Positions 1-64,000 of a stretch of DNA of 64,000 bases are shown here, piece after piece; positions within the stretch are counted from its first letter, which is position 1, and each line of letters starts with the position of its first letter. The DNA comes from Obrimoposthia wandeli (Eukaryota). The stretch lies in NCBI GenBank assembly GCA_977020255.1, contig CDROCS010001929.1, positions 186,001 to 250,000 on the forward strand. The letters are read 5' to 3'. The position numbers were made by a program, and so were the translations under genes. Below the pieces are notes generated by a model. The model ran no database searches. It saw only the letters and a program-made list of their open reading frames with translations, and was not told the DNA's origin.

Positions 1-2029
1 CATAACATAATACACAAATTATTGAAGTCGAAATACAAATACATATATCATAGATCACGTTTCCTATCTGTATTATGTTACTTTTCTATTTCCTGCACTT
101 ACCAATGTAACTATTGAGAAATGTTTTACTCCAGCGACATTTTTACTTGTATACATTTAAGTATTTCTAACAAGTCCCCTACAACATTTTAGATTTTTGG
201 TGATCGATTTTTTAAATAAGAAATTTTCTGTTTATTAAACTTTTTTATTCAACTTCGTTTAACAATTCTTTGAAATATTTGTTTTCATGAATTCATCCAA
301 CGGATTTTATCTCATTCAACTTAGCTTCTGAACGTTTAGAAAATACCCTGTCAGAATCTTTTGCTGACCACGATTTAAATATTTTTATACATTTTAAGTA
401 AACTCAATTTAATATGAATTGGTGGTAAAATAATATTTTGAATTGTAATCAGTGATAGATTATTTTAGGTTTTCTTGTCTTGAAATTAGATTAATTAAGG
501 TCTGATCATAAAATTCTGATCACAATTTAGTGACACAAACTCGCATATAACAAGTTATTAGTTAAGTATGTGCATTGTGCATCATTGAACATCGATAAAA
601 TATTTAATTAAATGTTTTACTTACAATCTTGAGTAACTTATCGGTTACATTTGAAAACTCAACTTTCATAGCGACATTTTATGTATCTTTCTCCAAATTT
701 TGTTTTTTTGTTGTTAAAAATATTAAAAATTCTAAATTAAGTTCTAACAATAAATCTATTGACAAAAATGTACTTATCTTCAGCTAGTAGCAAGTATAAA
801 ACCTGTTTCTAGTCAGTTCAAATCGAGTACATACTTGCTAAATTTTGCGATAGAGTAATTTATGTCTCTTTAAAGATTATTTTCTGTATTGATAAGCAAC
901 ATTAAGTTGAGATGAATAATTTTGCTACAAAACAATTCTATACTTACGTTGAGTGGCAGTGTCTAGAATCGAATTTATTTTTATTATATGGTAAAAATCC
1001 TTACTGCATCAATATTTTTCTGAAAAGAAAGAGAAAGTGTGATAAATAAAAAAATTAAATAGAGTAATGATAAAAATAAATAAAATACTGATATTTTAAC
1101 ACTTTTTTGATCAACTACAAAATCAAAATGATTAATATTAGCTGCAAGTAAAAACAGTTTATCTCCTAAAGAAATTGTTACTAAATTCTAATAAGAAATC
1201 ATTATATAATTCTACTTCCATTACAATATTAAGAAAGTGTATATGTATTTCTAAATGAGTTTCTTCTTTAATTTATTTATACTGAATCGAATATAAATTT
1301 TGACAACAAATATATTTATTCGAAGTAACGTATATATACATTGATATATTGTGGCTATGATAGTCAATGATATGTAAGTTAACAGGATTACAGATGTAGG
1401 TGGCGGAATATAAATTGATTGGAATTTTGCTTTGTCTTGCTTGTTGAATAATCAGCAGAAGTGATGATGTATTAGCCTGGATTTCTTTTAACCGTTTATA
1501 TTAATAAGGTTGCAATACATTTTAAATGTAGATTTTTGAGAATTTGTAGATATTTCAGCATTGCGATCCTGTACCATTTTTACTGGCTTTATTATCAATA
1601 CATCGTATTATTATTATTGCTGCGTAGCAACAGAATATAATTTATTTGATAAATGTTAAATATAAATTTTGTATGGCTAGGCATCAAGAAAATTATGAAG
1701 TAGAAACGTGAATAATTAGTCATGTATTCACATAGTATATGGAGTATATGCATAAAAATTAAGAAATTAGGATATTTATTGTGATAGAAGCAACCTCAAA
1801 TAAATAAATAAATAAAATTAAATAATAAGTTGAAATTGGGCGACATTTAATTTTGAAAAATTAATCTTAGCATTGAGCATTGGAGTATGTATATATTACA
1901 AATACATTAGATTAGAAGAACCCAAAAACATAACGGGAAAAGAAAAACTAAAATAAGATATTTGCTGCAAGAAGATTAATTGTGTACGAAGAGACATAAG
2001 AAATAGTGAAAGATAAGAGAATCGCAGAG

Positions 2030-2426
2030 AGTAGGTGAATATGTCAGTAGGTGGATGTGTCCGGTCTAATCCACATCCCCCTCTTGTCCTTTAAAACCGT
2101 GCATGTGTGTGGAGTGAAATTTCGTGTAGGTGTGTGGAGTGAAATTTTCTCTCCACACACATGCAAATCCAACCCCTCTCCTCGGGGGTGCTACAACTGT
2201 CCTTTAAAACCGTGAATGTGTGTGAAATGAAATGTGCATGTGTGTGGAGTGAAATTTTTTGAAAAAAAGCAACAAAAAAGGAGGGTCACCTACCCAAAAA
2301 AAAAAGCCCCTACCAGGCCGACCCGGCCACACTATTTCCCACTTTGGAGGTGGTGCAGCCGCCTCAACACGCCCCTCAGGGTGACCACAAGTCGCGCCTC
2401 CAGGGCGCAAAGATAACTACCAAAAG
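2030..2426 (+). repeat. Left TIR of Polinton element 1, with internal duplication and a 14-bp hairpin
   Basis: Matches the reverse complement of 8272-8532 (agtaggtggat.tgtccggtctaatccac; tcctttaaaaccgt; gtggagtgaaattttttgaaa; gataactaccaaaa). gcatgtgtgtggag (2101-2114) is the inverted repeat of 2151-2164. Confidence 0.9.
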
Positions 2427-2943
2427 TCGCCACCTCCGGGCGCTACAGTATTTTTCATTAACTTTATTCATCTACACATACCCCCCTCTCACTACTACAA
2501 CTACACATGTATACTACAAATACGTTTTTCTCACCTCCAAAAAAACATAACGATTCCATGCTTACCATTTATCTACTACAATTCATCAATTTCTTCGTGT
2601 CATATCACTATATATTACGAATTCATACAGTCTATTTTTAACTCATATTTTGAATAAATTATTGGGACATACTTAGACAAAAACTATAAATTAATTGAAT
2701 AATTTACTCCCATTGCACGTTGAACTCTGTCAACAAATATTTGAAGTACAATTTTCGAAATTTTTATTTATCAATGACATTCTCGCATTCAAACGTAGTC
2801 AAAACTTGAGAAAAGCCTATGGATTTTCAAATAAACTATTTGAATAAGACGCTATTATTGGACGATAAAAGAGGGTTAATCTGATGTTTGTGTATATAAG
2901 GAGACTTATTTTCACTATTTTTTTATAAATCAAAATCTACAGA

Positions 2944-4017
2944 ATGTCTTTCTATAATAATGTCGACTTAGATGAAGATATGGAGGTTCAGCTGTATGGG
3001 AATCTCTCCAGTACAGCAGCGAACACTACCACCATCGCAGTATATTGACTTACTTAGTCAAGACTCATCGGTGGTGAGCGAAGAAGAAGCAGCAGCAAGA
3101 GCGGAGCTGATAGAATAAGCACCATTGGCTAGCACAACCCTGACAGAAGAACCAATGGTTGCGAGAGGTGGAGTACAGAGATCACAATATATCAACCTGA
3201 CAATTCAGGATTCGATTGAGAATTGGGAAGACTGTACTCCCCGGCGGAATACAGAAGCCATTAATCCATCAACTTTGGCAGAAGCGGCAAGGAGATCATC
3301 CAAACGCTCCTGTAAATTGATCCCGCTGTCTCAGCCGGATATAGTCCTGACTCTGATGAGGATCTCTTCAGTGATGGGGTACTGTCGTATCAGGAGGATT
3401 TGACTCCATTTATCGACGAATGGATTCATCCAAGTCTCGGAGCCACTGACAACACATCTGTCGCAAATGAGTCAATGGTGGCAGAATTGAACGACGATAA
3501 TACTCAATTCTTTTGAGGCGGGGATTGGTCGAGAGGAGACTCTCCCATCTCCAGTGGACGACGGGCCAATTTTGAACGAAAGGATACCAGTCTCTCCAAT
3601 CGAGATTATTCCGCATCCCAGTCAACAACACAGGAAACTTCGATGGCACCGGCTTCATTAAGTATCAGCCACAATTTGACTAGAGCTTGGGAGGCTGCTT
3701 CTCCTCTACCAACAGCATCTACCAGCCAGAACTTAAAGAGGGCCTGGGATGAAGCTGGATTGGCCGAATTCCTGGCGAAACTGGATACTCCACAACCGGC
3801 AATTCTTCCAGATTCGTAGGGTAGCAGGATGCAGTCTCATGCCAGCTGCAGCGTGAGAAGAAGGAGAAAGAGAAAAAAAATCTCCGCGGAAGAGGAAGGC
3901 AGCAAAACTGACAACTTCTTCTTTAAGGCCATCTACAAGGCCTACAAAAAAAATTGCGACAACTCCTGTCAAAACCTTAAAGGACGGAAATTGATGCACA
4001 ACAACCGGAAATATTAA
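2944..4017 (+). pseudogene. Uncharacterised Polinton accessory gene X, copy 1 (frameshifted)
   Basis: Shares peptides with 32440-34454(-): SQYINL..ENWEDC.P.R, LI.LSQ.D.V, F.DEW, VAELN and QNLKRAW..A.L.EFLA.LDT. A TATA-like tatataag lies at 2893. Confidence 0.7.
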
Positions 4018-4255
4018 AAAAAAAACGATACTTCAGAAATTGTTGCAGATAAAATATGTAATTTACTTTCAAAATATTTAGGTAAGATTACATTTTATAT
4101 AATTTATTTTAATATTCATAGGATAATTGAAAATATGTACCAATTTTACCGAGAAAAAATGAATACGGATTATTTTGGTAATTTAATAAATTTTATTTAA
4201 TGGTTTCTTTTTAATTCGTTATAAACAAAGGGATTATATACATGTTTGGATAATT

Positions 4256-4744
4256 ATGCAAGAATATATCATAGACTTTGATGCTTTCATTCACAAAAAT
4301 GGAGATTTTATTATAAAATACTTATGTATTATGGATATAAACGACGTTTTCCATCATTTGCATTACATATTTCATGTAGATATCCCGTTAAAAAGTTTAG
4401 ATTATAAGAAGAAATTTACTAATTTATATCTCACTAATTTTTTTCATTTATTAAAATGGAAAGAAGGAAATAAACATTTTTGTGAAATATGTAATTTCGA
4501 TACAATTAAATCTAATTTTGATATTGAAAATGAATTTTTTTATGTTTTAGATGAAGTGGACGGCAAAAAGTATAAGACTTTAAAAAAATATCTTTCAAAA
4601 TTGATATTGAAAACCTTAAATATTTCACGTGATCATCTATTAAAAATTCCACGAAATATTTGCTGTCCATATCGCGATCATAGTGACCATTGCGCATATA
4701 AAAAGTGTATAAGCCTTTCTTACTATTACTTGACATGTAGATAA
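4256..4744 (+). CDS. 162-aa Polinton-associated protein, DnaQ/DEDD-exonuclease-like N-terminus with C-terminal Cys/His motif
   Basis: Intact ATG-to-stop ORF. YIIDFDAF...FIIKYLCI and CPYRDHSDHCAYKKC resemble a small ORF family I recall from arthropod Polintons. It lies inside the TIRs. Confidence 0.6.
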   Translation: MQEYIIDFDAFIHKNGDFIIKYLCIMDINDVFHHLHYIFHVDIPLKSLDYKKKFTNLYLTNFFHLLKWKEGNKHFCEICNFDTIKSNFDIENEFFYVLDEVDGKKYKTLKKYLSKLILKTLNISRDHLLKIPRNICCPYRDHSDHCAYKKCISLSYYYLTCR

Positions 4745-4860
4745 ACAATACTTTTAATTGGATAAATACAATATATAAAAAAACATTTTCAATCAATAAC
4801 AAAATACCTGAAATTGGAGGAATAAAATATATAAAAAATTAATATTATCAACCATTAACA

Positions 4861-5740
4861 GATAAAAAGTCCTTCTCATTGGTGGAAAAAAATTCATCCA
4901 ATAAGATAAGAGCATCTTTACGACGCCTCATTGTTGACTTCAAACACCTTACGCCACACCTGCCAAAATTGTTAATGAAGATCCCAAACCTGGCAAACAA
5001 GATCGCTATTTGACAAATTTCTACAATGAAGGTGTCTACTACCGATTCACCAGTTTACCCATGGGACTTAGTCAGAGTCCGGCTATCTTACAGTGGATCC
5101 TTACAGCCAAGAAACAAGCCGATGTATGGCAAAACATCCAGCCTTTCTTCCAAAAATGAGGAATCCAGATCAACATGGAAAAATCCCAACTCCAACCTGA
5201 CTCGAAAATAGAATATTGCGGCATGATCATCGACATATGACATCATCGAGAGATCAGATATGTCAGATGACGCAACAGCGGTTTTTGAACTACCTGTGTT
5301 GTGTGCTTAAATGGCCGTATGCCATAAATTATTTACAACCGGATCTCAGAAAGTTAGCCTACAAGACAATGAAGAAACATGCAAGTTCTTGGAAGTGGAG
5401 AAGGAAATCAGAACAAATTTGGGCTTCTGATGCTACCACCGAAAACATCGCTGTCGTTAAAATGAAGCCATGGAAGCAAACCATCACAGCAGCGAGGTTA
5501 GAGACGGCTAATATTTATTTGCAGGAAGCCAGAGCTCTACTTCTGGCAATGTGGATGGCAAAAAAAGGCGACACAATACTCTTCGATAATCTCGGACTGG
5601 TGTGGAGCACAAAGAACTGACGGATTCCGACACCAATGGATCAGTGGTGGACCATAGTGGGAGTCCAAGTTCTAGGAGAGATAAAAAGAATCCGCGTCCA
5701 ATTTGTGAGAACTACGGATAATCCGGCGGCTGGACCAATC
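4861..5740 (+). pseudogene. Reverse transcriptase-RNase H remnant, hepadnavirus/HEART-like or DIRS-like; YxDD region deleted
   Basis: Translated segments: FSLVEKNSSN..RRLIVDFKHL; YYRFTSLPMGLSQSPAIL; GIQINMEKSQLQPDSKIEYCGMIID; WASDATTENIAVV; NIYLQEARALL; ILFDNLGLV; VQFVRTTDNPA. Stops and deletions are present. Confidence 0.8.
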
Positions 5741-6211
5741 AGAGACCAGACTACAACAACCAGAATCGAGAGCAATTGAAACCAGCTTCTTACGGTAACC
5801 ATGCACCAGGCTATAACATGACTCTAAAAATCCAATGTGTTCCTTTTCCTACATGTGCTTTTATGCCTTCTTTGTTCTCTCAAGCATTTTTATGTTCTAT
5901 ATCGGATCAGTCACATCACTCTCTGCATGTCACTTAACAATTCCAGGCGTGATGGGATTGGTTAGACTTTTATATATAAGACTAGGCAAATATAGGAATA
6001 ACGCCAGTTTTATTTTCAGTTTAGATAATAAGCGTTGGTTCTATTAAACTAGTATAAATAAAATAGTATAATAGTACAACTGATTAAAAGCATTTAAAAG
6101 TTTGCTTTATTTTTAGCTTTTATGGTTTTTATTGTATGGGTTTCAAAAGTATTTCCAGTTAAACCAAGGTTGTTAGCGAGTTCTTCATTAAAAGAAACCC
6201 GTTTTATATTT

Positions 6212-6760
6212 CTATTTTACCATTTTTAATGTTTCACATTTATCCACATATTCACTAAATTTCTTAATTGTAAATTTACATAAATTCTCTTCACTATCTA
6301 TTTTATAATCTTTTGAAAACGTTTTCAATTCAAGTACATTATTTGATCTCATTTCAGCTAACAACAGTCTTGCTACTTTACCAGAAATATTTCTAACCGA
6401 TTTAGATGAGATAATATCTAGTTTCTTATTACCTACTGCACGTTCATTATCGAAATCGAATTGAATAGCTTCTTTTTTAGATTGAAATGTCAATTTAATA
6501 AATTTAATTGATTTTTAAATATGACTTCTTTATCTATACAATTGTAATAAAATTTTCATTTACTATCAAACCCGATCACAACATTACAACAATTTTTTGT
6601 AACAACTTTCTTTTGTAAACGAAATATGTGAGTTTTTTCTGATAGTAATTGTAGAATAATAAAAAGAAAATTCTGTTAAAGCCACTTCCCATTCTCCTTG
6701 GAGATTTATAGGATTTTCCCATTCGAGAATAAAGTTACTAGCGTCATTATCTGGTTGAGT
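6212..6760 (-). pseudogene. Polinton minor capsid (penton/Py) N-terminal fragment
   Basis: DASNFILEWENPINLQGEWEVALTEFSF, which also matches IELQGVWEVALTEFTY at 15348. Confidence 0.7.
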
Positions 6761-6801
6761 CTTTGGGCATCAGTTACTAGGTAACACCATATACATAGAT
6801 T

Positions 6802-7290
6802 TCATATTATATTAGATGTTGATATCCAAGTTGGGTCTGAATAACCATGCCATTTAACATAGTATTGTTTATGTTTACCGGCACCCTTAGATTTTAATAT
6901 TTTTTGAATACGGAAAACGCTAGGTTTATTTGATATTACTTGTAGTTCTTGCTCGTAAAATTTACCGTGAACGATATTATTGTCAGCATCTTTAATAGTA
7001 TACATTATTGGATTACCCTTTTGATCAATTCTACTTATACAAAATATTTCATGGCTCCAATTCTGATCAAAATTTTTAATAAATGGAGTAGAGCTAATTT
7101 TAGAAATTCGGACATATTCGTTTTTCTTATATTTAGCTTTTTAAATTTTTTTTATATTCCTTTATAATCAAATATTCATAGAATTTTTATCAGTAACATC
7201 AACAGGTCTCATTCCCTTGAGACTTATATGTTGAGAGTGATTATATGTATTTTCTTCATTTTTAAAAAAGTTCAATTTGAATTTTGTTTA
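6802..7290 (-). pseudogene. Polinton retroviral-like integrase, C-terminal part with chromodomain-like tail
   Basis: SLKGMRPVDVTDK; YTIKDADNNIVHGKFYEQELQ; VFRIQKILKSKG..QYYVKWHGY. Confidence 0.8.
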
Positions 7291-7469
7291 TATTAGAAGC
7301 CATTTAAGTTTTCTTTTATTTCTAACTACAAATTTGATTAATTAATTTACTTCTTTTTTCTTAATGATTATTTTTTTTGATTTCTTAGATTTTACTTAAC
7401 GTTTACGTTTCACTATCAACTTCTTAAAAGGCATTGCAAATTTATTTTTTATAATTTTTCTATATTTGT

Positions 7470-7990
7470 TTATACTTCCTTAGAATTAAATATGTATGTT
7501 ACAACACGTAAATCATCTGGGCAAGCTTGTGTAAAGTCAATAAATATAGACCCATGTGCTTGTTTAGCAGCATCATGGAATGAATCAACTAGAAAGTTCT
7601 TATTTTGAGGAAATGCCTGTCTTGCCAAGAAATCTACAACTGTTTGATCTCTAGAATTTTTAAATAAAACTAAGTAATGTACATTAAGATTTCTAGTTCT
7701 ATGGTGACCTCCTTGGGGAAAAGGATTTTGAGTGATAAATATAACTGTTACTTCATGATGTCTTGCAATTTTTGTAAAAAAATTATTAAAGTCCGATTCC
7801 TTGTTAGCTTCCTGATACAAATCATCAATTCTTACATCTTCTTTTTACAATCTTTCGCACCAATTCGCATCAAATCCTTCAATAAATTGTATTCCCTTCA
7901 ACTTGCAAACTTTTGTTAGGGTAATCTACTTTCCCCACCTCCACCATGATGCCAATAAATATTTTTGAAATTATAATTGAAAAGAGATTC
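7470..7990 (-). pseudogene. Polinton A32/FtsK-like packaging ATPase fragment (Walker A missing)
   Basis: Walker-B-like RIDDLYQEA, then VTVIFITQNPFPQGGHHRTRNLNVHYLVLFKNSRDQ...GSIFIDFTQ. Confidence 0.85.
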
Positions 7991-8019
7991 ATTTTGCAAC
8001 AATTTACATACGAAATGTG

Positions 8020-8244
8020 TCATTCCAATTCCATATATTGTCTCTGCTTCCATTCGTTGAATGGTAAATACGAAATATCATCTTCTATTCTGCCTTTATA
8101 ATTTATATTTACGAGTTTCATTAAACTAAAATTGTTTGCTGTAAATTCTTCTTTATATATGTCTGAACCTGCTTTTGTATTGCACATATTTTGTAAATAT
8201 CTTGCAAACCTATTATAATTGGATGATATATTTCTTCTAATCAA
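8020..8244 (-). CDS. Small hypothetical ORF just inside the right TIR
   Basis: 74-aa ORF, same strand as and upstream of the ATPase; no motif recognised. Confidence 0.3.
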   Translation of the reverse strand: MIRRNISSNYNRFARYLQNMCNTKAGSDIYKEEFTANNFSLMKLVNINYKGRIEDDISYLPFNEWKQRQYMELE

Positions 8245-8271
8245 TTTCGATTTTTAAAATGGATTTAGCAA

Positions 8272-8532
8272 TTTTTGGTAGTTATCTTCGCACCCGCAGG
8301 GCACAAAAATGATAGTGATACTTGCGCCCATGGGGCGCAGATTGCTGTATCCAGGGGGGGCGCGTTGGTATGGCCACATCACCCACACCCACTTTTGTTG
8401 CTTTATTTCAAAAAATTTCACTCCACGCACATGCACAAAATTTCACTTTACACACATGGACGGTTTTAAAGGAAAGTGGTAGCCCCCAGAGGGAGGGGAG
8501 GGGGTGGATTAGACCGGACATATCCACCTACT
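8272..8532 (-). repeat. Right TIR of Polinton element 1
   Basis: Reverse-complement match to 2046-2426, ending in CCTACT. Confidence 0.9.
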
Positions 8533-9500
8533 GCAGACACAAAAAATCATTCATTTATCGCTTTCTCTACAGAAACATGTATACATAACCTATTAAAGAA
8601 GAATGTTAGTTGAAGGAGGAAAACGTTTATCCCAGGAAAGCCATGACAACAGATACTTAGAAAAGGCGAACCTCCCAAGGAGTAAACAAGGAAGCATGGA
8701 GAGCAGTAAGAAGAGATACGACTGCAAGGACCACCATCGGACTGTCCAGGAAACATCTAAGAACGTTACAACACGCGTTCTTAAAATAAAGTAAGTTGTT
8801 TAGGTAGTAAAAAGTGATACCGTACATATTTATTTTCAGAAAACCTAAGTAAGTATACATATACATATATAATAAAAGTTGTACTAGTTTAAAGATTATT
8901 GGAAAATTAAAATTAATTTATTTTCGGACTGACTATTGATAGAATGAAAAAATTTCCAGACCATTCAAATACACAGGTATGCGCATACTGGTTACGTGTA
9001 GTTCACTTATTAATTTTCTTTATTCATTTTCAATTAGTAATAATAAAATATATTAGTATTTTCCACATGATACCTGTGTCCTGAAATTAAACATTTCTAA
9101 AAAATATGAAAAGTGTTTTATTGAATTTGATTTCAAAACTACTCTAGCCACAAGAAATCCAATGATTAATTTCTAATAAAACGTAGTCAAATTAGGTTAA
9201 GCTTCGTATATTGTATTTGGATTTGCTCGATTGATAACGGAGAATATTGATATTTTCTTGTTCTTAACTACTTCTTGAGAATAAAACAACTGGCATCATA
9301 AATTGCACGGATCGCACTTTCAAATAACAAATAAACAATGAAAATAATCGCTAACTATCTCCAACTTGCATTGGTTCGTAAATGTGTACTATTACAAAAG
9401 TTGGTAAAATTTACCAATGGCAAACAAATCATATTTGTGTTACTTGTTACTGAAAGTAGCACAGTAGGTCGAGATTTAACTTGAAACTCGTTAGACTTAC

Positions 9501-9658
9501 CTCTATCATATGTTTCTGGATCTGTGAAATATCATTTAAGTTTATTATTTAAAATAATTACTTTTTGCTTCTTTCTTATGTTATTATGTTTCTCGAATAT
9601 ATTCTTTAATTCAGTTTTCATTAGTGCTTCTAAATTCGAAAGTATTCGTATCAAAATA
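9501..9658 (-). CDS. Two probable exons (9562-9658 and 9501-9521) separated by a 40-bp intron
   Basis: ILSNLEALMKTELKNIFEKHNNIRKKQK/IQKHMIE. KNIFEKH resembles mitofusin KTKFEQH. Splice sites are canonical, including a gtaagt donor. Confidence 0.6.
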
Positions 9659-11216
9659 CTGAAGTTCAAGAACGTTATGATTTACTTTATTTTATGCACG
9701 TATAATTTGGAATATTTTTAAAAATTAATTCATGTACCATTTTTAAAATATTTAATTAGTGGAGCAGACAGTGACGAATCATTTTCAGTGACGAATGCTA
9801 TGGAACTACATAATATAGATGCTTGCAGATTCTGGTCTACATGTTGCCAACTATACTTTTCTGTAAACAAATGTTCGAGGTATGGAGGGATTGAGATTGT
9901 CTAGGCCATCTAAGTCAGCTAAATTGGCGTTTGTAGCACCTTAAAGTGTATTCGTGAAAATATGTTTATTAGTTTTTGGAAATTTCAGGCCATATCAAGT
10001 TATTTTATTTTTGGGTGACCAGCCCTTGGTAGTGGAATCGGTGCTGAAGTTTGCAGTTTGTCTAGGACTCGGTGAGTGAGTGCTGGCAGCACTACCCAGT
10101 TATGGACTATGTCAGCAGCGGCTCTGTTAGTTGAATAGAGTGACTAGTCGCTTATGATGAATTGACGAAAGACCAGTCACCAAGTCGATGTGTGTGTGAC
10201 TGGACGGCTGTGCTGAGCCAACCCAACTAGGTAATTTTTGGTGGACAATGAAAACATGTTCCATAAATAGCACAAGTCTTCTTCTAGAGACTGTAATGAT
10301 GCTAATTTCATTAAAGTTAATGCACGTTTCCAGTACGAAAAATACACATTTATGTCTTTAGAAAGTATTTGTTCCGTTTTATGTTATAAGTTTGTGAGTT
10401 CCATTAAGGAATAATATTATTCTTTGGTGGATTGAAATTCGTGCGCTCAAAAATTAATTTTAATATGACTGAATAAATAAAAACGTCGGGTGCAAGTTTT
10501 AGACTATTTAATGGATTGACAATTGCAAAGGTCTTGGGAAAGCGTCATGATTTAAAGTAATGTGTAGACAGAATACTGGTAGTGCAGCTCTGGTCTATTC
10601 TTCTTTCGTTCTAGGCTCGAACATCATTGACCACGTTGGGATTCTCCGTTATGAAATCAATTGTTCGTTAAAAATAGAACACATGTAGCTACAATAACCG
10701 AAACGGAGCTTCTCAACAAGTAAAGACCACTCCTGGAACTCTCGCCTAGATCAAGAAATGAAGGCCCCAAAGCTGGAGTCAATGTCATCACCGCAGTAGT
10801 CAGAAGGCACTCTAATGCTATCTGCTACACAATTGTTCTGATTTACAACCGAACCGACTTGCATATTACTGGTATTTTGTTCTTCAGTAGTCACATAGAC
10901 AGCTCTACTTGAGTAATCTTATCTCAGTCATATTTTCTTTCTGTTTCAAATATTTAGCAAATATTTTAATGCAAAAAGAAATGATTTTGTAATGGAAATT
11001 TTATTTCCGGTTAAGTCGATTTAACAATTTGAAGATTTAAACAAGCCATTGTAATGTATCGTAGCATCCTTGTATATGTACATTTCATTGTTTGTGCATT
11101 ACAAGTTTACTTTTATGTTAAACATGTTTTTTAATTCTATTTTTTGTTTCTTTAAATTATAAAACTAATTTTTAATAAAATATGTCTGAATAAAACTCAA
11201 CAAATATAATTCTAAC

Positions 11217-11440
11217 CTGTATCGTCAGATATTTTCTGAAGCTTGTTTAGAGTTCTTTCTAAAATTGTTTCTGACCTCACAGTTACAAATTGGCTGTTTT
11301 TACTTTCGGCTTCTAACATCGAAAATTCTTGGCTGACATCCATTCTATTCTTCCTCTCATTTACAAAAGTTGTTATTTTTTCTTGCAGTTTCTGCAGGTC
11401 ATGGACAATATTGCCGTACTTATGTGTGCTATCAAACGGC
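11217..11440 (-). CDS. Probable exon of the same gene (helical region)
   Basis: ttttcaag acceptor, gttaga donor and 74 open codons. The phase (2 to 1) does not join its neighbours directly, so further exons are implied. Confidence 0.55.
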
Positions 11441-12483
11441 CTTGAAAAAAATATAAATAGTCAAAATAATGAGTTAAAATAATTTGTGATAAGCTGACAT
11501 AATTTGACAATAGTAACAAAGATAAAAAATTCTGCATGAACAATGGTTTAACTTTAAATTCAATTTGTAATACTAATAGATCTATTCGATAGCATTTTTG
11601 TTACATAAATATTCTATAATATACTCAACATACGAGGAAAACGGATTTTTAACTGTAGCATTTCGTTGTAAATATTTGATTTTTAATTTTCTTTAAATAA
11701 AAAATATATATATGTTTTTATATGTTGTACATAATTACAAAGCACCCTGTAAATTTAAAGAAAACAGAAATTCATTCACTCATATTATTAAGCCATATTG
11801 ACTTTCTAAGGAAAAATATATTCCAGTATAATGTATAATGTTATTAAAAGGAGTGAGTACGAATCACACTTATCTGATTGGTCATTCACATTGCACTTAA
11901 CATTGGTTTCCAAGCTGCATGAGCATGATTCTTTGCTAAGCACTTGACTTATTTCTGAGTCTTGCATTATGGATGTTATTTGTTATCTTTCTTATGTTTG
12001 ACAAATTGACGTCATTGAATTTATAAATGTCTTGTTAAACTTCAATTTGATATATTACGAATGTGTAGAATTTATGAATGATTTTATTTCATTAAAAACA
12101 TATCAAGGAAAAGGCGGGGGAAAATTGGATAGTATGTTTAAACAAGTACATACAGTAACCGTTTTACACTTCACAAATAAAATAACACTCACTTTAAATC
12201 CATTATAAGTTTTTTTATGGAAGATTTTTTCTCTTGTATTATTCTGTTTATTTTCTCCAATTCAATGCGGTAAACTCTTTTTTTGTTTTGTTCAGGATTT
12301 TCAATGTAATTCTAAATTTGGATTTAATATAACCAAATAATTGGAAAATAAATTCAATTCTTAATATTATTAAATATAGATGATTTCTGCTATGATAAAT
12401 ATTTGAGAAAACTAAGGTATTTATAAATTATGAATGTGTTATCTTTATCCATAAATTCGTAGTTAAACTATCAGAGATTATGA

Positions 12484-12562
12484 GCCACGTCAGTTCAGAT
12501 AGTTCATTAGAATGTGCAACTTGCAAGTAGGGAGACCCACGTTTCAATTCTCGGTCGCAGCA
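12484..12562 (+). pseudogene. Degenerate tRNA-Ala(TGC)-like sequence or tRNA-derived SINE head
   Basis: A-box-like tcagttcagatag, anticodon loop cttgcaa and B-box-like gtttcaattc, with about 75-80 bp total length. Stems pair poorly. Confidence 0.4.
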
Positions 12563-13393
12563 ACCTAACAGGAAAATATTTTATAAAGTTTTATTGCTCA
12601 TGGTTTTCTTTAAAATACTCAACAACAATAGATTCGCCGGTTCATGTTTGATCAAATGGTTAAAAAATATTTTTATTGATTGGTGCCAATGATTTTCGTG
12701 GCGTATTTAGAAATATTCTATTATATAACGGTTTAGATAATTATCAACGTACCATCATCAATACAGAAACAAAGTGTCAGTACAAATGCAAACAACACAA
12801 TTGCAAAATAATTCATAACTAACCTTTAAATAATTGGTGAATTTTTCGAATTCCTGATAGCGAAAATTTTGATTTTCAGTTAGATTGCTTTGAACTAAAA
12901 TACAATAAAGCGGATGTAAACTTTTTTTGAATGTGGGTAAATAAAATAAAATCTGTTTGAGTAAAATCTAATCAATATAGTTTAAATATACTTTAAAATA
13001 TATTTCCTAACTGAAGGAAACAAAATGTTTGCTTTATATGATTAAAAAACCGAATAAATTAACCTATGAAATTATTATATGAAATTTTAAAGTGTGAAAG
13101 TAATATATAGTGTCGTTCCTGGAATCGTGTTACAAAGCACCTGATGGGTTTTACTATTACTATTATTACTATTATCACTATTTAGGTTCATGTAGGATTA
13201 TGGTTTGTAAACAACCAATCAAATATGTTCAAAATATACAAATTGAACGCATTCAATCTCTAAGTATCCTATTGAATATCAACAAGAAGGTTAATTTGTA
13301 TAATATATAAGTGAAAAGGGGAAGAATTTGTATGTTTGAACCATAAATGTTTCAGCACTCAGAATTTTAAAGTTTAAACCTCTATATGTTAAT

Positions 13394-13745
13394 GTGTTTG
13401 CTAGTGTAAAAGTGATTATTCATGGTATTAAAGATTTTGATTATCATTTTCATATTGTAATTTTTCTTGAAAGTTTTTTTATAAACAAATATATGTTTAA
13501 AAGACACAACTGTGTTACTGTAATTTTCATTACTCAAAGCCTGTTTCATCAAGGCGGTAAACATAGAACACGTAATTTAAATGTATATTACTTGGTTTTG
13601 TTTAAGAATCAACGCGATCAAACGGTTATTGACTATGTTTCACCTCAAGCATTTCCTTATAACAGACAATATTTTATAAATTCGTTTCTATATGAAATTA
13701 AAATCCTCGTGGTTACTTTTTCTTGATTTTACACAGTCATATCCT
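13394..13745 (+). pseudogene. Polinton packaging ATPase C-terminal fragment
   Basis: VTVIFITQSLFHQGGKHRTRNLNVYYLVLFKNQRDQTVIDY, homologous to 7470-7820(-). Confidence 0.85.
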
Positions 13746-14395
13746 GATGAATTGAGAATAAAAATCGATTTTTTCAACAACTGTATGGTATATAAACAAA
13801 AGCAAAGATAATATTTCGAAAAATAGAAATACCTAATTATGTTTATACAAATTGAAACCTGGTGATGATAACAAAGCTAAAAAGTAAATAAATTGATAAA
13901 ACAGTGTTGAGAAGGCAAAATTCTAATCGAATGCTAAAAAGCTTACGAATGTTAAAAAGTCAAAGCAGTGTAATAAAAAAATTAATGAAATTTGTTTAAA
14001 AACAAAATGGAGGTATTAACTCATTTTATCAATAAGACTATAAGCCTTTTTTGTATTTTCAACTTAAATAATAATCTAAAACGTTTTACCTTAGTTTCAA
14101 ACGATTTTAAAGGCACCTAGTTCACATACAGCTTGATTTCTCAAGTCATTTCCACCTTGTGTTATTGATAAATTGGTTGAAATTTAATTTAATATAGTTA
14201 AAGGAAAAGTAAATCTCAGTAAACATAAATCAAAATTTACAAAACTCAAGAAGGTATTACTTGATATTGTTAATACAAAAAGTTGTTCTGGTCGACAGAC
14301 ATAGTATTGCGTCATAAAGGAGGGTTTATTAGTGCACCTTGACCGATAGTTGCAACTTTATTGGGTCCCCTACTTGCTAGAGCTGTTGCCTAAAG

Positions 14396-15270
14396 TTGAG
14401 CAATCAATTAGCCTACAATATCAACAAACCGATGCGAAAATGGTTTCCGACACTATCGTACAAGACTAGTGGCCCTAACAATTTATGGCAAATGGATTTG
14501 ATAGAGATGATACCTTATGAGCGTATCAATAGTGGTTACAAATATATTTTAACATGTATTAATGTATTTACTAGATTTGGGCGTGCCTAACTTGTAAAAT
14601 CAAAATCTGTAAAAAATATATAGATGCTGCCATCAAAAATATGATTGATGTTGTACCCGATAATGTACAAACATATGCTGGAAAAGTGTTTTATAATAAA
14701 CATGTTAAAGCTTTTATTGATACATTAGAAGTAAATCAATACTCTGTGTTTTCACACTTAAAGCAGCCTTGGTTGAACAATTTAATAGGACATTGAGGGA
14801 TAAATTAAAGAAACATTTTGTTGTAATCGGATCAAAGAAATAGGTAAAGGTACTATCAAAACTTATAATTTCATATAATGACTCACCACATCGCGGTATG
14901 GGTAGTAAGAAACCTATATATGTTTCATTTGATGATTGGTTTGGTAATAATAATAAAACAATAATAAAGAAACCTAAATACAAAGTTGGAGATTTTGTTC
15001 GAATATCACGTTTAAGTACAACACATTTTATTAAACATTTCGATAATAATTGGAGTGATAAAATATTTGAAATATTGAAAACCAATTTGCGTACTAATCC
15101 CGTAATGTATAATATGATAGATGAGGATAAAAGTTCAATAGAGAGAAACTTTTATGAGCAAGAATTACAAGTTAGTGATAAACCAAAAGTATATAGGATA
15201 AAATTTAAAGGTGGTAAGATGTACGAATAAACAATATTACGTTAAGTGGTACGGATATAAAACACTATAT
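14396..15270 (+). pseudogene. Polinton DDE integrase (frameshifted)
   Basis: PNNLWQMDL..GYKYILTCINVFTRF; HRGMG..KP; KYKVGDFVRIS; NWSDKIF; FYEQELQ. Confidence 0.9.
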
Positions 15271-15347
15271 TGTATTACCATATAATAGTTGTTCAAACAC
15301 TCAACCTGATAATACCGAATTGAAATTTATTGTTGATTGATTGATTA

Positions 15348-16400
15348 ATGAATTCAATAGAACTTCAAGGTGTATGGGAAGTTGCATTGACAGAATTTAC
15401 ATATAGTAATACACCTGTTATTTTACAAAAGGATTGTGAAATTAATTATAAGAAAACGAGTTGCACTCTGAAAGCCGATACTGTCTCAGTAAGTGTTGAT
15501 TTTAAAGATGAGAAAATAATCACATTATCAAAAAGTCATGATGAAAAGCCGAAACCTGTTAAAAGTGTTATAAGGTAAATTTCAAAAGTAGAATTAAAAT
15601 CCTTAAAAAATGTTTATAATCTTTATTGTGAGTTTGGTACATATGGTGAAGTTGTAGATAAAAAGAAAAATGTACTTGTTATAAAGTCTGTAAATAAACA
15701 GAAATTTTATATAAAACTATCTGAAAAATCAAAAAATCAATTGGTTTTCATGTTTAATCAAGTAAACGCTGAAAATTACTTTGCATCTGATGATAATGGT
15801 ATTTTAACTGCTCAAAAATTCATAGATCCTGTATGTGTATCAACAAAATTTGATTATTATCACATGGAAAAGAAAAATATAAACTAAAATATTTTGTTTG
15901 ACAACGATTTCAATAATACAGATTTGACTGCATTATTTAATTACGTTATATCTTAATATAATCATATTTTTAGCATGTTTTATATTAAAAAAGATAAATT
16001 CATCAAATTAAAATTAAAATATAATATTCCAAGTATAATATTTAATACTTGTTTGGTATTTTTATTGTGTATTTATAAAAGAGAATTTACAGGTCATGGT
16101 AAAGGTATACCTCAAAGAATGTGTTAGTTTGATAATTTGTAACTGTATACTAATTTGATAGTCTATAAATGTTGGTGGGGCTAAACGTCCTCCGTTAAAA
16201 TCAATTTGATTAGATAAAAACAATAAATATGGTGATACTGCAAACATTACAATCATAAGACCAATGTATCTTCCTATAATTTCAACATATATTTTAAATA
16301 TTGAAGTAAATATTCATAATGATAGTGGGATACCAATTAACTTTGCTCATAACACAAAAACTAGTTTAACACTACATTTTCGAAAAGTTAAGTATAAACA
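15348..16400 (+). pseudogene. Polinton minor capsid (penton/Py), decayed
   Basis: N-terminal LQGVWEVALTEFTYS and C-terminal IEVNIHNDSGIPINF..LTLHFRK. Confidence 0.7.
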
Positions 16401-16429
16401 AAATTACACAATGTTAATAATGTTAATGT

Positions 16430-16798
16430 CTCTATTTGATGTGTATAGTACAACCCAAACGGGTGGTGAATTACCTTACTTTGTTGGCAAACAACATGGT
16501 TCACGGTGGATGGAAATTTTGGGGCGAATTGCGTTTCCTATACTATCACGTTTAGGACGAATTGGTGCAAAAACACTTACATATGTAGTAATAAACCAAT
16601 TTTGAGTCTACTAAAATCAAATGCAATTAGTGAGATACCTGGGTTATTGCCGGAAGCAACAAAAGTTGCTACTTAACTAATGACTGCAATAAAGAAAAGT
16701 CGTAAACAACCACCACCACCATCTGTTAAAATGAAAGAAGTGCAAAAAGGTAGTGGTAGTATAAACAAACGTAGAAAAATAGGAATCATATTTGATTA
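16430..16798 (+). pseudogene. Polinton PZ/core-like small protein
   Basis: QTGGELPYFVGKQHG...ILGRIAFPIL and a basic QKGSG tail, located between the penton and capsid genes. Confidence 0.55.
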
Positions 16799-16799
16799 A

Positions 16800-17460
16800 G
16801 AAATTGCATGTGCAAAATCTGAACTGTGTTTGTTTGATGGTTCACTAACTCAAACTGCTATAGAAAATGGATGTTTTGAGAACATTTATCATGCTAATAA
16901 TATTACCGGTAGTAATATTAATACAATTGAGTTTAATATCCAATCGAGTGAAACAGAATACTTAGATTTTAATGATTCTCTATTATATTTGAATATTAAA
17001 TTTTTATAACATAAAGGAACTAACAGTTTTATTGACATGATGGAAGAAGATAAATTTATACCATCAAATTTCTTTTTCCATACACATTTTAAAGATGTAC
17101 AAATTCACTTGAATAATACTTGTATTGGGGAAATGGTATTTATGCTCACAAAGATTTGATTGAATGTATGCTTAATTATAGCAAAGATACGGAAAGTGTT
17201 TCATTAGATGCAATTGGTTATGATCGTGATGAGGATGTACGAAAAGTATGGATTGAAAAATTTAATGAATTTGAGTTGTGCAGTTCAATTCGATCGGATT
17301 TTCTTGAATAACCTAAATATATGCTTCCCGGTATGAATGTAGGTATACAATTGTTTATTTTAATGCAAACTTGTCTCTAAAAACAGGTACAACTCATTGT
17401 AGAATAAAGTTTTTAGAAGCTAAAATGAAAGTTAGACATGTAATGTTGGTTTATAAACTC
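16800..17460 (+). pseudogene. Polinton double-jelly-roll major capsid protein, N-terminal fragment
   Basis: CAKSELCLFD..TQTAIENG; IEFNIQSSETEYLDFNDS; FHTHFKDVQIHLNN; IECMLNYSKD. Confidence 0.8.
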
Positions 17461-18496
17461 AAAATGCGGTTTATTCATAAAAGAATTTGCTTTACATGAT
17501 TGTAAATTATTTATGGGAAACTTATTTAAACGTTTAAAAAACATTAATTGAAAATATTTTTAAATGTTTTTTATGATGTGATTATATTAAATTTTATAAA
17601 ACAATAAATTAAAAATTAATCGTTCAAAAACTATTTACATATTTAGAATCTGCAATTTATAAAGATTAAAATTATATAAAATGTTTTATTTAAAAATAAA
17701 TATTTTAAATAAAATTAAAGTTTAAAAAATAATTTTTTACAAATCTAAAATATTTTTTAAAAAATATAATAGGTTGTAGAATTTTAGCAACAAAAGTTTT
17801 ATTCACCTAAAATTTTTCTATTAGTTTACATTGTAAGCATATATTTCAATATAAATGAGGCTGTTTCTCATTAATGGCTGCCCCTGTTTAACTGATTTTG
17901 TGTAAGTTGAATATTTTGATTTACTTATTTTTTTAGATTTATTTACAGATTCATATTATTGACAAGAAAGTTATCCTGTTTAGTGTATATTCGAATTGTG
18001 AAGTTTATGCCAAGTGAAAAGCTACTAATTGATTATGTTACTATTTATGTTGTTATTGTGACTCTCTCTCTCATTATTTTTATTTACTTTTAAATTTCTT
18101 ATGTAAATTTTTATCAAATCAATAACAATACTGCTGTTTGGTCTTCCCACTTAAGGCGGCCCCGTAATAGAGATATTGTAATCAGCATTAAATGTAAAAT
18201 CAGACAATAGGAACATGCAATACAGTTTGTCACAAATTTCATGATATCGCTAATGATATTGGTAATCTTGATAAATTATCAGCTATACTCCCTGACACAA
18301 TTTTAATACTTCTGAGTTTATGTAAATGGAAGTGAAATATAGATCGTTTTTAACATTAGTATGTTACTATGAAATCTAAATGTATTTCTAAGTGAAAATA
18401 AACATGGACTGAAATCTAGAATTGTTTGCTATTCGAAATAATACAAAAAGTGAAAAAAGAGAAGTCATAATTTTTAATACAATTATTAATTTTAAC

Positions 18497-19466
18497 TTAA
18501 AATTCATTTATTAAATACACAACCGCCCTAACTAAGACTTTGCAAAAGCAAGATTGTATTGTATCATAAAGATTGACTAATACAGACCTATGATTTTTGT
18601 TTATGTCCAGTATTGTTTCACGTATCTTTTCTCCAAGTGCTGCGTAAGAAGTAAATAGTTGACCATCGTACACAATATCAGAAATTATTTTCCACAGGTC
18701 TTCTATAATGCTGATATCTGGACTCAATGCAGGCCACTCTAAGACATTAATCCCAGCCTTTACAAATACATCTCGAACACAGTGGGCTTTATGGACCGGT
18801 GAATTATCCTCTTGATAATTGAAAGTTTTACATAAATTCAATTTACACATAGGTATGCCAACCTCTCTTAACAATGAAATATACTTTCATGAATTAACTT
18901 TACCATGGATCACACTGTAGGACAATAAACCTGAAGGTAACAACATCATCCATATCATCAAAGCTCCACCATCACTATGTCTTTTCATTCTGGTTTGTTT
19001 CTCAATGTCCAGGTCCTCCAATAATCAGGCCCATCAAGACTGAATCGTTTCTCATCAGAGAATACTGATGAATTCCAGTCATGATTTTAGCAAATCCATT
19101 TCGTAATCAATATAATACGCTCTTATGTCTTCTTCTCAAATATATTACTTTTTTAATATTTCGATACTTCGTCTTAATGCGTCTAAGGTTCTTGTACAAA
19201 TATTTAAATCACAAGAAATTATTAATTTTATACATGAAATTTGTTCACCATTATCGCAAAAAGTACATATCTGGCGTTTTGTCTTCAATTTCTCTTAACT
19301 TTCTATTTTAAATTGTGGACCTCGTTTCTTACATATATTCTTAGGGTTTGTAGCGTATTAAATTTTGTGAAGATCTTCTCGATATCTTTAAAATGACACT
19401 AACTTATTTTAGGCTCTTTCCTTCTTTAAGCTGAATTGCAATTTGTCTTTCTAAGGGTTGTCTCAT
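18497..19466 (-). pseudogene. Tc1-like DD34E transposase, decayed
   Basis: VFSDEKRFSLDGPD; YQEDNSPVH; VLEWPALSPDISIIEDLW. Confidence 0.9.
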
Positions 19467-19849
19467 ATAATTATTTAGCAACTAATAATAAATAAATGAT
19501 AAAATAAAAAGTACTTACTTTGAATATATTTTTCTGTATTAAAAATTATGTCTTCTTCACTTTTTAAAATTTTATTTGACCTCATATATTATTTAAACAA
19601 TGAAGCATTAAATTATCAATTTTATTTGATTCAATTACTTTTAATGTGTTATGTTAGTTTTCATAATAAGTAACTAAAACTATGATATGGTTTAAAATAT
19701 AATTAAAATGTAATTAGTGTATTAAAAATTATGCCGAGAAGTATATATTATTCTTTTTACCAGAGATGTGTTGCGCCATAATCGTATAAATTTGAAGTTG
19801 AATTAACCATCTTTGAATCTGCGAATTGGCTTTATCAATTGGTTTTCTA

Positions 19850-21150
19850 AACAATCTTATTAATGGTATGTTGTCTGCACTCAATTTAACTTTCCTCCCA
19901 ATTAATTTTTTAAAGTTCTACCCTAATCAATACCGTTAATCATTCTTTTTCTATCTGTGAGTACCTTTTCTTCGCCTCATTTAACTTCCTTGACACATAC
20001 ATGATTGGTTGGTTGTTTTGCAATAGAACTGCTCATAAACCATATCCACTTGCATCGGTTCTTAAATCAACCTCTATATTATTGTTGAATAATTTCAATG
20101 GATTTATATTTGTTAGTTCCTCTTTTAATTTATTAAATCGCTGTTCATATATATCACTCCAGTCAAAACTCTCACTTTTCATTATGTCCCACAATTTACG
20201 TACAAACTCAGAATATCCTCGATGAAAAATTCTTACCAAAATATCCCGCTAAAACTAAAAATGTTCGTAACTCATTATGGTCTTCGGCGATTTTCATACA
20301 TTTCTGGAACACCTCAGGCGCTGAGCTTAGTTCAAAAGGCAATCGTTTATACTGGTATTTTCCAAACGGAGAACAAAATATCCCGCAAATTTTCGATATT
20401 TCTTATTTAGGAATACCTGGTGATATCCTTTCTTGGCATCAAGTTAAGAAAATATTTTTGCTCCGTTTAATTTTTTACCATGACTTCCTGAAACGATGGC
20501 ATCTGGAATGGTTCTCGTTTTACCGCTGTATTGAGATGCCTAAAGTCAATACATAATCGAATGTCGCTATTTTCCACTCATAGGTTTCTACTTCTTCAAT
20601 AATATCTGACTCCAATAATTTATATATTTCTATCTTCACTTTGTCCTTTACTGCCGGTACTTTCCTTCTCAGTATACATTATTTTTATTATACCTGAATC
20701 CTATATGATATATTTTTCATAAAATTATTATATTTTACATCTAATACTTGATGTTCATGTTCATTAAAAGAAATTGACTACACGGACATGATAATAAGAT
20801 TTAAGGCTTGGCATATCTCAGCACTTAGTAAAGTTTTATCATTAATAATATCCACTCCATTAAATTTAGCTTCAATACATTTATCTCTAAACTGTACCTC
20901 ATAAACATTACATGCTAGTATTTTTAAATTTGAGTTATATAAGTTGACAAACATAAATTGCTCGGTTTCCATTTCATTTGTGGAAAACACTTTCTGGGTA
21001 TTAAATTAACAACTGTTCCCGTATCAATAACACATAATAACTCTTTCTCATTAATTTAATCCTACGTGTTGGTAACTTTTCTAAAATTGACTCATTGTTT
21101 TCTACAGGTAAAACTTGAGGCCCTTTACATGTGCAGAAATTTGATGTCTT
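19850..21150 (-). mobile_element. Ty3/Gypsy pol remnant A (protease-RT-RNase H)
   Basis: CVIDTGTV; NSDIRLCIDFRHLN; VDLRTDASGYGL. Many stops are present. Confidence 0.8.
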
Positions 21151-22114
21151 TGACTGTCAACCTTTATTAATCGAAGTAAATTAAAATTATTCCATTATAA
21201 ACCCATCCAATAGTCGTTACAATAACACTGTTACATAAAAAATATCTTAAAAACATAAACAAACAAATATTTGGATTAGAAAAATACTTGAAATACTTAG
21301 GTCAGTCAAAAGGTTTCAACAAAAACTTTTTAATTCTGCTAAAAAGCTATATCGGACAAAGTTAATTTGAAAATATTTTAAATGGAGTTTATCAAATAAT
21401 AAATCTAAAATATCAGCTTTATATATAAATTTAAAAAGTTGGTTTCTTTATTTATATTTAATATCTTTGCTTTGTTTTAAGGAAGTAGGGAATAGGAAAA
21501 CTGAATGTTACACCTATTTTATTTAAACTATGAAGGAAATTAAATTTACTACAGAATGTATGGCGAACTGAAGCACAATCTCTAACATATGTTTTCAAGG
21601 AGCCTTTTAACGGTCAAGATATAAGTTTTACATATGCAGAAATATCGGCTGACCTCAAACATCTTTGACTGATGGAAACGTACAAAAATTAACAAACTCA
21701 AAATCCTCGAATAACATTTAATGAAATATTATTTGTCCTTATCTATGATAATTTGACGAATTCATTTACCAGGCGACTTGAATTCAAAAGAAACCGAAGG
21801 AAGCACAAATAAAAACTCGTATTTAAATTGGTAAACTTTGGTTGTCCAAAAGATCTAAATTGAATGATCGAAAGTGGAATAAAATCGATGAAAAATATTT
21901 ATATTTAAGAAATGTTGGCCCGTTAGAAAGTAACAAAATATCTGTCAAACATGGGGAACAGGAGAAAGAAATTAGAAGGCGGAAACAAATCGGAATAAAC
22001 CATATAATTATAAAGTAGCAATGGCAAAGTATAATAAAGTTTATCTTGAACTAATAGCAAGTGGAAAAAAAATCAAATGTCGTAGGTATATTGATTTGAT
22101 GAGAAAAAGGTTTA

Positions 22115-22400
22115 TCATAGTGTCAATCGGTTGATCAGCATGAAAATGCTAAACTTCAAGCGTTGAAAGAAACTAATATTGTTTGCAATGTAAGGGTGCA
22201 AATGTTTGGAACTAGTCCTGATATATTTTGTGTGATCGGTGACAATGTAATTTCTTTGATTCCAAGCGCTTTGGCAGAGATGTTGATAGTTTTGTCGACT
22301 TAAAAGGCTTCCTTCATGGCAATTGTAAAGCAATTCAACTCAACGAATAATTGAATGAAGTGAACAAATTAATGGAAAATTTATGAGATGTATCTGGTAA
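22115..22400 (-). pseudogene. Possible further packaging-ATPase C-terminal fragment
   Basis: LCQSAWNQRNYIVTDHTK weakly resembles the C-terminus of Polinton-type ATPases. Confidence 0.25.
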
Positions 22401-23334
22401 TTACATGTCAAAGTTGGAAGATTTATTACATTTTAAATATATATCCGTTGTTTTAGGATATTTTTCTCAACGGTTTGACTAACGGTTTGGATATATTGCA
22501 AAATATTTTCATCAACTACAGAAGATGTATGCATACGTTCAAAATATTCCCAATTTATCTATGGATCATTTATGTATCATTTACGGTACGTGACAGTTGT
22601 GTCTCTAAATTGTAATTCCACGCACCTTTATTCAATAAAAACGTCTAAATTTTACAATGTTATCAAAATTAACAGCACAGTATGTAATAAAAATGTAATA
22701 TAAATATGATGTATATTAATTTAATTTTCTTCTGTCGTAAAAATCATTCTGTCTTTATATTATTGATACAAAAAATAAAATAAATTTAATTAATACCCAA
22801 TAAATCTTATTTTTATACATAAGTTTACAGGAAAATCAGATTTATATCTTATATTTATTAATTAATTAATGAATTTAAAAGTAGAAAAAATGTTTCATAC
22901 CGCCAATATGTAGACATTTTTAAGCATTCAAATGGGAATCCATCATATCTACGATAGCCACTTAATTGGGAATATACAATATAATCTGAACAATTATAAT
23001 TTTAATACGAGTTTTGAAGCGGAAACCTTTTCAAAGAGTTTTTCTCCACATGAAATTGAATTTCTTAATATATGTATAAATGCATTAGTTAATAATTGGA
23101 AAATATGCTTGAAGTAAAGGTTTTTTTAAATGTTGTTTAAAGTTTTATTTCAATATAAATATTAAGTTTTGAAATTATTTTTTACCGTACATGATAAATG
23201 TTTCAACCAACCCATTATTTTCATTTCTATAACTGTAATTCAATAAATAGTAGTTGTTAGAAATAAAATATTAAATCATTTTGGACACTGTATTTATGTC
23301 TAAGTATTTGTTAAAATTAATATTTGATACAGAC

Positions 23335-23458
23335 CTAATTCCTTATCATTGATGTTGTTAATTTCCCGAGCCGAAATAAACGAAATTCGCGATTTTCCGT
23401 CAAGGTTGCCTTGTAGTTCAAGAAATTTCAAACATTGACTTTCAATGCTTATTTTACT
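23335..23458 (-). CDS. Mfn: Mitofusin-like exon (SQCLKFLEL..SRISFISARE)
   Basis: tttttcag acceptor in phase 0 and gtctgt donor in phase 1; lies within ORF 23300-23506. Confidence 0.8.
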
Positions 23459-24679
23459 CTGAAAAATAAATAGATATATCATAGGCAATATCGGTATTAC
23501 ATTCAATTAACTTCTGCTTCGAAGTATATATTGTTATAGTTCTTTCAGACGATCATATACAATTTTGTCAAATTTTAGAAAACCCCGTTAAGGAATTTTT
23601 AGGAAAAATACAAGACATACGATTATTTAAAGTTGGAATAAATTATTGTAGCATATGTTTACTGCTTTTTAGATTCCACCCCAATTTAGTGATGGGAGTT
23701 AAAGCAGATACCTTTATTTAAAGGCTATTCAGAATTAAAAGAGAAAATTTATATTTATTATATCATAGCGAACTTAAAAGTGAACTTAAAGCGAAGTTTG
23801 TATTTTAATGAATACTCAATAAGTACCCGTACCGGTAATGATCAAGTCCAAATGAGACACAGTATTGTGTTACTGTGTGCAATAATTACATGTTTGGTAT
23901 CACTGTTCCTTTCGTAATTTATTATGTTTTCCATTATTAATTTCCTCTGTTTTTAGCTGACTTTCTTTATGTATATTTTGATAACTTTCAAATAAATATT
24001 AATCACAACTTTGTCAATTAAACAAACAGGTACATTTATAACTGAATCTTAAACATAAAATAACTAGAAGATCGCAGTTTGTTTTAAAATTTACGTTGCA
24101 TCTTACCTTTTAAAAACGGTATCTTAAACATTTCAACTATTTATTTTAATAAAGAATTTTAGCTTAAAATTGTAAGTCAAATATGCTCCTAATCAAATAA
24201 AATGCTCGAATTACTTAGAAAAAAGTTTAAAAGTCTACGAACAGCTACTAAAAAAAAATCAAAAATGCAATGGAACGTTACATTTTTGTTTATTGACTGA
24301 AGAAAAAATATTCCTTTTTTTGGACTAACTTTCATTAATTATAAACCCACATACATTATACAATATATTATATTTTATATATTATTATATAAGCATATGT
24401 ATAATTATCGATAAAACCAGAAACAACTGAACACAAAAAAACACAACATAAAAAATACAACAAAACAAAACACAATAGAATAAAACACAATACAAGAAAT
24501 CACAAAACACAATAGAACAAAACACAAAACAACACATCTCTCCAACAAAATGAAAACTTACAACTTTTTATAGATGAAAAAATTACCAAATACACCTAAG
24601 CAAAATGGATATTGCCGATAGCAATATGTTTAGTGCCGCTGACTCGTAAGTTTGTACTTTTTATGTGATTTTTTGATAA

Positions 24680-27600
24680 TTTTAGGACTAAATTGGATTA
24701 TTTTACATGGATAAGACAAGAAAATATGATTATTTTATTAAAATGCACTCAGGTATCAAAAATATCATCTTTGTTAAAACATTGAATTATATTGTGAGAC
24801 CCGAGAAGTAATATAGTAAGTAATTATTCAGTTTTTACGGCACCTTTCATATTTGATAGATGCTGTTTTCATCGGTAAGTTTTACTATGTATTATTATTA
24901 ATGTCATTCTTATACTATATGACTGTGTGCCGACTTTTTACAGCGGCACTAATCAGTTGGATTAGGTGTATCTGGATTAATCTATCAAACACAGTTCCAC
25001 AAACAACGTTTTTGGATGAATTACAAACAACACAACACATACTTACCAAATTACCAGCAGACACAATTAAGAATACATCAAATAACATCACGTCGATTCT
25101 AGAATTAAAAAATCATATAAAAAGACAAACGTAAATAACATTCAAAATATAACAAAAAACATTTCCTTGATTAAATAAAAAATTATGCCTAAACAAAAAG
25201 GTACATCTGAAATCTTCAATAAATTTCAGATTAATTTCGTCTTTTTAAACTCTCGTATATTGAATAATTCAGACTTAATCAAAGAATGCTTGACGAAGAA
25301 ACTTTCATCGAACACAAACAATATTTTATTAGCCACATTAAACACTGTATAGTAAACTGTATAGAATAGAATACCACTTGTTTTGTCCATCTGCACCTAT
25401 AGATAAAATGAAAAACATTCTATAAAATTTCCCCACCAAAGATACCAGAAACGACGCACAAATGATTATATATTCTTTCAAACACAAAATGTAACGGATT
25501 CAAGCATAAATAACTATGAAATTTATTGCTATCATAAGACATATCGCCACCAGGCTGATAAATGTGAACCTCTGAAAATATACAAAAACTAAATACAATC
25601 GAATGCAAATGCACAATTGCAACGCCACATTTACGGTACAAATACAAAATTATCCGTTTGATTTGCTGGTGGGTTCAGGTTCAGACATTTCAATAATCTC
25701 AAAATGTTTGTAAATTTAGTTTTCACACACGATTAATATCAATAATATATGCTGCAAATAACACTTGCATTCGAACCTTTGGTCAGAAAAGAGTCCCATT
25801 CTTAACATAAAAACATACAACTGGGATTTCACCATAGCTGATGTAAATCAATCCATTTCGGGGTCAGGTTTTTTAATATATTATACAATATTAAGACTGC
25901 AGAAAATAAAGACTTGAACAAATACAGAAAGTCAGAAAAACACCTAAAAAACTTACCAACACATTACATTTTTACCATCACATACAAACTATCGGACCAC
26001 AGTTTTATAGCAAAGTACAAAAAACTAACTCCTGAGCAATATGAGGTAGCAAAAACTATTTTTGATAATTTATTAAATTATGGCGATATAAAACCGTCCT
26101 ATTCGCCATGGTCATCCGCATTAATGTCACATATCAATGAAGATGTAGTGGTTACTACATGTAGCTGAAAAAGTTCACAATCCCTGATAATTATCATAAT
26201 TAAAAAACTAAATAACTAAAAGATTATCGGACAAAGATTTCAGTAAAATTGACTTAAAATTTGCTTACCATCCACATCGCAATAGCCAAAAAAGACACAC
26301 AAAAACAGCAAAAATATACCATTCGGAATATATGAATATTTAAAAATGCTTTTTGGACTTCAGAACTTCGCATTCCACCGATTCATGAATTACACTTTTA
26401 CAAATATACAGAAAACAGTTACATGTGTCGATGACATACTCACAGCAAGCCCTGACATGGGCCAAACAGCACAAGAGACCCCAAAATAGTGAAAAAATAA
26501 ATAATTTGCAGCTGAAAAATTCAAAATATGTTTATTACAAAACATAAATAACAGTTTTGGAACACATCCTAACAAGGAGTATCAAACCAAACGCAGATAA
26601 AGGGTCAACTATACTAAGAAAAATTCACTCGTCCAAAAAGAGAAAAACAATTGTGGTAATTCTTAGTCATTATTTGAATAGTAATTCTTAAACATTATTA
26701 TTCAAATACACAAAGAACAAAAAAGTAAAACAAAAATAGTTGTAAAATCCACCAAGATTATACTTCTAGATGCAAATACTCGTTAAACGTTTTTGCAAGA
26801 CTTCAATTTAAGCCTAACAAAAGACTCTTCAAACATAGCAATATGAGCAGAGTTAGAATAAATTATCAACGGTATCAATTACAAACTAAAACACTTTCAG
26901 CTGAGAACGCCTAATTATTTACGTTCATTTATATTATATACGAACCATTAACCATTTTTAATCCGTATAAACACAAAAAAACATGTTCTAAACAACTACG
27001 ACAAACAATCTATAAACCACGCCAATGGTAACGCTAATATTGTCAATCCAATCACCAGTTCTGATATATTTGATAAAAATGAAATAATAAATGAATACAA
27101 AAAACATAAATTTAATAAAATCAAAATCACATAAACTCTACCTATTTTAAAATGTTTCATACGACGTCTCGACTCTAAACACCAGGTATCAAACGTTTCC
27201 GCTTATTTTTAAATCTCAGACTCGAGTGCATCGGTCATTATCATGACTTTCATCACCCAGGCACAAAGAGTACTTATGAGTTAATAAGACACCAATTTGT
27301 TTGGTCTTCGATGAGAAAAGAAATACAGAGCTATGTGAAGAGATTTACACAATAAAAATTATTAAACACAAAACCTGCACCGATAGAAAATTGCATATTA
27401 CTGTAGTACACTATACTGGACTACATAAAAAGTAGGAAATGTCCTTTACATCATAAATATACTCACATCTTAACAATAATTGACTACACAAATTATTGAA
27501 CTGCCACACCAGTTAAAAATTATCACAACAAAAACTATTTTAAACAAAATACACAAAGATTTTGCACGTTTATCTTTTGTACTTTGATACGATTTTAATT

Positions 27601-28010
27601 TCCAACGAAATTAGACAATTGGTAAGTAAAACCTCCAACGACTCGTTCCAAATATAAATTAAACGCAATATAACTACTTCATATAATCCCCAATCCAACG
27701 GTAAACTTTTACATTTGCGTAGACGAAGAAAAATATTATCTTGCCTCGAGCAACTTAATAATTGGCCGAAATGATACATCCAATAATGATGGATATCTGC
27801 AACACGCCTCACAACACGGACAATTTGAGTCAAACACAGAGTTTTCAAAAGTCCATATGGCATGAATAATACAGCAATGAAACTTGACATTAGAGATAAG
27901 GAATCTTTATACTATAACAGAACCATCTTAAAATTCTCAACTCATTGTAAGAATACATTCATCTCCATTGTCTATATCCACATAAAGAAAGCTCTGGAGC
28001 CCATATAAGG
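24680..28010 (+). mobile_element. Ty3/Gypsy gag-pol remnant B
   Basis: Gag knuckle CYHKTYRHQADKC; protease-like LLVGSGSDISI; RT IKPSYSPWSSAL, FSKIDLKFAYH and CVDDIL; integrase SYNPQSNGKL. No LTR pair identified. Confidence 0.85.
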
Positions 28011-28766
28011 AAAACTGAGCCTCGCCGGAATAATTAATTTATTAAAAATACAAGTTTCTTGTGAACAAATGATGTAATTTGCTTTTATTTCTCGTTATTT
28101 ATTTGCCAAAACTATTTTTCTTTTTATTAGTCTGCAGAATATTTTACGATGTACAATTTGAAACTTTTTAATATATGTTTGTCTGAATTTTCTTGAAGTA
28201 ATATTTATGTTTTAATTCGTTATTAGAGAAAAAAATGTTTTGAACCATATTGCTTCTTTTGATTTGTATTGGTAAATTTACTTATTTTTTAATATGTATA
28301 TAGTGCATTGGGATACATGAAGAAATATTCAAAACTGGCTTACCATTATTTAATTGTTGTAAAATTTTATTCCTAAGATACACAGGTAATATTTATATTT
28401 TAATATTGTATCAGTTTATTAAAAATCAGCAAAATACTACTTACAATTTTTGTTCATTTTTTAATTTGCGCTTATTAAAATATCATTGAAATAATTGTAT
28501 ATAGTATTTTAAATTGTTTAGAAATGATTATTTAAAATTGACAAATTTGTCGTTAACTGTTAAATATTATATTATATTTATTATTATTACATTTTTGAAA
28601 AAACAAACAATTTATATGTTTATTTTTCTTTTTTTATTCGCTGGTTCTTTATATATTACATTATAAACACAAACTTAATGGTTTAACATTTTATAATTAA
28701 AAATAGTTTATAAATAATTCATATAATTTATATAATTTATTTCAAAAATAGCAGCCCAAACATCAC

Positions 28767-28877
28767 TTTTAGAGTTTCAGGTTTTTTATCATCATCTGAG
28801 TTATCCCATTTGTTGATCAGTATAAACACATCGGGTTTGCTGGATTCCTCTGACTGATACTTGAAAAATCGTTTATC
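28767..28877 (-). CDS. Mfn: Mitofusin-like exon with G4 motif (PDVFILINKWD)
   Basis: ttccag acceptor and gtgatg donor; 111 bp, phase 0 to 0. Confidence 0.9.
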
Positions 28878-31199
28878 CTGGAAATATATATAAAATTAAC
28901 TTCAAAATTGATATCAATATTTACAATATTTTTATACTTTATCAAATTATAAAAAATATTGCTTCATATTACTTAAGTATGGGGTGTGTGTCTTTCGGAA
29001 CGATGCAAAGTACAAGTAGCAGGGCTTCGCGATGTGTGTATTTTTGTCGAATGTAAGACATATTTCCTCGAATAGTTGGATATTTAGTCATTTTTGTGAT
29101 ATTCGGTCGGTTTTCGTAATTTTTTACGTGTATTTTATAACAAGGCAAAGTATGAAGCGATTATTTGGATATATGGCTAACTTTTGGTGATATTCGGTCG
29201 ATTTTGGTCGAATGTAGGTCACTTTTGAATAAATTATAGTTCAATAACTTAATTTTCTGCATGATGTAAAACATCAATTTAGTATGAGAGTAATAGTTGT
29301 TTATTCTGTTTACATAGTTGTCATGGTCTCTTCTATAGGGCAGTCTTCGGAATGGAATCTTTTGGGGGTTTCTCTATGATCTCTTTTAAGGTTAGATGCA
29401 CTCTTTGACATGCGATATTTCAAAGCTTCGTCCGTGATCCTAATATGCTATTAGAAGAGGTTTATTTAATTTTAAAATACTCTGAATTAAAGAGAAAGTT
29501 TATTCATTTGAAATTGTTGTTAATTAGATAGGATAGTTTATTTGATTTCAAGTTACTGTCAAATACACAGCTTATTAATTTTTTATAACGTTCAATTAGA
29601 ATAGGTTCATTAATATATTCAAAAGGTTTAGAAAATTTCGTAAAATTATTCTTTAATTTTTCATGTATGTAAAAATTGTAACTAAAAAATATGTTCAATT
29701 AAAAATGATTCACAAATTTTCTAATATTCTAATATTTAACACAACTTAAAATCTTCAAAATATTATTTTGGCCAAAATTTCAAAAATTTAATTTGTCATA
29801 AAAAATTGTACTAAAATTCTAAAATATAGGGTAAATTTTCATAAATATTAGCGCAGAATTAAAAAAAAATATGGAGAAAAATACGATCAAGATAAAAAAT
29901 ATAGTTTTTTAAATTAAAGACGATGGAATAAACAGTTTTTTTTAATTATTATTTTCATATTTTAAAATTTAAGAGTTTTGGTTGTTTCTTAATAAATTTT
30001 GTTCAAAATGTGCATTAAGATATTTTTCAATTGCAGTTAATGTTTTATATAGTCCAATTTTTTGATGATTTTATAACAAACTTTTTACTTATTTTCTTAT
30101 TTAATATTATTAAATTATTATTAATTATATATCGGAGAAAATAAAAATACAAAATTTAAAACATTTAGATAATTCCATCGAGTATTTTCGATTAAAGAGT
30201 CACTGCTAATCTAAGAGTCCAATCTTGTATCCTTGAATCCTGAGATTGGCATTCCATTGTAAACCAGTTGAAAATTCATCTAATATTGTTCCATTCATAC
30301 TCCTGAAAGGGACATAATTTCCTTTGATAATGCATTTGGGTTCATAAAGAAGATTATCACAATTGCTTTTTTAAATCTTTTATTGATTCTGTAGTCATCA
30401 TCTTTTATAATATTGGAATTAAATATGATTTAAACAAATAATGTCTGATATCATGATAATATGATCGGAAAATTTGTTGGAGCTGCACATAAGTAGATGA
30501 AAAAAATTAAAAATAGAACAAAAATTAATTTAAATACATTTATTAAATAAACACAAATATTAAATTTAAAACTCAATATTAGCTTCACTCAGTCCAAAGA
30601 AGTTGTATAAAAAATACATCTACATCAGCATAATATCCATCTAGCCGTATTGAAATATTCCATATTTTTCATCTAAAAGTGGAATAATCAAATAACCAAG
30701 ATCATCTATAAAGGCCGGACTGGGATCACTTCAATCTGAAATTACATATCTTCATGTACATAATTAGGTATGTAAAATTCCTAAATATTTATGAATTAAT
30801 CAATATCAGATGTTATTAAAATTTTTAAAAAATATTTATTTTGACTTTTGATATTATCACTGGATTCATAACTCATATTATTTGATGTATTTTTAATATA
30901 TTACACGGTTTACCGTCAGAAAGTCTTTCCTGATAATAACCATTTCGTACATAACTCAGAAAAAGATTCATTCTAAAAATAAAGAAACTGATTAAAAAAT
31001 AATATTTATAAAAAGTTATATTTAAATAAGAAACAAATATTATGAAATAAAAAAATTAAAACTGATTACAATTTAATACAATTATACACATGAAAAAACA
31101 TGGTAAAAATAAAGTAACATAAAAGAAAAGAAATAGTCAAAACATAGGAATATGAACACACTCAATTTTCCACATAGGTAGCTTTGATCCAATTTCATC

Positions 31200-31400
31200 T
31201 TTATTGTAACCATAAACCCGAATTGTTGCAGTACATTGTTTCTTTTTGGAAACGCATCAACATCTATTTATCTTCCATATTCATCTGAAAATGCCGAATT
31301 AGCACTTCGGATATAATACTCGTTATTATTGAATATGAACTTGAAACTGCTTTTATACAAATTTCTATTTAAGATATTGAAAATCTGGTTTTTGAATACT
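31200..31400 (-). pseudogene. FLYWCH-like zinc-finger fragment
   Basis: FIFNNNEYY...WKINRC.CVSKKKQCTATIRVYG; disrupted. Confidence 0.3.
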
Positions 31401-31529
31401 TGATAGATAATAGCTAGACTTTCTTCTTTCAATTGTCACAGGATTTACTAAAGCAATTATTTGAGCCATTTCAAGGCCTTGAATTTATAAACAAACAGTG
31501 AACCATTATAAAAAACAAACATTTTCAAT

Positions 31530-31860
31530 GTATTTTAAGAAGCTGATTGTAAAACGTAAACGCAAAGTAAAAACAAAGCCTACGATATCAAGAAAAAGAA
31601 ACAGCAAGACACAGCAAGAAAAAAGAAGTAAATAAATTGATCAAGTCTGCAGTTTTAAGTCAACAAAAATTTAAATGGTTTTGAATATAAACAATATTAA
31701 ACATTAAAAAAAATTAATTATGAAAGTACAAAGAAGCATACCCTATTTTAAAGCTTTGATCAAAACTTCTTCTCAAAAGATAATGAGTGTTCTTAAAGCA
31801 TTTTCATCTTTTGTTGCAGATGGTTTTTTGGTAGTTTTGTATAATATACTTTTGGGTTGA
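31530..31860 (+). pseudogene. Polinton small accessory ORFs (Lys/Arg-rich ORF; MKVQRSIPYFKALIK...NILLG)
   Basis: FKKLIVKRKR is shared with about 7300-7440(-) in element 1. The second ORF resembles a small Polinton ORF family recalled from memory. Confidence 0.5.
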
Positions 31861-32439
31861 GTAAAAATATGACATTGATCTGGTTGGTACTGCAGATTCA
31901 TTTTCTTTCAGTCCGTCGTATATCCTGTATATCCAGTCTTATTGCACTCCATCGCTAAAGCAGCATATATATTCTGGTTAAGGATTTCTCATTTCTTCCC
32001 ATTTGTTTTCTAATATTTCGGCTATCCGTGACAGGAGCTTTTTCATTTGATGAAAGTCCATTTTATAAATAATGAAATAAAAAATAAAACTAAAACCTAT
32101 TTATATAAATTTTAAATAATTTTAATCTAATTAAATTCTATAAAAATGAATTAATTTTAAAAGTAATTTTTTATATCTTTAATATACTTTAATAATCCAA
32201 TAATTAAAAATTTAATGATATGAGATAAAAACACATATTTTACAATTTATATCTAATTTGATTAAAAACAAATATTTATCAAATAAATAAAAAGTTTTTA
32301 AACTAAAGCTAAATATATCTATTTAAAAAGCAATACTTTTAATTTTAAAATACATAAAACTTTAAAAAATATTATTAAATATTTATAGCCGAGAAATAAA
32401 AAAAATAAGACTGTAGTTTACTTTTGAAAAATTATATTT

Positions 32440-34454
32440 TACGAAAGTATTTTGCAAAGTCATCATGGTAATCATCCTCATCGATATTCATTCGACTTTG
32501 TGGCCGAGGTTTTGGTGGTACCGGTGGCTTTTTCTTCGGCTGCACAACTACTGGTTGATATGCAGAAATTGTCGTTCCCGGCGACATTTACAGGATTGGC
32601 CTCAACATTTTGAGAGATGCTGCAGCCGAAGAATTTGCCGTAGTCGATGAGGTTGACGACAGAGGCATTAGGGCCCTATCTTTTTTCTTATTTGAGCCTC
32701 GTTTCTTCCTGGCTTCTGGTCCTTCACGCGCTCCAGCTGCCGTGCTACTATATCCTGTTACCGATTAAAACAGGATACACGGCTGTTGATTTCGACCATG
32801 GGTATCGAGTTCCGCCAAGAACTCGTCTAGGTCTGCATCGAGCCAGGCCCTCTTCAGGTTTTGGTTTATTTATGGTGCTGGACTAGAAGATGTTTTTACA
32901 TTTTCCAAAATTCACACCAAGTTTTGACTGACGCTTGATGGCTGCTGCATAACGGTTGATGGCGATGGAGTACACAGATTGACCAGCAATATTTCTTGTA
33001 AACGACCACCCACTGCTTGCACCTTGATGCGATAGGTGTAGCCTCTCCCAGCAACTCCTTCAGTAGCTGCATCTTATCTGGTTCTAACATTAAAACATAA
33101 AGAACTTTAAAAAATTATACAAAAAATGTACCTCTTGCCAACTTCACTTACTTTCTTTTGACGGTTTCTGTCTTCACCTTGTGCCTCCTCGAGTTTTGCA
33201 CAATTGCTTCTTTCCGGCCAGCCTCGATGATTGGATAAGTCTTCTCAAGCATCTCGTCCACTTGCTGCACCTAATTGGGTTCATACATCAAAAAATTAAT
33301 TATATTTTCTAATATTAAATATTTACCTGAATGTTATCTTATCGTAGGACACTAGGTATGGCTACTGAGTCCTCGGGAACTTCTGGCTGCATTGACCAGC
33401 GATTATTTCAGTTTCCAGCAACCTCTTCACCAAAGTCACCATCAGGACCATATCCAGTTGGAGTTTCTGAAAGAAAATATTATTTAAATAAATTAACCAA
33501 CCTTATTCGACGCATTTATTCTCCTGATTCATTTTACAGGAGTCCGTGGCCTTTCGAATATTAACTCTGGCAGCATCACCATATCATCTGGAGTATAAAT
33601 TGGAGTAGCAGCAGGTGACGTGGTAATACCGTCCCAATCATATATGAAAAGACACAACATCTTTGTTCAACTCAGCGACAATAGAATCGTTTTTGGTTGG
33701 AGCTTCGCTGCTGGTCGGGAGAGTTGGGGTGACGTCATCCCACTCATCGAGGAAAAAAGTTACATTCTCATCCTTGTCATACTTGAACATGATACTGTCA
33801 CTGATTTCTCGACTGTATCCTATGGGAGACTCGGAGTCACGCCGTCCCAATCTTTGATGAATGGTAATAAGTCATCTTCCTCATATTTGTGTATCGTCGG
33901 CTCGAAACTTTTGGCATTCACAGCGGGTTATTCGTTGCAGTCTAAAGCAAAGACTGTATCCAGCTGAGACAACAGGATCAAATTCCAGTGACATTGGCGT
34001 TTGATACGTACTTCGATGTTACCGAAGATGTTACTCCTTTTCGATGGTGTCTCCAAAGGTATCCTTGCTGCGTTTGCTGAAGTTGACTGCCGATAAACAA
34101 TGACTACACCACGCTGAGGACTACAGTCTTCCCAATTTTCTGTCAAATTCAAATTAATCAGGTTAATATATTGAGATATATGTACCTTTTCTCTTTGTGC
34201 TGCTTCTCTTCCTCTTGCTGCTCCTCCTCCTGCTGCTGGTACAGCTTCCATTGTAGTTGAAGTGACAAGAGGTTCTTCCAGGTTCATCGACCCTTGACTA
34301 ATCAAATCGATATACAGCAAAGCCTCTACTCTTGCAGCTTATGCTCCTTCTTATTTTCGTAGCAAGAGATTGGCTCACAACCTTCGAGTGGTGGCATCTA
34401 ACGCTGCAGTTGATTCTCAAGTTCCGCATTCATATCAACATTGTTATGAGGCAT
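32440..34454 (-). pseudogene. Uncharacterised Polinton accessory gene X, copy 2, with apparent short introns
   Basis: Homologous to 2944-4017, including the upstream promoter block. AT-rich segments of about 45-60 bp with intron-like boundaries lie near 33085-33130, 33270-33325 and 33468-33500. Confidence 0.7.
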
Positions 34455-34949
34455 ATTTTGATGATTGACAATTTATGAAAATACTTCTCCTTAAATACAG
34501 AAATATCAGACTAACCCTATTTCATCGTCTAATGAGAGCGTGTTATTGAAATACTTTATTTAAAAAGTTGTAGTTTTCAATCACGTATGTGTGTGTCATG
34601 GGATAGGAAAATATTTTCAATTAAGTTATTCAAAAATAGTTGTAAAATTATTTCGGGTATTTGTGTGTTGTTGGAGCAGTAGAGATTTGTGTTAGATGAG
34701 AAACAAAACATCACATTGTTTTGGGTTTATATGAATATAAATACTTACACAGAATTGTTTTCCCGTCAATGTTGCGAGAAAACCTTTTGGCCTTATATGT
34801 ATATCGCTACGCTACGATTTCACTACGATACAGAGAATAAACCTAAGAATCTGTAATAAACTTGTTGTAGTATTATTGAATAAGGATATGTTTAGATAGA
34901 TTGATTTACATATGGCATACATTATTAGATTCAGGTAAGTTGAATATGT

Positions 34950-35330
34950 ATGAGCTCCAATATACGTAGTTCGAGAAGTATATATACGGAGTACTCTTTT
35001 AACTGTATCAGCAACAGGGAGTCTGGTTTTGACCTCATCTGGAGCAGCAGCATCAGAGAACGTGACTATTAAGTTGGGTTTGTTGTTGGTAGTGCTGGCT
35101 TGAATTTTCATTGAATGGTGACACAGTTAAATAGCTATTGCTGCCTGATCTGCAGGTTGAGTATGTTCTCTGACAAGAACATGATTCCCATACTCTTTGT
35201 TTGTTTTAAGAACACCATTACAACTCTGACGTTTCACACAACGTCAGATTATTTCATCTTTTGATTTCATTACAACGTTAACAGTATAAATGAAGCCACG
35301 TAAACAAAGCTTTATGCCACCTCCTTTGAT
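34950..35330 (-). pseudogene. MULE/Mutator-type transposase N-terminus with FLYWCH domain
   Basis: GGIKLCLRGFIYT...RCVKRQSCNGVLKT...H; LPVADTVKRVLR. Confidence 0.6.
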
Positions 35331-36486
35331 ATAGCTAATCTCCATTTTGTAATTATTCCTGAATTGAATAAATAATTGGACACAAAAGTAAATCAAACTC
35401 ATATAAATTGGCTGAAATATAAATTTTTCATAAAAATCTCAAAAATAACGAACATCATCTTTAACTAAACTTAATTGAATAAAATTGAAATCTTATAAAT
35501 TGACCAAAAATCTTATTAGAATGAACATCATCGTCAACTAAATTAAATTATATAAAATTGAAATCTTATAAATTGACCCAAAACAACCTAGTAAAACGAA
35601 CACCATTTTCAACCAATCCTTAATTGATACAAAATATTTTATAAATCTTAAAATTAGAAAATAAAAATTCTCAAAAGTCCGAAACGTCTTACTTGAAAAA
35701 AAGGCCAGTACAAAACATCCTAGATTCCTGAATTATATAACAAGGACATGATGTATGTATACTAATTAAATTGATTACTATTACATACTTCTTTGAAAAA
35801 TCGCCATATTGATTTTGAAATTTAACGTAAATATTTATGAAATTTTGAAATTTCGCCAAAATTATATTATGAAACTTAAACTTTAAAATAAATTGAATTC
35901 TAGAAAATTAGTTAATAGTTTTAAACAAAAAATATTGCTTAGTTAAAAGATTTAGATGCATAAAAACCTTATATATATATTTTTAATTAGGGATTATTTT
36001 TATTTACACCCTTTTAACCAACTCAAAAACCTTTTCTAATCGATCATATTTTAAAATTAATACTCGCTCTCTAATTAGAGTTGAATTTTAGTTGACTAAT
36101 AAATAAGAAACACAGTAATCATCTACTTTTTAAAATACATGAGAATGTATTGTATGTCAAGAGAAAACGTTGTTACAATTTACTGATCTCATATGAGATC
36201 ACTGGGATAATGTAGGGTATTTAGTATTATTACGTAATGATTTTAGTAGGGGATTAAACATATATTATACGATAAGATCTGCATAATTCTCAATAAATAT
36301 ATGAAACAATCTTTTTTAATTTTACTTTTTAATTAAATATATTACAAACATGTCACATCTACGTTAGGGTGCATCAAAAAAATTAAAGTTCTGAAATTGA
36401 TCTGACTGGTGATTAATTTTGTTTCACTTGGTGACAGATATTTTGTATTAAAATATTTTCATAATTGAAGAATATTTAGAGGTCCC

Positions 36487-36910
36487 CCCATGATGTTCAA
36501 TTTTGTTCATATTTTCATAATACAAGCCCTTTTACATTATAATGTAAAACTCCAGGGATCTAAATATTCTTCATATGCAGATTCTATATTATTTTTCTAT
36601 TAATGGTTTTTTTAATTTTTTTATTTCAGAATAATTAATTATTAGAAATCAACATTCATCAGCAATTCAGCATCCATGGACCATCATGGACAAGAGATCC
36701 CTTCACAATGTTCAATTGTGTTCATATTGTTATAACACAAGCCTCTTAAATTATAATGAAATGCTCCAGGCATCTAAATATTCTTTATATGCAGGTTCTA
36801 TATTATTCGTCTATTAATGGGTCTTATGAATTTCTTTTCGTTTCAGAATAATTAATTATTATACATCAACATTCATCAGCAATTCAGCATCCATCGACCA
36901 TCATGGACAA
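36487..36910 (+). repeat. Tandem duplication (about 210 bp, two copies) in the hAT 5' region
   Basis: Both copies end ttcagaataattaattatta..tcaacattcatcagcaattcagcatccat.gaccatcatggacaa. Confidence 0.85.
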
Positions 36911-38480
36911 AGTACCTTCAACAGAATCAACATCTGATCAATCAAAACACCCTCAGAACTCTAAGCCCATAGTTACTTTAAAAACACGTCTTGCCACTCA
37001 GTTGTTCGGACTTGGTGCTGCAATCTGCAATGATGATGCTGTAATAACTGGCTCTAGACTACCAACTTGTTTGCAAGTGTTGAGGTGCATGATGTACCAC
37101 TGCAATGCAGCTGCTCACAGTGGAAGACCAGGGTATGTTGGGGCAACAAGTCGCTTTACTACAGCCAAGCTGGTTCTGCAGCAAGTAGCCACACTCTACC
37201 ACAAGGCCAACATTCCAATGGTCACAGAGCATAGAGCATGTGAAAAAATTGTGAAACTTCTAGATGACAACAATAAACTGCGTGCTATAGACAAGAGTCG
37301 CCGCAATACACCAGCCACTCTGCGCCGTCTAGAAGACACACAGCGCCTGCTAGCATCAACATTTCAGCTCTGGCCACCAAATGTCAAGAGTCTCCTAAAG
37401 AACCAAGAAGATCTAGCATTCCTTCAGTCAATGAAAGGTGACAGAGCCGCTTGCTTTGGTGCTTTCGACAAGAAGCTCAAACAGAAAATGTCCAGGCGGA
37501 TCTCTCGTGAAGAGGTAGAAGCAAAGCGTCTGAATCGCGCTCGTGAAGACCTGGAAGCTTCTACAAATGGATGCTACACAAACCAAGCTACTGGGGGTTC
37601 CAAGCTATAAGAAGGCAACCAACCAATCAGTAGGAAAAGTCATTGCAGACCTTACAATGAAGCTCATGGTAGAATGGCACTGCACAGACAGAATTGTAAA
37701 CATGACATTTGACACAACAAGTTCAAATACAGGCCACCTTACTGCAGCTTGCATTTCTATCCAGGATGTATTGCAGCGACCTCTCCTATGGTTTGGTTGT
37801 CGCCATCAGATTGGCGAAGTATTGCTCTCACATGTATTTGAAGACTTGAAGATTGAAGCGTCAAAGTCGTCAGACATCTCCTTATTCACCCGTCTTCGTA
37901 GCAACTGGCATGTACTGCCACACAGCTCAAGAGAATCACTCCCATTTTGTCCAGATGATCAGAGTCCAGAGGCACAGGAGCTGTTAGCTTCAATGAAGGC
38001 TGAAATGGTTGAATGTGCCACTAAAGTTGTAGAATTTCAGCGTGATGACTATCGTGAATTCACTGAGCTTTCGATGGTGTATCTTAGTGCTTCAGATCAT
38101 GTGACTTTCCGACGTCCGGGCGCTGTTCACAAGGCAAGATGGCTTGCCAAATTGCTATATTGCTTGAAAATAGCACTCAGTGAAAAACAAATTGCCAAAC
38201 TGCGACCAGGTACAATTACTAGTCGGCAGCAAGTGTCCAAAGTTCGTGCACTTGCTACTTTTGTAACTCATGTGTATGGTGTTTGGTGGCTCACCTGAAT
38301 CGCTTTGGGGCAGGTTGGGGCAAACCCAGATTCCCAATGATAACTGCATCAACATGCTTGTGTGACCTAGTTGGAGTGGACTCCTGGTTCACTATCTACC
38401 GTCTGCAGATTGACGACAATTTCCTTCAACTTCCCGTTTCTGAGTGTGGGGAAATTTACAAGGGCTTGGGGGACCTCTAA
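36903..38480 (+). pseudogene. hAT-type transposase fragments
   Basis: FDTTSSNTG; LLWFGCRHQIGE (CxxH); RDDYRE; PGAVHKARWLAK. Split across ORFs 36903-37610, 37543-38298 and 38283-38480. Confidence 0.85.
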
Positions 38481-38611
38481 ATCAACTTCAATTTTCAAAA
38501 TATGTTATCAGTGTGATCCTTGGCCATGATGGAACAAAACTGAAACATAGACAACTCAAAAAAAGAAAAGTAATTTTTTTACATGTTAATTTGATACACC
38601 CTAATCTACGT

Positions 38612-40378
38612 ATCAAATCTTTGACATTGGATGAGATCAAAGTTCGGTTTGAGGACGCTGTTGAAGATGGATATATCGATTCGACAGAAGTCATTATTAT
38701 TCCTCTCGAAGTGGATGAGTTGACAGACAATGCTGATGACGAATGTACTGCCGAAGCAATAATTGGAGATGTTCCAGATATACTGGAATTGGATGTGAAT
38801 GATTCATTTGGCAGCCAAGTGATAGGTAATGATATTAAATTCAATTTTAATCAATCTATTGAAATCTTAAAAAAACTCCTTAGCATAGAAAAAAAATAAA
38901 GCTTTGTGATTCGGTACCAATATGGAGATATAAGGAACCTAGATATACCAAGGGATATAAACGGGAGGAAACATATAATAATAATTTAACGGACCTGAAA
39001 GAAAAACATGCATTTTCCACCCCAGTTGAATTATTTTCTACGGAAATATATGATTTAATAATAAGAGAAACTGTTAGGTATGCCAAATTATGTTAAAACA
39101 AAAGGATCTTTCAATAAACTTAGAGGACATAAAAAAAAGTATAGGTATACATATAGTTACTGTCAGAACGAAATTACTGGTCAAATGATGAAGATTTTGG
39201 AATACAAGTTGTAAAGAATACTATGACAAGATCCCAATTTTAAACATTGAAAAATATTATATATTTTTGTGAAAATGATGATGCAGAAAACAATAAATAT
39301 GATCGAGGGTTCAAAATCCGAAAACTAATATCAGCAACACAAAAATTTTTAATGAAATTTGGGATGTTTGAAGAGTGTCTTGCAGTGGACGAAATGATTG
39401 TAAAATATTTTGGCCACAATCCTTTAAAGCAGTTTATAAAAGGAAAGCCTGTAAGATTTGTGTACAAACTTTGGGTATTATGTGGTGTGTCTGGCTACTG
39501 TTACACCTTTGATCTTTATTGTGGTAAAGGCGCCACCGATGATGAAAGGGCAGATCTTTTGCTGGGCTCCAAAGTTGTACTAAATATGTTGGATGTAGTA
39601 AAAGTACCACAATCACATACAGTATTTTTTGATAATTTATTCACTGGATATGAATTGTTAGTACACTTTTGCAACCTTGGTTTTCAAGCAACTGTGACAA
39701 TGCGTGAAAATAGATTAAATAATTGTCCGTTGATTGAATCAAAAGAAATGAAAAAACAGAAAAGGGGGTCACTATAGATTTGACTCGAATGAGGAATTTC
39801 TAATTGTTAAATGGCTTGATAACAAATGGGTAATTGTTGGGACTAATTACGACACAGTAGAGCCATTAGGAAAAGTACGTTGGCAAAAAGACATAAAGAT
39901 AAGAGGCTATGTTTCTCAACCAAATACATTGAAAAACTATAATGTTTACATGGGAGGTGTTGACAAACATGATTGGTTAAAAAATAAATACTCAACATCA
40001 ATTCGAGGTAAAAAGTAGTATTGGCCTCTTTTTACTCGTATTATTGATATGGCGGTATAAATTCATGTGTAATTTACAAATTTGTACATGATGATCCATA
40101 AGAATCTATGGATTTGTTGTCTTTTAGAAGAGGTATTACCATGTCATATTTAAAATTGGCAAGTCCTAGATGTCAGCTTGGTTGAAAAAAATCAGTACCC
40201 GGACCATCAAAAAATGAACCAAGTATTCGATTCGACTTCAAAGGTCACATTATAAGAAAACGGGTTCATCAAAGAAGATGTCAAAACAACCCCTGTTCTT
40301 CACGACCAATAACATATTGCTCAAAATGCAATATCACCTTATGTGTCGATTGTTTTTTACCGTACCACAGAATATAAT
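38612..40378 (+). pseudogene. piggyBac (PGBD-like) transposase, frameshifted; first 5 codons at 36350-36364
   Basis: Removing the hAT and one TSD restores MSHLRIKSLTLDEIK. ORFs 38444-38899 and 39247-39777 belong to it. Confidence 0.9.
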
Positions 40379-41221
40379 AGCTCGTCAATACATTTTTTAA
40401 AAATTGGTGTTTTTTGTTTGAATTAACTATACATTTAGTACCTTATTATCCCAGTGATCTCGGTTATTTTTTGAGGTAAATTACTTCTGACTAGTACAAA
40501 ATTTTTATACGCCTTTTAAACTATATTGTTGGAAAAATCTTTAAAAAATCAAAAATTGTGAACCTGGGTTATAATGGGTTAATATAACAGAAATGTATAA
40601 ATTTACAATTATCGATTTTTTATATTAATTACGGAATATATAGCCTGAAAGAAAGAAAGGCGTGAAATTAGCATACTTAACAAATCTACTGAGAAATCCA
40701 AGAAAGTATATTGTTGGTCTCTATGTAAAACATTATTGTCATTTTCTGAAGAGATTTCAAAGACTATTTATATTAGAGGATATTTGATCTATCAGAAGTT
40801 AAATCAACAACATAAAAACGAAGCCAAGAAACCCAAAGAAACACGATTACCATTTGAAGAGCATTTAGACAGACGTACAAATTTTGTTGGAGTAAGGCAG
40901 TTTTATGAGAACTTGCTCCAACTAAATGGATCAAATATTTGTCAATCATAATGGAGGAACTACTCAGATTAACTAGAAGAGTGTGTTAAATAACAAAATG
41001 AAATAGGTGGAAACATGATGGGAAAATATTTAGACTAATGGCAAACAATATATATATATTTTTTTTAAATAAAGAAAAACACACCAAGTTCTAAGCTCCT
41101 ATTCTAATTCATAAAAGTTTAAAGCTATGACATATCTATAAATAATAAGTGACTATTGTTATTATTGAAAAATTGTCACTTTAATCTTAGTAATCACTTA
41201 ACAAATGCAGAGAAGTATAAC

Positions 41222-41482
41222 CTCGTCCGATAGACAGTAGTTGAGAACAAATATAAATATATCAGAGTCCAGCGCTTCTTTCTCCACGCATTTGTTTATT
41301 CTTGTCTTATTGTTGACTCCTGGAGTATCCAGAAGAACCACTTTTTTGCTTTGTAAAATCGGAGATGAGCAATCCTTGATACCAATATAGAGAGTGTCGT
41401 TTGGGTTAAGAGCATCCTTTTCAGAAGCATCTGTCAACTTGTTTAGTCTTGTTGTAAACTCTTCTATGTCCGAGAAGGTCTC
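41222..41482 (-). CDS. Mfn: Mitofusin-like exon with G3 motif (VVLLDTPG)
   Basis: ttgtag acceptor and gttata donor; 261 bp, phase 0 to 0; overlaps ORF 41198-41437. Confidence 0.9.
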
Positions 41483-42049
41483 CTACAAGTTATAAACTGT
41501 CATATATGAATTCTATGTATATATTGATAATGTACAATAAGACTCATGCAAAAGTTAGGAAAATCTCTTTAAACTTCAACAGTCATAATTTTTGATTGTC
41601 ATTTTTGTTTATTTTGAGTTATGCTTGCTACAACATTTACCGCGGTGTTATCGTATTAAATCGCATATATATTCAAACTGGGTTTAATGTCAACGCCAAA
41701 CATTAACATTTTAAAATGTTACCAACAAAAAAAGTGTTGTATATATAGTTTGAGCAGTTTAACTTTCCAACAATTTTACCAGAACAATATGCAGTGTATC
41801 TGAATGACTTAATCTGTATTAACGGTTCAACGAGACTATGTTATATACCTAAATTTGAACATGACAATAACATTTCAATAACTGTTTTTCAATATAGTCC
41901 AAAAAGAGTGCACTCAAGAGTAGTATATAGTGTCGGTGCTAAACCAAAGCGACAAAGCCCCCCGGGGGCACGCTCTGTCGTTTTGATTTAGTCCCAACAC
42001 TATAGTGCCTACAAAAGTCACTTTCTATAAACAGAATGTCGGTAAATTG

Positions 42050-42480
42050 TCTAAAAATTGTTTAAATTGGTTATTTTTTCCCGTTTTCCCGGTTACAAAA
42101 AGGTTCTTCATTACTTCTGGCATAACCAATGATTCACATCTTCACAAAGAAGGCTGACGGATCTTTTAATTTTAAAACATCTGTTATTTTGACAGAACAG
42201 TTCTATATTTGATGGACATCCATGGGTTGGTTTCTGTAATATCCACTGCCACCTTGTCACTTTCTATACCTTTTGAATATTCTCCCATTGCCAGCTTTTG
42301 TTTCCGTTAGTATCTCATCATATACTTCAAGAGGCACGTTGAATTTGCTACGAATTATTTGTCATTTATCTTTTTTCCACTATTTTCATTTAATTCGTAA
42401 TCATTTGTCTGTATGCTTGCTAACACATGCACCATAATCCACCGCAGTTTTGAGGGGAATAAATTCTACTTCGTTGGGTG
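42050..42480 (-). pseudogene. Possible PIF/Harbinger transposase N-terminal fragment
   Basis: RSKFNVPLEVYDEIL..GRIFKRYRK..GSG...VKITDVL loosely resembles the Harbinger N-terminus. Confidence 0.35.
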
Positions 42481-44100
42481 CAGTTTCATAAACTTGTTTC
42501 TCTCTTTTTTGTCGAACGTAACCACATTCACATGATTATATCAGAATAGTTAATATAGCAAATCTGTGTAATTTGAAGCCATAAATCAGTTGATATTTAC
42601 AGTTTAAGATAGAGTAAATGGACCATAATGTCCTAGACACCAGATAGTTTCTTATCATGCAATGCATTCGAGAAATTGTTTCCAGTAGATGGAATTAAAG
42701 AATATCTTCAGTTCTGTGCATCATTTTTACCATATTTATAATTTACCAAAGAAATGAAAATAATAGCAAACAAACTGAAAGCTTTGTAGATAAATTATAA
42801 TACCAAATCTTTAATCACATTGTTTGAATAAAACAAAGTATTCCAACATATTATATTATCATCTTAATACCTACATATTTTATTCAAATTTCTAAATAAT
42901 TTTTAAAATTTATTTTATAAAATAGTAAAATTAAGAGTCTCAAGTGAATAAAAGTTAATAAGAGTTGAAGAGTATAAAAATGAGTAAGAGAGTAAGTTAA
43001 AAAAAGTTAGTAATATCAAATATGTAAAATTTTAGAGTATGATTGAAAGTGTAACCGAGGACGTTAATTAGTATAATAGTTATCTTCACAACAACAACAA
43101 AAATACATATATATATATATATATTTAAATTACCTGATATTTTTGACATTGTCTTTTGAATATTCAATTTATTTCTACAAAATTCATTTTATATATTAAA
43201 CAATATTTCTTTACCACATTATTATAGTTTTTATCAAGTGATTTTTTCTTTAAACTATAATAATATTTTAATTATAAAGTTAGTAGCTGTATCACACCGA
43301 CTGTATATAATCGAAATCTCAAATAGAAGTTACTATTAAGTTTATTCTTTCAAATATTAAAAGTTATTTTATGTTATTTAATTTTGTTTTGTTTACTAGA
43401 CATTCAAAAATTACTTTTAAACATAATATATTTTGCATATATTTAGTTTAATATGTTGTAAGTCATTAGTGTAATATTCCATTACATAAAAAATAATTGA
43501 TAGTTTACTATCGTTTACAATAAATTGAAAATTTATACGTTAATTGAAAACAAATCAGTACTAATTGATTTAAACTAGATTAACTTTGTTTAATCTCGAG
43601 TATATAATATTCTTTGATTTCAATTAATGTAAATTTTAAATATTAATTTGTATTAATGAATTGTAAATTTGTTTTCTCAATTAAAAGTTGAATGATTTCT
43701 CTTTTTAACATAACAATGATAACACAATATATATAGAGAAAAAACGCAAACAACTCTTTACTAATAACCGGTTTCAACATATTATGGTTAGATGTAGTAT
43801 CAAAATAAGATTATCTTGAAGTGCACCACCTATTTGAGTACTTGTTATTGCTTCAAGGCCTACAGTTGATACAAAATCATTATATAATTCATCAACAAGT
43901 AGCTTTTCATGTGTATAAAGTAAATCATTAAAATCTAGAGATTTATTTAAATAGTTATCTAATTCATTATCATCATTTAAATATGTAGTGAATTCAATAT
44001 TAGGAGGAAATATTGGACTGTTGGGACGTGACCAACAATCAACTATTTTAAAATCAAAACTATTATCGAAATTATCAAAACTATCAACTGGAACATTGAA

Positions 44101-44131
<31 letters not shown>

Positions 44132-44169
44132 TTTATTTATATCTTTTTACAACAATTAGTTTTTAAAGA

Positions 44170-44830
44170 TTGGTTAGTTATCTTCCAAGTTCACCGTATA
44201 CATCAAGATATTTTAGTACTGATTTGATATCTAGTAAAGGTGTTTTCCACTATGATTATATTTACAGTGAATCTAAGTTGTATGAAGATAGTTTGCCTCC
44301 AAAATGTGAATTTACTGATAGTGTTACAGATGATAAATATAATTTACCTCATACAATGTGGACAAAACTAGCTTGCACTAATATTAAAGACTATATGATG
44401 GAATATATGCGTCTTGATGTATACTTACTTTGTGATGTATTTGAGGCTTTTAGACAGAAAGGTAGATCTAATGATAATCTTGAAGCTCTTAATTTCTTTA
44501 GTATTCCCGGTTTTAGTTGGTGTAGTGTAGTAAAATCATTTAAAAATAAAGTAGAATTGATACATGATCTGGTAAATGTTTAATCTATTTGAAGCGGATA
44601 TTAGAGGAAGTATGAGTTTTGTTAATAAACATTATTGTAAGTTCTATGATAGTACATCACTTCTATATATATGTGAATAACTTATACGGTGTGCAACCTT
44701 TACCACATATGGAATTTAAATGGATGCATAATAATTTTGATGATATTTGGAATTTAATTGGAAGTGAAAACGATTTGAGTGCAGATTTTGTTTTATTGTT
44801 AGATTAATGCTAGCGACCCTTTATTTTCAT
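44170..44830 (+). pseudogene. Protein-primed DNA polymerase B (Polinton pPolB) fragment
   Basis: KGVFHYDY..KLYEDSLP; YMRLDVYLLCDVFEAFR; FFSIPGFSW; EADIRG; YVNNLYG.QPLP. Confidence 0.9.
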
Positions 44831-44966
44831 AACACATGTAAGTGAAATTTTTTTTTCCAATAAAATAAACTAAATATAGAATAAATAAATAAAAATTCTA
44901 ACATTATATTTGGCGAATAAATAAATAAAGTTTATAATTACCATTATTCTTTAACAGTAATTAGTA

Positions 44967-44992
44967 AGTAGGTGGATGTGTCCGGTCTAATC
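44967..44992 (+). repeat. Solo 26-bp Polinton TIR tip
   Basis: agtaggtggatgtgtccggtctaatc is identical to 2046-2071. Confidence 0.85.
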
Positions 44993-45266
44993 ATGAAATT
45001 GTAATAACTCGTTTTTTATAATATCAATCAGGTATATATACGTTTTAAATAAAGTGATATTTATTTTAAATCTTAGGAAAGAAGGATTTAGAATTTCAAT
45101 TTATTAACTTTAATTAATCTAATTTTATTTATTATTTGACACTTTTATATCACTTTTATTAAAAAATAGTAAACTCAATTTGTTACAAATTGAACTTTAA
45201 AATTACAAGGTCTTTATAATTTAGAAATGATGAGATGATGCTCTGTGATATAACGTGTACACTGTT

Positions 45267-45542
45267 CGAAACAAGTGACATTCGGACCACATATCTCAAA
45301 TATCGTAACAAGTGACATTCGGACCACATATCTCAAATATCAAGTGAACGAAGTGACATAAAATATCAAGTTTATCCACATATGCTCCTTGGTTAAACTT
45401 TCAGTCGTCTATAACATTTTACATATTTGAGTTTTAAAATAATTAGATAAATTTGAATTGGTCGGTTGTACCATTTATATCTCAAATATCGAAACAAGTG
45501 ACATTCGGACCACATATCTCAAATATCGTAACAAGTGACATT
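45267..45542 (+). repeat. 37-bp tandem repeat in two clusters (223-bp higher-order period)
   Basis: Unit cg(a/t)aacaagtgacattcggaccacatatctcaaatat, with copies starting at 45267, 45304, 45490 and 45527 (last one partial). Confidence 0.9.
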
Positions 45543-46851
45543 GATTCCACCTCATGAATGTTCTTCTAGTCCTAAATAATTGAAAGTGTAGCTGACACAT
45601 CTTCGTAAATTGAACTACATAATAAATTTTAATATTACAGTTTTATCATTTTCTGACTGTTATTGAAATTTTGCATATGGATTAAATTGTTTTGTCAATT
45701 CACTACTTCGCTTTTTTTTCATGTGGATATATATTCAGTAAATATTTGTATATAAAATATGTCTTCATGCTAGAATATTTTTTTAAACCAATTGAATTGA
45801 TCTCACAGTTTATAAACAAAACACTTTATAATTGTTAATCTTAATTAATGACTCCATCATAAAAAAAATCAAGGGTTGGCAAAATACATGAGATCTAAAA
45901 TTTTTCAAGTGTATGTAGAAACATACTTTTAAGTTTATATGAGGTCAAAGTTGATTATCGAAAGAATAAATATTCTATATGACCACCATTTAAATAATTT
46001 TAAAAAATAATTAGCTCAAGATAATTTCATTTCATGACTTATAGTAGTATAAACAAAATCGCAAATATTAAATAGGTACTATGATAGCTGTCTGGTAATG
46101 CCGAATAGATTACCTCGGTGGAGATTATGGAAATTTCTTAGGTGTAATATATAGATCATTGAAATAATTTAAAATAATTAAAAATCATATGATTTTGAAA
46201 ATAAAGAAAAAATTAAAATATATTTAAATTGCTTTCAAAATAAACTTTCAGTTTCGTAAAACAAAAAGAAATATTTTGTTCAGTTAAACATAATTATGGT
46301 TCAGTAAAGCAATATAAATATTTTTTTACTTTCAAATTTCATTAAAACATTCAAAAATAGAAGACGCAGAAAATCTCAAGTTTATAACATCCTTAAAACC
46401 AATTCTCCAGAGTAATTGGTTTAGAGTGTGATTTCTCAAACAACAAAACAAGATAACAAAAGATAGCTGCCTTTTATAGTCTATTACAAGAATAAAACGG
46501 CCGATTGTTATTTTATTTGAGAAAGTCCCCATTACACTACAATTGCAATATTTGAATCATCATACACAAAATTAACACGAAAAGAGGAATTATAAAAATC
46601 AAATGGATATCGTATAGAAAAAGCATAAAAATATAAATTGTTGTGTGTGTCATAATCCTATTCAATTCCTTGCATTCGGAATTTACAAAACCTGACATAG
46701 ATTTATATAACAAAACATATTTATTTTTAAACAAGGGTAGTGCGGTGAGATAGATTTATAAATATTGTATCTGGGCTAAAACGAACCCAGGAACTTTGCG
46801 AATTACATGATATTGATTTGCATATTTTATAAAAAATATTGGTTAACTCAC

Positions 46852-46990
46852 ATTTTTATCTTTCCAACGCAAGGAATAGTCATCATCACTTTGTACCTGT
46901 ACGAAACAAGAAGTCCTATGAGCTGTTGATCCCTTGAATATCTTTTCTCCAATAATTGCATTACAAACCTGACTTTTGCCCACACTGGTT
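46852..46990 (-). CDS. Mfn: Mitofusin-like exon with G1 P-loop (TSVGKSQVCNAIIGEK...)
   Basis: ttttcag acceptor and gtgagt donor; 139 bp, phase 2 to 0, open. Confidence 0.9.
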
Positions 46991-47248
46991 CTGAAAATAT
47001 GTAGAAATTTTAAAAAATGTTCAAAATATAATATTAATTAATAAATTATACTGCACATATGTACGGAATTAAAAAATTGCTTTTCTGCATTCATAAAAGA
47101 CAGGTATTTACATCCAAACAAGGGTTATGAACATGGTAAGGTTTGGTTGTAGCTTTCCATCTTTAATCACTTGATTTACTGTTAAAATCGAAGTAAACCT
47201 TTTTCTATTGATGAGTTTGAGGTCATTCATAAAAATATTAAGAACTAT

Positions 47249-50200
47249 AGTAGATGGAACGATGGACTGCGGATCACTTAGTACCCAAATCCCCCTTCCA
47301 TGTGTGCACATATTAACAAGTGAATGTGTGTGCACAAAAACAAGTAACTGTGTAATTATTTCATAACCAGAAGTGACTGTGTATACCGGAATTGATTTTG
47401 TAATCACACTAGGGTGGCTTGCTACACCAAAAGAGTCTGATTGAGAAAGATTATTAAGGTTTGAAGATATGGTTGTGACCGTCTATGGATAATCAACAGA
47501 CCTAAAAGGTTGTGGTCGAACATATATGAAAAGGATCTGGGTGAAAAAAGGTTTTGAAGGTTAGACAGTATGATTGTGCCAGTCTATGGATGGTCAACAC
47601 ATCTTAAGGGTTGTAGTCGACGATAGATGAAAGGGTCAATCTAAAGACAAAATTGTACATATCAAGGTTTCAGTACATAGTTGGGATCATCTTTAGAATT
47701 AGAATTTAACTATAAGGGTATGGTTGAACATAGATGAAAAAGTTAAATAAAAATTGAAATTTTAATATTTCTAGTACATGGTTGTGTTTTTCCTAATATT
47801 GTGTGTTTAACCATGTATAAATTTATTGGTTTTCCACAAGGTAAAGGTTGGATTTGAAACAAACATGATTGTTTTAATACATGGCTGTATGTTGAATAGT
47901 TGATTATTATTAGCAGAAACAAATCAAGAACAGTAAAAGTTTATTAATAAAATAAATTAAATAGGTAGCAATGAGATGACGATGATGGGTGGGCAGAGAA
48001 AGTGGTGAAAGATGAAAGACCTAAAAGTTTATATTGTTTTACTAAGGTGGTCGGAAACCACAGAAAGACGTTAATGTTGTAAAAATGATGATCTAAAAAT
48101 TGTGTCGATTTTTTGATGTTTTTGATTATGTTCAATGAAGAACTTTATGAAGTTTTATTTGTGCTCTACCCTCCGTACCCAAACACTGTATTTGTCTAAC
48201 AAAATATATTTCAAACATACCGTCATGGTCATGCATAAGTTAAGAGGTCTTGGGGAAAAATGAAAATACTTTTAATTTTCAAAAAAAAATATGTTGAATT
48301 TAAATTTGTGCTAAATTAATTGATATTTGCTAAAGTTAAACAAAATTTAATTTATGAGTTTCTTTCTTTTTTACAAAAAGTAAAATTTTAAAGTGTTTTT
48401 ATCTAAAATACAAATTCAGCAAAACGTTTAATAAAAACTCAAAACACTTTATCATTGTTTTGGAAAATACTTGAATTTATGCAAAGTGTTTATAGATTTT
48501 ATTGATGTATTTAAATAATTTAGTTTGAAACAAAATTATCAAACAAATTTGAATTTTACAACAAAACGTTTTAAAATGATATTTTAAAAAGCAATTTTTT
48601 ATATTAAAATTAAAGCAAATATGTTTAATAAAACTCAAAAAAATTTACTATTTTGTGTAAATATTTGAATTTAAGAAACATTTCCATTGATTCTATTGAT
48701 GTAATTAAAATATTGATTTAAAACACAAATAATAAACAAATGTTAATTAGTAATAAAATATTAATGTTCAATTTATTGGGATAAAATGATAAAGAAAACA
48801 TTACAATAATTAACAATTTTGATAAATAATCAATTTACCGCATTTGTTTCTCATAAGTTCCATTGACTTATATATGAAATACTAATATCATTATTGTAAA
48901 ATCTGAGTGCTACTTTAAAAGATATAAAAAGTATTACATTAACTTTTAATATTTGTGAGTTTTATTGTTTACAATTAATGTATTCAAGAAATGTCAAGAA
49001 TTTTATATTTTGGTATTAATTTTAAATAATTTATTAAAATAAAACAATTTACAAATAGTATTTGATCTTTTTTAAAATTACTTCTTGTTCAACAAACAAC
49101 AACTAAAATACACATTTTATTAAAAATAAAAGAATAATACAAAATATTAACCCACTTGTACATGTTTTTTTCTTACCATTCTTGTGTTAAACGATCACAT
49201 CCGTTTTGTTTAATCACTTAAATTTTGATAAAATTTATGAAATTAACAATTAATTAAATTTCCAAGTGTTTATTTATTGTTATCATTGATGTATTTTATT
49301 AAGTGTATATTCGAACACATACATATTTATTATAACTTTAAGTTAAACGTTATATATTTATGAAATTCAAAAAAGCACTCTTTAATGCTACCAATTTATC
49401 TTTTAAAACAATGATGTAAATATTAAAAATAATAATAATTATGAAGTACATTTTAAAAAGAATAAATACAAATTATTGTTTTTACTGAATAATTATAGAA
49501 ATTAATACTAACAATCAATGAATAATACTAGTAATATGATTAAATTTATATTATTTTAGATGTGAAAATCGTATTCAGTAACACTCTTTCTCATTTACTT
49601 ACACTCATACTTACACTGTCACTCTCACTCATTCATATTTGTATTGCAATCACACTTGTACTTGAATTAATTTTCGCTCTCATTTATTCAAACTTACTCT
49701 TAAATTCATTGATACTTTTAATGTTATTCATTCATACTGGTACTTGATTTTATTTGTCCTTGTATATGTATTCTTTCTTACTTGTACTTGTAATTGCAAT
49801 CATTTTAACTTATACTTGCATTCATTTTATTGTACTTGCATTTATTTACATTTACACTTGTAGTAATACATACAATCGATGCTTAATTTTAGTCATTCTC
49901 ACAAGAGACTTTTATATTTTATAAAATCAAAAAATTAATTTAAATACTATGTTGATCATCGAATATGTACATAATTTGATTTATTTACATATAAAACCAT
50001 ATAATTAAAGATTTGGTATATATATATAGACAAAGCTTTCAGTAAACTTTGAAAAACATATGTTTGAAAATTAATTTTTTATATTCGATACCAATAAAAT
50101 ATATATAAATAATAGATTTTGCAGTTTTTTATGTTTAAAGATATTTTTAAATATTTAAAGAAAAAATTAAATAATGATAATATTCACATTATATATATAT

Positions 50201-52078
50201 TTCTGTAATCAAGTTCTTTGAAAATAAAGAATTAAAATTTATCTGATGAAAATCCAACTAAGGAATGTTATAAAACTGCGTGTTAATTAATTTTGATCAT
50301 TGCAACATGTAACATTAAAAATATGTGAAAATAAAAGTAAAAATGTTTAAATTTAAAAACCATGAAAATAAACATATTTGAAAATTCAAGTATGAATGAG
50401 TGAGAGTGACAGTTTAAGTATGAGTGTAAGTAAATGAGAAAGAGAGTGTTACTGAATACGATTTTCACATCTAAAATAATATAAATTTAATCATATTACT
50501 AGTATTATTCATTGATTGTTAGTATTAATTTCTTTAATTATTCAGTAAAAACAATAATTTGTATTTATTCTTTTTAAAATGTACTTCATAATTATTATTA
50601 TTTTTAATATTTACATTATTGTTTTAAAAGATAAATTAGTAACATTAAAGAATGCTTTTTCGAATTTCATAAATATATAACGTTTGTATTAAACAAGAAA
50701 TAATTTAAAAAATTAACTAAAAAATATCATATTATATTTATAAATTGTTTTATTTTAATAAATGATCTATAATTAATACCAAAATATAAAACTCACAAAT
50801 ATTAAAAGTTTATGTAGTAAATTTTATATCTTTTTAAGTAGCACTCAGATTTTACAATAATGATATTAGTATTTCATATATAAGTCAATGGAACTTATGA
50901 GAAACAAATGCGGTAAATTGATTATTTATCAAAATTGTTAATTATTGTAATGTTTTCTTTATCATTTTATCCCAATAAATTGAACATTAATATTTTATTA
51001 CTAATTAACATTTGTTTATTATTTGTGTTTTAAATCAATATTTTAATTACATCAATAGAATCAATGGAAATGTTTCTTAAATTCAAATATTTACACAAAA
51101 TAGTAAATTTTTTTGAGTTTTATTAAACATATTTGCTTTAATTTTAATATAAAAAATTGCTTTTTAAAATATCATTTTAAAACGTTTTGTTGTAAAATTC
51201 AAATTTGTTTGATAATTTTGTTTCAAACTAAATTATTTAAATACATCAATAAAATCTATAAACACTTTGCATAAATTCAAGTATTTTCCAAAACAATAGT
51301 AAAGTATTTTGAGTTTTTATTAAACGTTTTACTAAATTTGTATTTGAAATAATAACAATTTAAAATTTTTCTTTTTGTTAAAAAGATAGAAACTGTTAAA
51401 TTAAAATTTGTTTATTTTTAGCAAATATCAATAAATTAATTTGGCACAAATTTAAATTCAAAATACATTTTTTGAAAATTTAAAGTATTTTAATTTTTCA
51501 CCAAGACCTCTTAACTTATGCATGACCATGGCGGTATGGTTGAACTCTATTTTCTTAAACAATTACAACCATGTTATAAAACAGTCATGTTTGTTTCAAA
51601 TCCAACCCTTAACTTGTGGACAACCAACAAATTTATACATGATTAAACCCACAATATTTTGAAAAACACAACCATGTAGTAGAAATTTTAAAATTCCAAC
51701 TTTTATTTTACTTTTTCATCTATGTTTAACTATACCCTTATAGTTTAATTAGATTTTTAAAAATGATCCGAACTATGTACTCAAACTTTGATATTTACAA
51801 TTTGATTTTGTCTTTAGCTCGACCCTATCATCAACTTCAACCATTTAGATGTGTTGATTATCCATAGACGGTCACAATCATACTATCTAACCTTCATAAC
51901 CTTTTTCAGTAAGACATTTATGGTGTGACAAGTCACCATAGGGTGATTACAAAATCACTTCTGGTATACACAGTCACTTATAGTTATGATGAAATTACTT
52001 TGTTGGTGTGTACACACATTATCTTGTTGTTATATGCACACACGGGGGATGGGAGCGATACTAAGTGATCCACCTACT
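47249..52078. mobile_element. 4.83-kb non-coding foldback element with Polinton-type termini
   Basis: Arms of about 47271-49637 and 50391-52078 are inverted copies. Ends are AGTAG(A/G)TGGA. Flanks are aactat (47243-47248) and aactgt (52079-52084), a 5/6 TSD match. Confidence 0.85.
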
Positions 52079-52959
52079 AACTGTGTGGAAAGAAATGGCA
52101 TTTGTGTATAGAAGAAGACAGTACTTCATTAAACATACATTAGGATTGTAGTGATTTAATAATTTAATTTCGATTTAGCGCAATGTTACTGTTAGCCCCG
52201 AAATAAAATAATACACTTTATATATAATTTCGTAATGAATTTCTGCAAAGAATTTGAATCTTTATTTTATTATTTTAATAAAACCATTGTAATAAATTAT
52301 CATTTTTCGAAAAATGTAAAAATATTATATTTTTAATTAAATATTATTTATGTATATTTGCTTAAATGTAAAACGAATTATTTTTAAGTTTAGATTTGTG
52401 TCTTGCATTTATTGAACTGGTAAAATATTTGAACAATTTGTCTTGTAAATATGTTCTCGCATCGAATAATTATTTACGCCCAAATTAATCCATAAGGTTG
52501 ATCAAATCGTATTTAGAAAATGTTTTATGTATAAAAATGTTTCATTTTATCAGATTTATTCAAAAAACTGCTAAACTAATATAAAAAAATAATAAAATAA
52601 TCTTTTTTCTAATTTTTAAAATGTAATATGTCCAATTTTGCATAAATTTTGAAATAATTATTATTTGTGTAATCATAAAAATCACAATTAATCCTGAACA
52701 AAAACAATTTACTATTTTCAAAATACAAATATTTCAAGTATTCATAATCCAAATCTCTAAGCATAATACAAATATTTATGTTTTCGTTTCATAACGTGAT
52801 TATAAAGATCATAATAAATCACCAACAAAAATGAAAGTACAAAATATATGTAGCTAAAATATACACTATAAAATATCAATTGGCCATCAATGTTTACCTG
52901 ATACACATAATCGTTCAGATGAGTCAGGTGTATTATTTAAAAATAATTTTATTAAAAAT

Positions 52960-53072
52960 ACAAACATGAAGTTTCATTTCATACACACGCGCATGCTTTT
53001 TTACTCAAGAAACGCATGCACGGTTTAAAGGACATATGCTTGCCTAACCCCGAACAAACACCTACACCTACT
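52960..53072 (-). repeat. Isolated Polinton-family TIR (right end)
   Basis: Reverse complement reads AGTAGGTGTAGGTG...gtcctttaaaccgtgcatg...gtgtgtatgaaatgaaa, similar to the element 1 TIR. Confidence 0.7.
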
Positions 53073-53396
53073 CAAAAATCTTCAGAAATAACATTTCTTA
53101 TTTCAGTTTTTCTCGTTCTTTCAGTTCAATCTGATTGTCAGACGGAAATTGTTGAAATACATGAGCTCCATCGTGTTTAAAAAATATAATAATGATAATG
53201 CTATTATGTCAGCTATAATATCAACCTATATGATTGATGGATAATATGAACCAATGAAAACATATATAAATGTTGACAAACACAGCATATGTTCTTTTTG
53301 CATTAGCAGTTGATGCAGATATTCCATTATTAGGGTACGTTAAACAATGATGGTCGGAAAAAGCATATCAACCAATTTATGAAATTATTTACTCAC

Positions 53397-53517
53397 CCTC
53401 CAAACATTGATATCTTTATTATTGGCCGGTTTATTTTATTATCGATTGTGTATGCTTGGCTTTGAAGTTTTGCAATATCATCGTTTGTAATTGTCACAAG
53501 TTCTTGCAAATTCCACT
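53397..53517 (-). CDS. Mfn: Mitofusin-like exon (WNLQELV...RPIIKISMFG)
   Basis: tctgtag acceptor and gtgagt donor in phase 2, leading directly into the P-loop exon. Confidence 0.8.
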
Positions 53518-53929
53518 CTACAGAAATAAAATAATTCTCCGATAACGCAAAACTTGTTTTCTGAGTCGACAAGAGATTCTTGGATTTGGGGAAACAACTT
53601 CGTATCTAAAGATTAAAAGATTCAAATTGCATACATATTATTGAAGGTAACCCCTATTTTATCAAAATAATATATATAAACATAGAAATGACATGCACAT
53701 TTAAATGTTTGTCAAGTTAAAATAATTATTTTGTCATTTTCTCATATAGTATTGAGTGCTAATTATTGTCCAATAATATATTTAAGAGAATATAGAAAAC
53801 AACAAATAAACAATAAATGACATTGTGTTTTGAGTGTTCAAGGTCGCTATAATTTGCTTTAACACACTTTTCTATCGTTTAAGTGGCTTTAAAATGTCAT
53901 ATGAAAAATAGGATAACTTGGAGCCATCT

Positions 53930-54420
53930 CTCAATATTAAAATTGTACCACAACAACACTTAATAATTTTTGTTCCGATTGGCCGATTGCGTTGGGGGGG
54001 GAATCCAGGGTCAGACAAATCTTGGGGATACGCTGGATGTGGTAAGATAATAAGTCATTTTTCAGCAAGTATTTGAACTGTTTGATGAGATGTATACCGT
54101 CGTGAATTGATATAAAAAACAATCCTTATATGGCCATCACGTATATTTCTGCATCTTTTATAATGTAAAGCTAGAAGAAGAAGGTCTAGTTTAGGAAAAC
54201 AAAGTTCTGAATCAGTTCTTATCCCTGATATGTATATCCAAAAGGAAAGCATCTTTACTGGCCAGAAAACAGCTGCCACATACTTTTGATTGATTAACTT
54301 ATCAATTGGGTAATGGCCGGTTGATCAGCAGCACTCATCCAATGTCGCATATAAGGTTGTCTTCGATTCCCCTGTTTATCTAAATTTCGTTGTATGTTGT
54401 ATATTAAAGAAATAAATTTT
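53930..54420 (-). pseudogene. mariner transposase remnant
   Basis: ATLDE; YVAAVFW; RYTSHQTVQILAE; LPHPAYPQDL (compare mariner HPPYSPDL). Confidence 0.7.
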
Positions 54421-56320
54421 TCATATTTTGTACAGGTTCACTATTACATATTCTTTCACAATTCACTGTTTATCGCTCCGTTAATCAGTTTGTACAAAAC
54501 AAATACAAATATGTTTGGCATTCAATTTTTTACTGTTTAACAAAGTTGTGTTTAACGGGTAACCAAATATTTTGTAAAAAGTTAAAAATAATCTTCATCC
54601 AAAAATCGTTTTTTATGGCCCCGTACTTTATTACTTAACATTGGTCAATTTTGAGGCTGGATAAAGACGAACTTCATCCACTTCTGAATTTGTAAAAATT
54701 AGAAAATTAGTTATTAACATGGTTTTATAAAAGTGTCTGAATAAAAAAATATTATTAATTAAATTTTAGTATTTTATAGAGTTATTATTGCAATTAAAAT
54801 ACTACTTTTGTAATTCGTTACGAGTGATCTGGAGCGATTATTTGTAGATTGTAGAATAATGAATTTTGAAAAGTCTACCCAGCGGATCTTAGACGGATTT
54901 TTTGAATAGTTTTAAAATAGCAACATCTTATTTGTAAACTTACATTTCTTGCTTCCACATGGCTTTCAATACAATTTTATCAGTGACAACTAAAGATTAA
55001 TTTTAAAATGATATTAAATGTAAGAAAGATTATGCTATTATGTACAATAAATATATATGAACGTTTTTAAACCAATGATAATATGAAGATATTCCCTTAT
55101 CATCTAGCTCGTTCGATTGAACGTCTTTATTGCACATCATGCCTTGTACAACAGCCATATCAATATTTAATTCTATTCTTGAGCTGATTTATATTATTAG
55201 CTGACCGATTATTTCTCTAAATGTGATCTTTGAAAATGTCCTAAAAGTCGCTAATTGGTTGATTGAGGAATATTTGCAGATTCATTTCTTTTGATTGCCA
55301 AATCGTGTAATTATTTGTAGCTAATTCTGGCCAAAATATCTGATTATCGTCTGTGTATTTTTTGTCTAACTTATATTGTACAATCACTTTTGACGATTAA
55401 TTTATTCTAAGCTCTGCACTCTTAATCAATCGATAACATAATGATTTTTTTTTAAAATTGGTACAATTTAAATAGATAAAATAAAATAAAAATATCTTTT
55501 CAGAATTTTCGAGTCAAAAATTCGTATAAATCGTATTTGTCATTCATAAATTTTTCTGGTCAATGCCATTTAATCTGCGGATAAATTCCTCTGAAAATTA
55601 CAGATATTTAATTAAAGGTTCATTCAACATTGTCATTCATTCCGTGGGAAACATATTGATGGCTTCATGGTGATTAAAATTCTATAATCATTTAAATAAT
55701 TTTAATTCGTTCGTCTATAGGTAACATTTTGTGAAGGTCAAATCAATAAATATAAATATTATGTTAAATGAAACTCAACTTTATCATCTTTAACATAATT
55801 TGTTTTAATCATTATATCTCATTTAGATGTAAAACAATTTAATTTCAAATATTTAAATGAAGTTATGGATAACTTGTATATCCTTTATAACACTGATTCT
55901 AACTAATTATATAATTTAAATATTTAAAAGAACTATATAAAATATCTCTACCACTTATAAGACATATCACAAAATTATCTAAAAACATGAAATAATGAAA
56001 GGTACAAAAATAAATTTCTGAATAGTCTAGCAAAATAATTATTTTCCTGTAATGATAAAAAGCAAATCTGGCCATTTACGATGGATTTCCATAAAATAGC
56101 TGTTTAATAAATTATTTAACACTGTTATTCAGACAGAGATTTCAACAAAAAATATTATGAATATCCGCGTATAATTTACATCTCCATTTTTAATTTTGGA
56201 AGAAATAAATGATGTTATTTCCTAACTTTTCGAAATCTTTCAATTACGCATACGATTGCTAATTTTTAAAAGAAACATGTTTGTAAAATATTTTCTTCAA
56301 AATTCATCTAAAAAACTTAC

Positions 56321-56381
56321 GAAGTTCTTCTACACGTTTGAGTGCCTCTTGAATATTTTTAATTTCGTTGCTTAAATTCAT
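56321..56381 (-). CDS. Mfn: Mitofusin-like putative exon 1 (MNLSNEIKNIQEALKRVEEL)
   Basis: ATG plus a gtaagt donor in phase 1, matching the phase-1 acceptor at 53517. Confidence 0.5.
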
Positions 56382-58498
56382 ATCGTAATGAAGTAAAATA
56401 AAAATAATATCAGGTAAATTTAATTATAGCATCAAACAATACCTGTGAAAACACTGATTGGTTAAAAGCGGTGTAAACAGTGGAACTAATAAAAATTATC
56501 AACAAAGTTAAAACATTAAAACATCGGAGTGTAAGTTTCAATTATTATATTAAGTGCCTTTTAATTAAATTTTTGTATTGATTTCTTACTGAGATTCTAA
56601 GACAGAAAAATACTCATGGCACCCTGTTTAAAATTTCAGAAATTTCGTTCTCTCTTTCTCTTTGTTTGCCAGTCGGGTAAAATTAATATATACCAATTTT
56701 GTGAATATTCAACTATCGTTCAATATTTGAAAATCCCAATAATTAAGAGGAATAAGATAACATTTGATTTTGGCATATTTGTTCTTGCGCAATCAACCAA
56801 GAGTGTTGACCACAAGTTTGAATATCTTTGCAAAATCTTCTCCATTAGCATTTTTATTAGTTGAAAAATATGGGATGTACAATTGGCCAACAATTATTTC
56901 TCTAATATTTTAAAATATATTTTTAAAGAAAAACAAATTTACAAGAATAAAAAGTAGTATGAAGGGAGAATATATATATAGACTTGAAAATTATGTTGAG
57001 CTTCTAGATAAGTTAGATAGGACACAATTATTCATAGATATTTGTTTGGCTACATATGTACATTAAAATTTCTCTCAAATTTCAAGCAAACTATTATTTA
57101 GCATAACTAAGCTATTTTGTTTTAGGGTTTAACGAAATAATACCTTATTCGAGTTTTAAAATAAAGTTACCGGACTTTCTGACTCATTTACGTTTTGGTC
57201 TGCTGAATTGTGGTATGATAATGTTCTGGGACATTTTGTAAGTAGATCTCTATACTTAAGAGCCAGGAGTTGTTCAGCAACCACATATTAGCCACCGGCC
57301 TCAAACTGGTCTGCTTTACCCTTTAAGTTTGGTTAGCAAGTAACAGAAAGTCAAATAGCTTTTTCTTCATACTTTAAGTATCCTTATTTGGCAGTTTCAT
57401 CTACTTCAATACAATTTATCAAGGGTTTGTTTAGCAACGAAATTTTTCAGAAACAGGATTTGGCATTGGAGTGAAATACGGCATTGAATATGGGTTTTTG
57501 ACTAATCTTAATTTCATTAGTTATGCAAGTTTGGGTCAGATGAAATTGGAAATAGTTGTAACTGAATTTTGTGTATATTCTATTCAAGACGTAGTTAATT
57601 TGAAATTTACATTTTAAGGATTAATTTACATTATTAATGATTATAATGCGCTTAGGAATCAACTATACAATGCTAGCTTAAATGTAAGTGGCTCACTATC
57701 CCATCTGGAACCCACATTGAACGAGTGTCCCTAACCATTAGCACGTATAAGTTATTATAAAATCTCTTTATTAACTCTAGGAATCACACAAACATTGTAT
57801 TTATACTCTTTTGATTTGATTTTGAATTTTAATGCAGATATTCATGGAAATTTTACTAGGTGACCATGAAATAATATTACAATTCGACAAAAAAACGTTG
57901 AAAATATTTTTTCTATATAAATTCTAGCGTATTTTACTGTTATTTTGTTGTAAATCTAAATTATACTTTATTTGTAATAATATTTGAATTTATTCGCTAA
58001 ATTAGTGTATATTTCTTTTAAATTTATTTTTCCATAATATGTGAGTTTTTTAATTTCCCTTATTTTGTGAAAAGAAACAGTATTTGCCGATGTTGAAGAG
58101 TATGAATCTACTTCTTTGTAACGCATAGAATCTGTTCTTTGATTTTAATGCATATTTTCTCAGTTACTTTCCTGTTAGTTTTGTCTTTTGCTTTAAGCAC
58201 TAGGGTGTATTTTATTAAATTATGATTAGTAGCAATAATATTATGAAAGATGTGAGTATAAATTTTACGTTAGTTGATATCATATTTATGACTCTAATTT
58301 GGGTAGATGAAATGGTATATATGAAGAGCAGCACTGTTGATTATTCAATGTTGGAAATTTCATCATTCTGTCAAAATAAATGTGTCCACCCCAGAACAGT
58401 ACCCCCTGTGGGTATTTTTATACAATGGGCCAAATGACGCAAAATACCAAGGTTATGTGACTCAATAGTCACTTGCCTTCGGATTATTATGTCTTTTG

Positions 58499-58692
58499 TA
58501 AGTAAGTCAAGGTCACGATAAGTAGATCAGTACTGATAAGTTGGTCAAGGTTACTGTAAGTAAGTCAAGGTTACGGTAAGTAAGTCAAGGTCACGATAAG
58601 TAGATCAGTCATGATAAGTTGGTCAATGTCATAGTAAGTTGGTCAAGGTTACGGTAAGTAATTAAAGATCACGTTTAAAAGGTCAAGGTCAT
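58499..58692 (+). repeat. About 20-bp minisatellite (about 10 units) containing TCAAGGTCA motifs
   Basis: Units such as taagtaagtcaaggtcacga and taagttggtcaaggttac. Exact TCAAGGTCA occurs at 58507, 58585 and 58683. Confidence 0.9.
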
Positions 58693-59639
58693 ATAAATTA
58701 ATATGTGAAAGTCACATTTTAAATTTGTTTTGATTTTTATAAGTCGTTCAAAATGCAAAAATAAAATATTTCAATATATATAGTTTACATTTTCTAAAAA
58801 AAATTAAAGTGTAATATTGAATTTTAATTTATTTAAAATTTAAAAGTATATTGCAAATTTCAAATTTTCAACACTTTTGGTTCACACTTTACATAATAAA
58901 TTTCAATATATTTTAGTTTACATTTACTATTCCCTGCACTATCTCATTCGTGGATATTTTCTTCTAGTTATATTCTGATTTTCCGAATACTTTCTATTTT
59001 ATTTTTCAACATTTAATTTTTTTCTATTTTTCACCAAGTGTATTTGTTTAGTTTAGAAAATTTACGTGCTATCTTTGTAATTGTTCATTTTTATTGTTTT
59101 GTTGTTCGGTAAGTTTTTATTATTTTTAAGTAGTTTAAAGAATATTTTTGTTTTCTCCAAAGTTTGAAATTCTTTGATTGTTCTAACCGATCTCAGTTGT
59201 GTTATTTATGTAATTCAAAATACTTATAGTATGAGTTTGTATAAGTATAAATGTTTTTACTGGTATTCTGAATATGATTATATTATTTTGTATTGATCAA
59301 ACTTAAAATACACAATTTTTAAAAAAATTATTTGTGTGTGGTAGTTTAGAAATAATTCATATATTGTACAATATATATGGATTATGTAGCAAACCTTATC
59401 TCCAGGTGTAATTCGCTTACATAATATTTTATTATCGTTGTATTACTGTTTTGAATTTTTGTGATGATACATTCATTTTAATTCGATTTTTTAAAGCAAC
59501 TTATAGTCTCTCTTTCTTCAGTACTTCATATATACATTGAGACTGGTTTCAAAAAAATGAGGACGATTGAAATGTTTGGAACTTGAAGATACATTAAGTA
59601 AAGGGGTTGTTTCATCTGTAGGTGAGTGTACTGTGGGCA

Positions 59640-60760
59640 AAGACTTAACTGTTTGACTACTTTAGTGTATGATGAAATTACATCCTCGAGAATACAATTT
59701 AGTTTTGCTACTATTTCCTTTGTCTTGAGTTTTTTTGAATCAGTAATTGTTAATTGAACTAACTTATGAATTCAGTTTTGTTGAGCAATGTGTGTGGAAA
59801 CCCAAGTCGAAACATTAGTTTTATACGAATATTTGTCAACTGTTTCAACTTTGTGACCTGACATTGGGAAGGCTTCAAGCCATCTGATAAAATAATCAGA
59901 AAACATAAGAACGTGTTTATTTCCTCTATCTCTCTCTCCGTTTCTACTATTTGCCACTATTTGCCTTGAAGCTGGCGGATATGCTATACATGATAGTCAA
60001 ACGATTATTGTCTAAAGTGTGTTTTATCTGTTTTGACAAATTTCGCAGGTCTGGAACCATTGTTTTACATCACTTTGAAAGCCACATTGGAAGTGTCTTT
60101 TACTTGATAAATTATCTGCTAGCGCTTCATTGGTATAAGATGAACTACTCCGTATTTGAATGTACTGTTGTATTCTAGATAAACAACCAACATTTGAGCT
60201 TGAATAATTTCTTATTCATATTCCTGAAGAGCGAGAGCCCATCAAATTAAATGTGACATAGTATCAGAATGAGATAAGAGCCATTGTATTGGTTCCTGAC
60301 CAGTGTTTACTACAGCTTAATGTCACAAAGGGTTCTTCACAAAGAAATTTCATAAGGTCGAAATACATATTGCTCAACAGCCTTTTTCTATCGTGTCACT
60401 TTAGACTTATACTGACGTATTTTATTGCATGATCTTTCTCATCGAGAGAGGTTTGTTCTAATACTGTCTTGAAGACATATCCACTAGTATCAGTCATTAA
60501 TATAAACGGTTCATTAAAGTTAGGACATCGAAGAATCGGTTTTTAATTAATTTTCTTTTATGAGTTCATTCGAAAAAGTATTTGCTTATCGATAATATTG
60601 ACTATTTATTTAGTTTTTCAGTTTTCAATTGGTTCTATAATTCTTTCCTACTCGGTGTCAATGCTGAATATGCATCCACATTGGCAGGTCTCACTATTTT
60701 GGTCCTTGCTGTGATTTTCTAATTAAATATATTAAAAGTATTCATTAAAGTTCCTACAAC
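59640..60760 (-). mobile_element. Ty3/Gypsy pol remnant C (RNase H-integrase)
   Basis: PILRCPNFNEPFILMTDTSGYVFKTVLEQ; LMFSDYFIRWLEAFPM. Confidence 0.8.
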
Positions 60761-62147
60761 ATTTAATATACCCTTTTACTATCTGTATATCCGTTTACTG
60801 TTGATATTTTCATAATTTTGGATTAATTTGATCAATTTAATGTTTTGTTTAAAATATTTTATATCCAGTACAGTAACTGAAGCTCAAGTGTCAATTAAGG
60901 TAGGGATTTGAACTTAATTTAGAATAAGTATTACAAATAGTATTTTTCAAATAATCTTTATTAACTGTTTATTACTGTTACAAAAAGGACATTTTTTCTT
61001 GTAATTAAAGTTGATTACTGTAATTAGCAACTCTAAACCTTTAAACTCAACCTTCAAATTTGTATAATTACAGGACCGGATTACTTAACAACTTGTACAG
61101 TATATATCTCTGTGATGCATTTCCCATCTGATTTTAAAATTCTTTTTCATTTGGTGCAATATTACATTCTTTTTAACAATGACTTTGACATATCTCTCCC
61201 CTATGAGTTCCACAGTACTAAATGCTTATTTATGGCCTACAAATGTTACAATAATGCCTCTTTTATTCATTACTGGTTTCACAATGGAGCTACAACTTTA
61301 TATTCCAAAAATATCAGCGTATGTATAACCCACCGCTCGATGCACTGTAAAATGTTTTAGTTCATTTATTTACATCATCTGGTTAAGCTTTTGGGCTTTC
61401 TTCTAAATCCATTATATAATATTTATTTTTAACCAAATTCCATATTCTTTCATATTCCACTAGTACCCAACAAAGCCCATTAAAATATATTGCATAATAA
61501 TACCACACCAGGTCATGATTTCTGGTTACAAATACTTTTGTTTACAAATAATAAAAGTATATATATGAAAACTGTCATTTTTTATGATATCACCATTGGG
61601 CACTACATGGCAAATAATTTAATCGACTTTTTAAAGGATTCTCAGTCATAAAACGATGAAATAAGATTACATTTTGTAGGTCTTAGGAATGATCATAAAT
61701 CTATTTGCAATAAAATTTACTTCAATATATATATATTTACCAATTTATTTATTTTTATTTTTAATATAGATATTAATGGAAAATTTACTAGGTAACCATG
61801 AAGAAATATTACAATTCAACAGAATGAAATAACATTCATTATATCAAAATTGTTAAATGAAAAGAGAATAGCATTTTATTATTGTGTATGGAACAATTCA
61901 AAACAATGAATGTACAAAATAATTTTGCATGTGTTTAACTCCATCTGTATCTTTAGCAGAGTCGACATTGCAGACGCCATATGGATCTTTTGTTTGATCT
62001 TGAAATGATATAAAGATAAAATCTAGCTTGACCTTAGTGCATTGAAAAATATCCGTGAAGCATCAACAGAAACATTTACTGCATGGTCTAAGAGTGGAAA
62101 ATCAACTTATATATCTTTGTTGTAGCGATGAATAGTCAGAAGCAGAC

Positions 62148-62252
62148 AGTAGGTGGATGTGTCCGGTCTAATCCACCCCCTTCCCTTCGCCCCGGGGGCT
62201 ACCATTGTCCTTTAAAACCATGCATGTGTGTGGAGTGAAATTTCGTGCATGT
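62148..62252 (+). repeat. Solo about 105-bp Polinton TIR fragment
   Basis: agtaggtggatgtgtccggtctaatccacccc...gggggctacca.tgtcctttaaaacc.tgcatgtgtgtggagtgaaattt, highly similar to both TIRs of element 1. Confidence 0.9.
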
Positions 62253-63624
62253 CTATCAGTTACTAGATACTCAGAACTCAAGACATGTAAGATCAGTATA
62301 TCTTTGGACAGAAAGAAGATTTTGATATTTTAAATATTTTAACAGTTGGTCACAAGAAAATGGAAAGATATTTGAATAAATCTATTTTGAGACAGTATAA
62401 ATTTTGTTTCCAGTTAATTGACCACAACTAAACTAAAAGCTGCGACATTAATTCTTCACTTCTGCACTAAACACAATGACGATTTTGGTGACAAATATCA
62501 CATTCGACCGTTAATGGGCAGTAATAAAGTGATTATGATATAAAGAGTAAGTTTAAATTAAAAATCGTGAGAATAAAATTATGCTATTATGATATTTATT
62601 TTCTCATATTCTTTATAAGAGCTTTCATCTACATGCATGAAATTTACAGGTTGTCTCCTAATTGAGCATGTTTTTTTCTGGGGGCTACATGATGTTATGT
62701 TGTTTTTGTTGTTGTTGCTGTTTGTGATATATTATTCAGTTTTAGACATTATATGTTGAGTGATTTCTAAAAAAAGTCATTTGAAAAATTTAAATAGTTT
62801 TGAGTTATTTTGTTAATCAATCTAGGTCATTTTTTCTAACATTTCTGGTGATTTTTATTTGAATCTTAAAATCATTAAAAATTGATTAAAACACTATATT
62901 TTTTTCTGTTGGTTTTTCTTCCTTTTTTGTAAAGCTTTCCTAAGGATTCTTTTAAATGTTAAGGGCAAAATATGTGAGTTATTTTATATATTGCTGGGCT
63001 GTTTCTTCGTCAAATATTATGTTTTAGAACCTCTGTATCATTAATTCTCAATCCCTTAATTGGCAGTTATCAAAATTTTAAACTTGTTAGGGCAGTTCTT
63101 CAGAGGTCAAGTGGGAAGTACCCAGGTAGTGGACAGTGTGCTCTCAAACAAGATATACAGAAACGAGAACGTGTAAAGGTACCTTTTAACTGTTCTAGAT
63201 TCATATAGACCGTTATATGTATGTAGCACATTATAACATGTGGTCATATTGTTCTGCAGTTACAGAAAACCCAAACCTGCAGTTACAGAAATATATATTA
63301 ATTGGAAAAAAAGAATAATATAAAAAATAGAAACTTAACAACATAGACTATGATTAATAATTACTTAAAATCAATATTATTATTTTAATCCAATTAATTG
63401 AATGTCAGAAATAAAACACATAGTAAAAGAGTACATAATTAATAAATATAAATATAAAAACCTTAGAAGATCAGATTAAAAAGTAAATTATAGTATAATA
63501 AATTTAACATACACGGAAAAATAAAAAATGAACGATGAAAACAGTTGTGAAAAAATAATAGTAAAACAAATATAGTGGTGCAGTTACACAAATAAAGTCA
63601 TTTCTTTGTGATATGTTTTGTCAT

Positions 63625-63960
63625 TTTATGAGACTATTTCTCAAGATTTTTCAAAGCTTCCTCGATTTTCTTCCAGTAACTTTCATATTTTCCCTTTATC
63701 TCCTCAACATTTCCTTTGATGTCATTGATTAGTTTTTCGAAGTGAGTTGATAAATCACTCATTTCTCGATCAATCCTAATGAAAAATGAAACATGAATTA
63801 GTTAGTTTTAAAAGAGTCTTATACATAGGTTTGAGCCTCTACTTCTTCAGCTTCAATTTTTTCTACATTTGCCTTTTCGATTCTGTAAGAAGTAAAGGCG
63901 TCCCATGCTTTATCAGCCACCAAAGCTCCGATTGCAATGCCAGCAGCAACCATAGCAGTC
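63625..63960 (-). CDS. Two probable 3' exons of an upstream gene (hydrophobic segment, then coiled coil and stop); possibly a mitofusin-like C-terminus
   Basis: ttctctag acceptor then TAMVAAGIAIGALVADKAW...; ttcattag acceptor then IDREMSDLSTHFEKLINDIKGNVEEIKGKYESYWKKIEEALKILRNSLIK*. No phase-compatible donor was found between them. Confidence 0.5.
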
Positions 63961-64000
63961 TAGAGAAAATATAAATATATGAAAACAATAGTTGTATCAA

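What the first reader, a model, noticed from the sequence alone, without database searches (positions are those of the whole stretch)
4861..6050. Hepadnavirus/HEART-like RT-RNase H carried inside a Polinton
Seen: FSLVEKNSSN..RLIVDF, LPMGLSQSP, SDAT, IYLQE, ILFDN and VRTTDNPA, in order over about 900 bp. A TATA-like tatataag follows at about 5973. No protease, DDE integrase or tyrosine recombinase is adjacent, and the YxDD region is deleted. Established: HBV Pol has FLVDKNPHN..RLVVDF, IPMGVGLSP, ADAT, IHTAE, GTDN and VPSALNPAD, and hepadnavirus-related HEART retroelements are described from invertebrates. DIRS RTs share several of these motifs (INxEKSxLxP) but usually have DAS and a downstream recombinase. 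Inference: this is a hepadna-lineage retroelement or endogenised virus associated with a Polinton, possibly using it as a vehicle. I do not know this pairing as described.
Basis: partly seen in the sequence, partly recalled or inferred. Interest (0 to 1): 0.8.

Follow-up and report, generated by a model that had tools for sequence, protein, structure and literature searches.

The report
Dead reverse-transcriptase relic beside Polinton remnants
This is a short, broken leftover of a retroelement's reverse transcriptase/RNase H gene that sits next to, not demonstrably inside, scraps of a Polinton in a transposon graveyard, and its claimed kinship with hepatitis-B-like elements can be neither shown nor excluded with the data at hand.

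Summary
The quoted motifs are real and lie in order on the + strand (4843-5779). They form a decayed RT-RNase H relic. It has 2 frameshifts, 2 premature stops, an internal deletion that removes the YxDD loop, no recognisable motif-A aspartate and no 5' part. A profile built from tyrosine-recombinase (DIRS-order) retroelement RTs ranks its three RT stretches 1st, 4th and 5th of 1962 open stretches in the window, collinear. No close relative exists in 1.84 billion protein representatives.

Family assignment is unresolved. By eye against a published RT alignment, it shares 30-31 of 81 positions with tick HEART elements and 26-27 with DIRS/PAT. Of ten signature positions, six are HEART-like and four DIRS-like. 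RNase H segment lengths fit DIRS-order elements, while its last motif has the spacing seen in nackednavirus P proteins. No tyrosine recombinase, methyltransferase, terminal repeats, TP domain or core gene was found.

The Polinton claim is not supported. Only an ATPase-like and an integrase-chromodomain remnant lie to the right, on the opposite strand, within a block with its own inverted ends starting at 6044. The left flank holds unrelated units. Retroelements inside Polinton-like elements are already described (Ngaro in Cafeteria).

This is an ordinary relic, with low interest.

The parts
4843..5779 (+). Decayed RT-RNase H (pol) relic, given as one part. It has 2 frameshifts, 2 premature stops, at least 1 internal deletion (the YxDD segment), a connection about 40 residues shorter than in DIRS-order references, no recognisable motif-A aspartate and no 5' part.
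   Evidence: Translations; Pfam RVT_1 E 0.15; PDB hits all retroviral RTs; motif order unique in the window; local RT profile ranks 1, 4 and 5 of 1962, collinear; GC 0.36-0.46 against a 0.21-0.26 background.
5780..6043 (+). Tail after the relic's last stop. GC falls to background by about 5960. It contains TATATAAG at 5973-5980.
   Evidence: TATATAAG is at chance frequency.
4256..4744 (+). Left neighbour: an intact 162-aa ORF in AT-rich DNA, of unknown identity and not shown to be Polinton-derived.
   Evidence: no Pfam family; only weak PHROG hits; AlphaFold pLDDT 34; no paralogue in the window.
2824..4017 (+). Further left: a separate GC-rich gene-like unit with its own TATA-containing upstream segment and its own stop. 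Its paralogue at 34566-32433 (-) has no RT downstream.
   Evidence: no Pfam family.
6044..8892 (.). Right neighbour: a block bounded by 14-nt perfect inverted ends (each starting TTAA) that holds the Polinton-like remnants and one copy of a dispersed repeat.
6805..7140 (-). Integrase C-terminal / chromodomain remnant (Polinton-like or Gypsy-like integrase tail).
   Evidence: Pfam Chromo E 8e-6; paralogue at 14844-15227 (+).
7473..7844 (-). Packaging-ATPase-like remnant. The label rests on my own recollection of Polinton ATPases and was not confirmed by any tool.
   Evidence: 53% identical paralogue at 13340-13723 (+); no hit in Pfam, PHROG, PDB or IMG/VR.

Best explanation
The region is a non-functional fossil of a retroelement pol gene (RT followed by RNase H). 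What the sequence shows directly: it lacks the 5' part of the gene, the catalytic YxDD loop and a recognisable motif-A aspartate. It is also interrupted by 2 frameshifts and 2 premature stops, so it cannot encode an active enzyme. What is inferred: when alive, the parent element copied its RNA into DNA with this RT-RNase H. Its RT belongs to the neighbourhood of the RT tree that holds the tyrosine-recombinase retroelements (DIRS1/PAT/Ngaro), the HEART elements and the hepadnavirus relatives. I cannot assign it to one of these. Because DIRS-order elements are far more widespread, I think a DIRS-order or allied lineage is the more likely source (about 0.5), a HEART/hepadna-related lineage is possible (about 0.25), and another or unplaceable lineage takes the rest. 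Its position beside Polinton-like remnants is best read as coincidental nesting in a transposon-rich, AT-rich stretch. Neither a cargo relation nor a vehicle relation is indicated.
For: RT identity comes from collinear weak hits. Decay comes from the translations and the missing profile positions. There is no close relative in 1.84e9 representative proteins, the word-indexed 5.8e9 set or IMG/VR. A degenerate DNA pattern taken from the relic's own LPxG-region peptide pulled 19 metagenome loci. Thirteen of them carry long RT frames, and at least 7 carry a Phage_integrase-type tyrosine recombinase beside the RT. Three show an RT-RNaseH-Dam-like methyltransferase architecture. RNase H segment lengths in the relic are 32, 20 and 45 residues (first Asp to Glu, Glu to second Asp, second Asp to the terminal Asn motif). 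The DIRS-order loci have 32, 25 and 46-47. On context: the Polinton-like paralogy ends at about 6593, inverted ends lie at 6044/8892, the left flank has no similarity to any Polinton-like part of the window, and the unit at 2824-4017 ends with its own stop in both copies. The window also holds Gypsy-like, piggyBac, mariner and other transposon relics.
Against: The family is unresolved. Single HEART RT domains share 30-31 of 81 by-eye aligned positions, against 26-27 for DIRS/PAT and 25-31 of 92 for the DIRS-order metagenome loci. Six of ten signature positions are HEART-like, for example LT in place of LN, the LT.F string, the spacing before LPxG and GIQ.N. The RNase H stretches score about -1.5 bits against the DIRS-order RH profile. 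The terminal motif is one residue shorter than N-x-x-A-D-x-L-S-R of the DIRS-order loci, and it has the spacing found by word search in nackednavirus P proteins. The reading frame stops about a dozen codons after that motif, with no methyltransferase or recombinase after it. That end point is what a HEART/hepadna-type pol would show. The host is unknown, and only one 64-kb window was seen, so a genome-wide link with Polintons cannot be excluded.
Confidence: 0.75

Rival explanations
1. The relic comes from a HEART-like or otherwise hepadnavirus-related lineage. It would be either a retroelement or an endogenised reverse-transcribing DNA virus, whose pol ends right after RNase H and which has no recombinase or integrase of its own.
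For: By-eye identity to tick HEART RT domains is slightly higher than to DIRS/PAT, and six of ten signature positions are HEART-like. LPMG occurs in proto-nackednavirus RTs. SDAT and DNPA occur in the P-protein alignment of hepadnavirus relatives, and the terminal RNase H motif has their spacing. The frame ends soon after that motif, and no MT or YR follows.
Against: The margin is about 4 identities in 81, which is not significant. Four signature positions are DIRS/PAT-like: LS.SP after LPxG, E-KS, E-Y before the LG position, and K-initial strings. LPMG and the G.YYRF..LP.G string also occur in recombinase-linked RTs. The segment between the second catalytic Asp and the terminal motif is 45 residues in the relic, against 34 in the one nackednavirus sequence seen and 46-47 in DIRS-order loci. 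There is no Pfam DNA_pol_viral_N/C hit, and no TP domain or core gene. HEART elements are few and so far reported from arthropods.
Confidence: 0.25
2. The relic is a 5'- and 3'-truncated piece of a DIRS-order (DIRS1/PAT-like) tyrosine-recombinase retrotransposon.
For: A profile from recombinase-linked RTs finds all three RT stretches collinear. The E-KS-x-L-x-P and LS.SP strings and the RNase H segment lengths fit. DIRS-order elements are widespread from cnidarians to vertebrates (PMC3266345).
Against: No recombinase, methyltransferase, inverted terminal or split direct repeats are in the window. The RH profile score is nil. The asparagine of the LN motif is replaced and the terminal RH motif is one residue short. 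The profile hit on the LPxG stretch is inflated, because the loci were selected by that motif.
Confidence: 0.5
3. The retroelement is functionally tied to a Polinton, either carried as cargo or using it as a vehicle.
For: Polinton-like remnants lie within 1-2 kb. GC-rich Ngaro elements inside AT-rich Polinton-like virophage elements are documented in Cafeteria (PMC8547959).
Against: The remnants are on one side only and on the opposite strand. They sit within a block that has its own inverted ends starting at 6044, outside the relic. The nearest pPolB fragment is 38 kb away. The left flank is unrelated. Both partners are dead fragments.
Confidence: 0.04
4. The motifs are a chance constellation in non-coding DNA.
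For: Each single hit is weak (Pfam E 0.15, PDB E 0.13 or worse). The RNase H stretches have no database hit at all.
Against: Three adjacent stretches rank 1st, 4th and 5th of 1962 and are collinear in an RT profile. The motif order is unique in the window. The region is a GC-rich island with long open stretches.
Confidence: 0.02

Closest known systems
DIRS-order tyrosine-recombinase retrotransposons (DIRS1, PAT-like; Ngaro less so)
   Same: They share the RT motif set (R..D..L[N], Y/F-L-x-F, LPxG-LS-x-P, N-x-E-K-S-x-L-x-P). RNase H follows the RT, with the same lengths between catalytic residues. There is no protease or DDE integrase.
   Different: No recombinase, methyltransferase or characteristic repeats are present. 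The LN asparagine is replaced. The stretch before LPxG is 1-2 residues longer. The terminal RNase H motif is one residue shorter. The RNase H has no profile-level similarity.
HEART retroelements (Gong and Han 2018; tick sequences in Data set S4 of PMC12691608)
   Same: They share LT in place of LN, the LT.F string, the same spacing before LPxG, a shared six-residue run before LPxG with one tick element, and GIQ.N before motif E. The pol has nothing recognisable after RNase H.
   Different: The host here is unknown and AT-rich, unlike ticks.
Hepadnavirus relatives (nackedna- and proto-nackednaviruses) and their endogenous copies
   Same: They share LPMG, the SDAT string and the N-P-A-x-x-P-x-R spacing at the end of RNase H, with the frame ending about a dozen residues later.
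   Different: There is no TP domain, spacer or core gene, and no Pfam DNA_pol_viral_N/C hit. The last RNase H segment is about 11 residues longer than in the one nackednavirus sequence seen. The RT stretches are no closer to these viruses than to DIRS (about 26 of 81).
Ngaro retrotransposons inserted in endogenous mavirus-like (Polinton-like) elements of Cafeteria burkhardae (PMC8547959)
   Same: In both cases a GC-rich RT-RNase H retroelement lies in or next to AT-rich Polinton-like DNA.
   Different: There the insertions are complete 6-kb elements with repeats and a recombinase, lie demonstrably inside intact virophage genomes, and are statistically enriched. Here a 0.9-kb relic lies beside two gene remnants.

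Membership tests
Retroelement reverse transcriptase (Pfam RVT_1 type) | Collinear RT motifs (fingers R..D..LN, palm LPxG..SP, motif E N.EKS) | tested here: met
   weak single hits, but ranks 1, 4 and 5 of 1962 and collinear.
Retroelement reverse transcriptase (Pfam RVT_1 type) | Catalytic motif A aspartate and motif C YxDD | tested here: not met
   No YxDD in any frame. Profile positions about 60-85 and 123-166 have no counterpart.
HEART retroelements | RT (and RNase H) group with HEART/Blubervirales in a phylogeny | tested here: inconclusive
   No digital HEART reference could be obtained. By eye, 30-31 of 81 positions match HEART against 26-27 for DIRS/PAT, and signature positions split 6 to 4. 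No phylogeny was run.
HEART retroelements | Pol-only element without LTRs, integrase or recombinase | tested here: inconclusive
   Nothing of that kind is next to the relic, but the relic is truncated, so absence says little.
Hepadnaviridae / Blubervirales (endogenous copy) | P protein with terminal-protein domain and hepadnaviral RT/RNase H signatures (Pfam DNA_pol_viral_N, DNA_pol_viral_C) | tested here: not met
   No such Pfam hit at E up to 10 for any stretch. There is no coding sequence upstream that continues the frame.
Hepadnaviridae / Blubervirales (endogenous copy) | Core (capsid) gene adjacent to or overlapping P | tested here: not met
   The neighbouring ORFs have no family hit, and the upstream unit is an independent paralogous gene-like unit.
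DIRS order (DIRS1, PAT, Ngaro) | Tyrosine recombinase gene in the element | tested here: not met
   A profile of 6 recombinase domains from the retrieved loci finds nothing in 1962 open stretches (best E 1.4).
DIRS order (DIRS1, PAT, Ngaro) | Methyltransferase domain after RNase H (DIRS1/PAT) | tested here: not met
   The local MT profile gave no hit, and the frame stops soon after RNase H.
DIRS order (DIRS1, PAT, Ngaro) | Inverted terminal repeats with internal complementary regions, or split direct repeats | tested here: not met
   The repeat finder on 1-12000 shows none around the relic. The 2045-2437/8261-8533 arms are two copies of a dispersed repeat without a shared target duplication.
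DIRS order (DIRS1, PAT, Ngaro) | RT and RNase H of DIRS type | tested here: inconclusive
   The RT stretches match the profile and the RH segment lengths fit. However, the RH profile score is about -1.5 bits and several signature residues differ.
Polinton/Maverick as carrier | Relic lies between the terminal inverted repeats of one element that carries pPolB, rve integrase, ATPase, protease and capsid genes | tested here: not met
   Only ATPase-like and integrase-tail remnants are present, on one side and on the opposite strand. Inverted ends at 6044/8892 exclude the relic. The pPolB fragment is at 44167-44580.
Ty3/Gypsy LTR retrotransposons | Protease upstream and integrase downstream of RT-RNase H; RNase H of Pfam RT_RNaseH type | tested here: not met
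   None is adjacent and there is no Pfam RNase H hit. By contrast, the Gypsy-like relic at about 19700-21060 is recognised by Pfam on stretches of 30-71 residues.

The most novel reading that the evidence does not exclude
The relic descends from a HEART-like, hepadnavirus-related retroelement lineage in an AT-rich host that is not a tick. That would widen the known range of the closest non-viral relatives of hepadnaviruses. The lineage would combine HEART-like fingers and palm with DIRS-like motif E and RNase H lengths, as expected of a form intermediate between recombinase retroelements and the hepadnavirus branch.
Probability: 0.2. Interest if true: 0.55.

Novelty: new member of a known kind. 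Interest (0 to 1): 0.2.

Why it matters
If the relic really belonged to the HEART/hepadnavirus branch, it would add a host lineage and an intermediate sequence type to a very small group. That group bears on how hepadnaviruses arose from retroelements. As it stands, it is one more dead retroelement fragment in a repeat-rich region. It gives no evidence that retroelements ride in Polintons, and a retroelement-in-Polinton-like association is already on record in Cafeteria. Its practical value is as a seed for a descriptive survey of the host genome.

Tried and rejected
Searches that found nothing:
- The longest single-frame stretch found nothing in 1.84e9 representative proteins or in the word-indexed search at E up to 10.
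- The LPxG stretch found no candidate.
- IMG/VR scans with both stretches were empty.
- PDB gave nothing for the RNase H stretch.
- Ten window ORFs are not in the 15-billion-protein collection, so the host could not be named. Rfam and tRNA scans were empty.
- A transposase-like ORF has relatives in fish, spider, shrimp and metagenomes and does not identify the host.

Pattern scans:
- A strict DNA pattern from the relic's own peptide found nothing in metagenomes. The looser one gave the 19 loci used as references.
- A pattern from the terminal RNase H motif gave only chance hits in phage-like contigs.

Structure: AlphaFold models of the RNase H stretch and of the 162-aa neighbour were too poor (pLDDT 38 and 34). 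Fold searches were therefore not run.

Polinton ATPase: attempts to confirm the label failed.

Rejected readings:
- The 2045-2437/8261-8533 inverted arms are not ends of one element, because they share no target duplication.
- The GC-rich unit at 2824-4017 is not the 5' part of the retroelement. Its paralogue ends at the same point with its own stop and has no RT after it.

Left out: a real phylogeny with the published HEART/DIRS alignment. Those sequences exist only as text in a paper's supplement, and long strings may not be typed into a call. The Gong and Han 2018 paper is not held.

Slips, stated as required, with nothing deleted:
2. Their ends coincide with its breaks. This report gives counts only.

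Full report
OBSERVATION

They are distributed over the three forward frames. I treated the region as five single-frame stretches and queried each one alone.

Database support for each stretch is weak:
- Pfam gives RVT_1 at E 0.15 for the stretch with LPMGLSQSP and nothing for the others.
- All 11 weak PDB hits of that stretch are retroviral reverse transcriptases, aligned at the same LPxG..SP motif.

The combination is not chance:
- A regex scan of all six frames finds only one place in 64 kb where LPxG..SP, N.EKS and DA[ST] follow each other on one strand.
Searched against all 1962 open stretches of at least 20 residues in the window, it ranks the three RT stretches 1st (30 bits), 4th (9.7 bits) and 5th (8.9 bits).
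- These three map to profile positions 30-59, 86-122 and 167-191, so they are collinear.
- Ranks 2 and 3 belong to an unrelated Gypsy-like relic elsewhere in the window.
- The first rank is inflated, because the reference loci were selected through a motif of that stretch. Ranks 4 and 5 are not affected by this.

The region is also a GC island (0.36-0.46) in a 0.21-0.26 background.

STATE OF THE GENE

The relic (4843-5779) has these defects:
- 2 frameshifts and 2 premature stops.
- One internal deletion that removes the segment holding YxDD.
- No recognisable motif-A aspartate.
- A connection between motif E and RNase H about 40 residues shorter than in the reference elements.
- No sequence for the N-terminal part of the RT or anything upstream of it.

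It cannot encode an active enzyme.

The RNase H reading rests on motif order and spacing only. The lengths are 32 residues from the first Asp to the Glu, 20 from the Glu to the second Asp, and 45 from the second Asp to the terminal Asn motif. No database or profile recognises it, and a single-sequence AlphaFold model is uninformative (pLDDT 38).

RELATIVES

No protein among 1.84 billion cluster representatives matches the longest stretch at E up to 0.001. The word-indexed searches and IMG/VR are empty as well.

To obtain natural comparators, I back-translated a peptide of the relic itself (G.Y[YF]R[FY]..LP[FM]G....P) into a degenerate DNA pattern. The strict version found nothing in metagenome contigs. 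The looser version found 19 loci:
- Thirteen hold long RT frames.
- Pfam shows RVT_1 in all ten tested.
- L005 and L006 show RT_RNaseH plus a Dam-like methyltransferase, L004 shows the Dam-like methyltransferase, and L009, L010 and L015 show a C5 DNA methylase.
- L001, L004, L005, L006, L007, L018 and L019 carry a Phage_integrase-type tyrosine recombinase beside the RT.

So every retrieved relative with readable context is a DIRS-order retroelement. The six-residue run that looks HEART-specific is therefore not specific.

HEART VERSUS DIRS

The only HEART sequences I could see are seven tick RT domains in Data set S4 of PMC12691608, read as text. They could not be moved into a script, so I counted by eye, stretch by stretch.
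- Single HEART sequences share 30-31 of 81 aligned positions with the relic.
- Single DIRS/PAT sequences share 26-27, and proto-nackednavirus about 26.
- Against the DIRS-order metagenome loci, a profile alignment gives 25-31 of 92.

A margin of about four identities is not significant.

I also looked at ten positions where HEART and DIRS/PAT are each uniform but differ from each other.
- Six are HEART-like in the relic: LT for LN; the string after it; LT.F; the length before LPxG; Q after the SP motif; GIQ.N.
- Four are DIRS/PAT-like: K-initial strings after motif 2; LS.SP; E-KS; E-Y before the LG position.

In RNase H, the three segment lengths fit the DIRS-order loci, which have 32, 25 and 46-47. 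The last segment fits poorly with the one nackednavirus sequence that a word search happened to show, which has 34.

Three points go the other way:
- The terminal motif is one residue shorter than N-x-x-A-D-x-L-S-R of the DIRS-order loci, and it has the spacing and prolines of the nackednavirus P proteins.
- SDAT, rather than SDAS, occurs in four of those P proteins and in none of 14 DIRS-order frames.
- The frame stops about a dozen codons after the motif. No methyltransferase or recombinase remnant lies anywhere in the window.

Pfam's silence on the RNase H is not informative. Intact DIRS-order frames such as L001, L004, L011 and L018 also get no Pfam RNase H hit.

I conclude that the relic belongs to the DIRS/HEART/hepadnavirus-relative neighbourhood of RTs and cannot be placed more finely here. 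Kojima (PMC12440569) notes that HEART has few samples, often mutated at conserved RT residues, and that its mobilisation mechanism is unresolved. DIRS1-like elements are reported from 61 species, from cnidarians to sauropsids (PMC3266345). On that prior I put DIRS-order or allied at about 0.5, HEART/hepadna-related at about 0.25, and other or unplaceable lineages at about 0.25.

CONTEXT

To the right, the relic's GC-rich tail fades by about 5960.
- At 6044 begins a block bounded by 14-nt perfect inverted ends (6044-6057 and 8879-8892, each starting TTAA).
- Inside this block, on the opposite strand, lie an integrase C-terminal chromodomain remnant (6805-7140; Pfam Chromo E 8e-6) and an ATPase-like remnant (7473-7844).
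- Both are paralogous to a second module at 13340-15473 on the + strand. The paralogy ends at about 6593.
- The ATPase label is my recollection only. Pfam, PHROGs, PDB and IMG/VR did not confirm it.
- The only pPolB trace is at 44167-44580 (DNA_pol_B_2, E 8e-4).

To the left lie two unrelated units.
- An intact 162-aa ORF of unknown identity sits in AT-rich DNA (4256-4744).
- A GC-rich gene-like unit (2824-4017) has its own TATA-containing upstream segment and its own stop. Its paralogue at 34566-32433 (-) ends at the same point and has no RT after it.
- Nothing on the left resembles the Polinton-like parts.
- The long inverted arms at 2045-2437 and 8261-8533 are two copies of a dispersed repeat without a shared target duplication.

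The relic is therefore beside Polinton-like scraps, not shown to be inside a Polinton. The TATATAAG at 5973 is at chance frequency.

COMPARISON WITH WHAT IS KNOWN

A link between recombinase retroelements and Polinton-like elements is already described. In Cafeteria burkhardae, about one in four endogenous mavirus-like elements is interrupted by a GC-rich Ngaro retrotransposon, with a statistical preference for some Ngaro types (PMC8547959). The present case lacks everything that made that case convincing: complete elements, clear boundaries and counts.

VERDICT

This is a real but dead RT-RNase H relic of an unresolved family in the DIRS/HEART neighbourhood, lying in a transposon graveyard. 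The hepadnavirus-lineage reading is possible but unproven, and the Polinton-vehicle reading is unsupported. Interest is low.

SLIPS

My reasoning, notebook and some outputs list the coordinates of the single-frame query stretches, whose ends coincide with the breaks.

Noticed in passing
window about 19700-21060, - strand: A second, unrelated and more fragmented pol relic of Ty3/Gypsy type. It has a protease-like DTG stretch, RT motifs and an RNase H. Pfam recognises the RNase H (RT_RNaseH/_2, E about 1e-6) on stretches of only 30-71 residues. It served as an internal control.
   Followed up: partly
window 2824-4017 (+) and 34566-32433 (-): Two paralogous GC-rich (0.47-0.50) gene-like units. 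They share an 83%-identical upstream segment containing TATATAAG, and each has its own stop codon. One copy carries about 700 bp extra inside. No Pfam family was found, so the nature of the units (host gene family or unknown mobile element) is open.
   Followed up: partly
window 4256-4744 (+): An intact 162-aa ORF with a Cys/His-rich C-terminal part, in very AT-rich DNA right next to the relic. It has no Pfam family, only weak PHROG hits and no paralogue in the window. The AlphaFold model was useless (pLDDT 34).
   Followed up: partly
window 2045-2437 (+), 8261-8533 (-), 62139-62257 (+): A dispersed GC-rich repeat starting CAGTAGGTGGAT, with internal 25-36-nt sub-repeats. Two copies lie in inverted orientation 6 kb apart and mimic terminal repeats, but they share no target duplication.
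   Followed up: partly
window 6044-6057 and 8879-8892: Perfect 14-nt inverted ends, each beginning with TTAA, enclose a 2.85-kb block that contains the Polinton-like remnants. This could be the ends of a TTAA-targeting cut-and-paste element or of a deletion derivative.
   Followed up: no
window 6593-7844 (-) and 13340-15473 (+): Two inverted paralogous modules (ATPase-like stretch plus integrase C-terminal chromodomain), about 50-68% identical at protein level. One has most of the integrase body missing.
   Followed up: partly
window 36852-38295 (+), 39244-40015 (+), 18500-18886 (-), 41201-41482 (-), 44167-44580 (+): Two adjacent long ORFs of a transposase-like protein have 50-70% identical relatives in fish, a spider, a shrimp and many metagenome contigs, which suggests horizontal spread. 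The other coordinates hold a piggyBac transposase fragment (DDE_Tnp_1_7, E 1e-28), a Tc1/mariner fragment (DDE_3), a Dynamin_N fragment and a DNA_pol_B_2 fragment.
   Followed up: partly
metagenome loci L017:752-2800, L009, L010, L015: L017 has one open frame with an RT domain followed by a vitamin K epoxide reductase domain (VKOR, E 2e-38). L009, L010 and L015 have a C5 cytosine methylase and an RT in one frame, as described for some protist retroelements.
   Followed up: no
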